This document shows, in pieces, positions 1 through 64,000 of a stretch of 64,000 nucleotides of DNA (position 1 is the stretch's first letter; every line of letters starts with the position of its first letter). The DNA comes from Armatimonadota bacterium (GTDB lineage: Bacteria > Armatimonadota > UBA5829 > DTJY01). Location of the stretch: contig JAGONM010000007.1 of NCBI GenBank assembly GCA_017993055.1, positions 50,960 through 114,959 on the forward strand, written 5' to 3'. The notes under the pieces were generated by a model. The model made no database searches, had not been told where the DNA came from, and saw nothing but the letters and a program-made list of their open reading frames with translations. The translations under genes were made by a program, and so were the position numbers.

Positions 1-585
1 GCGGTCCTATCGTCTATCAGGGCGGCGAAGGGCCGTGCGGACGGCGACGCTATCATGCTGAGCGACAAGATCGTAAGCGCCAACTACGCGACGTTCTTCT
101 ATATCTGCGAGGACAGGACGAGCAAGCGAGTCTCAGGCATACGGGTCGCAGGCAACTCACCAACACAGGGATACTTCGCGGACGTTGCGGGGATTCTGGC
201 AACCGTCAACGGCGAACGGGTGATCACCGCGCCTGACACGATGACAGAGACGGGACCCGGAGCGCCTGACCCGTTGTTCATGAACAACCGAAGCGTGGGA
301 GGAGAGGCGCTCAACGTGTACACCCCCGGCGTAACAGGCGGCCTCGGAACTCATAATATCGGCATGCTGGTGACCATCGCGGGCAGGGTCGTTGAGTCTG
401 CGACGGGATGCTTCGATTTGACTGACGGCGCACGAGCGGTGAGAGTCAGCACGGCCAGGCTGACGTCGGTGCCAGGCATCGGTTCGTTAGTCAAGGTTAC
501 CGGCATAGTCTCGACGGAGCAGTCAGGAGACACGATTACGGCAGTCGTTCTGCCGCGAGGCAACTCGGACGTGTCCCAGTTCTGA
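1..585 (+). CDS. 3' end of a larger secreted-protein gene (5' end lies outside the window); carries a ~195-aa C-terminal module shared with the giant subtilase
   Basis: Frame 1 is open from nt 1 (AVLSSIRAAKGRADGDAIM...), so the ATG at 55 is internal. The residues align by eye with the last ~195 aa of the 2692-aa ORF (FFYICEDR..SGIRV vs FYVQEEDRSCGIGV; TVNGERVI vs TVDGERIV; NIGMLVTIAGRV vs NIGLLVKTWGRV). A hairpin terminator follows. Confidence 0.6.
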   Translation, partial: AVLSSIRAAKGRADGDAIMLSDKIVSANYATFFYICEDRTSKRVSGIRVAGNSPTQGYFADVAGILATVNGERVITAPDTMTETGPGAPDPLFMNNRSVGGEALNVYTPGVTGGLGTHNIGMLVTIAGRVVESATGCFDLTDGARAVRVSTARLTSVPGIGSLVKVTGIVSTEQSGDTITAVVLPRGNSDVSQF

Positions 586-600
586 CATATGCGATGTGAA

Positions 601-636
601 GGGGCGGCTCACCGAAGCGGGCCGCCCCGATTTTCT
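601..636 (+). terminator. Rho-independent terminator
   Basis: 10-bp GC stem: ggggcggctc (601-610) pairs with gggccgcccc (619-628, one G-U pair). The loop is 8 nt and is followed by gattttct. Confidence 0.7.
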
Positions 637-663
637 GCCCAAGTTCTTGGCGGTGTGGCGGAT

Positions 664-1629
664 TCAGAAAGCCTCTTCACTGCCTTCGATCGGGAGGTCC
701 AGGGTCGCAAGCATCGAGTGCTCCCAGCCCACGGGAATCGGGGCGCAGCCTCTGGAAAGAAGCGACGCGTTGCCGCCGGGAAGCGGGCCGTCGGACGACT
801 CGCAGACGTAGACTTCGCGCCCCAGCCTGAGAGCGCGCAGGCACTCGGCTTCCATCACGCCGCCAGCCCGAATCTCCACCGCTACAACGACATCGGCCAG
901 AGCGAAGACCATCCGGTCGCGCTCGCGGCCGTTCGCCCCGATCCACCGGTCGTAGAGCCTGAACGGCGAGACCACGAGATCGCGCTCGGGGTCGAACCTC
1001 AGGTTCCAGATGCGGGCCTGAGCGACCGGCTCCCATCCGAGGCCCTGGGGGAACGCGCTCAGGATGCCTCTATCCAGCACCAGAAGGATCGGCGCGTTCC
1101 TCGACTTCGCGGCAAGTCCGACGATCTGGTAGCCCTGCGTGTTGTGGCTGGTGACGGCGGCTAGACCCTCGGCGGCCAGAGTGCTCGCGATGTCGCGGGT
1201 AGCCTCGATGCTCCTTCCGCCGATCTTCGCGGAGTTGACGACCGCATACTTCCGATCCCGCAGCAGGCCGAGGTTGCCGTGCGCGTAGACGATCGGCGGC
1301 GCGTCGGCCTGATAGTCGCGGAGCATCGAGGGGTAGTCGGCGTCCTGCTCGGTAAGCGTCCTGATGCGGAGGCCCTCGGCGGCGGAGGCGATCTTCGCGC
1401 TCGAAGAGAGAAGCTCGTCCTTGCGAAGCGCGATACAGTGGGCGGCCTCGGCGTGGAGCTTGTACTCCGACTGCAGGGCATCAGGGGACATCCGCCACGC
1501 CCGAACGGCCGGGAGGCACACTTCAGCGTCGGGCGTCTCGCGGAGTATGCGAGCGATCCCCCTCGGCCCGAGGTGCGGGACTGAGTGGAGCATCAGGGCG
1601 AACTGGGCGCGGGGGACGGCATCGGTCAT
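664..1629 (-). CDS. dprA: DprA/Smf-like DNA-processing protein (divergent)
   Basis: DADYPSMLRDYQADAPPIVYAHGN fits the DprA YP..L......P.vly..G signature. A Rossmann-like block follows (KYAVVNSAKIGG...GLAAVTSHN...APILLVLDRGI...VVAVEIRAGG). The canonical SG.A.GID motif is degraded. Confidence 0.55.
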   Translation of the reverse strand: MTDAVPRAQFALMLHSVPHLGPRGIARILRETPDAEVCLPAVRAWRMSPDALQSEYKLHAEAAHCIALRKDELLSSSAKIASAAEGLRIRTLTEQDADYPSMLRDYQADAPPIVYAHGNLGLLRDRKYAVVNSAKIGGRSIEATRDIASTLAAEGLAAVTSHNTQGYQIVGLAAKSRNAPILLVLDRGILSAFPQGLGWEPVAQARIWNLRFDPERDLVVSPFRLYDRWIGANGRERDRMVFALADVVVAVEIRAGGVMEAECLRALRLGREVYVCESSDGPLPGGNASLLSRGCAPIPVGWEHSMLATLDLPIEGSEEAF

Positions 1630-1696
1630 AGTATCTCACGGATCAGTGCAGTGCTCTAGTATTGGGGGCACATCGCTACACGACTCCGGTGTTTGT

Positions 1697-1909
1697 CTAC
1701 AATCCCCCCAGAAGCCGCCGGGCATCATCGAGGGCATCGGACTCCGTGCTCTTGCGCTTCTTGACCGTCTCGACGTCCTGGAGATCAATCTCGATCTTCG
1801 TGACACCCTCGAGTTCGACGTTGCCGATATCGAGGACGAGCCAGCCCTGCTCGGACTTCTCGCCCTTGTAGCTGGAGGTGAAACTCATCTTTTCCTTGGG
1901 GAACTGCAT
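1697..1909 (-). CDS. small hypothetical protein (70 aa)
   Basis: Strong GC3 codon bias typical of real genes in this genome. GAGGAG RBS lies 7 nt upstream of the ATG. No recognisable family. Confidence 0.55.
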   Translation of the reverse strand: MQFPKEKMSFTSSYKGEKSEQGWLVLDIGNVELEGVTKIEIDLQDVETVKKRKSTESDALDDARRLLGGL

Positions 1910-1924
1910 GTCAGTCTCCTCTCG

Positions 1925-1990
1925 GTCCTATCAGTCTGGTATCTCCTACAGATTCCACGGGACGTACGAGACGGATGGGACCTACGGGAC
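1925..1990. repeat. phased 9-bp tandem array: 3 units in one orientation and 4 in the other
   Basis: Plus strand 1955-1990 reads ccACGGGAC gtACGAGAC ggATGGGAC ctACGGGAC, which is GTCCCGTAG GTCCCATCC GTCTCGTAC GTCCCGTGG on the minus strand. Plus strand 1925-1951 reads GTCCTATCA GTCTGGTAT CTCCTACAG. Confidence 0.65.
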
Positions 1991-2827
1991 TCAGAGCCCC
2001 TTCCGGCCGGATTCGGCCTCGGTGCGGAGCGAATCCGCGATCTGGACACGGGCCTCGTCTATGATGTCCTGCACGTCTGCAGTTTGAAACACCCTCTGCT
2101 CGAAAGTGCGGTTCTTGAGAGTGTCGAGGAATCCTTCGAACTCACTGAAGTAGGAGCCGTAGATATGGAAGGAGTCCGCAATGTGAGTGTACTGCCCCAC
2201 CCTGATCTCGCGGCCCAAGCGCTCGGAGAGATTCTCGGCCACCGCACGCTGGAGGTCGGTGAACCCGTACATGTTCATGAACGCCGCCTTGAACGCATCG
2301 TTGGACCGCATGTGGGCGTTCAACACAAGCTCGTCATCGAAGACCCTGAACCAGAGCCGCTGCAGACACGCAGGGTCGTGGATGCCGGCGTCCTCCCAGG
2401 GCTTCCAGGTGATCGCCTGGGCGCGGCGGGTATGAGGGGCGTCGGCCAACTGGTTGATGACGTACTCCATCTGGTCAATCGGTCTCTCCATGCCCGGAAC
2501 GGAATACGCCGTCAGCCGCTCGTGGTAAGTGTACTCCCACTTTCCGGCGGTCGGGTCCACCCAGTGATCGTGGATGCCGTCCACGACCTCCTGACGGTAT
2601 GCCTCCAACTCGACTATGCCGCCGGGGAACGCCCGGTGGATGCGCGGCTCGGACATCGGATCGGTGACGGTAACGACCGCGATGGCGTCGCGACTCGGAG
2701 GGTCGCCGGGCTTGTCGTACTGGGTGGCGATGGGCGCACCCTGCTCCCAGGCGGCGATGACGGCGTTCTCCCATGCCTCAGGAAGGCTATTCGCGGTGAT
2801 ATGCACGACGGGCAGGGTCAGTGACAT
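1991..2827 (-). CDS. thymidylate synthase (ThyA-fold) family protein, archaeal-like paralog
   Basis: Three ThyA motifs are present: HTRRAQAITW (Arg-Arg pair), DPACLQRLWFRV (P-C-x3-Q-x-x-F-x-V nucleophile Cys motif) and MRSNDAFKAAFMNM (RS.D....N substrate motif). Confidence 0.75.
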   Translation of the reverse strand: MSLTLPVVHITANSLPEAWENAVIAAWEQGAPIATQYDKPGDPPSRDAIAVVTVTDPMSEPRIHRAFPGGIVELEAYRQEVVDGIHDHWVDPTAGKWEYTYHERLTAYSVPGMERPIDQMEYVINQLADAPHTRRAQAITWKPWEDAGIHDPACLQRLWFRVFDDELVLNAHMRSNDAFKAAFMNMYGFTDLQRAVAENLSERLGREIRVGQYTHIADSFHIYGSYFSEFEGFLDTLKNRTFEQRVFQTADVQDIIDEARVQIADSLRTEAESGRKGL

Positions 2828-2843
2828 GCTGACAGGCGCCTTT

Positions 2844-3212
2844 CTAGAGACTCGGCGGCTTGATCTTGCCTTGGAAGAGGTTGATCCAGGCCGACGTTCC
2901 CTCGAGCGACCAGTCCACGCACTCCTGGATTTCCTCGATCTTGCGCAGGCGGCCGACGGCCTTCGCGCGGCGATGTATCTTGTTCCAGACGCACGCGCGC
3001 TTCGGGTATACCTCGCACTTGCCGTTGGGGCGGGTGCCGCCGCAGGGACCGTTGCGAATCTTCTTCGGGCAGTTCATCGGGCAGGTAAGCGCCGTGTAGC
3101 TGAGTATGCACTGCCCGCACATGTGGCACCCGAACATCGCTTTCTTGAAAACGACCTCGCCGACGAGCACAGGGTAGTAGATCGCAGGGTTGCTGAGCCA
3201 CTCTCTGGCCAT
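2844..3212 (-). CDS. MTHFR_C / MetV-type Cys-rich domain protein
   Basis: CHMCGQCIL..CPMNCPKKIRNGPCGG..KCEVYP..ACVW is typical of the methylene-THF reductase C-terminal (MetV-like) domain. I moved the start to Met14 (ATG 3210-3212, RBS GGAAGGAG/AAGAGG) because a strong -10 box overlaps the ORF-track ATG at 3251. Confidence 0.65.
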   Translation of the reverse strand: MAREWLSNPAIYYPVLVGEVVFKKAMFGCHMCGQCILSYTALTCPMNCPKKIRNGPCGGTRPNGKCEVYPKRACVWNKIHRRAKAVGRLRKIEEIQECVDWSLEGTSAWINLFQGKIKPPSL

Positions 3213-3249
3213 GGACCTCTTACGCTCCTTCCAGGTGAATCCGGCAGTC

Positions 3250-3279
3250 ATTGTAGCCCCCCGTCGGCGGGTGTGTCAA
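3250..3279 (-). promoter_or_regulatory. sigma70-type promoter for the MTHFR_C/TS-like genes
   Basis: Minus strand: TTGACA (plus 3274-3279), 18-nt spacer, TACAAT (plus 3250-3255). Confidence 0.6.
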
Positions 3280-3281
3280 GG

Positions 3282-3310
3282 TTGACAATCGGCCATTCGC
3301 GTGGTACAGT
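3282..3310 (+). promoter_or_regulatory. sigma70-type promoter for tkt
   Basis: TTGACA (3282-3287), 17-nt spacer, TACAGT (3305-3310). A ~63-nt C-rich leader follows. Confidence 0.65.
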
Positions 3311-3379
3311 ATCGGCGGTTTGCCCCGTCGTTTCCGACCGACCGAACCGATTCCCACCCACCTAGGAGGACTACTGGCT

Positions 3380-5377
3380 ATGCAGGATACAGGCACGACC
3401 GGCACCGATCAGGAGATCGCGCGGCTGGAGAAGATCGCCCGGGAGCTTCGCACGCTCGACCTAGCCTCGATATACGCTTCGACCACCGGGCACCCCGGCG
3501 GGACGCTCTCTATCATAGACATCGAGACGGTGCTCTACTTCCACACGATGAACCACAAGCCGGAAGACCCCAACTGGGAGGGCCGCGACCGGCTCTTCTG
3601 GTCCGCAGGCCACAAGGCGCCAGCGATATACGTTGCGCTCGCAAAGGCGGGCTACTTCCCGATGGAGGAAGCGATGTGCCTCCGCCAGCTCGGAAGCCCT
3701 TGTCAGGGACACCCGAACTGGCGTGATCTGCCCGGTATCGAGATGTCGAGCGGCTCGCTCGGCCAGGGACTTGGAGTCTCGGTCGGGGCCGCCATTGCGG
3801 CCAAGCTGGACGGCGAAACGCACCGGGTCTACTGCATCATGGGCGACGGCGAGCAGCAGGAAGGCAGCGTCTGGGAGGCTGCGATGTCCGCGAGCCACTT
3901 CAGACTCGACAACCTCTGCGCGATCGTGGACAACAACCGCCTGCAGATTGACGGCCGGACAGAGGATGTCATGAACGTCGAGCCGATTGCCGACAAGTAC
4001 AGGGCATTCGGCTGGAACGTCATTGAGATAGACGGGCACAACATCAAGCAGATCATGCGCGCCTTCGAGGAAGCCAGCACCGTCAAGGGCAAACCGACAG
4101 TGATCATCGCGGCGACGATCAAGGGCAAGGGCGTCTCCTTCATGGAGGACCAGGTCGGTTGGCACGGGCTGGCGCCGAAGAAGGAGCAGTTCGAGGCCGC
4201 CATGGCAGAACTGCTGCCCGATACCATCGGTCACGAGAGGCTGCAGAAGCTGCTCGACTACGCCGCCGGACGCGCCGCCGAGGCCAGCAGGAAGGTCGGC
4301 GCGAAGATGCCGAAGTTCTCGCGCGACTACTGGTGGAACGCGGGAGATGACATGAAGGTTGACATGGACCCGACCCGCATGGGATTCGGCCGAAGCCTCT
4401 GCATGTGCGGGACCGACGATCGGGTCGTCACACTGCACGCGGACATCTCGAACTCGATCTGCATCACCGATTTCGAGAAGCAGAACCCCGAACGCGTTGA
4501 CCGCGTCATCAGCGTCGGTATCGCCGAGCAGAACATGATGGTGGTGGCGGCCGGTCTTGCGAAAGAGGGCAAGATACCGATCACCGGGACGTACGGCGTC
4601 TTCGCCGCGGGGCGCGCGTGGGACCAGATACGAACTACTCTATGCTACGCGAACCTGAACGTCAAGATCGCAGGCGCACACGGCGGCATCTCCGTGGGAC
4701 CGGACGGCGCGACTCACCAGGCGCTGGAGGAGATCAGCCTGATGGCGATACTCCCGAACATGCATCTCTTCGTCCCGGCGGACAGCATCGAGACCCAGAA
4801 GGCGACATGCGCGGCGATTCACGACATAGTCGGGCCGGTCTACCTCCGATACGCCCGCGAGGCCACACCGATCATCTCGACGGACACGACGCCGTTCGTC
4901 TTCGGCAAGGCGAACGTAATCCGCTATCGGGGCGCGAAGGAACACTTCATTGACGCCTTCGAAACCGTTCTCGCATCGGGCTACGAGAGCGAGGGCGAGA
5001 CCCTGGCGATCATAGCCTGCGGGCCGATGGTTCCGGAGGCGATGCGGGCGGCGTACATCCTCAAGGAGGACTTCGGAATCGAGACGCGGGTGCTGAACGT
5101 CCACACCGTCAAGCCTCTCGACGTCGAGGCGATTGTGAGGGCCGCTCGGGACTGCGGGGCCGTCGTGACTGCCGAGGAGCATCAGGTCGGCGGATTCGGC
5201 AACATCATCGCGAGCGCGATACTGAAGAACGCGAAGAAGCCGGTTGCCTTCGACATGATCGGCGTGCAGGACCGCTTCGGCGAGTCCGGACAACCCTGGG
5301 AACTGATGCAGGAGTTCGGCCTGACTGCGGAGCATATCGCCACAAAGGCACGGGAGGTCATCTCCGGGAGGATTTGA
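3380..5377 (+). CDS. tkt: transketolase (N- and C-terminal sections fused in one ORF)
   Basis: GHPGGTLS and GDGEQQEGSVWEA (GDG..EG ThDP motif), with pyrimidine-binding and C-terminal domains downstream. AGGAGGA RBS at 3364-3370 favours ATG 3380 over the ORF-track start at 3320. Confidence 0.85.
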   Translation: MQDTGTTGTDQEIARLEKIARELRTLDLASIYASTTGHPGGTLSIIDIETVLYFHTMNHKPEDPNWEGRDRLFWSAGHKAPAIYVALAKAGYFPMEEAMCLRQLGSPCQGHPNWRDLPGIEMSSGSLGQGLGVSVGAAIAAKLDGETHRVYCIMGDGEQQEGSVWEAAMSASHFRLDNLCAIVDNNRLQIDGRTEDVMNVEPIADKYRAFGWNVIEIDGHNIKQIMRAFEEASTVKGKPTVIIAATIKGKGVSFMEDQVGWHGLAPKKEQFEAAMAELLPDTIGHERLQKLLDYAAGRAAEASRKVGAKMPKFSRDYWWNAGDDMKVDMDPTRMGFGRSLCMCGTDDRVVTLHADISNSICITDFEKQNPERVDRVISVGIAEQNMMVVAAGLAKEGKIPITGTYGVFAAGRAWDQIRTTLCYANLNVKIAGAHGGISVGPDGATHQALEEISLMAILPNMHLFVPADSIETQKATCAAIHDIVGPVYLRYAREATPIISTDTTPFVFGKANVIRYRGAKEHFIDAFETVLASGYESEGETLAIIACGPMVPEAMRAAYILKEDFGIETRVLNVHTVKPLDVEAIVRAARDCGAVVTAEEHQVGGFGNIIASAILKNAKKPVAFDMIGVQDRFGESGQPWELMQEFGLTAEHIATKAREVISGRI

Positions 5378-5406
5378 CATTCGGCCAGAACTCTGATAGA
5401 TTATGC

Positions 5407-5448
5407 GCGAACCAGCATGGGTGCTGCGCCCGCTGGTTCGCTTTTTTT
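5407..5448 (+). terminator. Rho-independent terminator after tkt
   Basis: gcgaaccagc (5407-5416) pairs with gctggttcgc (5432-5441), followed by a T7 run (5442-5448). Confidence 0.8.
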
Positions 5449-5485
5449 GGAGTGCGGGACGCGACCCGCCACGAGGGACAGGAAC

Positions 5486-6811
5486 ATGTTTTTCGGAACG
5501 CAGACGATAAACTCAAAGGGCCATCTCGAGATCGGCGGCTGCGACACGGTCGAACTGGCGCAGAGCTTCGGCACGCCTCTGTACGTCATGGACGAGGCGC
5601 TGATCCGGCAGAACTGCCGGGACTACATCGGGGGTTTCCGGTCGCGATACGCTGACACGGAGATCGCGTTCGCCGGCAAGGCATTCCTGACCGCAGCCAT
5701 GTGCCGCATCCTGGAGCAGGAGGGTATGTCGCTCGACGTCGTGTCAGCGGGCGAGATGTACACGGCGCTCAAGGCGGGCTTCCCGGTGGAGCGGCTCTTC
5801 TTCCACGGAAATAACAAGTCTCCAGGCGAGCTCTCGATGGCCCTCGAACACGGAGTCGGCCGGATCGTCGTGGACAATCTGCGGGAACTCGAGATACTGA
5901 ACTCGCTGGCGGTCGAATCGGGGAGAACGGCGGACATCCTCCTGCGGTTGACGCCGGGCATTGACCCGCACACCCACCAGCTGATCCGCACCGGTCAGGC
6001 AGACACCAAGTTCGGCATGAACATCAAGGACGGCACGGCGATGCAGGCCGTCAGGCGCGCGCTCGAGTGCGAGGGCATTTCGTTGAGGGGTATCCACTGC
6101 CACGTCGGCAGCCAGTTGTTCGACCTCGAGGCTCACAGGGGCGCGGTGCGGGTGTTCGTCGAGTTCCTGAAGGACGCGCAAGCGGAGACCGGCGCCGTTC
6201 TCCAGGAAATGAACACAGGCGGAGGACTCGGCATAGCATACACGAAGGATGACGAGCCCCCGACGATCGACCGTTTCGCCGAGACGATCGTAAGCGAGTT
6301 CACGGCGGCTATCGAGGAATCCGGACTCGGTTTCAATCCGAGACTGATCCAGGAGCCAGGGCGCTCGATCGTCGGAACAGCCGGAACGACGCTGTACACG
6401 GTCGGCACGATCAAGAGGGTTCCGATCCAGGAGGAGCCGGGCTACCGGACATACATCGCGGTTGACGGCGGCATCACGGACAACCCCCGGCCGGCACTCT
6501 ATCAAGCGGTGTACACTCCGATCGTAGCCAACAAGGCGAACGCGGAGGCGTCCGAGGTCGTCACCATATCTGGGAAGCACTGCGAAACGGACACGCTGAT
6601 CAGCGGCGCGGAGATCGCCCCGGTCGAGCCGGGAGACATCGTCGCGGTGCTGAGTACCGGCGCCTACAACTACGCCATGGCGAGCAACTACAACCGCTTC
6701 CCCCGGCCGGCGGTCATTCTCGCAGCGGACGGGCGCGCGGACGTGATCGTGAAGCGGGAAACGCTCGAAGACATCGTGAAGAACGACGTGATACCGGAGC
6801 GACTTGGTTAG
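5486..6811 (+). CDS. lysA: diaminopimelate decarboxylase
   Basis: FGTPLYVMDE, AFAGKAF (PLP Lys), HCHVGSQ, GGGLGIAY, SGKHCETDTL and GAYNYAMASNYN. The start is set at MFFGTQ (ATG 5486). Confidence 0.9.
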   Translation: MFFGTQTINSKGHLEIGGCDTVELAQSFGTPLYVMDEALIRQNCRDYIGGFRSRYADTEIAFAGKAFLTAAMCRILEQEGMSLDVVSAGEMYTALKAGFPVERLFFHGNNKSPGELSMALEHGVGRIVVDNLRELEILNSLAVESGRTADILLRLTPGIDPHTHQLIRTGQADTKFGMNIKDGTAMQAVRRALECEGISLRGIHCHVGSQLFDLEAHRGAVRVFVEFLKDAQAETGAVLQEMNTGGGLGIAYTKDDEPPTIDRFAETIVSEFTAAIEESGLGFNPRLIQEPGRSIVGTAGTTLYTVGTIKRVPIQEEPGYRTYIAVDGGITDNPRPALYQAVYTPIVANKANAEASEVVTISGKHCETDTLISGAEIAPVEPGDIVAVLSTGAYNYAMASNYNRFPRPAVILAADGRADVIVKRETLEDIVKNDVIPERLG

Positions 6812-6823
6812 CGGGTAGAGATA

Positions 6824-7459
6824 TTGTTCCAGAACATGCCGAATCCGCAGACTATGCTGATGATGGCGATCGCCTTTCTGACGGCGCTGACCGTTCACGA
6901 GTACGCTCACGCGCGGGCGGCCCTCGCCGAAGGGGACGACACGGCCAAGGTCGCCGGGCGAATCTCGCTCAATCCCCTTGATCACCTCGACCCGTTCGGC
7001 GCGATCATGTTTGCCCTCATGATGATGAACGGCTTTGGGATCGCCTGGGGCAAGCCGGTACCTGTCAACCCGTACCGATTCAGGAGCCCGCGATGGGGCA
7101 ATCTGCGGGTCTCACTGTGGGGGCCGCTCTCGAACATCCTGTTCGCCTGCGCTCTGGCCCTGCTGTTCAGGTTCATAGTCGCCGGCCGCTTCGGCCTGAA
7201 CTACGTTCCGCTGATCCTGACCTGCATCTCGATGAACCTCGTGCTGGCGATGTTCAACCTGCTACCCGTTCCGCCACTGGACGGCTCAAAGGTGCTCGCC
7301 AGCCTGCTGCCGTACGAGACCGCACGGCGGTATGAGGAGGCAATGGGCAAGTACGGCTTCCTCATACTGATCGGCCTGCTCCTCACGGGTGTCATCAGCA
7401 TCATACTCGGGCCACCGAGGCGGTTTCTGTTCGGATTGCTCACCGGAATACCTTTCTGA
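6824..7459 (+). CDS. site-2 protease family (peptidase M50) membrane protein
   Basis: HEYAHA (HExxH), several TM segments and NLLPVPPLDG (second M50 motif). Confidence 0.75.
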   Translation: MFQNMPNPQTMLMMAIAFLTALTVHEYAHARAALAEGDDTAKVAGRISLNPLDHLDPFGAIMFALMMMNGFGIAWGKPVPVNPYRFRSPRWGNLRVSLWGPLSNILFACALALLFRFIVAGRFGLNYVPLILTCISMNLVLAMFNLLPVPPLDGSKVLASLLPYETARRYEEAMGKYGFLILIGLLLTGVISIILGPPRRFLFGLLTGIPF

Positions 7460-7562
7460 GCGCTGTGCGGGAAGGAAAATCACCCCCGGGGTCGCGAACC
7501 TCTCATTTGGTCGGTCGGCCGATTCGAAGCGGTGAGCATACACGCCGATCATCCAATACGAT

Positions 7563-8327
7563 ATGTCCATCCAATCCGCGCCGCAACCCGGATACACGAT
7601 AAAGCTTCCTGCGTTCGAGGGACCCCTCGACCTGCTTCTGCACCTCATCCGCGAGCACAAGGTTGATATCTACGACATCCCGATCGCGGAGGTCACTGAG
7701 CAGTACCTGCGTTACCTGCAACTCATGGAGTCGCTCGATTTGAATGTTGCCGGCGAGTTCTTCGTCATGGCGGCGACTCTGCTGGAGATCAAGTCGCGGC
7801 TGCTGCTGCCGATCGAGAAGAGCGAAGATGATGGCGAGGACGGCATTGACCCGCGTGCCGAGCTGGTCGAGCGACTGTTGGAGTACGAGCGATTCAAGAA
7901 CGCCGCCGAGTCGCTCAAGGGATTCGAGGACAACCGCCGTCAGGTCTACTGGCGCATCACTGACGAACTATCCGGCTACGATGCGCCGGTGATCCCTCTG
8001 AACGTGGAAGCAATGGACCTCATCTATGCGCTCCAGCAGATGCTGGCGGAGGTCGGAGAAGGCAAGGAAGAGGTCACAAGCCTTCAACGCGAGAAGATAA
8101 CTCTGAGGATGAAGATGAGCGAGATCTGGCGGCACGTGCGGGCGAACCCGGAGGGCATCAGCTTCCGAGGACTCTTCGTCTCGCCGCCGACCCGCCTGGA
8201 GGTCGTCATCACCTTCTTGGCGGTGCTCGAACTCCTGCGGCTGAGAAAGATACGCCTGAAGCAGAAGCACGCCCTGGGCGAGATCAGCATCCAACCGACG
8301 CCTGAGGAACATGAGCGAGGAAAGTAG
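7563..8327 (+). CDS. scpA: segregation and condensation protein A
   Basis: FEGPLDLLLHLIREHKVDIYDIPIAEVTEQYL is the ScpA N-terminal signature. It overlaps the start of scpB. Confidence 0.85.
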   Translation: MSIQSAPQPGYTIKLPAFEGPLDLLLHLIREHKVDIYDIPIAEVTEQYLRYLQLMESLDLNVAGEFFVMAATLLEIKSRLLLPIEKSEDDGEDGIDPRAELVERLLEYERFKNAAESLKGFEDNRRQVYWRITDELSGYDAPVIPLNVEAMDLIYALQQMLAEVGEGKEEVTSLQREKITLRMKMSEIWRHVRANPEGISFRGLFVSPPTRLEVVITFLAVLELLRLRKIRLKQKHALGEISIQPTPEEHERGK

Positions 8328-8919
8328 CATACCGATCGAGAAACTGAAGGCCGTGCTGGAGTGCATGCTGTTCGTGTCTCCCCAGCCGCTGACGGTCGAG
8401 CACGTCGCCGAGTCGCTTCAGATGGACGAGGGCACCGTGGACCGGGCAATCCATGAACTGCGCCTCGACTACGGCGGGCGCGGACTGCAGATCGCCCGGA
8501 TCGCAGGCGGCTACCAGATGTGTACACGTCCCGAGTATGCCGAGCACGTGTCCAGGCTGCTGAAGCCGGAGCGAATCAGGCTATCGCGGGCGGCGCTGGA
8601 GACGTCGGCAATAATCGCTTACCGGCAGCCGATAACCCAGCCGGAGATCGAGGCGATCCGCGGCGTCAATTCCGACGGGGTCGTGAAGACCCTGATGGAG
8701 CGCAATCTCATCCGGCAGATCGGCAGGAAGGAGTCACCCGGACGGCCGATGCTCTACTCGACGACCGAGGAGTTCTTGAACCACTTCGGCCTGAGCGATC
8801 TCTCGCAACTGCCCGAACTGGAGGATGTAGTACTGCCTGAACAACCGAGAAGCGAAGACACACCAGCGGAAGCCCCGGAGGCGGAGGAGGCGGCATTATC
8901 AGAACAACCAAGTTGCTGA
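8311..8919 (+). CDS. scpB: segregation and condensation protein B
   Basis: LKAVLECMLFVSPQPLTVEHVA...GYQMCTRPEY...LSRAALETSAIIAYRQPITQPEIEAIRGV shows the tandem winged-helix ScpB pattern. Confidence 0.8.
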   Translation: MSEESSIPIEKLKAVLECMLFVSPQPLTVEHVAESLQMDEGTVDRAIHELRLDYGGRGLQIARIAGGYQMCTRPEYAEHVSRLLKPERIRLSRAALETSAIIAYRQPITQPEIEAIRGVNSDGVVKTLMERNLIRQIGRKESPGRPMLYSTTEEFLNHFGLSDLSQLPELEDVVLPEQPRSEDTPAEAPEAEEAALSEQPSC

Positions 8920-10109
8920 CGATCTGCCTGTTCATGGCGATCCTGCCGCCGACTCGCGCGGCCGCCGCCCCGGCACCCCCGACGGTCACCGCCGCCGCCG
9001 CGATCCTAGTTGACTCGACCACGGGTACGATCCTGTACGAGAAGGCATGTCACGCGCGGCGCCCGCCGGCAAGCACCACCAAGATCATGACGGCAATACT
9101 GGCCCTCGAGCGCGGAAACCTCGACGATGTGGTGACTGCGTCCGAGAGGGCGTCGAAAACTCAGTTCGGCTCACTGCACGTCAAGCCGGGAGAGAAGTTC
9201 ACGCTCAGAGACCTGCTCTACGCGCTGCTGATGCGCTCGGCGAACGATGCCGCAGTCTGCATCGCGGAACATATCGCCGGGAGCGAGGAAGCATTCGTGG
9301 CGATGATGAACGAGAAGGCGGAGGCAATCGGCGCCAAGGATACGCACTTCGTCAACCCGCACGGCCTTCACGCGGAGGGCCACTACTCGACGGCCTACGA
9401 CCTCGCCCTGATGGCGCGATACGCGGCGGCGATCCCGCAGTTCAACGAGATGGTCTGCACGAAGAATCACAGGATCACGCGGTCGATCAGCACGCTCGAC
9501 GTTACCCTGCGGAACACCGGCAGACTGCTCTGGAGATTTGACGGCGCCGACGGGATCAAGACCGGATATACCAAACAGGCGGGCCATTGTTTTGTGGGAT
9601 CGGCAACGAGGGAGGGCTGGCGGCTCATAGCGGTCGTCCTGAAGAGCGGCAGCTGTCTCGATGACACGTGCGCCCTGCTGGACTACGGGTTCAAGCATCA
9701 CAAACTGGTCTGCTTCGCGCGCGAGGGACTGGTGGCGACGCGGATGCCGGTGCGCGGCGGAGTCGAGACCGCCGTGGATCTGGTGGCCGCCCAAAGCCTT
9801 GGAAAGGTCGTCCGGGCAGGCGACAGTGTGAAGATCAAACGCGAACTCGACGGGCAGAGGGCCACGGCCCCTCTCGCGGAAGGCGAGAGGGTCTGCATGC
9901 TGACGGGCTACGTCAACGACGTCCGGGTCGGTTCGGTGCCGCTCGTAGCCGCCTGCACCGTGGATCGGACGTTCGCCTACTCCGCATGGATCTGGACGAG
10001 AAACCTGGTTGTCGTCTCGGCAATACTTCTCGCGGTGTACTTGAGCTATGGAACAGCGGTTGCAGAAGCTTCTCGCCGCCGCAGGCGTCGCCTCTCGACG
10101 GGAGGCTGA
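8913..10109 (+). CDS. D-alanyl-D-alanine carboxypeptidase (S11, PBP5-like)
   Basis: Signal peptide, then STTK (SxxK), SAN (SxN) and KTG motifs, with a C-terminal TM anchor. TTG start. Confidence 0.8.
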   Translation: MLTICLFMAILPPTRAAAAPAPPTVTAAAAILVDSTTGTILYEKACHARRPPASTTKIMTAILALERGNLDDVVTASERASKTQFGSLHVKPGEKFTLRDLLYALLMRSANDAAVCIAEHIAGSEEAFVAMMNEKAEAIGAKDTHFVNPHGLHAEGHYSTAYDLALMARYAAAIPQFNEMVCTKNHRITRSISTLDVTLRNTGRLLWRFDGADGIKTGYTKQAGHCFVGSATREGWRLIAVVLKSGSCLDDTCALLDYGFKHHKLVCFAREGLVATRMPVRGGVETAVDLVAAQSLGKVVRAGDSVKIKRELDGQRATAPLAEGERVCMLTGYVNDVRVGSVPLVAACTVDRTFAYSAWIWTRNLVVVSAILLAVYLSYGTAVAEASRRRRRRLSTGG

Positions 10110-10773
10110 GGAGATTATAGGAGCGGGACGCGTCGCGGTGGACGGCCGGGTGATCACCGAACTCGGAGCCAAGGCCGATCCTGAGGAGTCGGTCATCACC
10201 GTTGACGGTAGGCCCGTCAACCTGCGCCCGGAGAAGGTCTACATCCTCCTCAACAAGCCGCGCGGCTATACGAGCACGACCCGCGACCCGCACGCCCGAC
10301 ACGTGGTGACTGATCTCGTCAGGAGCATCGAAACCCCGATCTACCCGGTCGGCCGTCTCGACGTGGACACCGAGGGTCTGCTCATCCTCACGAACGACGG
10401 GGATTTCACCTATAAGATGACCCATCCGAGCCATCAAGTGCCGAAGACATACCGCGCCGAGGTGCGGGGCCTAGTGGCCGAGCAGACCGCCAACCACCTC
10501 GCAACCGGAATCGTGCTCGATGACGGCATCACCGCGCCAGCGGAAGTGCGAATCGTCAGCGCGAACAACGTGAAGGGGACGAGCGTGATCGAGGTGACGA
10601 TCCACGAGGGCCGGAAGCGTCAGGTGCGCCGGATGCTCGACACAGTCGGCCATCCCGTGATACGATTGACCAGGACGAAGATCGGCGAACTGAAGGCCGG
10701 AAGTCTTCTGCCGGGCGAATGGCGTCTGCTGAAGCCCGCCGAGGTCAGGGCGCTGACGGACTCGGCATCGTAG
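10048..10773 (+). CDS. rluB: pseudouridine synthase, RsuA/RluB family
   Basis: S4 domain (RLQKLLAAAGVASRREAEEII.AGRVAVDG) plus the catalytic motif GRLDVDTEGLLILTNDG. Confidence 0.8.
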   Translation: MEQRLQKLLAAAGVASRREAEEIIGAGRVAVDGRVITELGAKADPEESVITVDGRPVNLRPEKVYILLNKPRGYTSTTRDPHARHVVTDLVRSIETPIYPVGRLDVDTEGLLILTNDGDFTYKMTHPSHQVPKTYRAEVRGLVAEQTANHLATGIVLDDGITAPAEVRIVSANNVKGTSVIEVTIHEGRKRQVRRMLDTVGHPVIRLTRTKIGELKAGSLLPGEWRLLKPAEVRALTDSAS

Positions 10774-10801
10774 TCTACAACGGACGGTCTCGGAGACCCT
10801 G

Positions 10802-11680
10802 ATGAAACGACTGGCTATCACACTGCTGGCCCTGCTCGTGCTCCCCTGCGCCGCCGGGGTGGCGAAGTACCCGACGACTATCAAGGACTGCCGGGGCAAG
10901 GCGGTCAATATCGTCCGCGAGCCGAAGCGGATCGTGTCAATCGCACCGAGTTGCACGGAGATTCTCTTCGCACTCGGCCTTGAGAAACGGGTTGTGGGTG
11001 TGACTAGGTTCTGCAACTACCCCGAGGCCGCGAGGAAGAAGCCGCGGATCGGCGACATCAGGACGAGCGTCGAGAAGGTAATCTCGCTCAAGCCGGACCT
11101 CGTGCTGGCCCACGGATTTCTGAACGAGGAGGCGATCCGCTCGCTCGAGAAGCACGGCATCGTGGTGGCGGCCTTCGATCCCAAGACCCTCGACGAGGCA
11201 ATGCGCGACATCAGGACCATCGGCCTCATCACCAATCGGGAGAAGCAGGCGTCACGGATCGTCACGAGTATGAAATCCACGATAGCGCTGGTCAAGAAGA
11301 AGGCGGCAGTTATCAAGTCCAGGCCTAAGGTACTCGTAGCGGTACAGGGGGAGCCTCTGTGGGCGGCGGGACCGAGAACCTTCGTGGACGAGATGGTCCG
11401 TCTGGCGGGCGGGACCAACCTGGCATCGGACGCCAAGCCAGGCTTCAACCAGTTCTCCACCGAGGCCGCGGTCTGGCGCAAGCCGGACATCGTAATCTAC
11501 ACAACGCCGACCGACCGACAGATCTTCTCCAAGGGGCTGTGGGCAAGGACGAACGCGGCCAGGAAGAAGCGGGTTCACGAGGTCAACCCGGACCTTCTGG
11601 TCAGACCGGGCCCGCGACTCACTGACGGCCTGAAGGCTGTCGCAAGGCTGATCCATCCCGATGTATTCGCCAAACTCTGA
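10802..11680 (+). CDS. ABC importer substrate-binding protein (BtuF/FhuD-like, cluster A-II)
   Basis: Signal peptide, RIVSIAPSCTEILFALGL and KPDLVLAHG, typical of cobalamin/siderophore-type binding proteins. Confidence 0.7.
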   Translation: MKRLAITLLALLVLPCAAGVAKYPTTIKDCRGKAVNIVREPKRIVSIAPSCTEILFALGLEKRVVGVTRFCNYPEAARKKPRIGDIRTSVEKVISLKPDLVLAHGFLNEEAIRSLEKHGIVVAAFDPKTLDEAMRDIRTIGLITNREKQASRIVTSMKSTIALVKKKAAVIKSRPKVLVAVQGEPLWAAGPRTFVDEMVRLAGGTNLASDAKPGFNQFSTEAAVWRKPDIVIYTTPTDRQIFSKGLWARTNAARKKRVHEVNPDLLVRPGPRLTDGLKAVARLIHPDVFAKL

Positions 11681-12734
11681 GACGCCGCCCAACCCTCGGG
11701 TCAGATCGAACCTGACCGCAAGGCTGATCAGAGCATCGGCGGTTCTGACGGCACTGCTCGTCGCCGCCATGGTGCTGAGCGCCGGTCTGGGCGCGGTGAC
11801 GGTGACCATCTCGGATGTGGCGCAGGTCACGCTCAAGCACATCCCCGGCCTGGACGGCATGTGCCGGCAGTCGCTCCCCGAGGACGTGGATATGATCGTG
11901 TGGCAGCTCCATATCCCGAGGGTGCTGCTGGCGGCGCTCGTTGGGATGTCACTAGCGGTAGCGGGAGCTGCCCTCCAGGGATTGCTGCTGAATCCGCTGG
12001 CCGATCCGTACATGATCGGCGTCTCGTCCGGAGCGGCGGTCGGTGCGGGAATCGGCGTGATCCTGGGGGTTCAGGGCTGGATGTTGGGATTCGGCATCCC
12101 GGTACTGGCGTTCGCCTTCGCGCTGATCACAGTGAGCGCCGTGTACGGCCTTGCGATGAGGGCGGGGAAGGTATCGGTGCTCTCATTCCTGCTGTCGGGA
12201 GTGGTGGTCGGTGCGTTCATGTGGGCGGTACTTACCTTCCTGATGACATTCGCCAGCGAGAACCTCGAGACGATCGTATTCTGGACGATGGGCAGCTTCG
12301 CGGGATCGGATCCGTGGGGGCGAGTGCTGGTCGTGCTGCCTTTTGGGCTAGTCGGATCGCTTGTCGTGTACGCCTACGCACGCGACCTGAACCTCTTCGC
12401 TCTGGGAGAGGAGTCGGCAAGGCACCTGGGGATCGAGACCGAATCGCTCAAGAGAAGGCTGATCGCGGCGACGGCGCTCCTTACGGCTGCGGCGGTGTCG
12501 GTGAGCGGCACTATAGGCTTCGTCGGGCTGATGGTGCCGCACATCACGCGCAGGATAGTGGGACCAGACCACCGAATACTGCTCCCGTGCTCCGGCCTTC
12601 TGGGCGCACTGCTCATGATCGCGGCAGACACGGTGGCTCGGACGGCGATGGCTCCGGGGGAGATCCCGGTCGGAATCATCACCGCCCTTCTGGGCGCGCC
12701 GTTTTTCCTTTACCTCCTGAGGAAGGCAGGATAG
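11661..12734 (+). CDS. FecCD/BtuC-family ABC importer permease
   Basis: About 9-10 TM segments. GAALQGLLLNPLADPYMIGVSSGAA and the C-terminal ITALLGAPFFLYLL are typical of the FecCD family. Confidence 0.85.
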   Translation: MYSPNSETPPNPRVRSNLTARLIRASAVLTALLVAAMVLSAGLGAVTVTISDVAQVTLKHIPGLDGMCRQSLPEDVDMIVWQLHIPRVLLAALVGMSLAVAGAALQGLLLNPLADPYMIGVSSGAAVGAGIGVILGVQGWMLGFGIPVLAFAFALITVSAVYGLAMRAGKVSVLSFLLSGVVVGAFMWAVLTFLMTFASENLETIVFWTMGSFAGSDPWGRVLVVLPFGLVGSLVVYAYARDLNLFALGEESARHLGIETESLKRRLIAATALLTAAAVSVSGTIGFVGLMVPHITRRIVGPDHRILLPCSGLLGALLMIAADTVARTAMAPGEIPVGIITALLGAPFFLYLLRKAG

Positions 12735-12782
12735 CTTCGGGCCGGTCGGACGATTCGTACCTGTCCGATTCTCGACTTCGGA

Positions 12783-14216
12783 TTGGATATGCGAAAACCG
12801 ACAAACTGGATAGCCGCCATACTGATCATCGCCGCCGTCGTATACCTGCTGATGCCGAGACCGCCTTCCGTGCAGGTCGCAGAGATCGTGCGCGGAGACC
12901 TGGTGGCCGAACTCTCGACTACCGGCGTAGTGGAGTCGGACCTGGTGGATATCGCGCCGAGGATGGTCGGGCGGATAGTTTCTCTCATGGTCAGGGAGGG
13001 AGACACCGTTTCGGCCGGTCAGGTGATCGCGCGGCTCGAGAGCGACGACCTCGACGCGCAGGTTGACCAAGCGCGCGCCGCGGTATCGGCAACAGAGGCC
13101 GACCTCGAACGCTCAAGGTCCGCTTTATCCGCCCAGCGCAACCAGAGTGCCGCTTCAATTAAGCGGGCAGAGGCCGGAATCAGCACCGCCGAGTCACAGC
13201 TTGCCGACCTACTGAAGGGCGCGCGCCCCCAGGAGATCGAGCAGGCGGAGGAGAGTGCCGCTGCGGCGAGAGCACAGATGGCCAAGGCCGGTCTGGACCT
13301 GGAACGCGCAGACAGACTGCTGTCTGATGGAGCCATTGCCCCTCAGCAGAGAGACACGGCAAAGACCGCTGCCGATACGGCGAGCGCCGCCTACCGCGCC
13401 GCCGAAGCGCAGCTCGCACTGGTGAAAGAAGGACCCCGGCCCGATACCGTCAAGACGGCAGAGGCTCAGGTGGCATCCGCGCGGGCCGCTCTGCGCGAAG
13501 CTGAAGCTTCGCGGGACTTAGTGCGGATGGCAGAGCGACAGGTGGAGACCGCCGAAGCGCAGGTCGCCCGAGCAGCGGCCGGACTGAGGGCCGCTCAGTC
13601 GCAGACCGAGTACGCCGCCGTCCGCAGCCCGTTCAACGGGGTGATCGCGCGAAAGCACATGGAGGCGGGCGAGGTCGCAGGCCCGCAGGCACCGATCTTC
13701 ACTATCTCGCCGATCCGAAAGACCTGGGTTACGGCAGAGGTGGACCAGGAGGACGTCGCGGCGTTGTTTGTCGGACAGGCAGTGTCGATCAGCACCGACT
13801 CATACCCGGGGCGCGCCGCGAAGGGCCGAGTCGTCCAGATCTCGCCGATCGCGGAACCGAAGGCCGTCGGGCGTATCAGGGCCAAGATCGTGCGGGCACG
13901 GATCGAGGTCGAGTCAGGAGAGTTGCCGCTGAGACCCGGAATGGAGGTTGATATCAGCGGCAAGAGGCGCATTGGAGAGGACGTCGTTCTAGTGCCGAAC
14001 GAGGCGCTCGTGCAGATCGGCGAGCGTCAGCAGGTCTGCCGCATATGCGAGGGGCGCGTCCGATACCGCTTCGTCACGACAGGCCTATCGAACTACGAGC
14101 ACACGGTTGTGCTGAGCGGCCTCGAGCCGGGAGACATCGTAACCGTCTCGATGCCCGACCGCATGGAGAACGGGCAGAGGGTCAGGATCGAGAGGGCCTC
14201 GGTTGAGTCACCCTGA
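12783..14216 (+). CDS. HlyD/MacA-type periplasmic adaptor subunit
   Basis: N-terminal TM, lipoyl-like GDTVSAGQVIARLE, a long Ala/Gln/Glu coiled coil and SPFNGVIARKHMEAGE. The start could be TTG 12783 or ATG 12789. Confidence 0.8.
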   Translation: MDMRKPTNWIAAILIIAAVVYLLMPRPPSVQVAEIVRGDLVAELSTTGVVESDLVDIAPRMVGRIVSLMVREGDTVSAGQVIARLESDDLDAQVDQARAAVSATEADLERSRSALSAQRNQSAASIKRAEAGISTAESQLADLLKGARPQEIEQAEESAAAARAQMAKAGLDLERADRLLSDGAIAPQQRDTAKTAADTASAAYRAAEAQLALVKEGPRPDTVKTAEAQVASARAALREAEASRDLVRMAERQVETAEAQVARAAAGLRAAQSQTEYAAVRSPFNGVIARKHMEAGEVAGPQAPIFTISPIRKTWVTAEVDQEDVAALFVGQAVSISTDSYPGRAAKGRVVQISPIAEPKAVGRIRAKIVRARIEVESGELPLRPGMEVDISGKRRIGEDVVLVPNEALVQIGERQQVCRICEGRVRYRFVTTGLSNYEHTVVLSGLEPGDIVTVSMPDRMENGQRVRIERASVESP

Positions 14217-14922
14217 ATCCTCTGAGTTGATCCGTCTTGATCAGGCAGAGAAGACCTACCTCATGGGCGCGGTGTCGGTGCCGGCCCTACACCCCGCCGA
14301 CCTCACCGTACGACGCGGGGAGTTCGTCGTGATGTTGGGCCCGAGCGGCTCGGGCAAGACGACGCTACTGAACCTGATCGGTGGCATTGACCGCCCCACG
14401 TCCGGTCGGGTCCTCTTCAAGGGACGCGACATTACCCACATGAGCGAGGACGAGATCACCGAGTACCGCCGCACGAGCGTGGGCTTCGTCTTTCAGTTCT
14501 TCAACCTGATTTCGACCCTCACCGCGCGGGAGAACGTCGAGTTCGTCTCGGAGTTGGTCGACAGTCCGGCCAACGTGATGGAGGTGCTGGCGGAAGTCGG
14601 CCTCGGAGAGCGAGGTGACCACTTCCCGTCCGAGCTGTCCGGCGGCGAACAGCAGAGGGTCGCGATCGCCCGGGCTCTCGTGAAGAATCCCACCCTGCTT
14701 CTTGCCGACGAGCCTACCGGCAACCTCGACTACGAGACCGCCAAGCTGATTCTGAAGCTGATGAGGAATGTGAATCGGGCGAGGGGCATCACGGTCGTGC
14801 TGGTGACGCACAACGCGGCGATCGGCGAAGTCGCCGACCGGATTGTAAAGCTTCACAGCGGCGAGATCGTCTCCGTCGAGGAGAACGCCGAGCCGCTCGA
14901 TCCCGGGGACCTGAGGTGGTAA
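14203..14922 (+). CDS. ABC transporter ATP-binding protein (MacB/LolD type)
   Basis: Walker [10 protein letters not shown], signature [15 protein letters not shown] and Walker [13 protein letters not shown]. Confidence 0.9.
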
Positions 14923-14932
14923 GCTTCCGATC

Positions 14933-17416
14933 ATGACCCGAAAGATCAACCTCAAACTGGTACGCGATGTCCGTTTCTCGCCGTGGCTTTTCGCGGGCGT
15001 GCTTCTGATGGTTGCGTCGGGGGTCGCGCTCTGGGACGCCACCTACCTCTCGTACCTCAACCTCGGCAAGTCGTATGAGCGCTCCTATGAGCGGCTCCAC
15101 ATGGCAGACTTCACTGTTGACATGCAGTCGGCCCCGGAGCAGGTCGTCGGCCGCGTGCTTCGCATCCCCGGCGTAATGCAGACCGAGGGACGGTACATCG
15201 AGGACCTGGAGGTCGAGCAGAAGAACATCGATCCGAAGCGCATCACCGGGCGGATCACCTCGATCCCAGACAAGAAGCCGCCCAGTCTGAACCAACTCCT
15301 GCTCATCCGCGGCAACATGCCATCGGCCGGGAACAAGCGTGAGCTCCTGCTGGAATCCGGGTTCGCCAAGCGAAACAACTACCGGCCCGGCGACTTCATC
15401 TACCCCGTGGTCAACGGCGACCAGGTACGGTTCCGCATCTCGGGGATCATCAAGTCGCCGGAGTACATTTTGGTCCTGCGAAGCCGCGACCAGCCGATGC
15501 CGAACCCGAAGCACTTCTGCGTCATGTTCATGCGCAAGGAGATGGCCGACCGGCTGCTCGGCTCGTTCGGGGCGATCAACCAGGTCCAGGTTACCGTCAA
15601 GCCCGGCGCGCGCCGGGAGACAGTCATGCGGGCCGTAAGGGAGGCACTTCGCTCATACAACGCGGACGATCCGCTTCCGATGGAGAAGCAGGCCGGCTAC
15701 GAGCGACTCGCCATAGACCTCAAGGCTATGCGCAACTTGGCGATCTTCTTCCCGGTGCTCTTCCTCGGCATCGCATCCCTGAGCATCTACAACCTGCTCG
15801 GGCGCATGGTTCACACCCAGCGGCCGCAGATCGGCTTCATGCGGGCGGTCGGTTACAGCAGCACCGACGTGCTGCATCACTACACGGGGTTTGCCGTCCT
15901 GATCGGCGTGCTCGGATCGGCGATAGGCAGCCTGCTCGGCTACCGGATGGGCATCGGACTCACGCTGCTCTTCAGCCGCCTGATCAACGTCCCCTACTAC
16001 GACATGACCCCGAGGCCCGGCCCGATGGCCCTCGGGGTGGGAGTCGCGGTGGCCGCGACATTCCTTGCGGGAATACTTCCGGCGATGGCGGCGGCACAGC
16101 TTACTCCCGCGGAGGCGATCCGCACCGACGTCCCTACCGGCGGACGCGTTCCGGCCGTCAAGCGGGCGGTCCCGGCGCTGGGCCGGATGAGCTACACCTG
16201 GCGGCTGCCGTTCAGAAACCTATTCCGCAGCCCCAAGCGCACGTTCTCGACGGTCATCGGGATTGCGTCGGCGATTACCCTGATCCTGGTCTCCTCCGGG
16301 CTGATCGATTCGTCTGCATATTCGATCCGTTTCTACTTCGACAAGATTCAGCGATACGATGTGCTGGCGAGCTTCCTGCATCCCGAGACCGAGCACGTCA
16401 TCGGCCGCGTGCGCACATGGAAGGGCGTCAAGCGAGCCGAGCCATTCCTGGAAGTTCCGGTGAAGATCGTCCACGATGGCCAAGAGCATATCACCGTAAT
16501 CTACGGAAATGCACTCGACTGCCGATTGCTGAACCTCACAGCCCCCGACGGCACCGTTTTCCCGGTGCCTCGCAAGGGAATAGCAATGGGCTCACCGACC
16601 ATCGCCGCGCTCGGGCTCTCGCTGGGACAGAGCGTCACGCTCACGCTCCCGGAGAGTATCGTGCCGGAGTTGGCGGATGCCCCGATTGTGGGAGGCGACT
16701 CCAGTCGGTACCGTGAGGAGGTCATGTTGCCAAGCCGGAGCCTGCAGCAGGTCGAGATCAACGAGCGGGTGCCGATCGCCTGCGCGCTCTTCGGACCGAT
16801 CGGGGACTCCACGATCATGAACATCGACGAGGTGCGCCGAATCTACGGACGGGCAATGGAACTCCCGCCAAATGCGATTAACGGCATCATGGTGCGAACC
16901 GACGGCGTACACGCCGAGGCCATAAGGGACCGCCTATACGACATTCCCGGGGTCGTAGTGGTGGTCAACATGGCTGACGTCAGGGTGCAGATCGACGAGA
17001 TGCTCAAGACGTTCACTACCTTCGTGAACGTGATGCTCGGGTTCGCGATGGTGCTGGCGATCATCATCGTCTTCAACGCAACGACGATGAACATCCTCGA
17101 GCGGACGAGGGAGATCGCCTCGATGCGCGCGCTCGGCGTGAGCGTCTGGAGAGTAGCGGGGATGGTAACGATCGAGAACCTCTGCACGTGGTTAGCCGGC
17201 ACGATCATCGGCCTTCCGATCGGGATGTGGCTTGCGGACGAGTTCGTGAAGCTCTACGTCAGCGATTCGTTCCACATGCAGACGCATATACTGCCCAAGA
17301 CCTACACGTGGACGATCGTCGGCATACTCGCGGCGGTCCTGATCTCCCAGATTCCTGGAATCTACTACCTCAGCCGCCTCGACCTCGCGAAGGCGACGAA
17401 GGAAGTCAGCGGATAG
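14933..17416 (+). CDS. ABC transporter permease with two FtsX-type domains
   Basis: Two 4-TM FtsX bundles (around residues 270-400 and 690-820), each preceded by a large extracytoplasmic domain. Follows the adaptor and ATPase genes. Confidence 0.85.
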   Translation: MTRKINLKLVRDVRFSPWLFAGVLLMVASGVALWDATYLSYLNLGKSYERSYERLHMADFTVDMQSAPEQVVGRVLRIPGVMQTEGRYIEDLEVEQKNIDPKRITGRITSIPDKKPPSLNQLLLIRGNMPSAGNKRELLLESGFAKRNNYRPGDFIYPVVNGDQVRFRISGIIKSPEYILVLRSRDQPMPNPKHFCVMFMRKEMADRLLGSFGAINQVQVTVKPGARRETVMRAVREALRSYNADDPLPMEKQAGYERLAIDLKAMRNLAIFFPVLFLGIASLSIYNLLGRMVHTQRPQIGFMRAVGYSSTDVLHHYTGFAVLIGVLGSAIGSLLGYRMGIGLTLLFSRLINVPYYDMTPRPGPMALGVGVAVAATFLAGILPAMAAAQLTPAEAIRTDVPTGGRVPAVKRAVPALGRMSYTWRLPFRNLFRSPKRTFSTVIGIASAITLILVSSGLIDSSAYSIRFYFDKIQRYDVLASFLHPETEHVIGRVRTWKGVKRAEPFLEVPVKIVHDGQEHITVIYGNALDCRLLNLTAPDGTVFPVPRKGIAMGSPTIAALGLSLGQSVTLTLPESIVPELADAPIVGGDSSRYREEVMLPSRSLQQVEINERVPIACALFGPIGDSTIMNIDEVRRIYGRAMELPPNAINGIMVRTDGVHAEAIRDRLYDIPGVVVVVNMADVRVQIDEMLKTFTTFVNVMLGFAMVLAIIIVFNATTMNILERTREIASMRALGVSVWRVAGMVTIENLCTWLAGTIIGLPIGMWLADEFVKLYVSDSFHMQTHILPKTYTWTIVGILAAVLISQIPGIYYLSRLDLAKATKEVSG

Positions 17417-17425
17417 GGCCCGAGG

Positions 17426-19096
17426 TCACTCCCATGACTCCATAACGTGGATGCCGGCCTCGCGCGGAGGAATCCACGTCCGGTAGGGATAGACTCTGAC
17501 CGTATCGTAACCAGCAATCGGACCGAACGTGATCGCGTATTCCTCCTGGATTGGACGCCACCAGCCGTCTGCGTACCTGGACTCGTAGTCGTAGAGCCCG
17601 TTGAACTCGTATCCTCCATCGATATCGGACGGCCGAACTCCCTGAGCCATCAGATCATCGAGCGCGGCCCACCGCGCGCGGTTCCAGGCAAGATAGTCAT
17701 GAGTCATGCCCACACTGAGAATGCCCCCTATCACCAAAACGGTGACAACAGCCGCCGTCATCGCGCGCTTCGGCCGAATCTCTGCACGGTCCGAGAGTAG
17801 GATCATGCCCATGACGAACGGAATCATCGCCAGGAAATAGCGGTCATAGTATACGTAGAAGTAGAGCATCATTATCGGCGCCAGTGATAGCGCCGCCCCG
17901 GAGATCATCAATGCGAAAAGCGGCCGATCAACGTCCTGAGACCCGGATTCGCGCCGAAGCGCCAACAAGGACTGGAAGAGAAGCACAAGAAGCAGGGCGG
18001 CCCCAAGCGCGCTGCCCATGGTCACGGCGGACCAGAATGCGGAAGGCAGCAGACCGGGGCTGGGAATACGCAAGTAGACAACATCACTCAGAAGGAAAGG
18101 CCCTATGCCGAATGGGGTGATGATATCGCCCAGATGCAGGCTCATGGGCATACCCTGCCTCCAACCGATCGGACGGATGAGTATGGATATGACATACGCC
18201 AGCCCTGCTGTGCCGGCAATCCACCAGATGTTCTTCCGCGCGGCGACGAACCTGTAGACGAGCAGCGGAAACAGGAAGAGACCCAGATACACGCACGCGG
18301 TCAGACCGACTACATAGGCTGCATGCACCGAGTCAAGCCCGTGGGTGAAGAATCTCGTGCTGTTCTTCACCTGTACACCGTAGAACTCCGGCAAGCCCCC
18401 GGAGGCACTGAGCCACTGCTGGTAGGCGAGCAGAACTCCACCGACGGCGACCGCAGGGATGCACGCTCTCACTACGCCGCGAACGCGGGCGCCGTGCGCG
18501 AAGAGGCATGCGACCCCGAATGCGATCGGGAGCACCAGACCAGACTGCCGGATCAGAGCCGCCAGGCATGCAATCGCTGTTCCTGCGACGTAGCCGTAGG
18601 TCGAGCGTCGTCTGAGCGCCCGCGCGAAGGCATACACCGACAGGACCGACAGGGTGTAGAAGGGCACATCCGTCATGAAGGTGTTGGAGAGGCTGAAGTA
18701 TATCGGATTGACGGCGACTACGAGCGTGCAGATGACGGCGACCCTCCGCCCGGCACCGAGTTCCCTGAGCAGCAGATAGGTGCCGATCAGCCCTCCGAGG
18801 CCGGCGACGAGGGTAGAGGCCCTGAGCGCGGTGTACGAGAACCCGAACGGAAGACAGAAGAGCGCGCCCCAGAGCACCTGGGTAAAGAGTGTCATCGTAA
18901 CCATGGAGACCATGGTGAATGTCCCGTCCTCCACGAGCGATCTGACGGACAGGGCATAGCACCAGTCGTCGTTCAGCGGAAACTCGCCGGACGGATTGGT
19001 GATGGCAACCATGAGAATCCACACAGCGGCGATGATGCCGATCGCAAGGAGGTTGCGGTGGCGTTCCACCTTGGTGTCAGGAAGAGGTTCGGCCAT
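17426..19096 (-). CDS. GT-C fold (ArnT/PMT, GT39-like) membrane glycosyltransferase
   Basis: At least 10 TM segments, a first-loop PLNDDWCY motif (acidic DD) and a soluble C-terminal domain. Family assignment is by architecture only. Confidence 0.5.
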   Translation of the reverse strand: MAEPLPDTKVERHRNLLAIGIIAAVWILMVAITNPSGEFPLNDDWCYALSVRSLVEDGTFTMVSMVTMTLFTQVLWGALFCLPFGFSYTALRASTLVAGLGGLIGTYLLLRELGAGRRVAVICTLVVAVNPIYFSLSNTFMTDVPFYTLSVLSVYAFARALRRRSTYGYVAGTAIACLAALIRQSGLVLPIAFGVACLFAHGARVRGVVRACIPAVAVGGVLLAYQQWLSASGGLPEFYGVQVKNSTRFFTHGLDSVHAAYVVGLTACVYLGLFLFPLLVYRFVAARKNIWWIAGTAGLAYVISILIRPIGWRQGMPMSLHLGDIITPFGIGPFLLSDVVYLRIPSPGLLPSAFWSAVTMGSALGAALLLVLLFQSLLALRRESGSQDVDRPLFALMISGAALSLAPIMMLYFYVYYDRYFLAMIPFVMGMILLSDRAEIRPKRAMTAAVVTVLVIGGILSVGMTHDYLAWNRARWAALDDLMAQGVRPSDIDGGYEFNGLYDYESRYADGWWRPIQEEYAITFGPIAGYDTVRVYPYRTWIPPREAGIHVMESWE

Positions 19097-19149
19097 TCCT
19101 TGTCTCCAGTTTGAGTACGATTACGATTGGCGGTACGAGTAGGGGCGCT

Positions 19150-20235
19150 CTACCGCTGGACGAGTTCCCTCAGCAGTTCGGTGTAGTAGACGTAGTTCTC
19201 GAACGGAACGTCCGGCGGGACGGAGTGGTCAATCGCCGGGATGTAGCCTCCTGATTCGATCATCTGCGGGACCTTGCGCATCAGTTCGTGCTCAATTGCG
19301 GCCCTGTCCTTCGAGAGCACGCGTTTGTCAATACCGCCCCACAGGACCAGCTTCCGGCCGTACTTTTCGCGAATCTCGAGCGGCTCCATGTTCGCGGCGA
19401 TCTCGAGCGGGAAGAAGACGTTGACACCGGCCTCGACGAAATAGTCCAGGATCGGGCGGTTGTCGCCGTCGGAATCCACAATGACGTTCGGGACGCCGTG
19501 CGACAGGATGCAGCCGACGACCTCCTTGTAGTACGGGAGCATGAACTCCTCGAAGGTCCTCGGGCCGATCAGCGGGCCGTTCTTAAACGCCATGTCCTCC
19601 CAGATGTAGACGTAGTCGAGGTCGACGTGCGGGAGCGCGCGATCGAAGATGCCTTTGCAGAACTCGGCCCAGTGGCGCATGATATCGTGCATCAGGCCCG
19701 GATCGTCGTAGTACATGTACGCCAGATTCTCCTCGCCGAAGAGGTTGCGCGGCCAGCCGTACCCGCCGACGATGTTCATACCCCAGGGCTGTTCCCGGCC
19801 GCCCATCTGCTTGCGGACGTCGGCCCAGTCGGGATAGCGCTCAGGAGTCGAGGGGTCGAGCCGCCACTTCAGGGTCTCCCAGTCCTTGCGCTCCTTGACC
19901 GGGAAGCTGATGAACTGCGACATGGAGGTCTCGGGGCCCTTGCGGTCGCGCTTAGTGATGCCACTGCCGTCCATGAAGGTGACGGTGCGATCGTCCTCTT
20001 GGATGACCCTGTGCTCAAACGGCGGACGGTAGGGATTATGGGTGAAACCGGCGTCCACGGGAACGGTGTTCCAACGGTCCATGCCGAAGTACTCCCAGGC
20101 GGACGTGTCAGCGGGGAGGCCTTCCTGCTTCCAGCGCTCTTCGGTCTCGCCCCAGAACCCGAGGCAGTCCCAGCGCGGGGGATGGTCAACCGGCTCGAAA
20201 CGACATACTCTCAGGAAGCTTTCTCGTGCGTTCAT
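19150..20235 (-). CDS. uroporphyrinogen decarboxylase (URO-D) family protein
   Basis: TIM-barrel URO-D/MtaA-like pattern: WEDMAFKNGPLIGP, VIVDSDGDNRPILDYFVEAGVNVFFPLE, LWGGIDKRVL. Confidence 0.65.
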   Translation of the reverse strand: MNARESFLRVCRFEPVDHPPRWDCLGFWGETEERWKQEGLPADTSAWEYFGMDRWNTVPVDAGFTHNPYRPPFEHRVIQEDDRTVTFMDGSGITKRDRKGPETSMSQFISFPVKERKDWETLKWRLDPSTPERYPDWADVRKQMGGREQPWGMNIVGGYGWPRNLFGEENLAYMYYDDPGLMHDIMRHWAEFCKGIFDRALPHVDLDYVYIWEDMAFKNGPLIGPRTFEEFMLPYYKEVVGCILSHGVPNVIVDSDGDNRPILDYFVEAGVNVFFPLEIAANMEPLEIREKYGRKLVLWGGIDKRVLSKDRAAIEHELMRKVPQMIESGGYIPAIDHSVPPDVPFENYVYYTELLRELVQR

Positions 20236-20266
20236 AGCGCGAGTGACCTGCGGGGGTGTGGCCCCT

Positions 20267-21232
20267 TCACTTCATCCACGGCCTGATGCCCTTGGCGTTC
20301 GTCCTGATTCGGTAGAGACCGGTGCGAGCGGTCATGTAGAGCGTCTTGCCGTCCTTCTCACCCCACGCGCAGTTTGCAGGAATCTCGGGCGCACGGATGA
20401 TGCCGAGCAACGTGCCCTTCGGGTCTATCACCCACACGCCGCCCTGGCCGGTCGCCCAGAGGTTGCCCTTCCGGTCTACCTTCATGCCGTCCGGGGCACC
20501 GGGCTCGCCGATCTTCATCTCGATAAATACCCGACCGTTCGCGAGGGTGCCGTCGGGCTTCACGTCGAACGCGCGAATATGGGCGCGAGACGATGAGTCA
20601 GCAATGTAGAGCGTCTTCTCATCGGGCGAGAACGCCAGTCCGTTCGGGCGATCGAAGTCTTCGGCCAAGAGGGTCAGCTTGCCGTCGGGCGAGATGCGGA
20701 AGACTCCCTGGAACTTGATCTCGCGCTGAGGATCGGGGCATCCGTAGGGCGGATCGGTGAAGTAGACGCTGCCGTCGGACTTGACGACGATGTCGTTCGG
20801 GCTGTTGAGCCGCTTGCCTTCGAAGTGCGACGCGAGGACGGTGATCGTGCCGTCCTTCTCCTCGCGGGTGACCTGACGGTTTCCGTGCTCGCAGGCGATG
20901 AGGCGGCCCTCCTTGTCATAGGTCAGGCCGTTCGAGTTGCCGCTCACTTTTCGGTAGACGCCTTGCTGCAGCTTCCCGGACTTGTCCCACGCGACCTTGA
21001 CGATGTTGTCGCCGGGGATGTCGCTGAAGACCAGGAACCCGGCCTTGCTCCACAGCGGGCCTTCGGTGAAATGGAATCCGTCCGCGACCTTCTCGACCAC
21101 GGCGTCCTTGGGGACGAGTTTCCAGAACTCGGGGGATTTCGCGTCGAGCATTGGCTTGGTTTCCTTGTTGTCGTCAGTCGCCGGGGCCGCCGCCATGATC
21201 GCGAGCAGTCCGGCCACAATGAGTGCGTTCAT
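20267..21232 (-). CDS. SMP-30/gluconolactonase/LRE family protein (secreted)
   Basis: Propeller repeats NGLTYDKEGRLIACEHG, PNDIVVKSDGSVYFTDP, PNGLAFSPDEKTLYIADS and PDGMKVDRKGNLW. The start is set at MNALIVAGLL (signal peptide). Confidence 0.8.
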   Translation of the reverse strand: MNALIVAGLLAIMAAAPATDDNKETKPMLDAKSPEFWKLVPKDAVVEKVADGFHFTEGPLWSKAGFLVFSDIPGDNIVKVAWDKSGKLQQGVYRKVSGNSNGLTYDKEGRLIACEHGNRQVTREEKDGTITVLASHFEGKRLNSPNDIVVKSDGSVYFTDPPYGCPDPQREIKFQGVFRISPDGKLTLLAEDFDRPNGLAFSPDEKTLYIADSSSRAHIRAFDVKPDGTLANGRVFIEMKIGEPGAPDGMKVDRKGNLWATGQGGVWVIDPKGTLLGIIRAPEIPANCAWGEKDGKTLYMTARTGLYRIRTNAKGIRPWMK

Positions 21233-21471
21233 GCGTGCCACCGCCTTCCGAGGAAACAGTATAGCGGAACGAAGGCGTAGATGCAACGCCTCAGGGAGGT
21301 TGAAACCGCGGCAACAAGTGCGCGAAGTCCACCTCCGTGGACTGAGAAGTCGCGGCCCCTACTCCCAGTGTCCGCAGGGACACTTCGTGCCTTCGTTGCC
21401 GTGACTTCAGTCGCCCGGAACCGATGGGCCTCCACCAGTCGTACATAAGGACGTGGCGCACCCGCTCTTCT

Positions 21472-21500
21472 TTGACAGGGCAGGCGTCGGATGGTAGAAT
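21472..21500 (+). promoter_or_regulatory. sigma70-type promoter for secA
   Basis: TTGACA (21472-21477), 17-nt spacer, TAGAAT (21495-21500), about 35 nt upstream of the secA ATG. Confidence 0.65.
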
Positions 21501-21535
21501 GAACCGGTTAAGAAAGCGGGTATCAGAGTCACATT

Positions 21536-24508
21536 ATGAATGTCATCAACTGGATTTTCAGCAGCAACGAGCGAGAGGTCGCGCGGTTCCGGAAGATCGC
21601 CGAGAAGATCACCGCCCTCGAGCCTGCGATGGAGGCGCTATCCGACGAGCAGCTTCGGTCGAAGACGGACGAGTTCAAGCGCCGCCTCGCGGAGGGCGAA
21701 ACGCTCGACGGCATCCTCCCGGAGGCGTTCGCGACCGTCAGGGAGGCGGGCAAGCGTACCGTCGGGATGAGGCATTTCGACGTGCAGCTCATCGGCGGAA
21801 TGGTCCTGCACGAGGGTCGGATCGCCGAGATGAAGACCGGTGAGGGCAAGACTCTGGTCGCAACAGCGCCGCTGTACCTCAACGCGCTGGAGGGCAAGGG
21901 CGCGCACCTGATCACCGTGAACGACTACCTGGCGAAGTACCACGCGCAGTGGATGGGTCCGATATACCATTTCCTCGGAATGAGCGTCGGGGCGCTCCAG
22001 GGATCGAACCCGGAGACCGGCGAGTTGGAGGCATCGTACCTCTACGACCCGGACTACGTGAACGAGGAGGAGCCGGTCTACCGCAACCTGCGCCGCGCCG
22101 AGAAGCACGATTCGTACCTGGCGGACATAACATACGGCACCAACCACGTTTTCGGGTTCGACTACCTGCGCGACAACATGGCGTTTTCGCCCGAGGGACT
22201 GGTCCAGCGCGAACTCAACTACGCCATCGTGGACGAGGTGGACTCCGTGCTGGTTGACGAGGCGCGCGTTCCGCTAATCCTCTCGGGCCAAGCCGCCGAA
22301 TCGAACCAGATGTACTACAAGATGGACCGCGTGGTCGCGCGCCTGATGCACGAGCGCGACTACACGATGGACGAGAAGGCCAAGACCGCAATGCTGACCG
22401 AGGAGGGCATGCGGCGCGTCGAGGAAGGCATCGGCGTCGAGAACCTATCGGAAGACCCGGACCTGATGCACTACGCGAACGCGGCGTTGAAGGCTCGGAC
22501 GATGTACAAGAGCGACATAGACTACGTCGTCAAGGGCAACGGAGCCGATCGGCAGGTCATCCTCGTTGACGAGTTCACCGGCCGCCTGATGTTCGGGCGG
22601 CGGCTGAGCGACGGGCTTCATCAGGCAATCGAGGCGAAGGAAGGGGTCAAGATCGAGCACGAGAGCCAGACCCTAGCCAAGATCACGCATCAGAACTACT
22701 ACCGCCTCTACACGAAACTCGGCGGCATGACCGGCACTGCCAAGACCGAGGAGGAGGAGTTCCGAAAGATATACGGCCTCGATGTCGTCGTGATCCCTAC
22801 GAACCAGCCGATGATTCGCGTGGACCACCCGGACGTGATCTACAAGACCGAGGAGTCGAAGCTCCGCGGCCTGACGCTCGAGATCCTGAAGCTCCACTGC
22901 AAGCTCCAGCCGGTGCTCGTCGGCACGCGCTCGATCGAGACCTCCGAGCGGCTGAGCGGGCGGCTCGAAGCGGAGCGGTTGCAGCTCCTGGCGGCGACGT
23001 TCGTCCTGCGCGCGATGCTCGAGGAATCGAAGAAGATTGACGGTGACTCGAAGAAGCAAGCGAACCAGTTCCTGAACCAGAAGTTCGGCGAACTTACTCT
23101 CGGCAAACTCGCGCCGCTCGCGCGCGAACTCGGCGCGTCGCTCGACATGCTCAAGAGAGAGAACATGGAGCGGCTGGCGGGGATGATGGAGCTTCAGGAC
23201 GGCGAGGAGATGGAGCGGCTCGGCGAATGCCTGGCGCAGGGGATAGAGCACAACGTCCTGAACGCGAAGTACCACGAGCGTGAGGCGGAGATCATCGCGG
23301 ACGCCGGGCGACTCGGCGCGGTGACGATCGCGACGAACATGGCCGGGCGCGGAGTGGACATCATACTCGGCGGGAAGCCTGAGGGCTCGACCGCCGATCG
23401 GAACGTGGAGGCGGTTGAGGTAGTCAGGCGCGGCGGCCTTGCGATCCTGGGCAGCGAGCGGCACGAGAGCCGGCGCATTGACCACCAGCTCAGGGGCCGC
23501 TCGGGGCGTCAAGGCGACCCGGGCCTGTCGCGATTCTTCGTCTCGCTGGAGGACGAGTTGTGGCGCGTCTTCGGCGACCGGATGCAAAGCCCGTGGCTCG
23601 GATCGTGGCCGGAAGAGATGGCGATGGACGCGAAGCTGCTCTCGCGGATGATCGAGCGCACGCAGAAGAAGATGGAAGCCTACCACTTCGGCATCCGAAA
23701 GCAGGTTCTCCAGTACGACGACGTGATGAACGTCCAGCGCGAGATCATCTACGGCGAGCGGAGGAAGATCCTCCAGGGGGTGGACCTCAAGCCGACGATC
23801 ACGAGCTATCTGAACCAGACGGTGCTCGACAACATAAACATGCACTGCCCGGAGGGACAGAACCCGGCGGAGTGGGACACAGACACGCTTTTCGAGATGC
23901 TGGACGAGATATTCCCCCTCTCGATGTATGTCAACAAGTCGGACCTGAAGGACAAGAAGCGGTTCGAGCTAGATGACATGCTCACCGAGCTTGCCGAGCG
24001 GGCATACGAAGACCGGGAGAAGCACTTCGGGCCGGAGTTGATGCGCGACCTCGAGCGTCAGATGGCGCTCCGGGCGATTGACAGCAAGTGGCTCGAGCAT
24101 CTCGACGCGATGGACTACCTGCTGGAGGGAATCGGGCTGAGGGGCTACGCGCAGATGGACCCGCTGCTGGCCTACAAGAAGGAAGGCTTCGAGATGTTCG
24201 ACCAGATGCAGCACGGCATTCAGGACGAGATCGTCCGCTGGATGTTCCGCGTGCAGGTGCAGGTGGTCAACGAGCCTTACCGGAACCCGTACCGCAACGT
24301 GAGCATGAACGCAAACGAGTTCACCCCGCCGCCGACGGCGGGCCAGGGGCACGATGACCCATACGCCGACTTCGAGGACGGCCTGCCCCGCCCGCAGAGA
24401 GCGGTCCCGGTGAGGACGAGGGAGAAGGTCGGCCGGAACGATCCGTGTCCGTGCGGGAGCGGGAAGAAGTACAAGAAGTGCTGCTTGAGGGACGACGATG
24501 GGGACTAG
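21536..24508 (+). CDS. secA: preprotein translocase ATPase SecA
   Basis: Full-length SecA: [32 protein letters not shown] and the C-terminal Zn finger [13 protein letters not shown]. Confidence 0.95.
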
Positions 24509-24510
24509 GA

Positions 24511-25224
24511 ATGCCCAAGGTGCGTGAGAAGTATCTGGTGGATGAACAAGGCAGGAAGACCGCTATCGTGCTCGACCTACGTGAATACCGCCAGCTTGTG
24601 GACCGCTTGAAGGACCTGGAGGATGCACTCGATCTGAACGATGGTGAGCAGACCGAGATTTCTTTCGAACTTCGCTTCGACCCCGACGAAATCTATGGAT
24701 TGGCTTGCCGTTACTCGGATTGCCTTACTGCAAGGGAAGCCCGTCTGGAGTCAGAGATCGAGAGCCAGATCGCCCCTGCGGCTCGCGCGAGGGGACACCT
24801 TCTCATGGAGGAGTTCCTGGCGGTGTGCGAATGGAAGAGCCCCCGGCCCCGGAGGCACTACTGCATGAATCAGGAGCGCTGTGTCAAGGATGCTACCCGC
24901 GAAGCTCTAGCTGCCGTTGACGGCTGGCACAGCATTGAGGTTCTGGATGCTCTACGTGGGGTGGGCCCATCCGTGGCCTCGGCCATTCTTCACTGGATGG
25001 CAGGACAGCCGTATCCTATATGGGACTTCCGCGCACTGTGGTCACTGGGCTGGGAGAAGCCGCCTGCGTGCAACCGCGACTCGTGGGCAGCCTATGCGCA
25101 GTACTGCATCGACCTTGCTCAGAAGCACGAGGTCTCCATGAGACAACTTGACCGAGCCCTATGGCGATACTCGAAAGATAACCAACCCGGGAAACCAGCA
25201 CTTGTTGCCAATCCGAGGCACTAG
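24511..25224 (+). CDS. fusion protein: Phd/YefM-like antitoxin N-terminus plus an HhH-GPD-like domain
   Basis: The ATG lies 2 nt after the secA stop. The N-terminus KYLVDEQGRKTAIVLDLREYRQLVDRLKDLEDALDL is antitoxin-like. The C-terminal LRGVGPSVASAILHWMAGQPYPIWD has the HhH + G/P loop + Asp spacing of endonuclease III. Confidence 0.6.
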   Translation: MPKVREKYLVDEQGRKTAIVLDLREYRQLVDRLKDLEDALDLNDGEQTEISFELRFDPDEIYGLACRYSDCLTAREARLESEIESQIAPAARARGHLLMEEFLAVCEWKSPRPRRHYCMNQERCVKDATREALAAVDGWHSIEVLDALRGVGPSVASAILHWMAGQPYPIWDFRALWSLGWEKPPACNRDSWAAYAQYCIDLAQKHEVSMRQLDRALWRYSKDNQPGKPALVANPRH

Positions 25225-25238
25225 AGGGGGTACTCCAC

Positions 25239-26340
25239 TTGCTCACCGATCTGAAAAAGGAACTCGATGCTCTGAAGGAGCAGTTTGATCAGCTAAGGGG
25301 GCATCTTTGACCTCGCCCAGAGGCAGGATGAGATAAAGAAGCTCGAGGAACTGACCGCGCAGCCGACGTTCTGGGACCGCCAGGACGAGGCGCAGAAGGT
25401 GCTCAAGCAGCTCACTCAACTTCGGCAGTCGGTGGACCCCTGGCTCGACCTCGAGAAGAAGATCGAGGACCTCGGCGCATACATCGAACTCGCCTCCGAG
25501 GAAGAGGACGACGGCACCTACGAGGCCGAGATACGCGCCGACCTCGACGCCGCGAAGGCCCGGATGGACGGCCTCGAGTTGTCCACCATGCTGAACGAGG
25601 AGCACGACGCCTCCGATGCGATCGTCGAGATCAACTCGGGCGCGGGCGGCACCGAGTCGTGCGACTGGGTCGAGATGCTCCTCCGCATGTACCTGCGATG
25701 GGCCGAGCGAAAGGGCTACTCGACGGAGATCATTGACTCCGTCGAGGGCGACGTCGCCGGGCTGAAGAACGTCACGTTCACCGTGCGCGGCTTGAACGCA
25801 TACGGCTACATCAAGGCGGAGCGGGGAGTCCACCGGCTCGTGCGAATCTCCCCGTTCGACTCGAACAACCGGCGGCACACCTCTTTCGCCTCGGTTGACG
25901 CCGTGCCGGAGATCGCCGAGACGGACGAGATCGAGATCAACTCCGACGACCTGAAGGTGGACACCTACCGGGCGAGCAGCGCAGGCGGCCAGCACGTCAA
26001 CAAGACGGACTCGGCGGTGCGGATCACACACATCCCCAGCGGGATCATTGTGAGCTGCCAGAACGAGCGTTCTCAGCACCAGAACCGCGAAGTGGCAATG
26101 AAGGTGCTGAAGGCTAAACTCCTGGAACTGGAGCGCCGCGAGAGCGAGGCGAAGCTCGCGGAACTGAGGGGAGAGAAACGCGCCATCGAGTGGGGCAGCC
26201 AGATTCGATCCTATGTCTTCCAGCCGTACCAGTTGGTGAAGGACCTTCGTACCGATGTCGAGACTGGGAACATCATCGCGGTGATGGACGGCGAGATTGA
26301 CCTGTTCGTGGACGCGTACCTCCGCTGGCGGCTCTCCTGA
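25239..26340 (+). CDS. prfB: peptide chain release factor 2 with a programmed +1 frameshift
   Basis: TTG start at 25239, preceded by GAGGGGG. Frame 0 reads MLTDLKKELDALKEQFDQLRGHL and ends at CTT TGA C (25305-25311), with the SD-like AGGGGG at 25296-25301. The +1 frame continues DLAQRQDEIKKLEE... and carries the SPF (RISPFDS) and GGQ (SAGGQHVN) motifs. Confidence 0.9.
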
Positions 26341-26417
26341 AACAGAATAGGCCCGCAGGGAGTATAATCCCATGGGGGACTTCATGCGGCCTACAAAGCC
26401 TGTGAAGGAAACGACTG

Positions 26418-27068
26418 ATGACAAGACGAGCACTTCTCGCGACGATGATGATTCTTTCGCTGGCGCTGCCTTGCGCGGCCGCGACGGCGCCGGCCGCGTT
26501 GACCAGCGTTGACTCCGACGTCAAGGAGACGGAACTCGGCAGTCTGGTGTCGGATGCGCTTCGCGCGCTCGACGAGAAGGCGCAGATCGCCTTCTTCCCG
26601 GCCGGCAGCCTCAAGGACGCCACTATTCCGGAGGGCGAGATCAAGACCGACGGCATCAGGGCGTGCCTCAAGTTTCCCGAAGACAAGACAGCGATCCTGG
26701 AGCTGTCCGGCGATCAGATACTTCGAGCGCTCGAGCGGAGCGTCGGCACGCTGCCCCAGAAGAACCAGGGCTTCCTGCAGGTCTCGGGCGTGTCATTCGC
26801 AGCCAACCTGAAGTCGCCGAAGGGCTCCCGAGTGTCCAACGTCAAGGTCGGGAAGGAAGACCTCGACAAGGAGAAAAAGTACCGCGTGATCACCTCCGCG
26901 CCGCTTGCAAAGGGCGGACACGGCTACTTCACGATCTGGGACAAGAAGGCGATCGAGCAGTCGAAGGCGGATGAGATTTCGGTGAGCAGCGCGGTCGAGC
27001 AGTTCCTGGGCAAGCAGACCACCCTCGATTACCGAGATAAGAAACGAATCGTCGTGAAGGACAAGTGA
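26418..27068 (+). CDS. secreted 5'-nucleotidase C-terminal-domain protein (no metallophosphatase domain)
   Basis: Signal peptide. ETELGSLVSDALR...LSGDQILRALERSV...GFLQVSGVSF...VSNVKVG...KKYRVITS resembles the 5'-nucleotidase substrate-binding domain. Confidence 0.55.
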   Translation: MTRRALLATMMILSLALPCAAATAPAALTSVDSDVKETELGSLVSDALRALDEKAQIAFFPAGSLKDATIPEGEIKTDGIRACLKFPEDKTAILELSGDQILRALERSVGTLPQKNQGFLQVSGVSFAANLKSPKGSRVSNVKVGKEDLDKEKKYRVITSAPLAKGGHGYFTIWDKKAIEQSKADEISVSSAVEQFLGKQTTLDYRDKKRIVVKDK

Positions 27069-27120
27069 TCAGTGATCGGTGACCAGTGTCCAGCAACCAG
27101 TGACCGGTGGCCGGTGCGTC
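27065..27120. repeat. tandem heptamer array, 8 units
   Basis: GTGATCA GTGATCG GTGACCA GTGTCCA GCAACCA GTGACCG GTGGCCG GTGCGTC. It spans the stop of the upstream gene (TGA 27066-27068) and the alternative GTG starts of the M28 gene. Confidence 0.75.
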
Positions 27121-28040
27121 TTTGCCTCGCGAGGACGCTTGTCGTTCTGTCGCTGGCGTTCACACTGACAGGATGCGCCGCGGAGAACGCGCGCCCGCAG
27201 TTCGAGGGCGAGAAGGCGTTTGCGATGCTCAAGAGGCAGTGCGACTTCGGCCCGCGCCCGCCCGGTACGGCGGAGCACGTCAAGACGCGGGACTTCCTCC
27301 TCGGCGAGTTGAAGAAGCACTCCGACCGCGTCGCTCTCCAGAGCTTCAACCACGCGCATTCCACGTCGGGCGAGAAGCTCGACATGTGGAACGTCATCGC
27401 CTCGTTCGGGCCGACCGAGGGCAGGGAGATACTGCTCTGCGCACATTGGGATACACGTCCGACGGCGGACGAGGAACTCGACGCCGAGAAGCGTAGACAG
27501 CCGATCATCGGGGCGAACGACGGCGCGTCGGGGGTGGCCGTCCTGCTCGAACTGGCGCGCATGTTCAAACTTCAGCCGCCGAAGGTCCCCGTGACGATCG
27601 TGCTCTTCGACGGCGAGGACTACGGACCGACGGGTGACGACATGTACCTCGGCGCGAAGTACTTCGCCTCGAAGCTCGAAAAGCCCGAGAACGTCCGATA
27701 CTGCATCCTTCTCGACATGGTCGGGGACAAGGACCTCAACATATACCGCGAACGCCATTCCAACGGGTCTGCGCCCGAAATCGTCGCCAAGGTGTGGAGG
27801 GCGGCCAGGAAACTCGGATACGGGAAGTTCTTCATAGACGAGCCGAAGTACGCGATCACCGACGACCATATCCCGTTGATCAAACGCGGCATCCCCTGCA
27901 TTGATGTTATTGACTTCGATTACGCCTACTGGCACACTCACGAGGACACTGTAAACAGGTGCAGCGCAGAGTCACTTCGGATCGTCGGAGAGACGGTGGC
28001 AGAGGTGGTGTACTCAGAGCAAGCATCCCCGCGCGACTAG
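27114..28040 (+). CDS. M28-family peptidase / glutaminyl-cyclase-like lipoprotein
   Basis: HWDTRPTAD, GANDGASGVAVLLELAR and LFDGEDYG. The GTG at 27114 gives a lipoprotein signal (M)RLCLARTLVVLSLAFTLTGC. The ORF-track start at 27072 would translate the heptamer array instead. Confidence 0.7.
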   Translation: MRLCLARTLVVLSLAFTLTGCAAENARPQFEGEKAFAMLKRQCDFGPRPPGTAEHVKTRDFLLGELKKHSDRVALQSFNHAHSTSGEKLDMWNVIASFGPTEGREILLCAHWDTRPTADEELDAEKRRQPIIGANDGASGVAVLLELARMFKLQPPKVPVTIVLFDGEDYGPTGDDMYLGAKYFASKLEKPENVRYCILLDMVGDKDLNIYRERHSNGSAPEIVAKVWRAARKLGYGKFFIDEPKYAITDDHIPLIKRGIPCIDVIDFDYAYWHTHEDTVNRCSAESLRIVGETVAEVVYSEQASPRD

Positions 28041-28666
28041 CGTTCGATGAGGATCGCGCGGGCGGGCGCACCGTCCAGCCCCTTGACCTTGATCGGCAGG
28101 CAGACAAGGAAGTACTGCCCTGGGGCTACCTCCCGCAGATCGAGACCTTCGACCGCGATCACCCCGGATCCGAGCAGCCTCAGATGCGTGGGGTGGTTAC
28201 CCGAGCGGAATCGGTCCACCGATAGATAGTCAACCCCAACGAGCCGGACTCCTCTTTCCACCAGCCACGAAGCCGCGCCGGGATGTAGATACACGAAGTT
28301 CTCGTGGAACTCCTTCTGCCCCCACAGAAGGGAGTTAGCTGTCTTGATGAGTACGCGAGTGCACCGATTCGGCAGAGCGCACGACTCCAGGTCCGCGACC
28401 GTAATCACCTCCGGCGAATCCACCTCGCATACGACGCAGTCGCCGACGAGCACATCGAGCGGGAGTTCGTCAACCTTCGAACCGCCCTCGACGAAGTGGA
28501 ACGGCGCGTCAACGTGAGTGCCTGCGTGCGAGCAGAGTCTCAGCAGCGAGACGTTCGCACCGTCGCCGCGGGCGATACGGCTGATCGGCTCGATCTCAAC
28601 ACGCGGATCGTTTCCATAGGTGACCATGTCCTCGGAGATCGTGAGCGATATGTCTCGGACCGTCAT
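28037..28666 (-). CDS. cyclase family protein (kynurenine formamidase-like)
   Basis: CSHAGTHVDAPFHF matches the HxGTHxDxPxH cyclase motif. The start is set at MTVRDISL (ATG 28664-28666), giving an ATGA overlap with the lnt stop. Confidence 0.75.
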   Translation of the reverse strand: MTVRDISLTISEDMVTYGNDPRVEIEPISRIARGDGANVSLLRLCSHAGTHVDAPFHFVEGGSKVDELPLDVLVGDCVVCEVDSPEVITVADLESCALPNRCTRVLIKTANSLLWGQKEFHENFVYLHPGAASWLVERGVRLVGVDYLSVDRFRSGNHPTHLRLLGSGVIAVEGLDLREVAPGQYFLVCLPIKVKGLDGAPARAILIER

Positions 28667-30171
28667 CCGGATACCCCCGATCGGCGGCGGTCGCGAATCG
28701 CATTGACGAGCGCCGCAATGGAGATGCCGAGCGCTGCATAGGCGAACCAGTCGCCGTGACGCGTATAGAACGTGGTGCCGTCCAGAGCTCTGACTTCGGC
28801 AGAGACCGTGCCTTTTTCCCATATCGGCACCTCCCCCACCACTCTGCCCCTCGGATCGAGTATGCAGGAGACACCGGTCGCAGCAGCCCTGAGCAGGTAT
28901 CGGCGGTTCTCGACCGCGCGGAGCACCGACATCCGGGCGTGCTGCTCGGCGGCGGCCGACCGGAGGAACCATGCGTCGTTTGTGATGACGCAGAGCAATT
29001 CCGCTCCTGATAGCGCCAGGGTCCGCGAGATGTACGGGAAGGTTGACTCGAAGCAGATCGCCACGCCTATCCGGCACGGCCCTCCGTAGAGCAGGTTGAA
29101 CCCGCGGCCGGGAGTCAGGTCAACCGGCGTCACCCGATAGTTGTCCAGCAGGGGCAGTGTATCACGCCACGGAACGAACTCGCCGAACGGCACGAGCCTC
29201 ACCTTCGCGTATCGCGAGACCATTCCGTCTTCCGGAACCGTCAGGAACGCGGAGTTGAATATCCGACCGCGCAGGTCCTCGTCCCGGCCGCCGACTACCA
29301 GCGAAGCGTTCACCTCTGCGGACAGGGACGCCAGCCAGCCCTGCAGATACGGCTCACTGCCAGGGAATCCGGGCACGGCGGTCTCAGGCCAGACGATCAA
29401 TTCCGCGCTCTTCGAGGCAGCATCGCGTGTCATCCTGCGGTAGGTAGTAAGGCATTTATCGTAGTAGTCGAGGTCCTCATCCGTGTCCTGGTCAATGTTG
29501 CCCTGGACGACGGCCGCGCGGATCGGCTCTCCATTCACTGGAGTGTTGAGCGAGAGCAGGCCGTAGCCGATCACGATGGCCGCGATGAGCGCCGTCACGC
29601 CCGCCTGGGCATACCACCCCCCGAGACTGCGATTCTCGTCCCACTCGGAAAATGCATTCGCGAGGGCGGAGTTCACGAGGGCCACGATGTATGAGACCCC
29701 CCACACCCCGGTGGCCGCCGCAAACTGGATGACCGGAAGCGCGGGCGCCTGGGAGTAGCCGACATCGCCCCATGTGAAGGCGAGCAGACCCTGCGCACGC
29801 AGCCACTCAAAGGCGACCCAGAGCGCCGGCAGGACAAGGAACCTAACCCACCCACTCACCCGCCCGGTGAAGATGCTCGCGCACAGAGCAAAACCGGCGA
29901 TGTACAGGGACTGGAAGATCACGAGCAGCGTCCACGGGAGCCCACCAAATATACGAATCCACCACAGAAGGCTGCCGAAGAACCCCAGCCCGAACAGGAA
30001 GCCGCAGAGCGCCGAGAAGGCAGGCTCTCTATTCACTGCGACATAGAAGAGCGGTACGAGGGCCACCCACGCCATCGTGTGTAATCCCGCCCCAGGGAAG
30101 GCGAGTGACAGCGCGATACCTGACACTAACGAGAGGAGAAGCGTGACGATCATATTCGGCTCACACGGCAC
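28663..30171 (-). CDS. lnt: apolipoprotein N-acyltransferase
   Basis: N-terminal multi-TM region plus a CN-hydrolase domain: VVQGNI, VWPETA (Glu) and VAICFES (Cys). Confidence 0.85.
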   Translation of the reverse strand: MPCEPNMIVTLLLSLVSGIALSLAFPGAGLHTMAWVALVPLFYVAVNREPAFSALCGFLFGLGFFGSLLWWIRIFGGLPWTLLVIFQSLYIAGFALCASIFTGRVSGWVRFLVLPALWVAFEWLRAQGLLAFTWGDVGYSQAPALPVIQFAAATGVWGVSYIVALVNSALANAFSEWDENRSLGGWYAQAGVTALIAAIVIGYGLLSLNTPVNGEPIRAAVVQGNIDQDTDEDLDYYDKCLTTYRRMTRDAASKSAELIVWPETAVPGFPGSEPYLQGWLASLSAEVNASLVVGGRDEDLRGRIFNSAFLTVPEDGMVSRYAKVRLVPFGEFVPWRDTLPLLDNYRVTPVDLTPGRGFNLLYGGPCRIGVAICFESTFPYISRTLALSGAELLCVITNDAWFLRSAAAEQHARMSVLRAVENRRYLLRAAATGVSCILDPRGRVVGEVPIWEKGTVSAEVRALDGTTFYTRHGDWFAYAALGISIAALVNAIRDRRRSGVSG

Positions 30172-30203
30172 GCGTAATGCGCGAAAGTTCGAACACCTCG
30201 TGC

Positions 30204-30233
30204 ATTATAGCCGTCTCGCCGCCCGACACGCAA
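30204..30233 (-). promoter_or_regulatory. sigma70-type promoter for lnt
   Basis: Minus strand: TTGCGT (plus 30228-30233), 18-nt spacer, TATAAT (plus 30204-30209). Confidence 0.55.
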
Positions 30234-30234
30234 C

Positions 30235-30263
30235 TTGAACCCAGGCGCGCGTTCTGCTAACAT
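30235..30263 (+). promoter_or_regulatory. sigma70-type promoter for the lipoprotein gene; probably yields a leaderless mRNA
   Basis: TTGAAC (30235-30240), 17-nt spacer, TAACAT (30258-30263). The ATG at 30270 is only 6 nt beyond the -10 box and has no SD. Confidence 0.55.
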
Positions 30264-30269
30264 AGCGGC

Positions 30270-30932
30270 ATGAAGTTCGGCGCCGTGAGAGCCCTATGCG
30301 TCGGAGCGTTGACTGCCCTCGCGTTCTCGGGATGCGCGCGGACTCCGGAAGGGTCTGTGATCATCCCGGTACGCGCGTTCACGGTCACCCTGACGACGGC
30401 GGCGGCTGTGAACGACGACTTCTACTACTACACCGTGATTGACACCGACGGCGGAGGCGCGGGCCCGCTCCCCGTGTTCCCCGGGGTGATCCCCGGTCAG
30501 GGATGGGTGACCGGCTCCGCAACCCATTTCGTTGAGTACCACCGGGGCCAATTCACGCTGTGCAAGTTCCTCGATCTCGAACAGTTCCAGTACGTCAGAA
30601 TCGGGACTCCGATCAACGCGAGCGCCTCGGGCCAGACGATCACTTTCACGATTGACCTCAACGACCTCGAGGCCAACGGTGAGTCCATAGACCTGAACTT
30701 CATCACAATGGACTATCCGCTCGCCCAGCGCCGGAGTATTGACGCGCTGATAGCAGGGAGCGCTTCGACGCTCAATCTGCTCATCACCTCGGACAGCGAC
30801 CCCGACAACGACAGCTTCGGATCGCTCGAGCAGCCCGACGATCTCTTGAACGAGAACGGCTCGCCGGTCGCAACCTCAGAAATCACGAGGCCGCTCGACA
30901 TGATAGGCTGGCGCATCAGGATAGACATCTAG
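30270..30932 (+). CDS. hypothetical lipoprotein
   Basis: Lipobox LAFSGC after a positively charged, hydrophobic N-terminus. No recognisable family. Confidence 0.6.
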   Translation: MKFGAVRALCVGALTALAFSGCARTPEGSVIIPVRAFTVTLTTAAAVNDDFYYYTVIDTDGGGAGPLPVFPGVIPGQGWVTGSATHFVEYHRGQFTLCKFLDLEQFQYVRIGTPINASASGQTITFTIDLNDLEANGESIDLNFITMDYPLAQRRSIDALIAGSASTLNLLITSDSDPDNDSFGSLEQPDDLLNENGSPVATSEITRPLDMIGWRIRIDI

Positions 30933-30970
30933 CAGTTCGCGGATAGATGTCGCAGGCATAGAGGCCGCGG

Positions 30971-33157
30971 CTAGTAGTAATACTCGCCCATGCCGGTGTC
31001 GAAGGTCTGGCCGTATTGGCCGATCCCGAAGCGGTCGTCGGCCTGAAACGCCTTCAGTCGCAGGTCGAGCATGATCCCCCTGTCCTTCCGGAAGCCGGTC
31101 TCGTCGGTGAAGACCAGAGAAGCCTCCCAGCAGTGCAGATCCCTCGTTATACGAAAGGCGGTGTAATCGAAGTCGTCGGAGTATCCGTTCCAGCTTACGA
31201 TGGCGTCGGCGCTCCACTTGCTGCCGATCTTAAGCGCCAGCCTGCCTCTCAGAGCGTCGAAACCTCCTTGAGGAAGGTTGTACCTCGATCCTACATCTAC
31301 CGAGAACCTGTCCGGATTCGCGTACCTGATCCTGCTGATGAGGGTGCGCCAACCACCGGCATTCAGGTCATATCCGGTCGAGAGGGAACCGCCGAACCTC
31401 GCGCTTGGCGTAGCGGTCAGGCGGAGTGTAAGGTCCTGCCACGGCCGCGAGTCGCGTTCCAGATCATACCCCGTGGACACACTCCACCTGAGCCTCTGCT
31501 GATCCTGGTAGTCCCACACCCCGCGCAGGTAGTTGTACCTGCCCGAGTAGTCGAAACGGAACGGAGTGTACCCGGACGGGCGCTGATAGCTGTGAGTGAT
31601 GCGCGAGGTCGTGAACTCGTTGTATCGAGTGGTGAGAAGCGCGCGGGTGCGGATCACATGCTGAGCCATGTCCGACTCGTATACCGTCTGCCTGAACCCC
31701 GCAGCCATGCTGAGGTCGGTCTTTTCTCCGATCGGGAAGACCTTGTTCATCAGGTCGGCCTGAAGCATGAAACGGCCGTGATCCTCGCCCGAGGGCCGCT
31801 CGTAGTACCTGCCGTACGCGAACTTGAGCCTGAGCGGGAGATCGAGCGGCGGATTGTCCATCAGCCGATAGGTGTCGGTCTCGAGGGTCAGTTCGGGCAT
31901 GCGGTCGAGGCTGCTGTAGAAGTCGTCGCCGGTGTAGTCGCTTCCGTCGAGATCGTGCCGCTTGGTAATGAGGAGCGTCGAATCGAAACTAGCGCCGCGG
32001 TTGCTGAACTCCAGCTCGGTCTCCAGTTCCCTGTCGGTCCCGTCGAAATAGGAGGACCGGTACGACCTCATGTCCATCGAGATGCGCCCGCTGAAATCCG
32101 GCGTGAACTCCTGAGTGTGCCTGAGCGACGCGAGGCCCGTGGTGGTGTCCCCCAGCCCGCTCACGACGTTGCTCTGATACGAAAGCGCCGTCGAGCCGGT
32201 CCCTACCGTTCTGTTCAGGGCGACCCGATAGTTCCTGTAGGTGCTGGAAGGATAGTAGAGATAGCTGTTGGAGCGGTAGTCGCCGCTCAGGCTGACGTTC
32301 ACATCGCCGACCTGCTGGCGATGCTGGACGCTGCCGGAGAAGTTGTTCGCTCCGAGTTCCTGATCGCGCAGGAAGTAGACGTTGAACAGGCCCGATGCTC
32401 CGCTCCAACTGTAGGTCTGATCCGCGCCGACCCCGATACCCCGCCTCGACATCAGGTCGAGCTTCAGGAACCCCTGTACGCGCTCGGTCGCAGCGTAGGC
32501 ATAGGAGGTCTTCAGGAACATCCCCTCCTCGGCGCTCGAGCCGAGCTGCGGCAGGATGCTGCTCTTCATCCCCCTGATCGGGATAACGAAGGATCCGATG
32601 CTGAAGAGTTCCCGGTCCATGACCATGAAGGAGACCCCGCGAGCGACTATCCGGCTGTCCGGATATATCTCGAGCGTCCTAGCGGCAATACAGTAGTGAG
32701 GATGCTCCCGGTCGCAGGTGGTGAAGCTACCCGATCGAATCCTGAGGTTCGTCTCGTCGCCACTCAGTTCCTCACTTCGGATGAAGGCGCGGGCATCCGG
32801 GCTACCGGAGAAGGTTTGAGGCCCGAGCTGAGCGGCGGCCGATTCCAGCGACCAGTCCTTCGTCTTCAGATCGAGGACGAGCCTGGCGCCGGAGACCGTA
32901 TGCGTCTGCATCGCGAGGCTTACGTTTCCCTCGAAGACGGCGATGTTCGTACCGAGGTCGGCGGAGGCGGAGTCTGCAGAGACCTTGTAGCCCTCGTAAA
33001 TCGCGGTGACATTGCCTCGCGCGACCACCGTATCATCGGTGTGCCAGCGTACGTAGTCGGCGCTCAGGGTGATCGCGCGCTCGGCGGCGGAGAGGGCGGC
33101 CGATACGACGAACAGAACCGTTATGCAGGCGAGTTTTCCGAACAGCGAAGATCTCAC
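30971..33157 (-). CDS. lptD: LptD/OstA-like outer-membrane LPS-assembly protein
   Basis: OstA-like N-terminal repeat (ADYVRWHTDDTVVARGNVTAIYEGYKVSADSASADL..VFEGNVSL), a long beta-barrel-like C-terminus and an aromatic terminus (EYYY). A GTG start at 33157 overlaps the upstream lptF/G stop (GTGA). The upstream part of the ORF track is rejected. Confidence 0.65.
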   Translation of the reverse strand: MRSSLFGKLACITVLFVVSAALSAAERAITLSADYVRWHTDDTVVARGNVTAIYEGYKVSADSASADLGTNIAVFEGNVSLAMQTHTVSGARLVLDLKTKDWSLESAAAQLGPQTFSGSPDARAFIRSEELSGDETNLRIRSGSFTTCDREHPHYCIAARTLEIYPDSRIVARGVSFMVMDRELFSIGSFVIPIRGMKSSILPQLGSSAEEGMFLKTSYAYAATERVQGFLKLDLMSRRGIGVGADQTYSWSGASGLFNVYFLRDQELGANNFSGSVQHRQQVGDVNVSLSGDYRSNSYLYYPSSTYRNYRVALNRTVGTGSTALSYQSNVVSGLGDTTTGLASLRHTQEFTPDFSGRISMDMRSYRSSYFDGTDRELETELEFSNRGASFDSTLLITKRHDLDGSDYTGDDFYSSLDRMPELTLETDTYRLMDNPPLDLPLRLKFAYGRYYERPSGEDHGRFMLQADLMNKVFPIGEKTDLSMAAGFRQTVYESDMAQHVIRTRALLTTRYNEFTTSRITHSYQRPSGYTPFRFDYSGRYNYLRGVWDYQDQQRLRWSVSTGYDLERDSRPWQDLTLRLTATPSARFGGSLSTGYDLNAGGWRTLISRIRYANPDRFSVDVGSRYNLPQGGFDALRGRLALKIGSKWSADAIVSWNGYSDDFDYTAFRITRDLHCWEASLVFTDETGFRKDRGIMLDLRLKAFQADDRFGIGQYGQTFDTGMGEYYY

Positions 33158-34233
33158 TCTTCCCGCCAGATGAGGTAGATGCCGATCAGGCCGAAGATGA
33201 TATTCTGCGACCAGCCGGCGACTAGCGGCGGCACCATTCCGCCCAGCCCGAGCGCCTTGCCGAGCCAAATGTTGTTCTGATAGAGAAACATGACGATGAT
33301 GCCTAGCAGTATGCCGGAGTAGCTTCCGCTGCGCGCGAACCGCAGGCCGAGCGGAGCGGCGCACAATGCGAAGACAAGGCATGACAGCGGCACCGACACC
33401 TTGAAGTGCCAGTTGACTTTCATGTCTCTAACCTCGCGGCCTACGTCGCCGAAGGCGGTGATCTGCTGTTTCAACTCGCCCAGGCTCATTTCCTCGGCCG
33501 TTCGCTGAGTCTCCCACAGTTCCTGCGAGACGCGGCGGAGGTTGAGCTTCATCGAAGGGAACGCCATCTCGTACTCCATAAGGCCGTCCTTGCCGAGCTT
33601 GTGCATCACGCCCTCGCGCAACGTCCAGAGGTTCTTGTCGTTCGAAGCCTCCTTGGCCGTGATGAGCGCCGGGAAGCCTTCAGCAGTAGAGGGCTGGTAG
33701 ATCATCACCTCTCGCAGCACGATCTTGTCCGTGGATGCACGCTCGACCCGGCCGACGTAGAACCAGTAGCCCTCGGATTCGAAGAACACCCTCTCCTGGA
33801 TGGCCGGAATCGCCTGTATGCCGTATATCTGGCGGACGGTCCGCTGTGACTGGCGATTCGCCCACGGGGTCACCGTCTCACCTATCCAGAGGGCGAGCAC
33901 GCTGCACAGCAGGCCGACGACGAAGATCGGCAGGAATATGCGCCGGAGCGGAGTGCCGGACATCCGGATGGCGGTGAGTTCGCTGTCGCGGGCGAGCCGG
34001 TTTACCGAGAGCGAGGTGGCAAAGAGCACGGCGAGAGGGAGTACCATCCCCATAACCCAGGGAATGCGGTAGGCGATCAACTTCGACGCCAGCCCGAAGG
34101 GCACCCCGAGCCTGACCAACTGCTCGATGTTGTCGAATATGACCCGCCCGATCAGGAGAACGACGAACGCAAACATGCTGATCAGGAACGGGGCGATCAT
34201 CTCTCTCAGGACGTAGACGTCCAGCTTCTTCAT
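33154..34233 (-). CDS. LptF/LptG family LPS export permease
   Basis: YjgP/YjgQ architecture: 3 TM, a periplasmic beta-jellyroll, then 3 TM. N-terminus KKLDVYVLREMIAPFLISMFAFVVLL. Confidence 0.85.
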   Translation of the reverse strand: MKKLDVYVLREMIAPFLISMFAFVVLLIGRVIFDNIEQLVRLGVPFGLASKLIAYRIPWVMGMVLPLAVLFATSLSVNRLARDSELTAIRMSGTPLRRIFLPIFVVGLLCSVLALWIGETVTPWANRQSQRTVRQIYGIQAIPAIQERVFFESEGYWFYVGRVERASTDKIVLREVMIYQPSTAEGFPALITAKEASNDKNLWTLREGVMHKLGKDGLMEYEMAFPSMKLNLRRVSQELWETQRTAEEMSLGELKQQITAFGDVGREVRDMKVNWHFKVSVPLSCLVFALCAAPLGLRFARSGSYSGILLGIIVMFLYQNNIWLGKALGLGGMVPPLVAGWSQNIIFGLIGIYLIWREE

Positions 34234-34271
34234 GGCTGATGGCGCTCCATGGGCACTTCAAGGCCGGGTGC

Positions 34272-34300
34272 ATTGTAGCACAGGCGGCGACTCAAGCCAA
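34272..34300 (-). promoter_or_regulatory. sigma70-type promoter for the lptFG-lptD operon
   Basis: Minus strand: TTGGCT (plus 34295-34300), 17-nt spacer, TACAAT (plus 34272-34277). Confidence 0.55.
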
Positions 34301-34302
34301 GG

Positions 34303-34331
34303 GTTCAAGCGGGAAGCGAAATACTGTATAA
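34303..34331 (+). promoter_or_regulatory. sigma70-type promoter for proS
   Basis: TTCAAG (34303-34308), 17-nt spacer, TATAAT (34326-34331). Confidence 0.6.
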
Positions 34332-34395
34332 TGGCGCTGTCTGTGCGGGGTGATCCGTCATGCACTCCCCCCGCCCGGCTGCATAGGAGGAAGAC

Positions 34396-36120
34396 GTGCG
34401 TTACACGAGGTTGTTCGCGCCGACGCTCAGAGAAGTGCCGGCGGATGTCGAGATGACGAGCCATGCCCTGCTGCTGCGAGCGGGATTCATCAGGCAGGTC
34501 GCGGCGGGCGTGTATGAGTTCCTGCCGCTGGGGTGGCGGGTGCTCAACAAGGTCTCGGACATCATCCGCGACGAGATGGACAAGGCCGGCGCTCAGGAGC
34601 TTCTCCTGCCCGCGCTCCATCCCCAGGAACTCTGGGCGGAGAGTGGCCGGGACGAGGCGATGCACGACGTCCTGCTCGGCTTCGAGGACAGGAGGGGCAC
34701 GAAGTACTACCTCGGTCCGACACACGAGGAAGTCATCACCGACCTGGTTCGGCGGAGCGTCCAATCTTACCGCGACCTGCCGCTCAACCTCTACCAGATT
34801 CAGATGAAGTTCCGCGATGAGCCTAGACCGAGGGGCGGCCTGGTGCGCGCCCGCGAGTTTCTGATGAAGGACGCCTACTCCTTCGACCGCGACGAGGATG
34901 GGCTAGACGCCGAGTACAACAAGATGTACGACGCCTACGTCTCCATCTTCGAGCGGTGCGGACTGCCGGTGACTGCCGTGGACGCGAGCGGCGGCGCGAT
35001 CGGCGGCAAGGAGACGAAGGAGTTCATGCTGCTCACTGAGTCAGGGGAAGACTCGATCCTGATCTGCCCGGGATGCGGGTATGCGGCGAACTCCGAGATC
35101 GCGGATTTTCGGCGAGTCGAATCACAGTCCGACGAGGCGCCGAAGGCGCTGGAGAAGGTCAGCACACCCGGCGCGCACACAGTCGATGAGGTCTGTGCGT
35201 TTCTGAACACGAAACCCGATCGTCTGGTCAAGACGTTGATCCTGATGGCTGACGGCAAGCCGGTCGCGGCGTTAGTGCGGGGCGATCACGACCTCAACGA
35301 GGGACGGTTTCGCGTGACGATCGGCGCGTCGAGACTCGAGATGGCAACGCCGGAGCAGATACTGGAGGCGACCGGCGGTCCCATCGGATTCAGCGGTCCT
35401 GTCGGCCTCGGGATTCCGATTTACGGCGACGAAGAACTTCGCGGGATGCGGAACTACGTCACCGGCGCGAACGAGGGCGACGCGCACCTGGCGAACGTAA
35501 ACTGGTCGGACGTGAAGCGGGAGATCACTTGGGGCCGGATCCGATATGCGATGGCCGGCGACACGTGCGAGGCCTGCGGAGCCGCTTTCGACGAGAAGCG
35601 AGGGATGGAGATGGGCCACATCTTCAAGCTCCGGTACGCGATCTCGGAGCCGCTCAACGCAACCTACACCGACGAGGAGGGCAACGACAGGCTCATCATA
35701 ATGGGCTGTTACGGCATCGGCGTGAGCCGCATCCTCTCGGCGGTAGCTGAGGTCAGCAACGACGAGAACGGCCTGATCTGGCCGGTCAGCATAGCGCCTT
35801 ACCAGGTGCAGCTGATCTGCACAAACGTGACAAACGAAGAGCAGGCGGCGCTGGCGGAGAGGGTCTACGCCGATCTGACAGATGCTGGCGTCGAGGTGCT
35901 CTACGACGACCGCGAGGACCGGGCGGGCGTGAAGTTCAAGGACGCGGACCTCATCGGAACGCCTATCCAGATCGTCGCCGGCAAGGCGGCGGCGGAGGGA
36001 CGCGTAGAGATTCGCGACCGGGCTACCCACACGGCGGAGATGATTAGCGCACCGGATGTAGTTGCGAACGTCAGGGCAAGGATGAGTCACCGACCGGCGA
36101 GCATCGGAGGGCAGACATAG
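34396..36120 (+). CDS. proS: proline--tRNA ligase (bacterial type with editing insertion)
   Basis: GTG start with AGGAGGA RBS. FRDEPRPRGGLVRAREFLMKDAYSF (class II motif 2), an INS domain, GCYGIGVSR (motif 3) and an anticodon-binding domain. Confidence 0.95.
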   Translation: MRYTRLFAPTLREVPADVEMTSHALLLRAGFIRQVAAGVYEFLPLGWRVLNKVSDIIRDEMDKAGAQELLLPALHPQELWAESGRDEAMHDVLLGFEDRRGTKYYLGPTHEEVITDLVRRSVQSYRDLPLNLYQIQMKFRDEPRPRGGLVRAREFLMKDAYSFDRDEDGLDAEYNKMYDAYVSIFERCGLPVTAVDASGGAIGGKETKEFMLLTESGEDSILICPGCGYAANSEIADFRRVESQSDEAPKALEKVSTPGAHTVDEVCAFLNTKPDRLVKTLILMADGKPVAALVRGDHDLNEGRFRVTIGASRLEMATPEQILEATGGPIGFSGPVGLGIPIYGDEELRGMRNYVTGANEGDAHLANVNWSDVKREITWGRIRYAMAGDTCEACGAAFDEKRGMEMGHIFKLRYAISEPLNATYTDEEGNDRLIIMGCYGIGVSRILSAVAEVSNDENGLIWPVSIAPYQVQLICTNVTNEEQAALAERVYADLTDAGVEVLYDDREDRAGVKFKDADLIGTPIQIVAGKAAAEGRVEIRDRATHTAEMISAPDVVANVRARMSHRPASIGGQT

Positions 36121-36121
36121 C

Positions 36122-38242
36122 ATGCGACGACGTCTGCAACTCACTCTGATCGCAACGGCTCTCGCCGCTCAGGGCATATCCGCACTCGGAGGAGACATGA
36201 CCGGCAATACGGTTGACTGTCTGTTGAACGGTTTGAGAATAAGCCTGGACGCGCGCACCGGGAGCATCGTGCGGCTCGCATACCCCGGAGTCGGCGAAAT
36301 GCTCAAGTCCGCGCCGGAGCATGCCGCAATCATTGACATGGCCTACCCCGTCAAGGCCTTCGCTCCGCTGAGACTCGCGTCACGCTTTTCATCCGACGCG
36401 AAGATTGATGTCACCGACAACACGGTCACGATCTCGTGGTCGGCTCTGGGCGCCAGTCGAAAGGCCTTTCCGGTCGAGGGCAGCGTCTCCGCCGTCGTTA
36501 CGCTGAGAGCCGATCCGGACGGACGCAGTGTGGTGATGTCGTGCCGGGTGTTGAACTCATCGAAGAACGAGATTCGGCAGGTGTTGTTCCCTGACTTCGC
36601 GGGGATTCAGCCGTTCGCCGGAGTGCATCAGACCTACTTCCGCACGTGCGGGTTCAACAGCCTGCCGTTCCGCGATCTCGCGCCGAACGAGGGAACGAGG
36701 AGCCTGCAGTACATGCTGGACGCGGCCGCAAACCAGGTGGAATACCAGTCGGGCGGGATGTTCAACCCGATGTGGCTCCGGTGGATGGACCTCGGCGGAC
36801 TCAAGGGCGGGGTCAGTCTCTTCCCCAGGCGCTGGGGATGGGACCCGCACATCCCGGTCCGCCTGCACCTATCCGAGGACGACGGCTCTCTGCGCTTGCT
36901 GGCGAGGCACGATGCGACTATCAAAGAGGGTGAGACCTGGGAGAGCGGCGAGTATGTGCTGACCCCGCACCAGGGCGGATGGGCGAAGGGAATCGAGCCG
37001 TACCGCGAGTGGGTCAGACAGCACTACTTCAGGGAGTTCCCGGTCCCGAAGCATGTTAGAGAGGGGCTGGGATTCCGCACGGTCTGGATGTGCGAGCTCT
37101 ACCCGGAGGATCCCGAAGACGTCATCTTCAAGTGGAGCGACATGCCGAAGGTGGCGAAGGACAGCAGAGAGCACGGCATAGACGAGATGGTCGTCTGGGC
37201 ATGGACGGACGGTTTCGTGCTTCCTATCCGCCCGCCGTTCAAGCACCTGGGCACTCAGGAGGACATGGCGGCAGCGGTGAAGGAGTGCAAGGCCTTGGGC
37301 GTGAATGTCGTGCCGTTCATCAGCGTCGTGCAGGCAAACGCGGAGGAAGCTCCCAAGTACGGGCTGAAGGTTACGGACAACAACGGGTGGACGTATCACA
37401 CCGAGCTCATCCCGCGCTGGAACCCTCCGTATGCCACCGCTTACGCCTGTGTCGGCATCCCCGTGACGAACGAGTTGTGGCGCAGGGATGTGCTCGCATC
37501 GCTGAAAAACCTGACGGACCAGGGCATTCCCTCGGTTGGGTGGGACCAGTTCTGGACTGTGAACAAGGACGCGAACACGCACAGCCTGACGAAAGAGATA
37601 CGAGCTTACGCCAGCGCAAGGGATCCCGAAGCGACGTTCTGCGGCGAGGAGCTGTGGAACATGGAGCCCGACAGCGCCTATCTGGACTACACCTGGAACT
37701 GGGGCGGATACCGGGACTGCCGGGGCTTCACAAATGCGTTCCCGGCTCCGCGGATCAACAGCTGTATCACGGATTCCGCGCTCACTGTGAAGCAGTGCTT
37801 CGCGGACAACCTATACCTGAACCTTTCGCCGCGCAAGAAGGGGTCCACGAACGCATCGGGATACATCGGGGACAGCGAGGCGATGAGCAAGGCTCTCAAG
37901 CAGTGCGCGGCGCTGAGGAAGAAGTTCCTTCCGTACTTCACAGATGGCGTTCTGATCGGAGAGTGCCTGCTCACCGAACCGTGCCCGCAGGCGTTTGTCT
38001 GCTCCTACGTGCTGAAGGACAGGGCGCTTATGATCTTGATCAATCAGGGGGGCAAGCAGAGCATCGGGTTCGACTGCGACCTCACACCGTGGATAGCGTC
38101 GGAGTCGCGAGCGTACACCGCCAGATCGTACGACGGCGACGGAGCGCGGATCTCGACGACGGACGTCAAGTCCCAGTGGCACGGTGAGACCCGCATCCTC
38201 GAGCCGGAGGAGATGGTCATATATGAGTTCAGAGCGCGCTAG
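36122..38242 (+). CDS. secreted hypothetical protein, possibly a glycoside hydrolase (TIM-barrel-like central region)
   Basis: Signal peptide. The ATG lies 1 nt after the proS stop. Good GC3 bias. No motif I can assign with confidence. Confidence 0.45.
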   Translation: MRRRLQLTLIATALAAQGISALGGDMTGNTVDCLLNGLRISLDARTGSIVRLAYPGVGEMLKSAPEHAAIIDMAYPVKAFAPLRLASRFSSDAKIDVTDNTVTISWSALGASRKAFPVEGSVSAVVTLRADPDGRSVVMSCRVLNSSKNEIRQVLFPDFAGIQPFAGVHQTYFRTCGFNSLPFRDLAPNEGTRSLQYMLDAAANQVEYQSGGMFNPMWLRWMDLGGLKGGVSLFPRRWGWDPHIPVRLHLSEDDGSLRLLARHDATIKEGETWESGEYVLTPHQGGWAKGIEPYREWVRQHYFREFPVPKHVREGLGFRTVWMCELYPEDPEDVIFKWSDMPKVAKDSREHGIDEMVVWAWTDGFVLPIRPPFKHLGTQEDMAAAVKECKALGVNVVPFISVVQANAEEAPKYGLKVTDNNGWTYHTELIPRWNPPYATAYACVGIPVTNELWRRDVLASLKNLTDQGIPSVGWDQFWTVNKDANTHSLTKEIRAYASARDPEATFCGEELWNMEPDSAYLDYTWNWGGYRDCRGFTNAFPAPRINSCITDSALTVKQCFADNLYLNLSPRKKGSTNASGYIGDSEAMSKALKQCAALRKKFLPYFTDGVLIGECLLTEPCPQAFVCSYVLKDRALMILINQGGKQSIGFDCDLTPWIASESRAYTARSYDGDGARISTTDVKSQWHGETRILEPEEMVIYEFRAR

Positions 38243-38335
38243 TCAGCAGATTCAGAATGCGCTGACGGCGGAGGCCATCCCGGCAGCCGATGTCATGACA
38301 GATGTCATAGCTTCCCATCCGGAGGGGGTAACCGA

Positions 38336-39274
38336 GTGGAGGCACTCGTAATCGGTGGGACCGGCCATATCGGTACATTCCTGACCCAACAGCTTGCCGA
38401 CGCGGATTGGAAGGTCACCGTCGTGTCTTCCGGCCGCCGAGCGGTGGACAAGAAGTCGTTTCCTGCGGCGTCCGAGTTCGTGACGCTGCACTACGAGCGC
38501 ATGCTCGCCGATGGAAGTTTCGCGAACCTCCTCGCCAAACACAGGCCGCATGCCGTCGTTGACATCCTGCAAACCGACGCGCCCGGAGTATACTCCGCAT
38601 GCAGGGAGGCCGGCGTGTGCCACCTCGTCTTCTGCGGCTCCCTGTGGATGTTCGGGCCTCCGAAAGTGGTGCCGACGCCGGAGGTCCGGCAGACCGAGTG
38701 TCGGTTCGAGGGCTACAGAAGACGCTTCGAGCAACTGCAGGAGACCGTGGGAAGATCTGACAAGACGCTCGCCGTCAGCGCGGTGATGCCGCCTAACATC
38801 TGCGGACCCGGAAAGATCCCGCTTGACGGGAAGGGCGGACGCTCGATCGAGGTGCATCGAGAGCACCGGCGAGGGCTCGAGGTCTGTCTGCCGTTCCCAG
38901 GGACCAATCTGATCGGCCCGTGCGATGTCGAGGACGTTGCCCAGGGCTTCGCGCGCGTCCTGAGCGACCGGGATACATCCGCAGGCGAGGTTTTCAACGT
39001 GGGGGCCGCCTACGCGTTGACCGCCGAGCAGTTCGTCAATACCTATGCGGATATCTACGGGGTGCGAATACCCATCAGATATGTTGATCCGGGCGACTTC
39101 ACCCGCGACGTCCTCCCCGACCTGGGGGCAAACTACCACTTTCTGCAGCATATGTGTCCGGACATTCGGAAGATCATCGCTCACCTTGGATACGCCCCCG
39201 CGTACACGCCGGAGGAATCGATGGAGCGGGCCGTGAAGTGGATGTCCGACGCACGGCCCGACCTGATATCGTGA
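38336..39274 (+). CDS. NAD-dependent epimerase/dehydratase (extended SDR) family protein
   Basis: VIGGTGHIGTFL Rossmann motif. GTG start with GGAGGGGG RBS. Confidence 0.7.
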   Translation: MEALVIGGTGHIGTFLTQQLADADWKVTVVSSGRRAVDKKSFPAASEFVTLHYERMLADGSFANLLAKHRPHAVVDILQTDAPGVYSACREAGVCHLVFCGSLWMFGPPKVVPTPEVRQTECRFEGYRRRFEQLQETVGRSDKTLAVSAVMPPNICGPGKIPLDGKGGRSIEVHREHRRGLEVCLPFPGTNLIGPCDVEDVAQGFARVLSDRDTSAGEVFNVGAAYALTAEQFVNTYADIYGVRIPIRYVDPGDFTRDVLPDLGANYHFLQHMCPDIRKIIAHLGYAPAYTPEESMERAVKWMSDARPDLIS

Positions 39275-39311
39275 CGGGTTATTCAACAAAGACAACAAAG
39301 GAGTCCATGGC

Positions 39312-40181
39312 ATGAAAATCGGAGTGAGTTCATACAGTTGGTCGAGATACCTCAGAGAGGGTAAGTTCGACATCTTCGGCGCGATCGAGGCGACCGCCGA
39401 GTTGGGATTCGACGGCATCGAGTTCTCCGGCCTGAACGCCCCTGAGGGCACGATCGACCTGATCGGGTTCGCGGGCAAGATCAAGGCCGCGTGCGCCAAA
39501 GCCGGTCTGCCGATCATCAGCTACACCATCGGCGCGGATTTCATCAACGCCGAGGGCGGCTGTGACGCTCAGATCGAGAAACTGAAGGGAGAGGTGGATA
39601 TCGCCGTCGCGCTCGGCGCTCCCCGGATGCGCCACGATGCGACCAGCGGCTTCGGGCCGGAGCGCCTGAGCCTGGGCGATTTTCTGTTGGCGCTCCCGAT
39701 CCTCGAGAAGGGGTGCCGCGCCGTGACCGAGTACGCGGCGGCCAGGGGCGTCAAGACGATGGTCGAGAATCATGGGCGCTTCGTGCAGGACAGCGAACGG
39801 TGCGAACTGCTGATGAAGACCGTCAACCACCCGAACTTCGGCGCACTCTTGGACCTCGGCAACTTCATCTGCGCGGACGACGATCCGGTGCGCGCGACCA
39901 GGCGGATGGCCCCATATGCCTTCCACGTCCATGCGAAGGATTTCCACCGCAAGCCGGGATGCGCCGACCCGGGCCAGGGATGGGGGCGCTCACGAGGCGG
40001 CGATCTCTATCGGGGCTCGATCATCGGGCACGGGAACGTCGACGTCCCGGCGTGCGTGAAGATCATCAAGGATTCGGGCTACGACGGCTTCCTCTCCATC
40101 GAGTTCGAGGGCATGGAAGACAACCGCCTCGCCCTCGAGATCGGTCTGGCGAACCTGAGGAGATACGCTGAGAACGCCTGA
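39312..40181 (+). CDS. sugar phosphate isomerase/epimerase (xylose isomerase-like TIM barrel)
   Basis: GFDGIEF, MVENH, FHVHAKD and LSIEFEG are typical of the AP-endonuclease-2 / xylose-isomerase-like TIM family. Confidence 0.75.
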   Translation: MKIGVSSYSWSRYLREGKFDIFGAIEATAELGFDGIEFSGLNAPEGTIDLIGFAGKIKAACAKAGLPIISYTIGADFINAEGGCDAQIEKLKGEVDIAVALGAPRMRHDATSGFGPERLSLGDFLLALPILEKGCRAVTEYAAARGVKTMVENHGRFVQDSERCELLMKTVNHPNFGALLDLGNFICADDDPVRATRRMAPYAFHVHAKDFHRKPGCADPGQGWGRSRGGDLYRGSIIGHGNVDVPACVKIIKDSGYDGFLSIEFEGMEDNRLALEIGLANLRRYAENA

Positions 40182-40187
40182 CGAGGC

Positions 40188-41366
40188 ATGGGGATATGGG
40201 AGCAGCATCAAGAGATGGATAGAGCCTCTATCTATGTCCATATCCCCTTCTGCGTGCGGAAGTGCTTGTACTGCGACTTTGCTTCCTATGAGGGCAAGAG
40301 GCCACTTTTTGAACCTTATGTGCAGGCACTTCTCTGCGAAACCCGTCTGGCCGCCGAGCGGCATCTTGGTATGCGCATACCCACTATCTACTTCGGCGGA
40401 GGTACGCCGAACGTGTGCTCCCCGAACCTGCTTGCTTCCATGCTTGACGAGATCCGGCTCGGCTTCATGGTGGATGCGGATGCGGAGATCTCCTGCGAGG
40501 CGAATCCCGGAGTCACCCCTCACCCCCGACCCCTCTCCGCCAAGGCGCGAGGGGAGTTCCCGGGGCTCCGAGAAGCCGGTTTCAATCGCGTCAGCATCGG
40601 GGTGCAGTCGCTTCATGACAACGAACTGCAGCGACTGGGACGGGTGCATACAGCGGAGCAGGCGGTCGAGGCGTTCCATGAGGTGCGGGCAGCGGGGTTC
40701 GAGAACGTCAGCGTTGATCTGATGTACGGCATTCCGGGCCAGACGCGGGAGTCCTGGCGGGAGACCCTCGGTCAGGTGATCGGCCTCGGGCCGGAGCACG
40801 TGTCGCTCTACTCGCTCACGGTCGAGGAGGGCACCCCGTTCCACCGGATGCAGTGCGAGGGACGGCTGGAACTGCCGGGGAACGACATCGAGGCCACCAT
40901 GTATGAGGATGCGATCGAGATTCTCACCGCCGCCGGGTTTGTCCACTACGAGATCTCCAACTTCGCGAGGCCGGGCTTCGAGTGCCGGCACAACATTACC
41001 TACTGGCGGAACGAGCCGTACCTCGGCTTCGGAGCGGCGGCGACCTCTTACATCGGGGGCGCACGGGCCACTAGCGTCGCCGACGCTGAGGAGTACGTCC
41101 GCCGGGTAGAGGCCGGGGAGAGCGCGACCGAATCCGAGGAGTGTCTCACCGGTCGGAAGAAGATGGGCGAGACGATGTTCCTCGGTTTGAGGATGATCCA
41201 AGGCGTGGACCGCCAGAACGCCAGGTACGCCAGGGCGGAGAGGGCCTTTGCACCGGAGATCCAGAGATTGATGGAGCGGGGGCTACTGGAGAGCGCGGAC
41301 GGGTTCCTGAGGCTCACGCGCAGGGGGCTCTTCCTGGCGAATGACGCCTTCGCGGAGTTCGTCTGA
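40188..41366 (+). CDS. hemW: radical SAM heme chaperone HemW (HemN-like)
   Basis: HIPFCVRKCLYCDF (CxxxCxxC), YFGGGTP, NRVSIGVQS and a C-terminal HemN_C-like domain. Confidence 0.85.
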   Translation: MGIWEQHQEMDRASIYVHIPFCVRKCLYCDFASYEGKRPLFEPYVQALLCETRLAAERHLGMRIPTIYFGGGTPNVCSPNLLASMLDEIRLGFMVDADAEISCEANPGVTPHPRPLSAKARGEFPGLREAGFNRVSIGVQSLHDNELQRLGRVHTAEQAVEAFHEVRAAGFENVSVDLMYGIPGQTRESWRETLGQVIGLGPEHVSLYSLTVEEGTPFHRMQCEGRLELPGNDIEATMYEDAIEILTAAGFVHYEISNFARPGFECRHNITYWRNEPYLGFGAAATSYIGGARATSVADAEEYVRRVEAGESATESEECLTGRKKMGETMFLGLRMIQGVDRQNARYARAERAFAPEIQRLMERGLLESADGFLRLTRRGLFLANDAFAEFV

Positions 41367-41378
41367 TCCGGGGCAAGA

Positions 41379-44300
41379 CTACTTCGCCTTGCTCTCGTCG
41401 TCCCTGCGAAGCACCGTGACCCCATACGGCTCGACCCTCACGCCCTTGATCACCGCGCTCCCGTCGGCATTCCGCAGAACGGTTGCCCCCTCGAAGCCGC
41501 TCACACTCAGCTTCTTGACGCTGAGGTCAAAATCGGTACGCTTGCCGAACCGCTCCTTCACGAGGATCATCGAAGAGTCGTCGGCGATGTAGACCCCGAC
41601 GTTGTCCGGCGCGGAGATCGCGGGCTCTATACCGGCGAGCAGCAGCATTCCCTCGAAGAGAGGAGCGATCGCGTTGTACGGCTCCTGCTCCTTCTCCTTG
41701 CCCCAGACAGCATCGTAGGCCATCCCGAGGTAGAAACCGCACGAATACACCGGGTTGCCGTTGATGACATTCCGCACGACGACCGGATTGCCGTCGAGTT
41801 CGAGGACGGACTCTACCGGCGGCGTCACTGAGTCAAATAGACCGATCTCGCCGTTGTCCGGGAACTGAAGCGGAAGCGCCTGACCCTTGAACGCCTTGCC
41901 GAAGTATCTCGCGAACTGCATCTCGACCGCGCCGGAAGTGGGGATCCGGCGGCTGAACCCAGCCACCCCGGTCAGCCGGACGAAGTTCGGGTAGACCGAC
42001 TCCGGCGAACACGGGTTGAAATAGGCGTCCTGGTCCTGATAGAGCCCTAGGCAGAGCCCTCGACGGCCCGCGGCGCGCGGATCTGACAGCCAGTCGCCGA
42101 GCATCTGCCAGGTGTTAGCACTCAGCATCTGGTTCTGCGCAGGTACGAAGATGAAGCTATACTTGCTCAGGTTGATCTTGCCCGTATCGAATCCGCCCGG
42201 GCTGACGTCCGAGTCGGGCAGTATGTCGAAGGGGATGTGCAGTTGGCACAGGATACTCGCCAGGTAACGGACGTTTCCGTAGTCAACGCCGGGGCTCATG
42301 CCGAATATCGCGTCTCGGTTCCGGAGGATGAGAACCCTGGCGTTGGGGTTGAATGTGAACGGCACGCCCTCGATCTGCCTCAGGAAGAGGCCGAGCGCAC
42401 CGAGCGTCTCGAGGTCATAGGCTTCCGGTTGGTCGAAGGTTCGACCGGCGATGAGGTTCCAGTCGTAGCTCTGGAAGAACGCGCCCCCTCCGCCCACTAT
42501 GTCCGTCAGCCACCAGGGATAGTAGGCGCGGACGCCCTCGCGGCTCTTGCCGCCGCCGCCCTCGCCGCACGCGAACCCCTTGGCGGAGCCGACCGGTATG
42601 TACGGCCCGTAGGACGCCACGTTCTGCACGTACTCCCTGCACGAGGCCCAGTGGGGCACGCCGGAGGGATCGAACCCGTGATCGTGCTGGCCGACGCCGA
42701 TCAAATCCCATCTGAGCCGCGCGCGGTCGAATGAGACGATAGAATGCCAAGACGGCATGAAGTCGAACGGATCGCAGTAGTAGAGGAGGTGATTCGGATC
42801 GGCCTCGCGCAGGGAGTCGGCCAGCGAGTTGAGCCGACTGATGATCAGACCCTCCCTCATGCGGCCGAAGTCAATCCACATCGGGTCGCGGACGAGGTTC
42901 TGCTGAGATGTCGGCATGTCCGCCAGCGGCGCATACGGCGGGTCAGGCGAATGGTAGTAGTCGAACAGCGGCAGCCGAACGTCCTCGAAGGAAGCCCAGG
43001 AGTCGAAAGCGCCCTTGACGAACGGGTACTCCGGCCACATGACCTCCCGCCCTTCAACGGTCCGCTTCGCCCACAGGGAGCGGTCGTCGGTCCTGTAGCC
43101 GTATCTCCAGGCGCGCTTCAGGCCGGATATCGTCCCGTAGTCGCGGCGCAGGAATCCCTTGTACCGCTCCAGCATCGCAGGCTCGTCGAGACAGGTATCG
43201 AAGAGCAGGTCCTCCTCGCCGACCATGACCGCGATGATGACTGTGCGGTTGCGGTAGTAGCGCATGATCTTCGCGTAGGCGTCCCTGGTCGCATCCCACA
43301 GTTCATCGTGGAGCAGGATCTTCCCGCGATACTGGGGTGGAACGACCTCAGGGTGCAGCCCCCAGTAGAACGACGGCTCGACGTTCACGTAGAGACCGTG
43401 GGCCTGCGCCCGATCGAGGAAGTAGTCGTAGATCTCGTAGACGTACCTGAAGTACGGCAGCCTGTCGCCGTGCGGCTGTTTCTCGACCTCCTTCCACGTG
43501 CCGTCGGTGTTCAGCAACTCACTCCAGTTCCAGAACCTCGGTTGGACGTTGATGTTTGCCGCCTTCATGGCGGTGAAGTCCTTCTCAAGGAGATCGTAAT
43601 CGTACTCGGGTATGTTGATGATCCACCCGCCGTCCTGCTTCGGCTGGCTGTAGATCGTGAAGAACGGGCGGAAGACCTGCCGGTCGCGCTCTAGGAGGCC
43701 GGTCTTCGGACTGAGCTTGACGAACCCCCTGAAGAGTTCCGCGTACTCCGGCGAGAGATACTCGGCCTTGAACTCCGAAAACTGAGGGTGTCGCCCGGGG
43801 TCCGTCACTGCGGCCATGTTCAACCTCCGCTCGGTCAACCGCGCCTGCAGGCTCTCCCACGGCTCAGGCAGCACGAAGCCCCACGGGCTCGTGGGATAAC
43901 CGCCGATGACGCGAACCGGCTGCCAGGAGGAATCGTCGAAGCGAAAGCCGTTCCATCCGTCCGGCGCTTCGGGGATCGAGCGCCAGGTCTCATCCGAGGC
44001 GAAGTCGGCGGCAGTGCCATCGTCGAATCGGACGACGACGCGGCAGATGAGGCCCGCCGAACCGCCGGTATCGGAAGTCCTGACCGCGATGACCGAGTTC
44101 TCGCGCGCGGTGGGCGGGTTGACCTCGTACCGCTGAGGGGATCGCCAGTCGCTGCCGGAGCCGATCATGCGGCTGTTGACCCACAGCTCATAGGAATCGT
44201 CGGCGGTGATAAGGATATCGAACGCCGTGACGGGCTTGTCGAACGTGACGGCCTTGCGGAGATACGCGTTCCCGGAGTCCGGATGCCTGATCCACTTGGC

Positions 44301-44408
44301 GCCGTCGAAGTCCCTGCCGGGCGATTGGCAGTACGCCTGGCCGCAGACAGCGATCAGGATGAGTGATACGAGCAGCAACCGGGCAGCGAACTTAGAGACC
44401 AAGACCAT
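41379..44408 (-). CDS. large secreted glycoside-hydrolase-like protein with an N-terminal galactose-binding-like domain
   Basis: Signal peptide MVLVSKFAARLLLVSLILIAVCG (start at ATG 44408 or TTG 44402). N-terminal pattern AKWIRHP..YLRK.F....A.DILITADDSYELWVN as in rhamnosidase-N/CBM-like domains. The central region looks like a GH42/beta-galactosidase-like TIM barrel. The upstream 100 codons of the ORF track are rejected. Confidence 0.45.
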   Translation of the reverse strand: MVLVSKFAARLLLVSLILIAVCGQAYCQSPGRDFDGAKWIRHPDSGNAYLRKAVTFDKPVTAFDILITADDSYELWVNSRMIGSGSDWRSPQRYEVNPPTARENSVIAVRTSDTGGSAGLICRVVVRFDDGTAADFASDETWRSIPEAPDGWNGFRFDDSSWQPVRVIGGYPTSPWGFVLPEPWESLQARLTERRLNMAAVTDPGRHPQFSEFKAEYLSPEYAELFRGFVKLSPKTGLLERDRQVFRPFFTIYSQPKQDGGWIINIPEYDYDLLEKDFTAMKAANINVQPRFWNWSELLNTDGTWKEVEKQPHGDRLPYFRYVYEIYDYFLDRAQAHGLYVNVEPSFYWGLHPEVVPPQYRGKILLHDELWDATRDAYAKIMRYYRNRTVIIAVMVGEEDLLFDTCLDEPAMLERYKGFLRRDYGTISGLKRAWRYGYRTDDRSLWAKRTVEGREVMWPEYPFVKGAFDSWASFEDVRLPLFDYYHSPDPPYAPLADMPTSQQNLVRDPMWIDFGRMREGLIISRLNSLADSLREADPNHLLYYCDPFDFMPSWHSIVSFDRARLRWDLIGVGQHDHGFDPSGVPHWASCREYVQNVASYGPYIPVGSAKGFACGEGGGGKSREGVRAYYPWWLTDIVGGGGAFFQSYDWNLIAGRTFDQPEAYDLETLGALGLFLRQIEGVPFTFNPNARVLILRNRDAIFGMSPGVDYGNVRYLASILCQLHIPFDILPDSDVSPGGFDTGKINLSKYSFIFVPAQNQMLSANTWQMLGDWLSDPRAAGRRGLCLGLYQDQDAYFNPCSPESVYPNFVRLTGVAGFSRRIPTSGAVEMQFARYFGKAFKGQALPLQFPDNGEIGLFDSVTPPVESVLELDGNPVVVRNVINGNPVYSCGFYLGMAYDAVWGKEKEQEPYNAIAPLFEGMLLLAGIEPAISAPDNVGVYIADDSSMILVKERFGKRTDFDLSVKKLSVSGFEGATVLRNADGSAVIKGVRVEPYGVTVLRRDDESKAK

Positions 44409-44552
44409 CCTCCGGAGATGCGCCGCGTCACCGGGGGGACGGCGCGTCGTATATACAGTTATACGTCGGGAATCGGACTCCTGCACGTATGGTAGATACC
44501 CGGTTTCCGGCAAAGGAGTATGCATGGCAGCCGCCGAAAGTAAGATCGGTAT

Positions 44553-44582
44553 TTGATTGTAGGTTTGCAGAGGTTGTAAGCT
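44553..44582 (+). promoter_or_regulatory. candidate promoter for the membrane-protein gene
   Basis: TTGATT, 18-nt spacer, TAAGCT in an AT-richer divergent region. Confidence 0.35.
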
Positions 44583-44602
44583 CTGAGCCATCGGAGGTTT
44601 GC

Positions 44603-45595
44603 GTGAGAAGGCTTCCCCTGTTCCTGTTCGCGGTCGGTGCCGTGCTGCTGCCCGGCTCGGCGTGGTGCAATCCGGTGCCGGCAGGACCGCTTGATCTGCT
44701 GCCAGCAATCACCGTTTTCAATTACACAATCGATCTGTTCTTCATTATCCTGGCTCTACTCATTATCCGCCCGGCGGACAAGGTGCCGCTCTGGAAGGTG
44801 CTCAAGATCGCGTTCCTCGCCATGATCGCCGGACTCTGCGCGGATGCCATCGGAGCACTCGCCGCGGGATGGGTTGCTTATTCGGGAACCATCAGAGCTG
44901 CGGTCGGCGGCTTGACCGCATACGAGACCGATCTCATCGGGTTCGTGGGCATGGTCGCTTTTCCTGTTCCACTGATACTGGTGGCTAACTACGTCCTGGG
45001 ACGGATCGGCTTCCGGATGACCCGACGCGAGGCGCTCTGGTACGGGCTGATCATCGGGCTGGCCACCGCACCCATCACGTCCGCCGAACTGACATGGGCC
45101 GTGTACAGCGATGCGGGGGCAAGACTCATGGCGACCGCTCTGCTGGTCTTCGGGCTGGGTGACCTGATCCTGCTGCTGGTGCTCAGAAAGGGTAGGCGCG
45201 CGGGGCTCCCCGTGAAGCTCACTACCTTTGCATGCGCGCTCGTCCTGGTTGGGATTTCGATACCGATACGCGTGCATCAGGTCCGCACCGAGATCGAGTA
45301 TCTACCCGAGCAAGCATGCCACTCGCAACTCATGGCAATCCGTAGGGCGCTAGACAACTATGGCCGCGACAATCCGGACGAGTTGCCTGCGAGACTAGGG
45401 CTCCTCGTGCCGAAGTACGTGCCGAAGCCGGACCTCCTTCGCTGCCCCGTGCACAAGAGAGGCGAGGATGGGTCGGCGTACATCTACAGCCCACCCGAGG
45501 GAGAATCGCTGCTCAGTGAGATAATGAGCGTACACTGTCCGGCCCACGGCCATGAATTCCACGTGTCGGGTGCCGTGAAGCAGAACGGTCGCTAG
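44603..45595 (+). CDS. hypothetical polytopic membrane protein with a Cys/His-containing C-terminal domain
   Basis: GTG start 5 nt after the GGAGG at 44593-44597. Signal-like N-terminus, about 7 TM segments and a soluble C-terminal domain (ACHSQLMAIRRALDNYGRDNPDELP...CPVH...CPAHGHEF). Confidence 0.45.
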   Translation: MRRLPLFLFAVGAVLLPGSAWCNPVPAGPLDLLPAITVFNYTIDLFFIILALLIIRPADKVPLWKVLKIAFLAMIAGLCADAIGALAAGWVAYSGTIRAAVGGLTAYETDLIGFVGMVAFPVPLILVANYVLGRIGFRMTRREALWYGLIIGLATAPITSAELTWAVYSDAGARLMATALLVFGLGDLILLLVLRKGRRAGLPVKLTTFACALVLVGISIPIRVHQVRTEIEYLPEQACHSQLMAIRRALDNYGRDNPDELPARLGLLVPKYVPKPDLLRCPVHKRGEDGSAYIYSPPEGESLLSEIMSVHCPAHGHEFHVSGAVKQNGR

Positions 45596-46533
45596 TTGCT
45601 CCGGTACTCGGACTTCCGGTCGGTCCTGCGGGCGAGTTCGCTCGTGTAGTGCAATCCGAGCGTCGCTGAGCGTTCTTTCGCCCATTCCGTGAGTTTTGTC
45701 GCGCCGACCGGCGGTGAGTCAACGTACAGCAGATCATCCATCAGCCCCCGGATCTCGTCGCGGGTGATCATCACGTCGCGCACCATCTTGCCGATGAGCC
45801 ATCCCACGAGATACCCCAGGCTCGGCGGCATGGATGCGATCGTCCGTCTCTTCCCGATGATCTCACCTACTGCCTCGACCAGCCCGCGATACGTGAAGGT
45901 CTCGGGGCCGATAGCGTTGATGATGACGTTCTCCGTCCGCCTCCCCTGCTCCACCGCAAGCTGGGCGAGGTCATCGACGTAGATCGGCTGGAGCTTGTAC
46001 TGCCCGTCGCCGAAGACTCCGAACACCGGCAGCCGGCGCAGGCCCCACGCGATGTTGTTGACGAGTATGTCCTCTTTGCCGAAGAGCACAGTCGGGCGGA
46101 GGATGGCGTACGACAGCCCGGTCTCGGCCAGGTCCCGCTCGAGCCGAGCCTTCCCGCTGAAGTACCCGAGTGGCGAGTCCTCCGAAGGGTTGGTGATGCT
46201 GATGTGCACGATGCGCTTCACACCGGCGGCCTTCGCGGCGTGGAAGAGCGTCTGCGTGTTGCGAACGGCGTCCGCGTATGTGAAGCCCTGGTGGTTGAAC
46301 CGCACCCAGTAGGTGTTGTAGAGGACGCTGACCCCACTGAGGGTCTCCGCTAGCTTGTCCGGCTCATCGAAGTGGAAGGGATATGCACTGACGCGGTCGC
46401 CGAACGGGTTCTTCCGGTGGATGGAGTTGGTCAACGTGATGACGTTCTCGCCCGCATCGAGTAGCCGGTGAGTGATATACTTCCCGGAGTAACCAAATGC
46501 ACCGGTGACAGCGTGTACTCTCTTCTGTTTCAT
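45592..46533 (-). CDS. NAD(P)H-binding SDR-family protein (NmrA/NDUFA9-like)
   Basis: VTGAFGYSGKYI Rossmann motif. The start is set at MKQKRVHAVTG. Confidence 0.65.
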   Translation of the reverse strand: MKQKRVHAVTGAFGYSGKYITHRLLDAGENVITLTNSIHRKNPFGDRVSAYPFHFDEPDKLAETLSGVSVLYNTYWVRFNHQGFTYADAVRNTQTLFHAAKAAGVKRIVHISITNPSEDSPLGYFSGKARLERDLAETGLSYAILRPTVLFGKEDILVNNIAWGLRRLPVFGVFGDGQYKLQPIYVDDLAQLAVEQGRRTENVIINAIGPETFTYRGLVEAVGEIIGKRRTIASMPPSLGYLVGWLIGKMVRDVMITRDEIRGLMDDLLYVDSPPVGATKLTEWAKERSATLGLHYTSELARRTDRKSEYRSN

Positions 46534-46553
46534 CTCTGTGGGGTTCGAGCCAT

Positions 46554-47153
46554 TTACAGCGTCCGTCCTCTCCGGCACAACCAGCGAACCAGAGCTGTTC
46601 CGCCCCACAAGGGGACGTTGATGAGCCAGGCCAACTGCACCGCAAGGGCAGCCTTGAAGACCCGGATGATGTATCGGTAGTACAATGGTTTGAGTTCGCG
46701 GCCTCTCGCCTCGGATACACTCACGATCTTGACGGTGCTGTCACCCCAGACAGTGACCTGCAATCGCTGCCACCCGCCCTCCAGTTCCCGCATCTTGACC
46801 TGCGCCCTGTGAAGCCTGAAACGGTTGCGAACACTATCTTGCGGCTTCTGATCCGGTTGCACGATCTCGATCCGCGACGTGTCCAAGCCATCCGGGATGG
46901 CGAATGAGTAATCCGTCACGCCCTTCGTGAAGGCCTGAACTTGAGAATATGACATGGCGGTCGCAACCCATCTTCCTGAGGGTGCGTTCCTGTGCGCCAC
47001 GAGGATCGGGAAACGATCCTCACTGTCAGCCAGATCGAAGGCGGGGCACAGCAGGGGAGTACCTGCGTAGTAGGTCAGAATAGGTAATCCGACGAAGCTC
47101 ATCAGGATCGCGACGAGCGGCCATCGGCTGGATGTCAGTATCGTTCTCGTCAT
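46554..47153 (-). CDS. hypothetical membrane protein
   Basis: N- and C-terminal TM segments. No family recognised. Confidence 0.4.
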   Translation of the reverse strand: MTRTILTSSRWPLVAILMSFVGLPILTYYAGTPLLCPAFDLADSEDRFPILVAHRNAPSGRWVATAMSYSQVQAFTKGVTDYSFAIPDGLDTSRIEIVQPDQKPQDSVRNRFRLHRAQVKMRELEGGWQRLQVTVWGDSTVKIVSVSEARGRELKPLYYRYIIRVFKAALAVQLAWLINVPLWGGTALVRWLCRRGRTL

Positions 47154-47189
47154 CGGTCTATCTCCGTCGAGTCATCGTGCTGAGCCGCG

Positions 47190-48611
47190 TCATTCACGGT
47201 AGTTCTTCCAGTTGATCATCACAGGGATGCCGCCGCGCTCGACCGATTCGAGGGCCCGGAGGATGACGGCGGTCGGGACGGCGGCGATCCGGGCGCTGCA
47301 GGCCGGTTCGTCGCCGGTCTCAATGCTTCGGACGAAGTCGTCGAGCAGGGCGAAGTGCCCCTTGTCGGGGATCGGCGGGATGATCGAGTTGTCGCCCTTT
47401 GCCAGTGCCTCGCGCTGGGCGGCCTCGGTACGACGATAGAACCCCTCGATGCCGTCCGCCTCGATCTCCGGGTACGGGTCGTTCGGGATCGGGAAGGTCG
47501 TCCGGAAGGGCTCGTCCACTACCCCAGCGACTCTCAGTTCCGCGAGGTGGTCTATGATGATCGCCGCGCCGTTGTGATAGACCTCGACCAGTTCCTTCGG
47601 GTAGCCGAAGCTTCCATATGCGGTGGCGAAGATGGAGGCGAGCGAGCCGTCCGCGAACTCGATGGCGATGACGTGGGTCTCCACTACGTGCCGACCCTGC
47701 CGTCCTTCGATACACTCTCCGCTGCGCTCCGAGCACTCAGGACCGGCGGGTTCGGGACCTGGGATCGAATCCGACAGCCCTGAGTGTGCCGGTGAATGAC
47801 GGCATGTATCGAAGGGCGTTCTTGTCGCAGGAAGCCGTCCTTCGATACACTCTCCGCTGCGCTCCGAGCACTCAGGACTGGACGGTTGTGGCCCTCGCAG
47901 TCCTTCGATGCACGTCCCGGAGGACTCACTCAGGACGGACGGGGTTGGGACACGTCCACCGGTGACGGTGACGCGGATGGGGGCGCTCTCGATGAAGCAG
48001 CAGGCGAGATCGGCGAAGTGGGTCATCTCGTTGATCAGCGCGCCGTGAGCGAAGGCCCACTTCTTCCACGACCAGTAGTCGTCGTTGACGCGGATCAGGA
48101 CCTGGGTCGTCCGCTCGCCGTCCAAGTGCGGGCGGTCGGATCCCTCGCGGTCCCAGCGCCAGGGCGGGGATACCGGGTTCTCGCGGTGCTTGCCAAGGAC
48201 GCGGACCGCCTCCCGGACGGCGGGCGCCATGCGGCGGTTGTGCCCGACGGTGAACCGGATGCCGGTCTCCTCCACGACGGCGAGGATGCGCTTCATCTCA
48301 TCGAACGAGTCGGCGAGCGGCTTCTCGACGTAGATGTGCTTCCCGGCGCGGGCGAAGAGCTGGATCAGCGGCAGGCGGACGGTCTGCGTGGTCGAGAGGA
48401 TCACCGCCTGGACCTGGGGATCGGCGGCGACCTCTGCGGCATCGGCGGTCATCCGCCTGGGATGGAACCGCTCACCAACCACACGCAGGACGCCCTCATC
48501 TATATCGCAGCACCACAGGAAATCAAGCTCCGGATGGCGCTCGACATTCGGCAGATGTATCATCTGTGCCATCGCCCCACATCCGACGACGGCGATCCCG
48601 ATCTTACGCAT
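47190..48611 (-). CDS. Gfo/Idh/MocA-family oxidoreductase carrying an ~86-aa in-frame repeat insertion
   Basis: IGIAVVGCGAMAQ Rossmann motif, VEKPLA and GHNRR. The insertion VPTPSVLSESSGTCIEG...PECSERSGECIEGRQGR lies between the VTVTGGR and HVVETHVIAIEF strands. Confidence 0.8.
   Translation of the reverse strand: MRKIGIAVVGCGAMAQMIHLPNVERHPELDFLWCCDIDEGVLRVVGERFHPRRMTADAAEVAADPQVQAVILSTTQTVRLPLIQLFARAGKHIYVEKPLADSFDEMKRILAVVEETGIRFTVGHNRRMAPAVREAVRVLGKHRENPVSPPWRWDREGSDRPHLDGERTTQVLIRVNDDYWSWKKWAFAHGALINEMTHFADLACCFIESAPIRVTVTGGRVPTPSVLSESSGTCIEGLRGPQPSSPECSERSGECIEGRLPATRTPFDTCRHSPAHSGLSDSIPGPEPAGPECSERSGECIEGRQGRHVVETHVIAIEFADGSLASIFATAYGSFGYPKELVEVYHNGAAIIIDHLAELRVAGVVDEPFRTTFPIPNDPYPEIEADGIEGFYRRTEAAQREALAKGDNSIIPPIPDKGHFALLDDFVRSIETGDEPACSARIAAVPTAVILRALESVERGGIPVMINWKNYRE
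47699..47951. repeat. cluster of four copies of a ~55-60 bp repeat (three direct, one inverted) inside the oxidoreductase CDS
   Basis: A perfect 45-bp repeat occurs at 47699-47743 and 47834-47878 (gccgtccttcgatacactctccgctgcgctccgagcactcaggac). A degenerate direct copy lies at ~47899-47951 and an inverted copy at ~47762-47818. Confidence 0.85.
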
Positions 48612-48626
48612 GGTTCTTCTTCCCAG

Positions 48627-48662
48627 CGGCCTGACAGGTCGGACTTGTCGGACCGGTCAGAC
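48627..48662. repeat. phased 9-bp GTCNGAC array, 4 units
   Basis: Coding (minus) strand reads GTCTGACCG GTCCGACAA GTCCGACCT GTCAGGCCG, 15 nt upstream of the oxidoreductase ATG and overlapping the stop of the 71-aa gene. Confidence 0.7.
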
Positions 48663-48872
48663 CGAGTGTTCCCGCATGAGGCCTTCTACCAGTTCCTGGC
48701 GGCGGCCGTCGGCGAGCCGGGCCTTGACTTCCTTCCAGACCTCGGGGCAGTTGCAGTCCGGCTTTCCGACGGCCCGGCGGATTGCGTGATCTACGGCCTT
48801 ACGGTTCTCCCTCGTCAGTTCGATGCCCGCGTCGGCGATGATATCCCCCACATGTCGAAGGTAACAGGACAC
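48657..48872 (-). CDS. small conserved-looking hypothetical protein (71 aa)
   Basis: MSCYLRHVGDIIADAGIELTRENRKAVDHAI...CNCPEVWKEVKARL. Good GC3 bias. Lies 9 nt downstream of the HD gene. Confidence 0.5.
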   Translation of the reverse strand: MSCYLRHVGDIIADAGIELTRENRKAVDHAIRRAVGKPDCNCPEVWKEVKARLADGRRQELVEGLMREHSV

Positions 48873-48881
48873 GTCTTCCTC

Positions 48882-50300
48882 CTATTCAACAACGAGGGCC
48901 GTGATCTCCCTCCATAGGGTGCGGACCGCCTCGCGGAGATCGGGCCGGCAGATCACCTGCAGGCGGCGGCTGTAGCGCTCGAACTCCTGTGCGAAGTCCG
49001 CCGTGAGGAGGGTGAAACCGAAGGAGTTGAACGGCACGAACCTTCCCCCACTACCGGCCCGGGGGCTGACAAGCACACGCAGATCCCGGAAATCGGCGAG
49101 ATCGAAGACGCTGGAGAGCCGGGGTATGTCGAGGAGCACCTCAAACCCCGACAGCTCAAACCCTTGAAGATCGTTCAGCAGACGGCAGACCGCTATCTCC
49201 TTCTCACGGCGTAGTTCCGGACGGCGGTAGAGATCCTTGACGCGTTCCATCTCGTGCCCGGAGAGTGTGAACTCCTCCTCTCCCGCGGGATGCTCCGGGA
49301 ACAGAGTGAACCCGCGCTTGTAGAGCTCGCGGGTCCTCAGCCTGGCCATCAGATCGGCCGAGGAGACGGAGCGCGGGTCGGATGGAAGCGACTCAATGAG
49401 TACGTCGTCGGAAAGGCGGTAGAACTCCTCCGGATTGACGACGCCTGCGTCAACGGCGTCCTGCACGTATCGCGTCAACATGGCCGAGGCGATCCTGGCG
49501 GCGTGGTGCCAGTAGATATGGCGAAACATCATGTACTTCGCGAAAACCAGGCTCTCCAGGGGCGCGATCCCCTTCTCCGTGATGCCGAGGCGGCGCCTCT
49601 CGCCGTCGTCGTCGAGGACGAGCGACTCGATCAGGCGGTCGGCGTCTATGCTTCCGTAAGGGACACCGCAGGCCGACGCGTCGCGCATCAGGTAGTCCAT
49701 CTTGTCAGGGTCCAGGATGCCGCTCAGCATCCGTCCGGGCAACCCGGTACTCGCGGGATCGGAGATTATCCGGGCGACTTGCTCGGGATCGGCGATCTTC
49801 CAGTCGTCCTTCAGAATGCCGTAGATGCTGCCGTGAGACCGATCCCCTGCGATGTACTCGACCGCGCGGTCTTCGTGCGAGCGGAACGCGCGACAGACCC
49901 CGCCCGACTGATCAACCGCCGGCAGCATATCCACGAGGTGGGCAAACGGGTAGTGTCCGACATCGTGCAGCAGCGCCGAAGCAAGGAAGAGCCGCGCCTC
50001 CTCGGGAGCAATCCCCGCCCGATCGGCCGAGCCACAGAGGACAAGGTTGCGAAGCATCAGGCAGGAGAGATGGTACGCGCCTATCGAGTGCTCGAACCTG
50101 GTGTGAGAGGCTCCCGGGAACACGTAGGAGACGAACCCGAGCTGCCTTATTCGCTGAAGACGAACGAAGTCGGGGTGTCCGATGATCCGGCGAGCGGGAC
50201 GGCTCAGCGGAATGTGCCCCCAGATCGGGATTCGCAGATAACCCCCGTCCTGTGAGAATAGAAAGGCAAAACGCTCCAGCGCCCCGGCCGTTTGACACAT
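48882..50300 (-). CDS. HD-domain phosphohydrolase (COG1078 / SAMHD1-like dNTPase family)
   Basis: RFEHSIGAYHL, LLHDVGHYPFAH and DKMDYLMRD. Confidence 0.8.
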   Translation of the reverse strand: MCQTAGALERFAFLFSQDGGYLRIPIWGHIPLSRPARRIIGHPDFVRLQRIRQLGFVSYVFPGASHTRFEHSIGAYHLSCLMLRNLVLCGSADRAGIAPEEARLFLASALLHDVGHYPFAHLVDMLPAVDQSGGVCRAFRSHEDRAVEYIAGDRSHGSIYGILKDDWKIADPEQVARIISDPASTGLPGRMLSGILDPDKMDYLMRDASACGVPYGSIDADRLIESLVLDDDGERRRLGITEKGIAPLESLVFAKYMMFRHIYWHHAARIASAMLTRYVQDAVDAGVVNPEEFYRLSDDVLIESLPSDPRSVSSADLMARLRTRELYKRGFTLFPEHPAGEEEFTLSGHEMERVKDLYRRPELRREKEIAVCRLLNDLQGFELSGFEVLLDIPRLSSVFDLADFRDLRVLVSPRAGSGGRFVPFNSFGFTLLTADFAQEFERYSRRLQVICRPDLREAVRTLWREITALVVE

Positions 50301-50396
50301 AGCAATGCTCCGAGGCTGCAGACTGCAGCCCGTACTGCTACATCTTCCACGGATCGAGAAGCTTTTCCTTGTGGGGAGCGGCAGACGGAACCAGGG

Positions 50397-53300
50397 TCAA
50401 AGAACCACGAGATCTCCCGAACTCCGAAGTCTGATCTTCGGGTGCAACTCGTCACCCACGAAGTAGCACGAGCTTACCCCGACAACGCTCACGTCGGCAC
50501 CGAGTGTCGGAGGCAGCGCACCCGCCGGGAGGTCTACCCTGATCCGATCAAAGCCGTGCGCCAGGATGAAGAACCCGGGCGTCGGAGATGGATCCACAGT
50601 ATCCACCCTGCCCCACGTCTTCACGAGAAGGCCGATGTTATTGAGACCATCTTTGCCCGCGATCCCCCTCTGTCCTACCGGAGGAGGGCCGACGTTGTAG
50701 CCAAGACCGCCACCGCCGAGCTGCCTCTCAAAGACGCCTATCGGGATCGGGACTAGCGAGTCCGGGTCGTTCGGGATCACGGCGGACGCCTCCACGATCC
50801 GCTCGCCGTCTACGGTGACCATGACGCCTCGGACCGCGGCAAGATCGCCAATGGAAGGCATCGGCCCCGACCACAGCACGCCGATGCCGCACGAGCGATC
50901 CTCTTCCTGGACATAGAATATGCCCGCGAAGACGGCGCTTACGCGCCTGGCATCGAGGCTCACGGGCACGCCGTCGGACTGGAGCTTGCACGCACGAGTA
51001 CTCCCCGATACCGCAATAGTGAAGACGCCGTCGGACTCGTCACCCGCCGGAACAGCGCCGTTCCGAGAGATTCTGATCCGGTATTCGGCAGAGGCGGGCA
51101 GGCCCGCGGTATTCCAGTTGAATGAACCCGAGTTGTATGGCAGTGCGGAAGCGCCGAGGACATCTGCCCAGGCCGAGCCGCCGTTGGGCGAACACTCGAT
51201 CCGGACGGTATCTCCCTGCGTCCAGTCCGGTCCGAGAGCGGTCCAGAGAATCGGAACGGGATCTCCCATACGGTAGATCTCATCGCCGTTCGGGGCGTCA
51301 AGCCTCAGCGCCGCGCCGCTCGCGATGAAGTTGGCAACCTGCGACCGCTCCCCGAGCGTCATGCCTGCCAGGCAGTTCTGAGCCGCGTTGAGCAAGGACA
51401 ACTGCTCCGCCCTGGCAAGGGAGGCGCTCCTGCTGTGGCCCTGCGCGCCGAAGTGCATTATGATCCTGGTCTGATAGGGCGCGAGCGGAAGTTCGTACCC
51501 GTAGCCGACGAAACCCATGGTGTAGGAAACGACGTTCGGCGACACGGCTGCTCCCGGCCCGGCGATCACATGGGTAACGGACGGGTCGTTCACACCATCC
51601 GCATCGTCAGTGACTATCCAACGGTCGGAGACGTCGAAAATGCTGTCCCCACTCGACGTCCCCGCAATCACGGTCAGGTTGTCGGAGCCGAGGTTCGTGT
51701 CGATCCTCACGGTATGGTTGATTGGCGAATCACCCAGGTTGGTTACTATCTCCAGATATCGGCAGTAGGCCCGGTCGGAGGGCACGTAGATCTTGCGGGT
51801 AACCTTCACGCCGGTTGTGGCTCCGCTGTCGACCACTACTTCCCTGACGTCGTTCTCGATTCCGGCTACTGAGACGTTCGGGAATCCGCTCAGGACGTAT
51901 CCCCCGTCGAAGGCGTCGCTGGTCCCATCGGATATGCTTCCGTTCTGTTGGATATCCCATCGGAAGCCGTCGCCGTCAGTTAGCACGAATGGCAGAGTGA
52001 CCAGACTGCGAACCGTAAAGCATCTGAGTTGGGTGGGCGCTCCCCCCGGCTCGACAGATGTGTTCGCCGCCGCGGATGCGTCCGCGGCACGTATGTAGTA
52101 GCAGTACCTGTCGCCGTCCTGGCTGGGACCGGGAATCTGCCCGGAATACTGGTCCGGCAGATCCGTCGAACTCATTGCGACAGCGGTGAAGCGCCCATCG
52201 TTCTTCTTCCAGTAGAGCGTCACACTGCCGACGGCGTAGTTGTCGGTGACCCCGGCGTAGACCGTGTAAGGTCCCGTCAGGTCCTCGCTGTCCACCAAGG
52301 GAGAATGGCTGATCACCGGCGGCACGGTGTCGGGTGCGACGGTGAAGGTGGCATTGGAAACATCGGATATGCCCTCATTTGGCGGGAACACTACACGGAC
52401 CAGGTAGCCGGCCGAAGACGGCAACCCGGATGTGTTCCACTGGAACGAGCCGGACACTCCGTTCAGATTCTGAGCTCCCGGAATCACAACCCAATCCGAC
52501 CCGGCGTTTGACGAATACTCGAGCCTGACCTGATCACTCTCCTGCCAGTCCGTGCCAAGGGGAGTCCAGTTGACCGTGACGAGAGTTCCGGCTTCGTACC
52601 ACTCGCCGCCATTCGGCGAGTCCATGCGTAGGAATCGGCCGGATTCAACCACACTCAGCGTGACCGGCATCACGAAGACGGGAACGGCATAGTCGTTGCT
52701 GATCAAGGCGATCTTGCCGGTCTCACTGAATCGGTCCGACAGCCCGGCGGCGTCAACGCTGACGGTGATCTGTTCCGACCCGCCCGGCTGAACCGTTCCG
52801 CTCTTCGGCGAGACATCGAGCCACGAGACCCCGGCCAGCAGAAGAGACCGGTGCAGATTCAGCCGACCGCCGGTGAGCATCTTGCCCGCAAGAGCGGGCT
52901 TCTCGTCAACGCCATCGAGTATCCACTGCTTGATCTGGCCGCATGTGGCATCGGGGTTGGCCGACTTCAGCAAGGCGCATGCGCCGGCCACGAAAGGGGC
53001 CGCCATGGACGTGCCGTCCTTGTTGCCGTAGCCGTCGTTCAGCACGGTGCTGAGCACCGCCAGGCCCGGCGCGGCAAGATCAACAGTATTGAGCCCCCAG
53101 TTCGATCCTCCACCCGACGGCCACTGAGCCAGATCGTCGTTGTGGTCGCTGGCGGCGACGGATATGATATTGGAGAGACTATAGCTGGCCGGATAGTAGG
53201 GCGCCGTATCGGTGTCCACGCCCACGTTCCCAGCGCAGGCGACGAAGAGCTGTCCGAGGTTGCCTGCGGCCGCGATTGCATCTACCAGGGCCTGGGAGTA

Positions 53301-56300
53301 CGCGCCGCCTCCCCAGGAGTTGCACGACAGGCGGGCACCCATCCGCGAGGCATATTCGATGCACTCTATGGCATCGCTCGTCTGCCCCGAGCCGCTCGAT
53401 CCCGCGAACTTGAGGGCCATGATACGGGTGCTCCAGTTCACGCCTGCGACCCCAGTGGAATTGCCCCCGACTGCGCCGAGGATTCCGGCGACATGGGTAC
53501 CGTGCGAGTTGTCGTCCGCGGGGTTGGAATCGTTATTGCGGAAGTCGTATCCGTGCACGTCATCCGCGAAACCGTTCCCATCGTCGTCTATCCCGTTTCC
53601 CGGGATTTCGCCCATGTTGACCCACATGTTGGCAGCCAGATCGGGATGGGTGTACGAAACGCCCGTATCAATGACCGCAACGACTACGTCACGCCCGCCG
53701 GTGTAGATTCCCCAGGCCTCCGGCGCGTCCACGTCCGAGTCCTCAATGCCACCGCTCTGACCTGTGTTGTTCATCCCCCATTGGCTACCGAACATCGGAT
53801 CGTCGGGGATGCTCTCGACGGAGACGATGTAGTCCGGTTCCACGAACGCGACGCCCGGCATGGCCGCGTATTTCGCCGCAACCTGCCTGAGGTCAACGCC
53901 TGCATCCACCTCTACGAGATCGGCCGAGACCAGCTTGAAGCTGTGGACGACCTTGGCCCCCGCCCGAGCATGCAGGTCCGCCCTCTGCGCCGACTGAACC
54001 TCCGGGCGGACACCGACGATCAGCCTGCCCGATGCATGAGGCACCGACCAGTCAACCTCGGGTCTGTCTTCCGCAGTGTAGAAAGCCTCCGACGGCTCGG
54101 CGACTATGCTGGTGGCGCCTCTTTCGACGATGCTCCAGTGCAGCGGCATGCATCCGTTGTTGGATATGATGACCGATGCGCTGTCCGTGCCACCCGGCGG
54201 CAACTCAAACAGCAGGCTGCCCTGCGAAAGTCCGATGGTCGCGCCGACGATCTCGAAGCAGTAGTCACCCGTCACCGGACTCCTCGTCACGTTCGGCGTC
54301 GAGGCAGCGTCGGCGGCTTCAATATAGTAGCAGTACCCACCGGCGCAGTTGAGGCTCGGGCCGGGAACGGCCCCGGCGTACTCGCTCGGCACGCCCGTGG
54401 GAGTCATAGCCACCTGAGTGTAAGACCCGCCGTTACCTTTCCAGTAGAGAGTGACCGTCCCGATCCCGAGGTTGTCGGTAACCACGGCGGTTACGATGTA
54501 CGGGCCGTCGGTATTGTTAGTATCTTCAAGCGGCGTATGAACGATCACGGGCGCAACGGTATCGAGGGCGACGGCGAAGTCACCGTCTGATGCATCGCTC
54601 ACCGCCGGATCAACGTTCGAGACGACCCTGACCCGGTAATGGCTGGACATCGGCCACCCGGAGGTGTTCCACGCGAACGACCCGGCCTTGTGAGAGAGGC
54701 TCTCCGCGCCGGGTATCTGCGTCCAGTTGGCACCGGCATCCGGGGACGCTTGGAGCCTCACCGTGTCGCCGGTCAGCCAGCCTTCGCCGACGGCAGTCCA
54801 CTGTATCGTCACAGTGTTTCCCGGTTCGTACAGCTCTCCGCCGTCGGGCCGCACTATCGTGAGCCTCGGACCGCACGGATAGGAGGACAGGTCGCTGGCG
54901 ACGTAGTCGGCCGGAACGCCGTTGCCGGCCGAGAGCCCGACGACGCATCTGTCGGCTTCGAGGGTCAGGTAGGAAAGAGTGATCTTCCCGTTGTAGAACA
55001 GCTCGACCTGGAAGGTGTTCGAGTTAGTGGTGCCGTATTCCCGGACACCGAGAAAAGTGACCACGACGCGATCCGTCAACTGCCGCCAGGAGACGTCCTC
55101 GCTTGCATAGAGATCGGCGAACAGGGCCGATATGCGCCTGAGCGCAAAGTGATTCTGCAGCAGGACTTCGCGGCTCGAGTCGCCCGAATCGAACGTTATA
55201 TAGCCGTTGCTACCGACGTAGAACGATCCGTACGTCTGGCCGTAGAAGGAAATGAGCTCCCCGGCCTGCAGATCAACCCTAGTGTAGTTGTCGTCACCCA
55301 GCGGAAGCACCGCGCCACCGGTCGGGTCGGTCGGCAGTTCGTCGATCGGGTGACTGCAGGCTGCATAGAAACTGCGCGAACCGTCCGGCGTGAACTCGAT
55401 GCTCATGTTCTCTATGTCGAGTTCGCCCGTGCTGAACGTCTGGGTGAAATAGTCGGATTGATCTATCACATCGAAGCAGAACGACTGCCCCACCTGCGAG
55501 GGGAGCCGACCGACGTTGTGTGACGAGGAGGAGTCAGTAGCCTCCACGTAGTAGCAGTAGCCGTCGCCCACCACGCTCGGGCCGGGAATCCCTGCGTAGT
55601 ACGCGCCCGGTCCGGCAGATGTCATTGACACGGACGAATACGGTCCGCCGTTCTTGCTCCAGTGGAGTTCCGCCGAGGCGATACCCACGTTGTCGCTGAC
55701 CTCGACGAACACATAGTATGGACCTGTAGCGTTTGCCGTGTTGCCGAGCGGTGTGTGGATGATCACCGGAGGAGCCGTATCCGGGCCGACCGTGAAGTCG
55801 CCGTTAGATTCGTCGGTGACCGATACATCGCCGACAAACGTGATCCGAACCCTGTATTGCTGAGTCTGCGGGAGGCCGCTGATTACCCAGTTGAAGAAGC
55901 CTGCGTTGTAAGGGACACTCTGGGCTCCGGGAATAGGGGACCATGTCCCGCCGGCATCGGGCGAGTATTCGAGCTTCACCCTATCCGAGGGCTGCCAGTT
56001 GTTCCCTGAGTAGCTCCAGATAATCCTGGCCGTGGTGCCGGGCTCGTAGCACTCGCCGCCGTTCGGTTTTACTATCGTTAGAGCACGCCCGACGAGGAGG
56101 CACTTCGGATAGCCGGAGAGATCGCTCTCCACGAAATCCGCCGGAACGCCCGAACCGGCCGAGAGGCCGACGAGACCGTCGGATGCGGCGATGTTCAGGT
56201 AAGAAACCGTGATGCGGCCGTCGAAGAACAACTCGATCTGGAAGGTATTCTGCGTCGTGGCTCCGTACTCTCGAACGTTCAGATAGGTGACGGCCACGCG

Positions 56301-58475
56301 ATCGGTGAGCTGCTTCCAACTAACGCCCGTACCGGGGATCAGGTCGTCGAAGAGCGCAGCCACACGCTTGCGGCTGAAGTGGCTGAAGTAGGATTCCGCA
56401 TAGCTGCTGTCGCCCACGTCGAGAGTGACATAGCCGTTGCCGCCCACATAGAACTGCGTTCGCATATTGCCATAGAGCGATATCTGCGCCCCGCTCGTCA
56501 AAGTCACCAGGGCGGAATCGTCGTCCGCCAGGGTGATCTGCGTTCCGCCCGCCGGGTCGGTCGGCAGTTGGAGTATCTGGCGCGTGCAGAGCGAGTAGTA
56601 CTCGTCCGAGCCGTCCGGCACGAACTGGAGCGACGTGTAAGCAAGATCAAACGGCGCGGTGTCGTAGAGTTCCGTGAAGTGCCCAGACCCTTCCGTGGAC
56701 TTCGGGGTGACTCCGATGCGAAACTCCGCCGTTTCAGTCCCCTGGCCCACGACCCTGAGCCGCAGGGTATAGAGCTGATTTGATACGCCGGTCACATCCC
56801 AGTCCGCCAACTTGCCGCGCACCACCGCAGAGAAGCCGGTCGCGATAGTAGACCAGGAACTCGGCTGATGGCCCGCGCCGTAGTCGAGAGTCCACGATGC
56901 GAGGCCGGGGCCTCGCGCGGTCCCCCATATCGCCACCGTTCCCGAAACCTCTGAGCTGCTGTTTGGCGAACTGACAAACGCTGTCATCGGCTCGGCCGAG
57001 GTGATCGTGCTGTAGGCATTCACTCGGCCGAAACCGCTGTACTTATCGAATCCCGGGGTGCGAACGTCGTCTGCCCGCATCTGAATTGCCTGACGGACCT
57101 GCTCATTTGACCATGTCGGGTGCGCCGCGAGAACCAGACCGGCGAGGCCGGAGACGTGCGGGCAAGCCATTGACGTGCCCGCCATCCGATAGTACTCGCC
57201 GCCGACAACCGCCGTGCCCGGTCCGCATTCGCCGGACAGCGGATCGGTAGTCCCAGCGCGAAGTGAGAGGCAGTTGTGAACCGCGCACGCAGGGGTCGAG
57301 AGGTAGCCGTTTCCACCCGGCGCCGCTACCGACGCCTTGATGCCCCAGTTGGTGAACGGACACGCCTCGTCGCTGGGATCGGTGGCCGTAACTGTTATGA
57401 CGTAGTTGTCGCAGGCCGGATGCTCGGCCGCGAGATCTGTAGCGAAGTTCCCGGCGGCAGCGCAGAGGACGACTCCCTGCGCGTGGGCGTATTCAATCGC
57501 CTCGTGGATGGTCTGGGAAAACCCCTCCCCACCCCAACTCATGTTTATCACATTGGCGCCGGCGTTAGCCGCGTAGATGATCGCCTCGGCGAGGTCGGAG
57601 TCGAAGCCGTTTCCGGAGTTGTCGAGGCCCTTGACGGCCATCAGCTTGCACTGCCAGTTGACGCCCGCAATCCCTATGCCATTGTTCCCAACCGCGCCTA
57701 TCGCGCCGGAAACGTGGGTGCCGTGGCCGTTGCCGTCCATGGGATCATTGTCTTTGTAGGCAAAATCGTACCCGTACACGTCGTCTATACGGCCGTTGCC
57801 TTCGTCGTCGAGACCGTTCGCCGGAACTTCGCCCGGATTGGTCCAGATATTCGCGGCGAGGTCCGAATGCAGGTAGTCTATGCCCGTGTCAACAACGGCG
57901 ATCACTACCGTGGCATCCCCGGTCTCGATGTCCCATGCATCCGGACACTTCATGATCTCCATGTCCCACTGGTCGCGGTAGTTCTGTCCCCAGGAGTTGT
58001 TTGAGAGCCAGTAGGGATCGTTCGGGTCCACCCGCGATGCGCGGCGGATTCGGTCGGGCTCCGCATACTCGACCTCGGCAAGCTTCGAATACTCGAGGGC
58101 GACCTCGACGGGGTCTCTTGCCTCGGACAACTCCAGCAGGTAGGTGCGATCGAGCTTCCGGGCGAGGCCGTTCGGCAGCGGTTTGCCCTCGAAGGCCCGG
58201 CGGAACACGGGACGCATCTGGCTTACGCCGTGCCTCACATTGAGCGCATCCACGGCCGGCATCCTGGTTGAGGCGAAACCCTTCGGACCGCGGGAAACCG
58301 AAGGTGGGGATGAGAACTTGACGATGATCCGGCTGGGAGAGTACTCGGGCTTGGCGATGCCATGACCGGACGCGCCGCCTTTAACCCCGGCAGTGGCGGG
58401 AAGCGCCGCTACCGCCGCAAGCAGCACGAGTGTGAAGAAACACCGAGCCAGTCTGAGTCTTCCCAGCAAGGACAC
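50397..58475 (-). CDS. giant secreted multidomain protein with two propeptide+S8 subtilase units
   Basis: Signal peptide. Unit 1 has an I9-like propeptide and an S8 triad (VVDTGID, HGTHVSG, GTSMACPH). Unit 2 has a second I9-like propeptide and triad (VIDTGVS, SHGTHVAG, GTSMAAPF). Also 2 NIDO-like domains, 4 beta-sandwich modules, 3 Ig-like modules, one unassigned domain and a C-terminal module. GTG start at 58475 (or TTG at 58469). Confidence 0.85.
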   Translation of the reverse strand: MSLLGRLRLARCFFTLVLLAAVAALPATAGVKGGASGHGIAKPEYSPSRIIVKFSSPPSVSRGPKGFASTRMPAVDALNVRHGVSQMRPVFRRAFEGKPLPNGLARKLDRTYLLELSEARDPVEVALEYSKLAEVEYAEPDRIRRASRVDPNDPYWLSNNSWGQNYRDQWDMEIMKCPDAWDIETGDATVVIAVVDTGIDYLHSDLAANIWTNPGEVPANGLDDEGNGRIDDVYGYDFAYKDNDPMDGNGHGTHVSGAIGAVGNNGIGIAGVNWQCKLMAVKGLDNSGNGFDSDLAEAIIYAANAGANVINMSWGGEGFSQTIHEAIEYAHAQGVVLCAAAGNFATDLAAEHPACDNYVITVTATDPSDEACPFTNWGIKASVAAPGGNGYLSTPACAVHNCLSLRAGTTDPLSGECGPGTAVVGGEYYRMAGTSMACPHVSGLAGLVLAAHPTWSNEQVRQAIQMRADDVRTPGFDKYSGFGRVNAYSTITSAEPMTAFVSSPNSSSEVSGTVAIWGTARGPGLASWTLDYGAGHQPSSWSTIATGFSAVVRGKLADWDVTGVSNQLYTLRLRVVGQGTETAEFRIGVTPKSTEGSGHFTELYDTAPFDLAYTSLQFVPDGSDEYYSLCTRQILQLPTDPAGGTQITLADDDSALVTLTSGAQISLYGNMRTQFYVGGNGYVTLDVGDSSYAESYFSHFSRKRVAALFDDLIPGTGVSWKQLTDRVAVTYLNVREYGATTQNTFQIELFFDGRITVSYLNIAASDGLVGLSAGSGVPADFVESDLSGYPKCLLVGRALTIVKPNGGECYEPGTTARIIWSYSGNNWQPSDRVKLEYSPDAGGTWSPIPGAQSVPYNAGFFNWVISGLPQTQQYRVRITFVGDVSVTDESNGDFTVGPDTAPPVIIHTPLGNTANATGPYYVFVEVSDNVGIASAELHWSKNGGPYSSVSMTSAGPGAYYAGIPGPSVVGDGYCYYVEATDSSSSHNVGRLPSQVGQSFCFDVIDQSDYFTQTFSTGELDIENMSIEFTPDGSRSFYAACSHPIDELPTDPTGGAVLPLGDDNYTRVDLQAGELISFYGQTYGSFYVGSNGYITFDSGDSSREVLLQNHFALRRISALFADLYASEDVSWRQLTDRVVVTFLGVREYGTTNSNTFQVELFYNGKITLSYLTLEADRCVVGLSAGNGVPADYVASDLSSYPCGPRLTIVRPDGGELYEPGNTVTIQWTAVGEGWLTGDTVRLQASPDAGANWTQIPGAESLSHKAGSFAWNTSGWPMSSHYRVRVVSNVDPAVSDASDGDFAVALDTVAPVIVHTPLEDTNNTDGPYIVTAVVTDNLGIGTVTLYWKGNGGSYTQVAMTPTGVPSEYAGAVPGPSLNCAGGYCYYIEAADAASTPNVTRSPVTGDYCFEIVGATIGLSQGSLLFELPPGGTDSASVIISNNGCMPLHWSIVERGATSIVAEPSEAFYTAEDRPEVDWSVPHASGRLIVGVRPEVQSAQRADLHARAGAKVVHSFKLVSADLVEVDAGVDLRQVAAKYAAMPGVAFVEPDYIVSVESIPDDPMFGSQWGMNNTGQSGGIEDSDVDAPEAWGIYTGGRDVVVAVIDTGVSYTHPDLAANMWVNMGEIPGNGIDDDGNGFADDVHGYDFRNNDSNPADDNSHGTHVAGILGAVGGNSTGVAGVNWSTRIMALKFAGSSGSGQTSDAIECIEYASRMGARLSCNSWGGGAYSQALVDAIAAAGNLGQLFVACAGNVGVDTDTAPYYPASYSLSNIISVAASDHNDDLAQWPSGGGSNWGLNTVDLAAPGLAVLSTVLNDGYGNKDGTSMAAPFVAGACALLKSANPDATCGQIKQWILDGVDEKPALAGKMLTGGRLNLHRSLLLAGVSWLDVSPKSGTVQPGGSEQITVSVDAAGLSDRFSETGKIALISNDYAVPVFVMPVTLSVVESGRFLRMDSPNGGEWYEAGTLVTVNWTPLGTDWQESDQVRLEYSSNAGSDWVVIPGAQNLNGVSGSFQWNTSGLPSSAGYLVRVVFPPNEGISDVSNATFTVAPDTVPPVISHSPLVDSEDLTGPYTVYAGVTDNYAVGSVTLYWKKNDGRFTAVAMSSTDLPDQYSGQIPGPSQDGDRYCYYIRAADASAAANTSVEPGGAPTQLRCFTVRSLVTLPFVLTDGDGFRWDIQQNGSISDGTSDAFDGGYVLSGFPNVSVAGIENDVREVVVDSGATTGVKVTRKIYVPSDRAYCRYLEIVTNLGDSPINHTVRIDTNLGSDNLTVIAGTSSGDSIFDVSDRWIVTDDADGVNDPSVTHVIAGPGAAVSPNVVSYTMGFVGYGYELPLAPYQTRIIMHFGAQGHSRSASLARAEQLSLLNAAQNCLAGMTLGERSQVANFIASGAALRLDAPNGDEIYRMGDPVPILWTALGPDWTQGDTVRIECSPNGGSAWADVLGASALPYNSGSFNWNTAGLPASAEYRIRISRNGAVPAGDESDGVFTIAVSGSTRACKLQSDGVPVSLDARRVSAVFAGIFYVQEEDRSCGIGVLWSGPMPSIGDLAAVRGVMVTVDGERIVEASAVIPNDPDSLVPIPIGVFERQLGGGGLGYNVGPPPVGQRGIAGKDGLNNIGLLVKTWGRVDTVDPSPTPGFFILAHGFDRIRVDLPAGALPPTLGADVSVVGVSSCYFVGDELHPKIRLRSSGDLVVL

Positions 58476-58793
58476 ACCTCATCTCGGAACGGAACGTACC
58501 CGCGCGTGAACCGCCAGATCACGCGTTCTCGAACCTGCAGGTCGGTGCCCGTGCCGCAGAGAGGGTCAACATCGTGAGCCGAATATGATTGCAGGCTGCC
58601 GCATAAGGACTATGATAGCTACGAGCGCAACGAGGTATCCCTCACGCGCGGAACGGACACACCCTGCTTTTATGACGGGCTGAGAGTCGCAAAGGTTCTA
58701 CAAATCGCCATATTTGTGGCTGTTTTCTTCCCAGTATTTAGTATCGGCAGACGCGAGGCGGCACTGCAGAGGACGCCCGGTCACCGGCGAAGT

Positions 58794-61112
58794 TCATCTC
58801 GATACGGAGAGGAGCAAGGCGAGGTCTATGAACTGGCCGCCGGTATCCTGGTGGGTATGGGCCGCAATGGTGTTCGTCCCCTGCCTGAGGACATCTTTGA
58901 TCGTCTTCATCACGTTGAAGCCGGAGTAGCGGTCGTTCCAGCCCGTGCCGTGCCAGACACGCTTCCCGTTGATGTAGACCTCGGTCTTGTTGTCGTAGTG
59001 GGCGACGAGCATCGCGCTGTCGAACGGCTTGCCGTCGTACTCGAACGTCTGACGAAGCCAGATGTCCGGCGCCGCCCAGGCAGTGCGGATCGCCCACTCC
59101 CATCCGCCCTTGGAGCCGAACCCGCCGAGGCCGGACTTCCAGGCGGAGTCGTCGAATCCGGGCTCGTCCCAGTCGTCGGCCGGCTCATCGAACGTGTATC
59201 GCCACGCCTTAGCCACGCCCTTGTCTACGCACGCGCCGACGACCACGCGCCAGTCGGATGCCGGCTGGGCCCCGAGCGTCTTGGCCGTCTCCCAATGGGA
59301 GTGCGTCTCGATGTACGCCGGGCGGGCGGTGATGTCGTGGATGCGCTTCACGTCGAACTTCGGCACGCGCTCGTAGGTGTAGAGGCCGTTCTGCTCCTGC
59401 TCGACGTCGGTGAGCTGCGTGTAGCAGAAACCGAACTGCGACGGGCTGTCGAGCAGCGCATCGCAGAGCCCCTTGTAGCGGGCATAGAACTCCTCCTTGT
59501 CCTTAGGAGCCGCTCCATAGCCCCATCCGCCCGTGACGCTCCAGCCGATGCCCCCGAACTCGCTGACCATGAACGGGACGTTCGCCCTGATCTCCGGGCC
59601 GCCGTATCTCGCCGGGAGCACCATGTTCGGCGCGAAGTTGTCGTTGTACCGGGCCTTCATCGCCTCGGGGTTCTGCTCGTAGTCGTGCGTGTCGAGAACA
59701 TCCGGCTCGGCGAGGCTGTGGACGTAGCCGCTGGTGTCAAGCACCGGGCGCCCGGGGTCGGCCAGGCGGGTGGCGGCGATCACGGCGTTCTGCAGGTCAC
59801 CCGCCGCTCCGGTAGTCTCGTTGAGCGGGCACCAGCCGACGACGCTGGGATGATTCCTGTCGCGCCGCACGATCTCGGTCCACTCCTCGAGGAACGGCAG
59901 GTTGACGCTCGGGTTCGTGTAGTCTATGCCCCAACTCGGGAACTCGCCCCAGAGCAGGTAGCCCATTTTGTCGGCCCAGTAGAGATATCGCGGCTCGAAG
60001 ACCTTCTGGTGGAGGCGCGCACCGTTGAAGCCGGCCGCCTGCGACAGCTCGATGTCGTGCTTGAGCGCCTCGTCGGTCGGGGCGGTCCAGATTCCATCGG
60101 GGTAGAAGCCCTGGTCGAGGATCAGCCGCTGAAAGACGGGCTTGCGGTTGATATTGATGACCGTCCCCAGGATAGAGACGTCGCGGAGGCCGAAGTACGA
60201 CTTGACCTCGTCTACGACCTTCCCGTTGAGGGTGATGACGAGCCTCAGGTCATAGAGGAACGGGTCCTCCGGAGACCAGGGGCGCGGGTTGGGGATGCTC
60301 AGCACGAGATGGGCGCTTCGCCACTCGGCTTTGACTTGATCGACCCCGACGACCTTCCCGTCCGCCGATGCGACCGCCTTGATCGCCATGTCGGCCCACC
60401 AGCCGTCGATCTCCGGCCGGATGATGACCCTGCCGCGGCCCGGATCGGTCTCGATCGTGAAATCCTTGATATATGTGGAGCCGACCCCCTCGAGCCAGAC
60501 CGTCTGCCAGATGCCGGTCGTGCGCGTGTAGACGCATCCCGCGCTCTGCTCGGAGTGGGCCTGCTTGCCTGTGGGCTGGAGGCCGCTCCGGGTGTCGTCG
60601 AAGGCATGGACGGTGACGGTGTTCTGTCCCCGCTGAAGCTGCTTCGTGATCTCGAAGGTGATCGGCGCGCTTCCGCCCCGGTGCTTGCCCAAGAGTTCGC
60701 CGTTCATCCAGACGGTTGTCTCGTAGTCGCACGCACCGATGTGGAGGAGCGTCCGCTTCGACTTCCAGGTCGTGGGCAGATCGAAGGTCCGGCGGTACCA
60801 GACGTTCTTGACGAATCCCGTGCGCCCGAGGCCCGAGAGCTTGCTCTCCCGGCAGAACGGGACGATGATCTTGTCGGGATACGGCTTGTCGGTGAGGAAT
60901 CCCTGGTCGGCGACCTCTCCGTTGCGGGGAGGGCTGGGGAGCAGTCTTCCGTCGGACTCGGCGAACTCCCACGTGCCGTTGAGGTTCATCCACTCGCCCC
61001 GCACGGCCATCGGGTTCGGATGCTCCGGGCGCGGGATGTCGGCGCAGGCGGCGCTCGCAAGGATTGCACAGACGATGATTGCCGGGAACAGACGGTTCAT
61101 GTTGGACCTCAC
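58794..61112 (-). CDS. glycoside hydrolase family 2-like protein (secreted)
   Basis: Signal peptide, a sugar-binding jelly roll (NLNGTWEF), an Ig-like domain and a TIM barrel with NGARLHQKV...EFPSWG and VVGWCPLNE (acid/base NE). Extra C-terminal beta-domains are present. Confidence 0.75.
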   Translation of the reverse strand: MRSNMNRLFPAIIVCAILASAACADIPRPEHPNPMAVRGEWMNLNGTWEFAESDGRLLPSPPRNGEVADQGFLTDKPYPDKIIVPFCRESKLSGLGRTGFVKNVWYRRTFDLPTTWKSKRTLLHIGACDYETTVWMNGELLGKHRGGSAPITFEITKQLQRGQNTVTVHAFDDTRSGLQPTGKQAHSEQSAGCVYTRTTGIWQTVWLEGVGSTYIKDFTIETDPGRGRVIIRPEIDGWWADMAIKAVASADGKVVGVDQVKAEWRSAHLVLSIPNPRPWSPEDPFLYDLRLVITLNGKVVDEVKSYFGLRDVSILGTVININRKPVFQRLILDQGFYPDGIWTAPTDEALKHDIELSQAAGFNGARLHQKVFEPRYLYWADKMGYLLWGEFPSWGIDYTNPSVNLPFLEEWTEIVRRDRNHPSVVGWCPLNETTGAAGDLQNAVIAATRLADPGRPVLDTSGYVHSLAEPDVLDTHDYEQNPEAMKARYNDNFAPNMVLPARYGGPEIRANVPFMVSEFGGIGWSVTGGWGYGAAPKDKEEFYARYKGLCDALLDSPSQFGFCYTQLTDVEQEQNGLYTYERVPKFDVKRIHDITARPAYIETHSHWETAKTLGAQPASDWRVVVGACVDKGVAKAWRYTFDEPADDWDEPGFDDSAWKSGLGGFGSKGGWEWAIRTAWAAPDIWLRQTFEYDGKPFDSAMLVAHYDNKTEVYINGKRVWHGTGWNDRYSGFNVMKTIKDVLRQGTNTIAAHTHQDTGGQFIDLALLLSVSR

Positions 61113-61243
61113 CGGAGATAGTCGCGTATCTGTTCACGAAAGCGGCGTGCGTATCCTCCGCCGGGTGACCGACAAGGAACTGAGGAAACGAACAAACGAA
61201 TCATCTATCGCCCACCACCAGTTCGATAATCCGTTGTCGTTAC

Positions 61244-63421
61244 TTACCATCCGAACACGACAAACCTTCCACTCCTCGGCGGGAGGGTGAGGTGGAGGGT
61301 GGTCGTGCCGTTCTTCTTCGCGGCTTCGGCGTGGGAGGTCTCGCCGGTGAGGGGATTCCAAACCTCCGCTTTGCCTGATGCGCGGAAGGCGAAGTCGCCG
61401 GTGACGGGGTCGGCCGAGTTGTTGACCAGGAAGAAGATGTCGCCATCGGGCAGGATTCGATGCTGGTAGTAGACGTCCGGCGTGGATGCTGAATCGAGTT
61501 CAGCATGACGGTCCACCGACGGCGTGACCACCAGGTCGGGAGTGCCGCTCGACCGGAGGGCCTCGCGGAATGAGCGCATCGTCTCGGTGTGGATGACTCC
61601 CTTGCGCTCCCAGAGGTCATCTACCAGCGCGCGATGCTCATCCGATGGGCCGGCGTCGGCGCGGGTGTACGGGAGCGTCTCGTAGGAGATCACAGTACCG
61701 CCAGCGGCGACGAACCGCTCGATCTGCTTGAGGGTTGCGAACTCGAGCGTCGTGACGTGGGGGAGCATGAGGACCGAGTAGCTATTCTTCCCGATCACCA
61801 GCTTGCCACCCAAGACCTTCGCGCGCCGGACCGCATCCTCATCGAGGTAGTCAAAATCCCGCTGGCAGGCAAGCACCTCCGAGGAGATCGCGCGCCAGGC
61901 GTCGTCCACATCCTTCGCCCTGGGGTTGTCGTCGAGGAAGTGGACGTGGCGGTTCGTCGGCTTGAAGTCGGCCCACACGGAGGCGATCGGGTAGAGGACC
62001 GCCACATCCGCCGTGAACCGTCCCTGCGTGAGCATGTAGCTCAGGCGGCCGGTGTAGTCGTTCAGCAGGCGGAATGACTTCGGGGGATATTGGTCGTTGA
62101 TGCTCAAAGTCGTGAAGCTGTTGATCCCGAGCACCTCCTGCCAGGCTATGTGCGCGAGGAGGTCCTCGATCGGCGTCTTGCCGGTCACGAAGCAGAACGA
62201 CTCGGACATCGTGCGCTTCTTGTCATAGATATGCGCGGCCGAGCCGATCAGCTTCGGGGTGACCGGCCCGCCTTCGACGTGCGAGCCGGATGTGTGCCCG
62301 TAGTCCGCGCCGAGCACGTCGATCCCCGGCCATTCAAGTTCCCGCAACGAGGGGAAGACGCTGCCGTAGAAGTTGGCATGGAAGATCAGCGACCCCTCCC
62401 ACAGCAGATGGCCGGTGGACGCGACCTTGTGCGCCTCGCACCATTCGCGGACCTGCTCGAAGAACGACGCCGCGACCTGCTCTGAGATCATCGAGTACCA
62501 GTCGCACCGCTTACGGGCGGTATCCGCGCCGACGTTGTTGAAGAGCGCGGGGAGGCACTCCCGGATGTCGTAGCCGGTCCGCTTGAGGAAGATCTCCGGC
62601 AGGCCGTGATACCATGCCAGCGCGGGATGCGGCTGCGTATCGTCGGTGAGGAAGCCGCTCATGAGCGAGACCTCGTCGTTGAAGACGGCCTTGATGGTCT
62701 TTCCGAAATCCGGGCCGCAGTGGGCATAAAAAGCATCGTGGGTGATCTCCATGAACCGCTTGACCGCATCGGGATCGAGGATGTTGACGTAAGGCCCGAA
62801 TGCGATCGAGGCGTGCGTGCCCTCCCGCAGGCGGTTCTGGACGAACGCGATCAGCCGCCACGTGCCGGGCTGGAGTTCGATCTTGAGGATACCGTCCTGG
62901 ACTTTGTCGGTCAGGTCGGTCGGCTGCCCGACGATTCGCCCGTTCCAGTCGAGATCGCAGAGCGCGATGTAGAACGGCGTGCCTTCGGGGACGCGCCACT
63001 CGAACGGCTGCGCCTTCTTGATCGGAACGTCGGTGGAGTCGTAGAAGAGCCCCTGGGCCTCGTACTCGGGATGGCCCTCCAGGACGTGTCCGCCCGCTCG
63101 TCCGCTGGGATAGCCCCATTCGTCGTAGATCCAGACGTTCAGCCCGCGCTCTTTGCACGCCTTGACCGCCGCCGTGTACTGATCCCAGCCCGCCTCGTCG
63201 CGGAGGTATCCCGGGCCGCCGTTTGGATAGCCGAAATGCGCGCCGCCCCATCCGCCCTCGACGAGCTTGTCGGCGAACTCCGTCGGTTTGGCGTAGTCGA
63301 ACTCCATCGGGAGTGCGCGGTAGTCGTTCCCCGGGTTGGCGAACCCGGTCCTCAGGGTGTCCATGGTCCCTCCGTGCGCGGCTGATATGGCGAGTAGTGC
63401 GATGATCAGGGTGATGCGCAT
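61244..63421 (-). CDS. secreted glycoside-hydrolase-like protein (possibly GH106/rhamnosidase-like)
   Basis: Signal peptide. N-terminal FANPGNDYRALPM...GGWGG...YDEWGYPSG resembles the start of GH106-type enzymes. Assignment is weak. Confidence 0.45.
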   Translation of the reverse strand: MRITLIIALLAISAAHGGTMDTLRTGFANPGNDYRALPMEFDYAKPTEFADKLVEGGWGGAHFGYPNGGPGYLRDEAGWDQYTAAVKACKERGLNVWIYDEWGYPSGRAGGHVLEGHPEYEAQGLFYDSTDVPIKKAQPFEWRVPEGTPFYIALCDLDWNGRIVGQPTDLTDKVQDGILKIELQPGTWRLIAFVQNRLREGTHASIAFGPYVNILDPDAVKRFMEITHDAFYAHCGPDFGKTIKAVFNDEVSLMSGFLTDDTQPHPALAWYHGLPEIFLKRTGYDIRECLPALFNNVGADTARKRCDWYSMISEQVAASFFEQVREWCEAHKVASTGHLLWEGSLIFHANFYGSVFPSLRELEWPGIDVLGADYGHTSGSHVEGGPVTPKLIGSAAHIYDKKRTMSESFCFVTGKTPIEDLLAHIAWQEVLGINSFTTLSINDQYPPKSFRLLNDYTGRLSYMLTQGRFTADVAVLYPIASVWADFKPTNRHVHFLDDNPRAKDVDDAWRAISSEVLACQRDFDYLDEDAVRRAKVLGGKLVIGKNSYSVLMLPHVTTLEFATLKQIERFVAAGGTVISYETLPYTRADAGPSDEHRALVDDLWERKGVIHTETMRSFREALRSSGTPDLVVTPSVDRHAELDSASTPDVYYQHRILPDGDIFFLVNNSADPVTGDFAFRASGKAEVWNPLTGETSHAEAAKKNGTTTLHLTLPPRSGRFVVFGW

Positions 63422-63442
63422 GTGTTCCTCTCAGCGGATCGG

Positions 63443-63478
63443 GCGTCGGACGCGTCAGACCTGTCAGACCGGTCGGAC
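63443..63478. repeat. phased 9-bp GTCNGAC array, 4 units
   Basis: Plus strand reads gcGTCGGAC gcGTCAGAC ctGTCAGAC cgGTCGGAC. The coding (minus) strand reads GTCCGACCG GTCTGACAG GTCTGACGC GTCCGACGC, 21 nt upstream of the ATG at 63421. Confidence 0.75.
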
Positions 63479-63482
63479 CTCC

Positions 63483-63502
63483 GGCGGGCGTAGAAGCCCG
63501 CC
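63483..63502 (-). terminator. GC stem-loop immediately after the proA-like stop (no U-tract)
   Basis: ggcgggc (63483-63489) pairs with gcccgcc (63496-63502), with a 6-nt loop. The stop codon is at 63504-63506. Confidence 0.35.
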
Positions 63503-63503
63503 C

Positions 63504-64000
63504 CTACCGATGCACGTCCGGGTCGGACTGGCGGACACGGAGCTTCACGGTGAAGACACCGTCGCCGGTGAGGACGGCGGCGCGGGCGAGGAGCCGGCCG
63601 TTCTGCCAGTTCGAGAGCCCGAGTTCCGGGCGCTCGAGCGCGTACTGCCCGTCCACCCAGCGCGTGAACCCATTACCGATGAACGGGGCATTCAACTCGC
63701 GGAGGAACTTCTCGTGCGAGGCCTCGTCGTCGCTGACGAGCGACGCCGCCAGCAGGGGCGACTGCTCGTTGAAGAGCCGGATGCCCTCGTCCAGGTCGTG
63801 TATCGCGACCACCGTCACCTCGGGTGTCTGCTCCCACTCCCACTCGTGGCCGAGTTGGTCGTCCGGCCAGATGGTTGCGGTCAACTCGTGCTGGACGCCG
63901 GCCGCGCGCATGACGTCCGTCTCCCTGGTGAACAGCTCCTCGGGGATGATGTCTTCACTGCCGTGAGCGACATGGAGCCGGTAGCCGTATCCGAGCTTCT
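63504..64000 (-). CDS. proA: 3' part of a gamma-glutamyl phosphate reductase-like (aldehyde dehydrogenase superfamily) gene; 5' end lies outside the window
   Basis: The frame stays open to nt 64000. The C-terminal pattern VVAIHDLDEGIRLFNEQSPLLAASLVSDD...NGFTRWVDGQ...ELGLSNWQ.GRLLARA parallels ProA (AI.HI..yGS.H..aIvt.d...N.STRf.DG...G.E.GiST.k.HaRGP). Confidence 0.5.
   Translation of the reverse strand, partial: KLGYGYRLHVAHGSEDIIPEELFTRETDVMRAAGVQHELTATIWPDDQLGHEWEWEQTPEVTVVAIHDLDEGIRLFNEQSPLLAASLVSDDEASHEKFLRELNAPFIGNGFTRWVDGQYALERPELGLSNWQNGRLLARAAVLTGDGVFTVKLRVRQSDPDVHR

Follow-up and report, generated by a model that had tools for sequence, protein, structure and literature searches.

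Two apparently active propeptide-subtilase units in a single giant protein of an uncultured Armatimonadota bacterium, a layout common in environmental bacteria

What is known of subtilase maturation comes from enzymes that have a single propeptide and a single catalytic domain, and a gene that seems to carry this pair twice raises the question of whether both units are real and competent, and of what would become of the chain that joins them. Such a gene lies on the minus strand of the window, that is, the whole 64-kb stretch of DNA that was analysed.

By direct reading of the sequence, 50397..58475 (-) is one ORF of 2692 codons with a GTG start and 0 internal stops, in agreement with the single uninterrupted minus-strand frame of a preliminary description of the locus, and the predicted mass of the 2,692-residue protein is ~280 kDa. 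Translation could begin at GTG 58475 or at TTG 58469, the latter with GAGG located 7 nt upstream, and the N-terminal signal peptide that had been proposed is visible in the sequence, the start region and a Sec-type signal peptide (...LPATA/G) occupying residues 1-29 (58389..58475, (-)). Scans for promoters and terminators gave no signal exceeding chance.

An assembly or annotation artefact, in which two genes were wrongly fused, would fit the recurrence of protein modules inside the ORF and a frame change near the N-terminus at the orthologous locus of one MAG (L001). However, the repeats are merely 41-59% identical as protein, and there are no long DNA repeats within the ORF, the largest match being 47 nt at 64-77% identity. 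An independent assembly (Logan contig L008) is 98.8% identical at the nucleotide level across 13.3 kb and has identical neighbours; the ORF has the same length there, its codons differing synonymously in 39 cases and non-synonymously in 15, and purifying selection acts on the gene. The layout is the same in five orthologues (P0002-P0006; 62-65% identity, 86-92% coverage), all of which keep both propeptide+S8 units (5/5), and the contigs bearing orthologues include one of 290 kb and one of 5.37 Mb, the latter being an Armatimonadetes MAG chromosome. Misassembly is thereby ruled out, no stop, frameshift or chimeric join lies between the halves, and the probability of a false fusion is vanishingly small. 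The ORF is a genuine gene of an uncultured Armatimonadota bacterium.

Peptidase_S8 (PF00082) matches the protein in two stretches, with an E value of 8e-115 and a score of 383.6 bits (Pfam cutoff 21.8). Subtilase unit 1 (56931..57953, (-); residues ~175-515) carries D196 (codon 57888-57890), H251, the oxyanion asparagine N343 and S435, and contains Cys-rich, clade-specific insertions at residues ~395-421. Subtilase unit 2 (52833..53738, (-); residues ~1580-1881), which resembles deseasin MCP-01, carries D1603, H1658, the oxyanion asparagine N1750 and S1823 (codon 53007-53009). The triad residues and nucleotides given in the preliminary description were all found at those positions, and profile searches bear out both of the propeptide+S8 units that it had proposed, the second included.

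Each unit is preceded by a propeptide. Propeptide 1 (58014..58343, (-); residues ~45-154) ends in ...VEYAEPDRIRRAS / RVDPNDPYW and matches the Pfam family Fervidolysin_NPro-like (PF22148) at residues ~110-141 with 22.7 bits (cutoff 21), through the last 32 profile positions only; a local propeptide profile matches residues 111-154, and the match to Peptidase_S8_N is weak. It covers just the C-terminal third of the PF22148 prodomain model. The internal propeptide 2 (53811..54053, (-); residues ~1475-1555), ending in ...VAFVEPDYIVSVES / IPDDPMF, matches Fervidolysin_NPro-like at residues 1475-1548, with E 1e-13 in the whole protein and 44.4 bits (E 2e-11) as an isolated segment. Inhibitor_I9 (PF05922) was absent from the Pfam matches of the isolated propeptide segments at E values up to 1, and the earlier label "I9-like" should be replaced by Fervidolysin_NPro-like. 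Both propeptide-mature junctions show the canonical EPD...(N/D)DP motif, which is conserved in the orthologues.

The two catalytic domains are 41% identical to each other. The nearest relatives of unit 1 are single-unit Armatimonadota proteins (54-69% identity), while those of unit 2 are units of multi-S8 proteins from other phyla (55-59%) and deseasin MCP-01. The best PDB match of unit 1 is 3VV3, at E 1e-55 and with an alignment broken by insertions; unit 2 matches the same entry at E 4e-98 over residues 1556-1880. Judged by sequence, the units belong to different S8 subfamilies. An origin of unit 2 by recent internal duplication was rejected: at 41% identity, each unit is less similar to the other than to domains of other proteins.

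Could one of the units nevertheless be a non-catalytic binding module, i.e., a pseudoprotease like CspA in the fusion protein CspBA? CspBA is a precedent for such an arrangement, and residues 1768-1836 give a weak NCBIfam match to CspBA and CspC. The match to the CspBA family model (NF040809) is, however, 45.3 bits against a cutoff of 1250, which places the protein outside that family. The D, H, oxyanion N and S residues are moreover kept in both units, in all orthologues and in all 230 S8 domains (230/230) of a survey set of 121 proteins, consisting of the query and its 120 best database hits. A pseudoprotease second unit was rejected on these intact residues, and a non-catalytic role for either unit is very improbable. 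The gene encodes two complete and apparently active propeptide+S8 units in one secreted protein.

The remainder of the chain consists largely of repeated modules. After unit 1, a stretch at 56688..56930 (-) (residues ~516-596) has no Pfam match, is probably beta-rich and shows weak self-similarity to residues 845-921. It is followed by two copies of a block composed of a NIDO-like domain, a Kre9/fn3-like sandwich and an Ig-like module (54222..56687, (-); residues 597-1006 and 1007-1418); in self-BLAST, residues 597-1012 recur at 1007-1418 with 41-59% identity. Beyond unit 2 lie a HYDIN/VesB/BACON-type Ig-like domain (52647..52832, (-); residues ~1882-1943), for which PF22544 (23.7 bits) and BACON_2 (22.5 bits) both fall slightly below their Pfam cutoffs, a third sandwich with a third Ig-like module (52011..52640, (-); residues 1946-2155) and, after a 233-residue domain, a fourth sandwich (51009..51317, (-); residues 2387-2489). 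Self-BLAST places the starts of the ~105-residue sandwich copies at residues 796, 1202, 1946 and 2387 and those of the Ig-like copies at 902, 1309 and 2052. The repeats proposed earlier (two NIDO-like, four sandwich, three Ig-like) therefore stand, but their family names are sub-threshold: NIDO (PF06119) reaches 14.1 bits here and 18-24 bits in homologues (cutoff 25), and Kre9_KNH (PF10342) 22.4 bits here against a cutoff of 24.6, with 25.8 bits in one homologue (P0038). Reelin_subrepeat-B and fn3 are likewise below threshold in these blocks.

The 233-residue domain (51312..52010, (-); residues 2156-2388), present in two copies in orthologues, has no Pfam match and is predicted to be a galactose-mutarotase-like beta-supersandwich (AF2 pLDDT 86). 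Its Foldseek matches are GH94 phosphorylase N-domains, the YidC P1 domain, aldose epimerases and polysaccharide lyases, with E values of about 1e-5 and a query-normalised TM of about 0.5. This fold is often carbohydrate-binding.

The protein ends in a module of ~205 residues (50400..51008, (-); residues 2490-2692), predicted to form a tandem OB-fold with a Gly/Pro-rich disordered loop (AF2 pLDDT 84); Foldseek matches to OB-folds are weak, with TM 0.3-0.45 for the whole module. Neither Pfam nor NCBIfam gave a family match for residues 2488-2692, and the profiles of known C-terminal sorting domains (T9SS CTD, PEP-CTERM, LPXTG and others) did not match the last ~200 residues, whose fold is predicted to be a tandem OB and not an Ig-like CTD. 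The similarity noted earlier to a second gene in the window was confirmed: a gene truncated by the edge of the window, of which only the 3' end (1..585, (+)) is present, closes with the same module, the ~205 residues aligning with translated positions 1-573 (+) at 32.5% identity (tblastn, E 1e-15; phmmer, E 1.6e-19). A word-indexed search with the module alone returned only four fragments and missed the orthologues, so that a full HMMER search was needed, and this search found 5,135 representative proteins that carry it. In most of the 150 carriers listed the module sits at or near the C-terminus, and 10 carriers that were scanned have diverse N-terminal domains, with beta-propeller, beta-helix or Ig content. 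The module represents a large family for which Pfam has no model; it is a candidate anchoring or sorting domain and may mark an undescribed route of protein sorting or surface attachment.

The reading that we favour, with a probability of roughly 0.55, is that the protein is a Sec-exported and probably surface-associated "polyprotease", in which two competent subtilases on a chain of beta-sandwich, Ig and glycan-binding-like domains would be split in cis and would degrade extracellular protein. Following established subtilase maturation, the propeptide immediately preceding each S8 domain would serve as an intramolecular chaperone for its folding. The first domain would then cleave its own junction in cis near RRAS/RVDPNDP (about residues 154-157), and the second would do the same near SVES/IPDDP (about residues 1553-1556), so that the chain would break in two. 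The N-terminal fragment would comprise the first S8 domain, the repeats and propeptide 2, and the C-terminal fragment the second S8 domain, the Ig modules, sandwiches, supersandwich and OB module. Non-covalent contacts between propeptide 2 and the second S8 domain would hold the fragments together until that propeptide is degraded, after which the putative anchor would remain on the C-terminal fragment only. A split by autoprocessing at the internal propeptide can reasonably be inferred from subtilase maturation. Cleavage and release are not guaranteed, since there are subtilases that fold in the absence of their propeptide and others that keep it bound.

A single chain could also persist, with the internal propeptide serving as a tethered inhibitor and the second S8 domain staying latent until cleaved in trans by the first domain or by another protease, which would make the protein a two-stage protease under internal regulation. 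Subtilase propeptides do strongly inhibit their cognate domains (PMC7200643), and cross-activation is conceivable because the units differ in subfamily and in the loops adjacent to the cleft. We regard this course as unlikely, though a serious contender, since the second domain has all catalytic residues and a canonical junction homologous to those of autoprocessing subtilases, and the sequence gives no sign that cis-cleavage is blocked.

In the polyprotease reading the likely role is nutritional, as for deseasin MCP-01, through the breakdown of extracellular or particulate protein, where two cleft architectures would probably widen the specificity and the accessory domains would probably bind substrate or matrix. 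More than half of the protein is, admittedly, made of binding-type domains (NIDO-like, Ig-like, supersandwich and OB folds), and the C-terminal module is common to many non-enzymatic repeat proteins, as might be expected if the main function were remodelling or maturation of the cell's own surface layer or matrix, adhesion, or attack on other microbes. Such a non-nutritional role is nonetheless rather doubtful: unit 2 has its closest match in a characterised protease that scavenges nutrients, and no partner genes lie nearby. The gene neighbours encode an HD-domain protein, a GFO/IDH/MocA oxidoreductase, GH2 and GH106. Elsewhere the window carries housekeeping genes (SecA, transketolase, PBP5, HlyD/FtsX), and no functional link of the protease gene to these neighbours or to other genes of the window was found.

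How exceptional is this layout? In the survey set, two complete propeptide+S8 units are present in 77 of the 121 proteins and three in another 12 (89/121 together), and a detectable propeptide precedes every S8 domain in 89 of the 97 multi-unit proteins. The named sources of multi-S8 proteins are Sumerlaeia, Kiritimatiellae, Opitutales, Pirellulales, cyanobacteria and Marinimicrobia. The three organism-named loci of single-S8 relatives belong to two Armatimonadota MAGs and one unclassified MAG. A search of open-access literature, and thus a weak negative, found no description of tandem or two-domain subtilases as such; a pro-S8-pro-S8 fusion has nevertheless been published, namely CspBA of Clostridioides difficile (PMC7200643). 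The preliminary description was not aware of any described system with this layout; with 89 of 121 proteins carrying two or three units and with CspBA published, the layout is in fact neither unusual nor undescribed. The tandem layout is common in environmental bacteria and therefore represents a neglected class and not a one-off.

Multi-unit subtilases are abundant in metagenomes from several phyla of which mostly or only uncultured or poorly studied members are known, and may therefore contribute to environmental protein turnover. They are also a source of new protease pairs, and two- and three-unit enzymes raise questions on the order of folding and cleavage, on the internal propeptide as a programmed breakage point and on whether the products stay together. 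More tentatively, extracellular polyproteases might form a widespread, unrecognised class in which internal propeptides are self-cleaving joints, one precursor giving two to three differently specific proteases that are at first held together non-covalently and that, in this lineage, would be fixed to the cell by a so far undescribed tandem-OB anchoring or sorting domain used also by thousands of other exported-type proteins.

Among known systems, CspBA, which occurs also in other Peptostreptococcaceae, shares with the present protein the pro-S8-pro-S8 order in one ORF, and in the normal biology of CspBA the fusion is split. The authors of PMC7200643 reasoned that the two halves would come apart if the second unit processed itself. 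In CspBA, however, it is the cysteine protease YabG that cuts the fusion, the second unit being a pseudoprotease, whereas both triads are intact here. Furthermore, CspBA is an intracellular regulator of spore germination of about 125 kDa, while the present protein has a signal peptide and, unlike CspBA, about 1,000 residues of accessory domains between its units.

Deseasin MCP-01 of Pseudoalteromonas sp. SM9913 (PDB 3VV3) is a secreted multidomain S8 protease with caseinolytic and collagenolytic activity (PMC6606773). The catalytic domain of unit 2 aligns with it over 325 residues, and the start of the deposited catalytic-domain chain falls at residue 1556, right after propeptide 2. Both proteins are secreted, with an N-terminal propeptide and C-terminal binding domains, those of the present protein being predicted. 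A collagen-binding PKD domain of MCP-01 is described in literature titles; Pfam gave no match to a PKD or P-proprotein domain here. MCP-01 has one catalytic unit, and the present protein is ~3x longer, with a second, different S8 unit.

The single-unit relatives (P0011-P0020; loci L002, L003 and L007, of which L003 and L007 are Armatimonadota MAGs) are proteins of about 1,550 residues. They have in common with the two-unit protein the signal peptide, propeptide 1, S8 unit 1 with its Cys-rich insertions, the NIDO-like/sandwich/Ig block and the C-terminal module, their N-terminal ~1,000 residues being 52-57% identical, but have neither a second propeptide+S8 unit nor a supersandwich domain. The multi-S8 giants of the other groups, annotated only as "S8 family serine peptidase", have 1,600-4,400 residues with Ig, BACON or HYDIN-like spacers and, like the present protein, two or three propeptide+S8 units with intact triads, which are 55-59% identical to unit 2. 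Their accessory domains and C-termini are different, and their units are often close paralogues (up to 100% identical, median 54%), in contrast to the heterologous pair, 41% identical, described here.

The open reading frame at 50397..58475 of the window (minus strand) runs from a GTG start through 2,692 codons without interruption, as the preliminary description had read it, and Peptidase_S8 of Pfam matched its protein in two stretches (E 8e-115). The catalytic residues of both units sit exactly where they had been placed: D196, H251 and S435 in unit 1, with N343 as the oxyanion Asn, and D1603, H1658 and S1823 in unit 2, with N1750. Both its profile score and its catalytic residues make the protein a member of family S8, and two complete units are shown to be present, both predicted to be competent. 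Their propeptides had been called I9-like. A propeptide does precede each S8 domain, but as isolated segments neither matched Inhibitor_I9; both exceeded the 21-bit cutoff of Fervidolysin_NPro-like, the internal one with 44.4 bits (residues 1475-1548 in the whole-protein scan) and the N-terminal one with 22.7 bits, its match covering just the final third of the profile. A Sec signal peptide can be read in the N-terminal sequence (MSLLGRLRLARCFFTLVLLAAVAALPATA/G), and the start can be placed only to within a few codons: GTG 58475, the first in-frame start, has GAGG only 1 nt upstream, and an in-frame TTG at 58469 has GAGG 7 nt upstream, the ideal spacing (58469-58480, minus strand). The database gene call (P0001) begins at codon 17, a start that would cost the signal peptide its charged n-region.

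A chimera driven by the repeats of the gene is not credible, since the longest DNA repeat within the ORF is 47 nt (64-77% identity) and at the protein level the repeats share no more than 41-59% identity. A second short-read assembly, made independently (Logan SRR31836873), contains a contig with 98.8% identity over 13.3 kb, the same flanking genes and an identical ORF length; the 39 synonymous and 15 non-synonymous codon differences lie across both halves, a pattern that fits purifying selection. Both units are also kept in five orthologues (P0002-P0006; 62-65% identity, 86-92% coverage), one of them on a 290 kb contig and another on OY970325.1, a 5.37 Mb chromosome from an uncultured Armatimonadetes MAG. 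Misassembly, the concern attached to the preliminary description, was thus ruled out by the absence of long DNA repeats, the Logan copy and the five orthologues. Genome-collection matches at ≥51% identity came from three Armatimonadota/Armatimonadetes MAGs and one unclassified MAG, and the window is therefore assigned to Armatimonadota. In the OY970325.1 locus (L001) the frame changes at about 10551-10554, past propeptide 1 and before S8 unit 1, which leaves 10503 as the start of its longest ORF; an indel error in the assembly would explain this, as would a real frameshift or local defect, and the frame is intact in the other orthologues.

The two units differ in their relatives. The catalytic domain of unit 2 matched that of MCP-01 (PDB 3VV3) with E 4e-98, and the deposited MCP-01 chain start (..ATNDPRF) aligns to IPDDPMF at residue 1556, directly after the internal propeptide; unit 2 is classed on this alignment as deseasin-like. 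The same structure is the best match of unit 1 (E 1e-55). Unit 1 carries Cys-rich insertions (C..NC...C; residues ~395-421, about 57210-57290, minus strand) flanking a conserved strand upstream of the catalytic Ser, probably disulfide-stapled loops that alter the substrate cleft. Single-unit relatives have the insertions too; they are missing from unit 2 and from subtilases of other phyla. The closest proteins to unit 1 are single-unit proteins of ~1,550 aa (54-69% identity), whose named loci are Armatimonadota MAGs, and which share with our protein the first ~1,000 residues as well as the C-terminal module. Apart from the orthologues, unit 2 is closest to units of multi-S8 proteins in other phyla (55-59%). 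As the units are only 41% identical and their nearest relatives differ, the tandem is read as two subfamilies combined, and a recent duplication was rejected on the same evidence.

In subtilase maturation the propeptide serves first as an intramolecular chaperone; after its cleavage in cis it remains as an inhibitor until degraded (PMC7200643). Both junctions of the present protein (...YAEPDRIRRAS/RVDPNDPYW and ...FVEPDYIVSVES/IPDDPMF..QWG) are canonical and conserved. Each unit would accordingly be expected to fold on its own propeptide and then cut its own junction, and a cut at the second would necessarily split the chain into an N-terminal fragment with the first S8 domain, the repeats and the second propeptide, and a C-terminal fragment of about 1,140 residues with the second S8 domain, binding domains and the terminal module. 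Contact between the second propeptide and its S8 domain would hold the fragments together until that propeptide was degraded. The authors of the CspBA study applied the same chain-splitting reasoning to their fusion protein (PMC7200643). The main rival reading takes up the inhibitory side of the propeptide, the second one staying uncleaved as a tethered inhibitor until its unit is activated in trans.

Self-BLAST recovered the repeats of the preliminary description, four sandwiches and three Ig-like modules, each of ~105 aa, and showed a three-module block with a NIDO-like domain in two copies (597-1012 and 1007-1418). The names NIDO and Kre9_KNH are plausible, but the scores fall below the Pfam cutoffs. 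A 233-aa domain (2156-2388; 51312-52010, minus strand) had no Pfam match and has a confident predicted fold (pLDDT 86), with Foldseek matches to GH94 phosphorylase N-domains, YidC P1, aldose epimerases and polysaccharide lyases (E about 1e-5, query-normalised TM about 0.5). The model resembles a galactose-mutarotase-like beta-supersandwich, a fold in which carbohydrate binding is common. The domain is doubled in the 62-65% identical orthologues, which are therefore longer by ~440 residues; it also occurs in P0104 and P0111, otherwise distant database matches.

The C-terminal module (2490-2692; 50400-51008, minus strand) matched nothing in Pfam or NCBIfam. Its proposed second copy at 1-585 (plus strand) was confirmed, the last ~205 residues being 32.5% identical to the translation of 1-573. 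AF2 predicts two beta-barrels separated by a Gly/Pro-rich disordered loop (pLDDT 84), and with weak Foldseek matches to HIN-200, RPA and YgiW a tandem OB-fold is predicted. With a profile built from 20 copies, 5,135 representative proteins were found to carry it (3,810 of them at E<=1e-10, 1,336 at E<=1e-30). Among the best 150 of these, 200-4,500 aa long, most have it at the C-terminus or close to it, and several have it internally, at the N-terminus or in 2-3 copies. Ten scanned carriers had unrelated exported-type N-terminal content (SBBP/LVIVD/NHL/PD40 propellers, beta-helices, Ig, a C39-like peptidase). The module may be an undescribed generic anchoring or sorting domain, for which such a distribution is expected. 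Another gene ending in it lies ~2 kb downstream of the MAG orthologue (L001 21179-21718, minus strand). Elsewhere in the window, large ORFs at 41379-44708 (minus, 1109 aa; E<=1e-3), and at 30971-33382 (minus, 803 aa), 36122-38242 (plus, 706 aa) and 1364-2824 (plus, 486 aa; all E<=1e-5) had no Pfam match.

The layout, of which the preliminary description knew no earlier account, proved widespread: among the protein and its 120 best database matches, 89 of 121 have two or three complete units. A detectable propeptide directly precedes each of two S8 domains in 77, 12 have three such units, eight have two S8 domains with a single detectable propeptide and 24 have one unit, counts that are not frequencies in nature, as total-score ranking favours multi-unit proteins. 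His, Asn and Ser are kept in 230/230 S8 domains and Asp in 229, the exception being an alignment gap. On these sequences the layout is shown to span dozens of distinct families, and the pairing of each S8 domain with its own propeptide to hold across lineages. Named multi-S8 sources include Sumerlaeia, Kiritimatiellae, Opitutales, Pirellulales, Okeania and Microcoleaceae cyanobacteria, and Marinimicrobia, all annotated simply as 'S8 family serine peptidase'. Within-protein unit identity spans 100% to 41% (median 54%), and the layout has thus arisen or been remodelled many times, with our protein at the heterologous extreme. Two matches (P0035, P0092) have units 100% and 99% identical, which points to very recent internal duplication or else to an artefact of assembly in those records.

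The protein is therefore real, conserved and of mechanistic interest, assembled from well-known parts, and to judge from these matches one of the many similar proteins in the databases that have gone unstudied, not a unique oddity. In the open-access literature searched, no extracellular protein with two active subtilase units was found described, a weak negative. Caseinolytic and collagenolytic, MCP-01 is the chief S8 protease secreted by a deep-sea Pseudoalteromonas (PMC6606773). Because unit 2 resembles it, and given the signal peptide and many binding-type domains, extracellular protein degradation is the likely role, although a surface role other than nutrition may apply; the different cleft-side loops of unit 1 suggest complementary specificity of the two units. 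Compared with deseasin-type enzymes, unit 2 is close and would work alike, whereas the protein lacks their PKD architecture. With CspBA it has the pro-S8-pro-S8 plan in common, yet it scores 45 bits against the family cutoff of 1250, differs in size, is predicted to be exported by its signal peptide, and retains in its second unit intact catalytic residues that predict activity.
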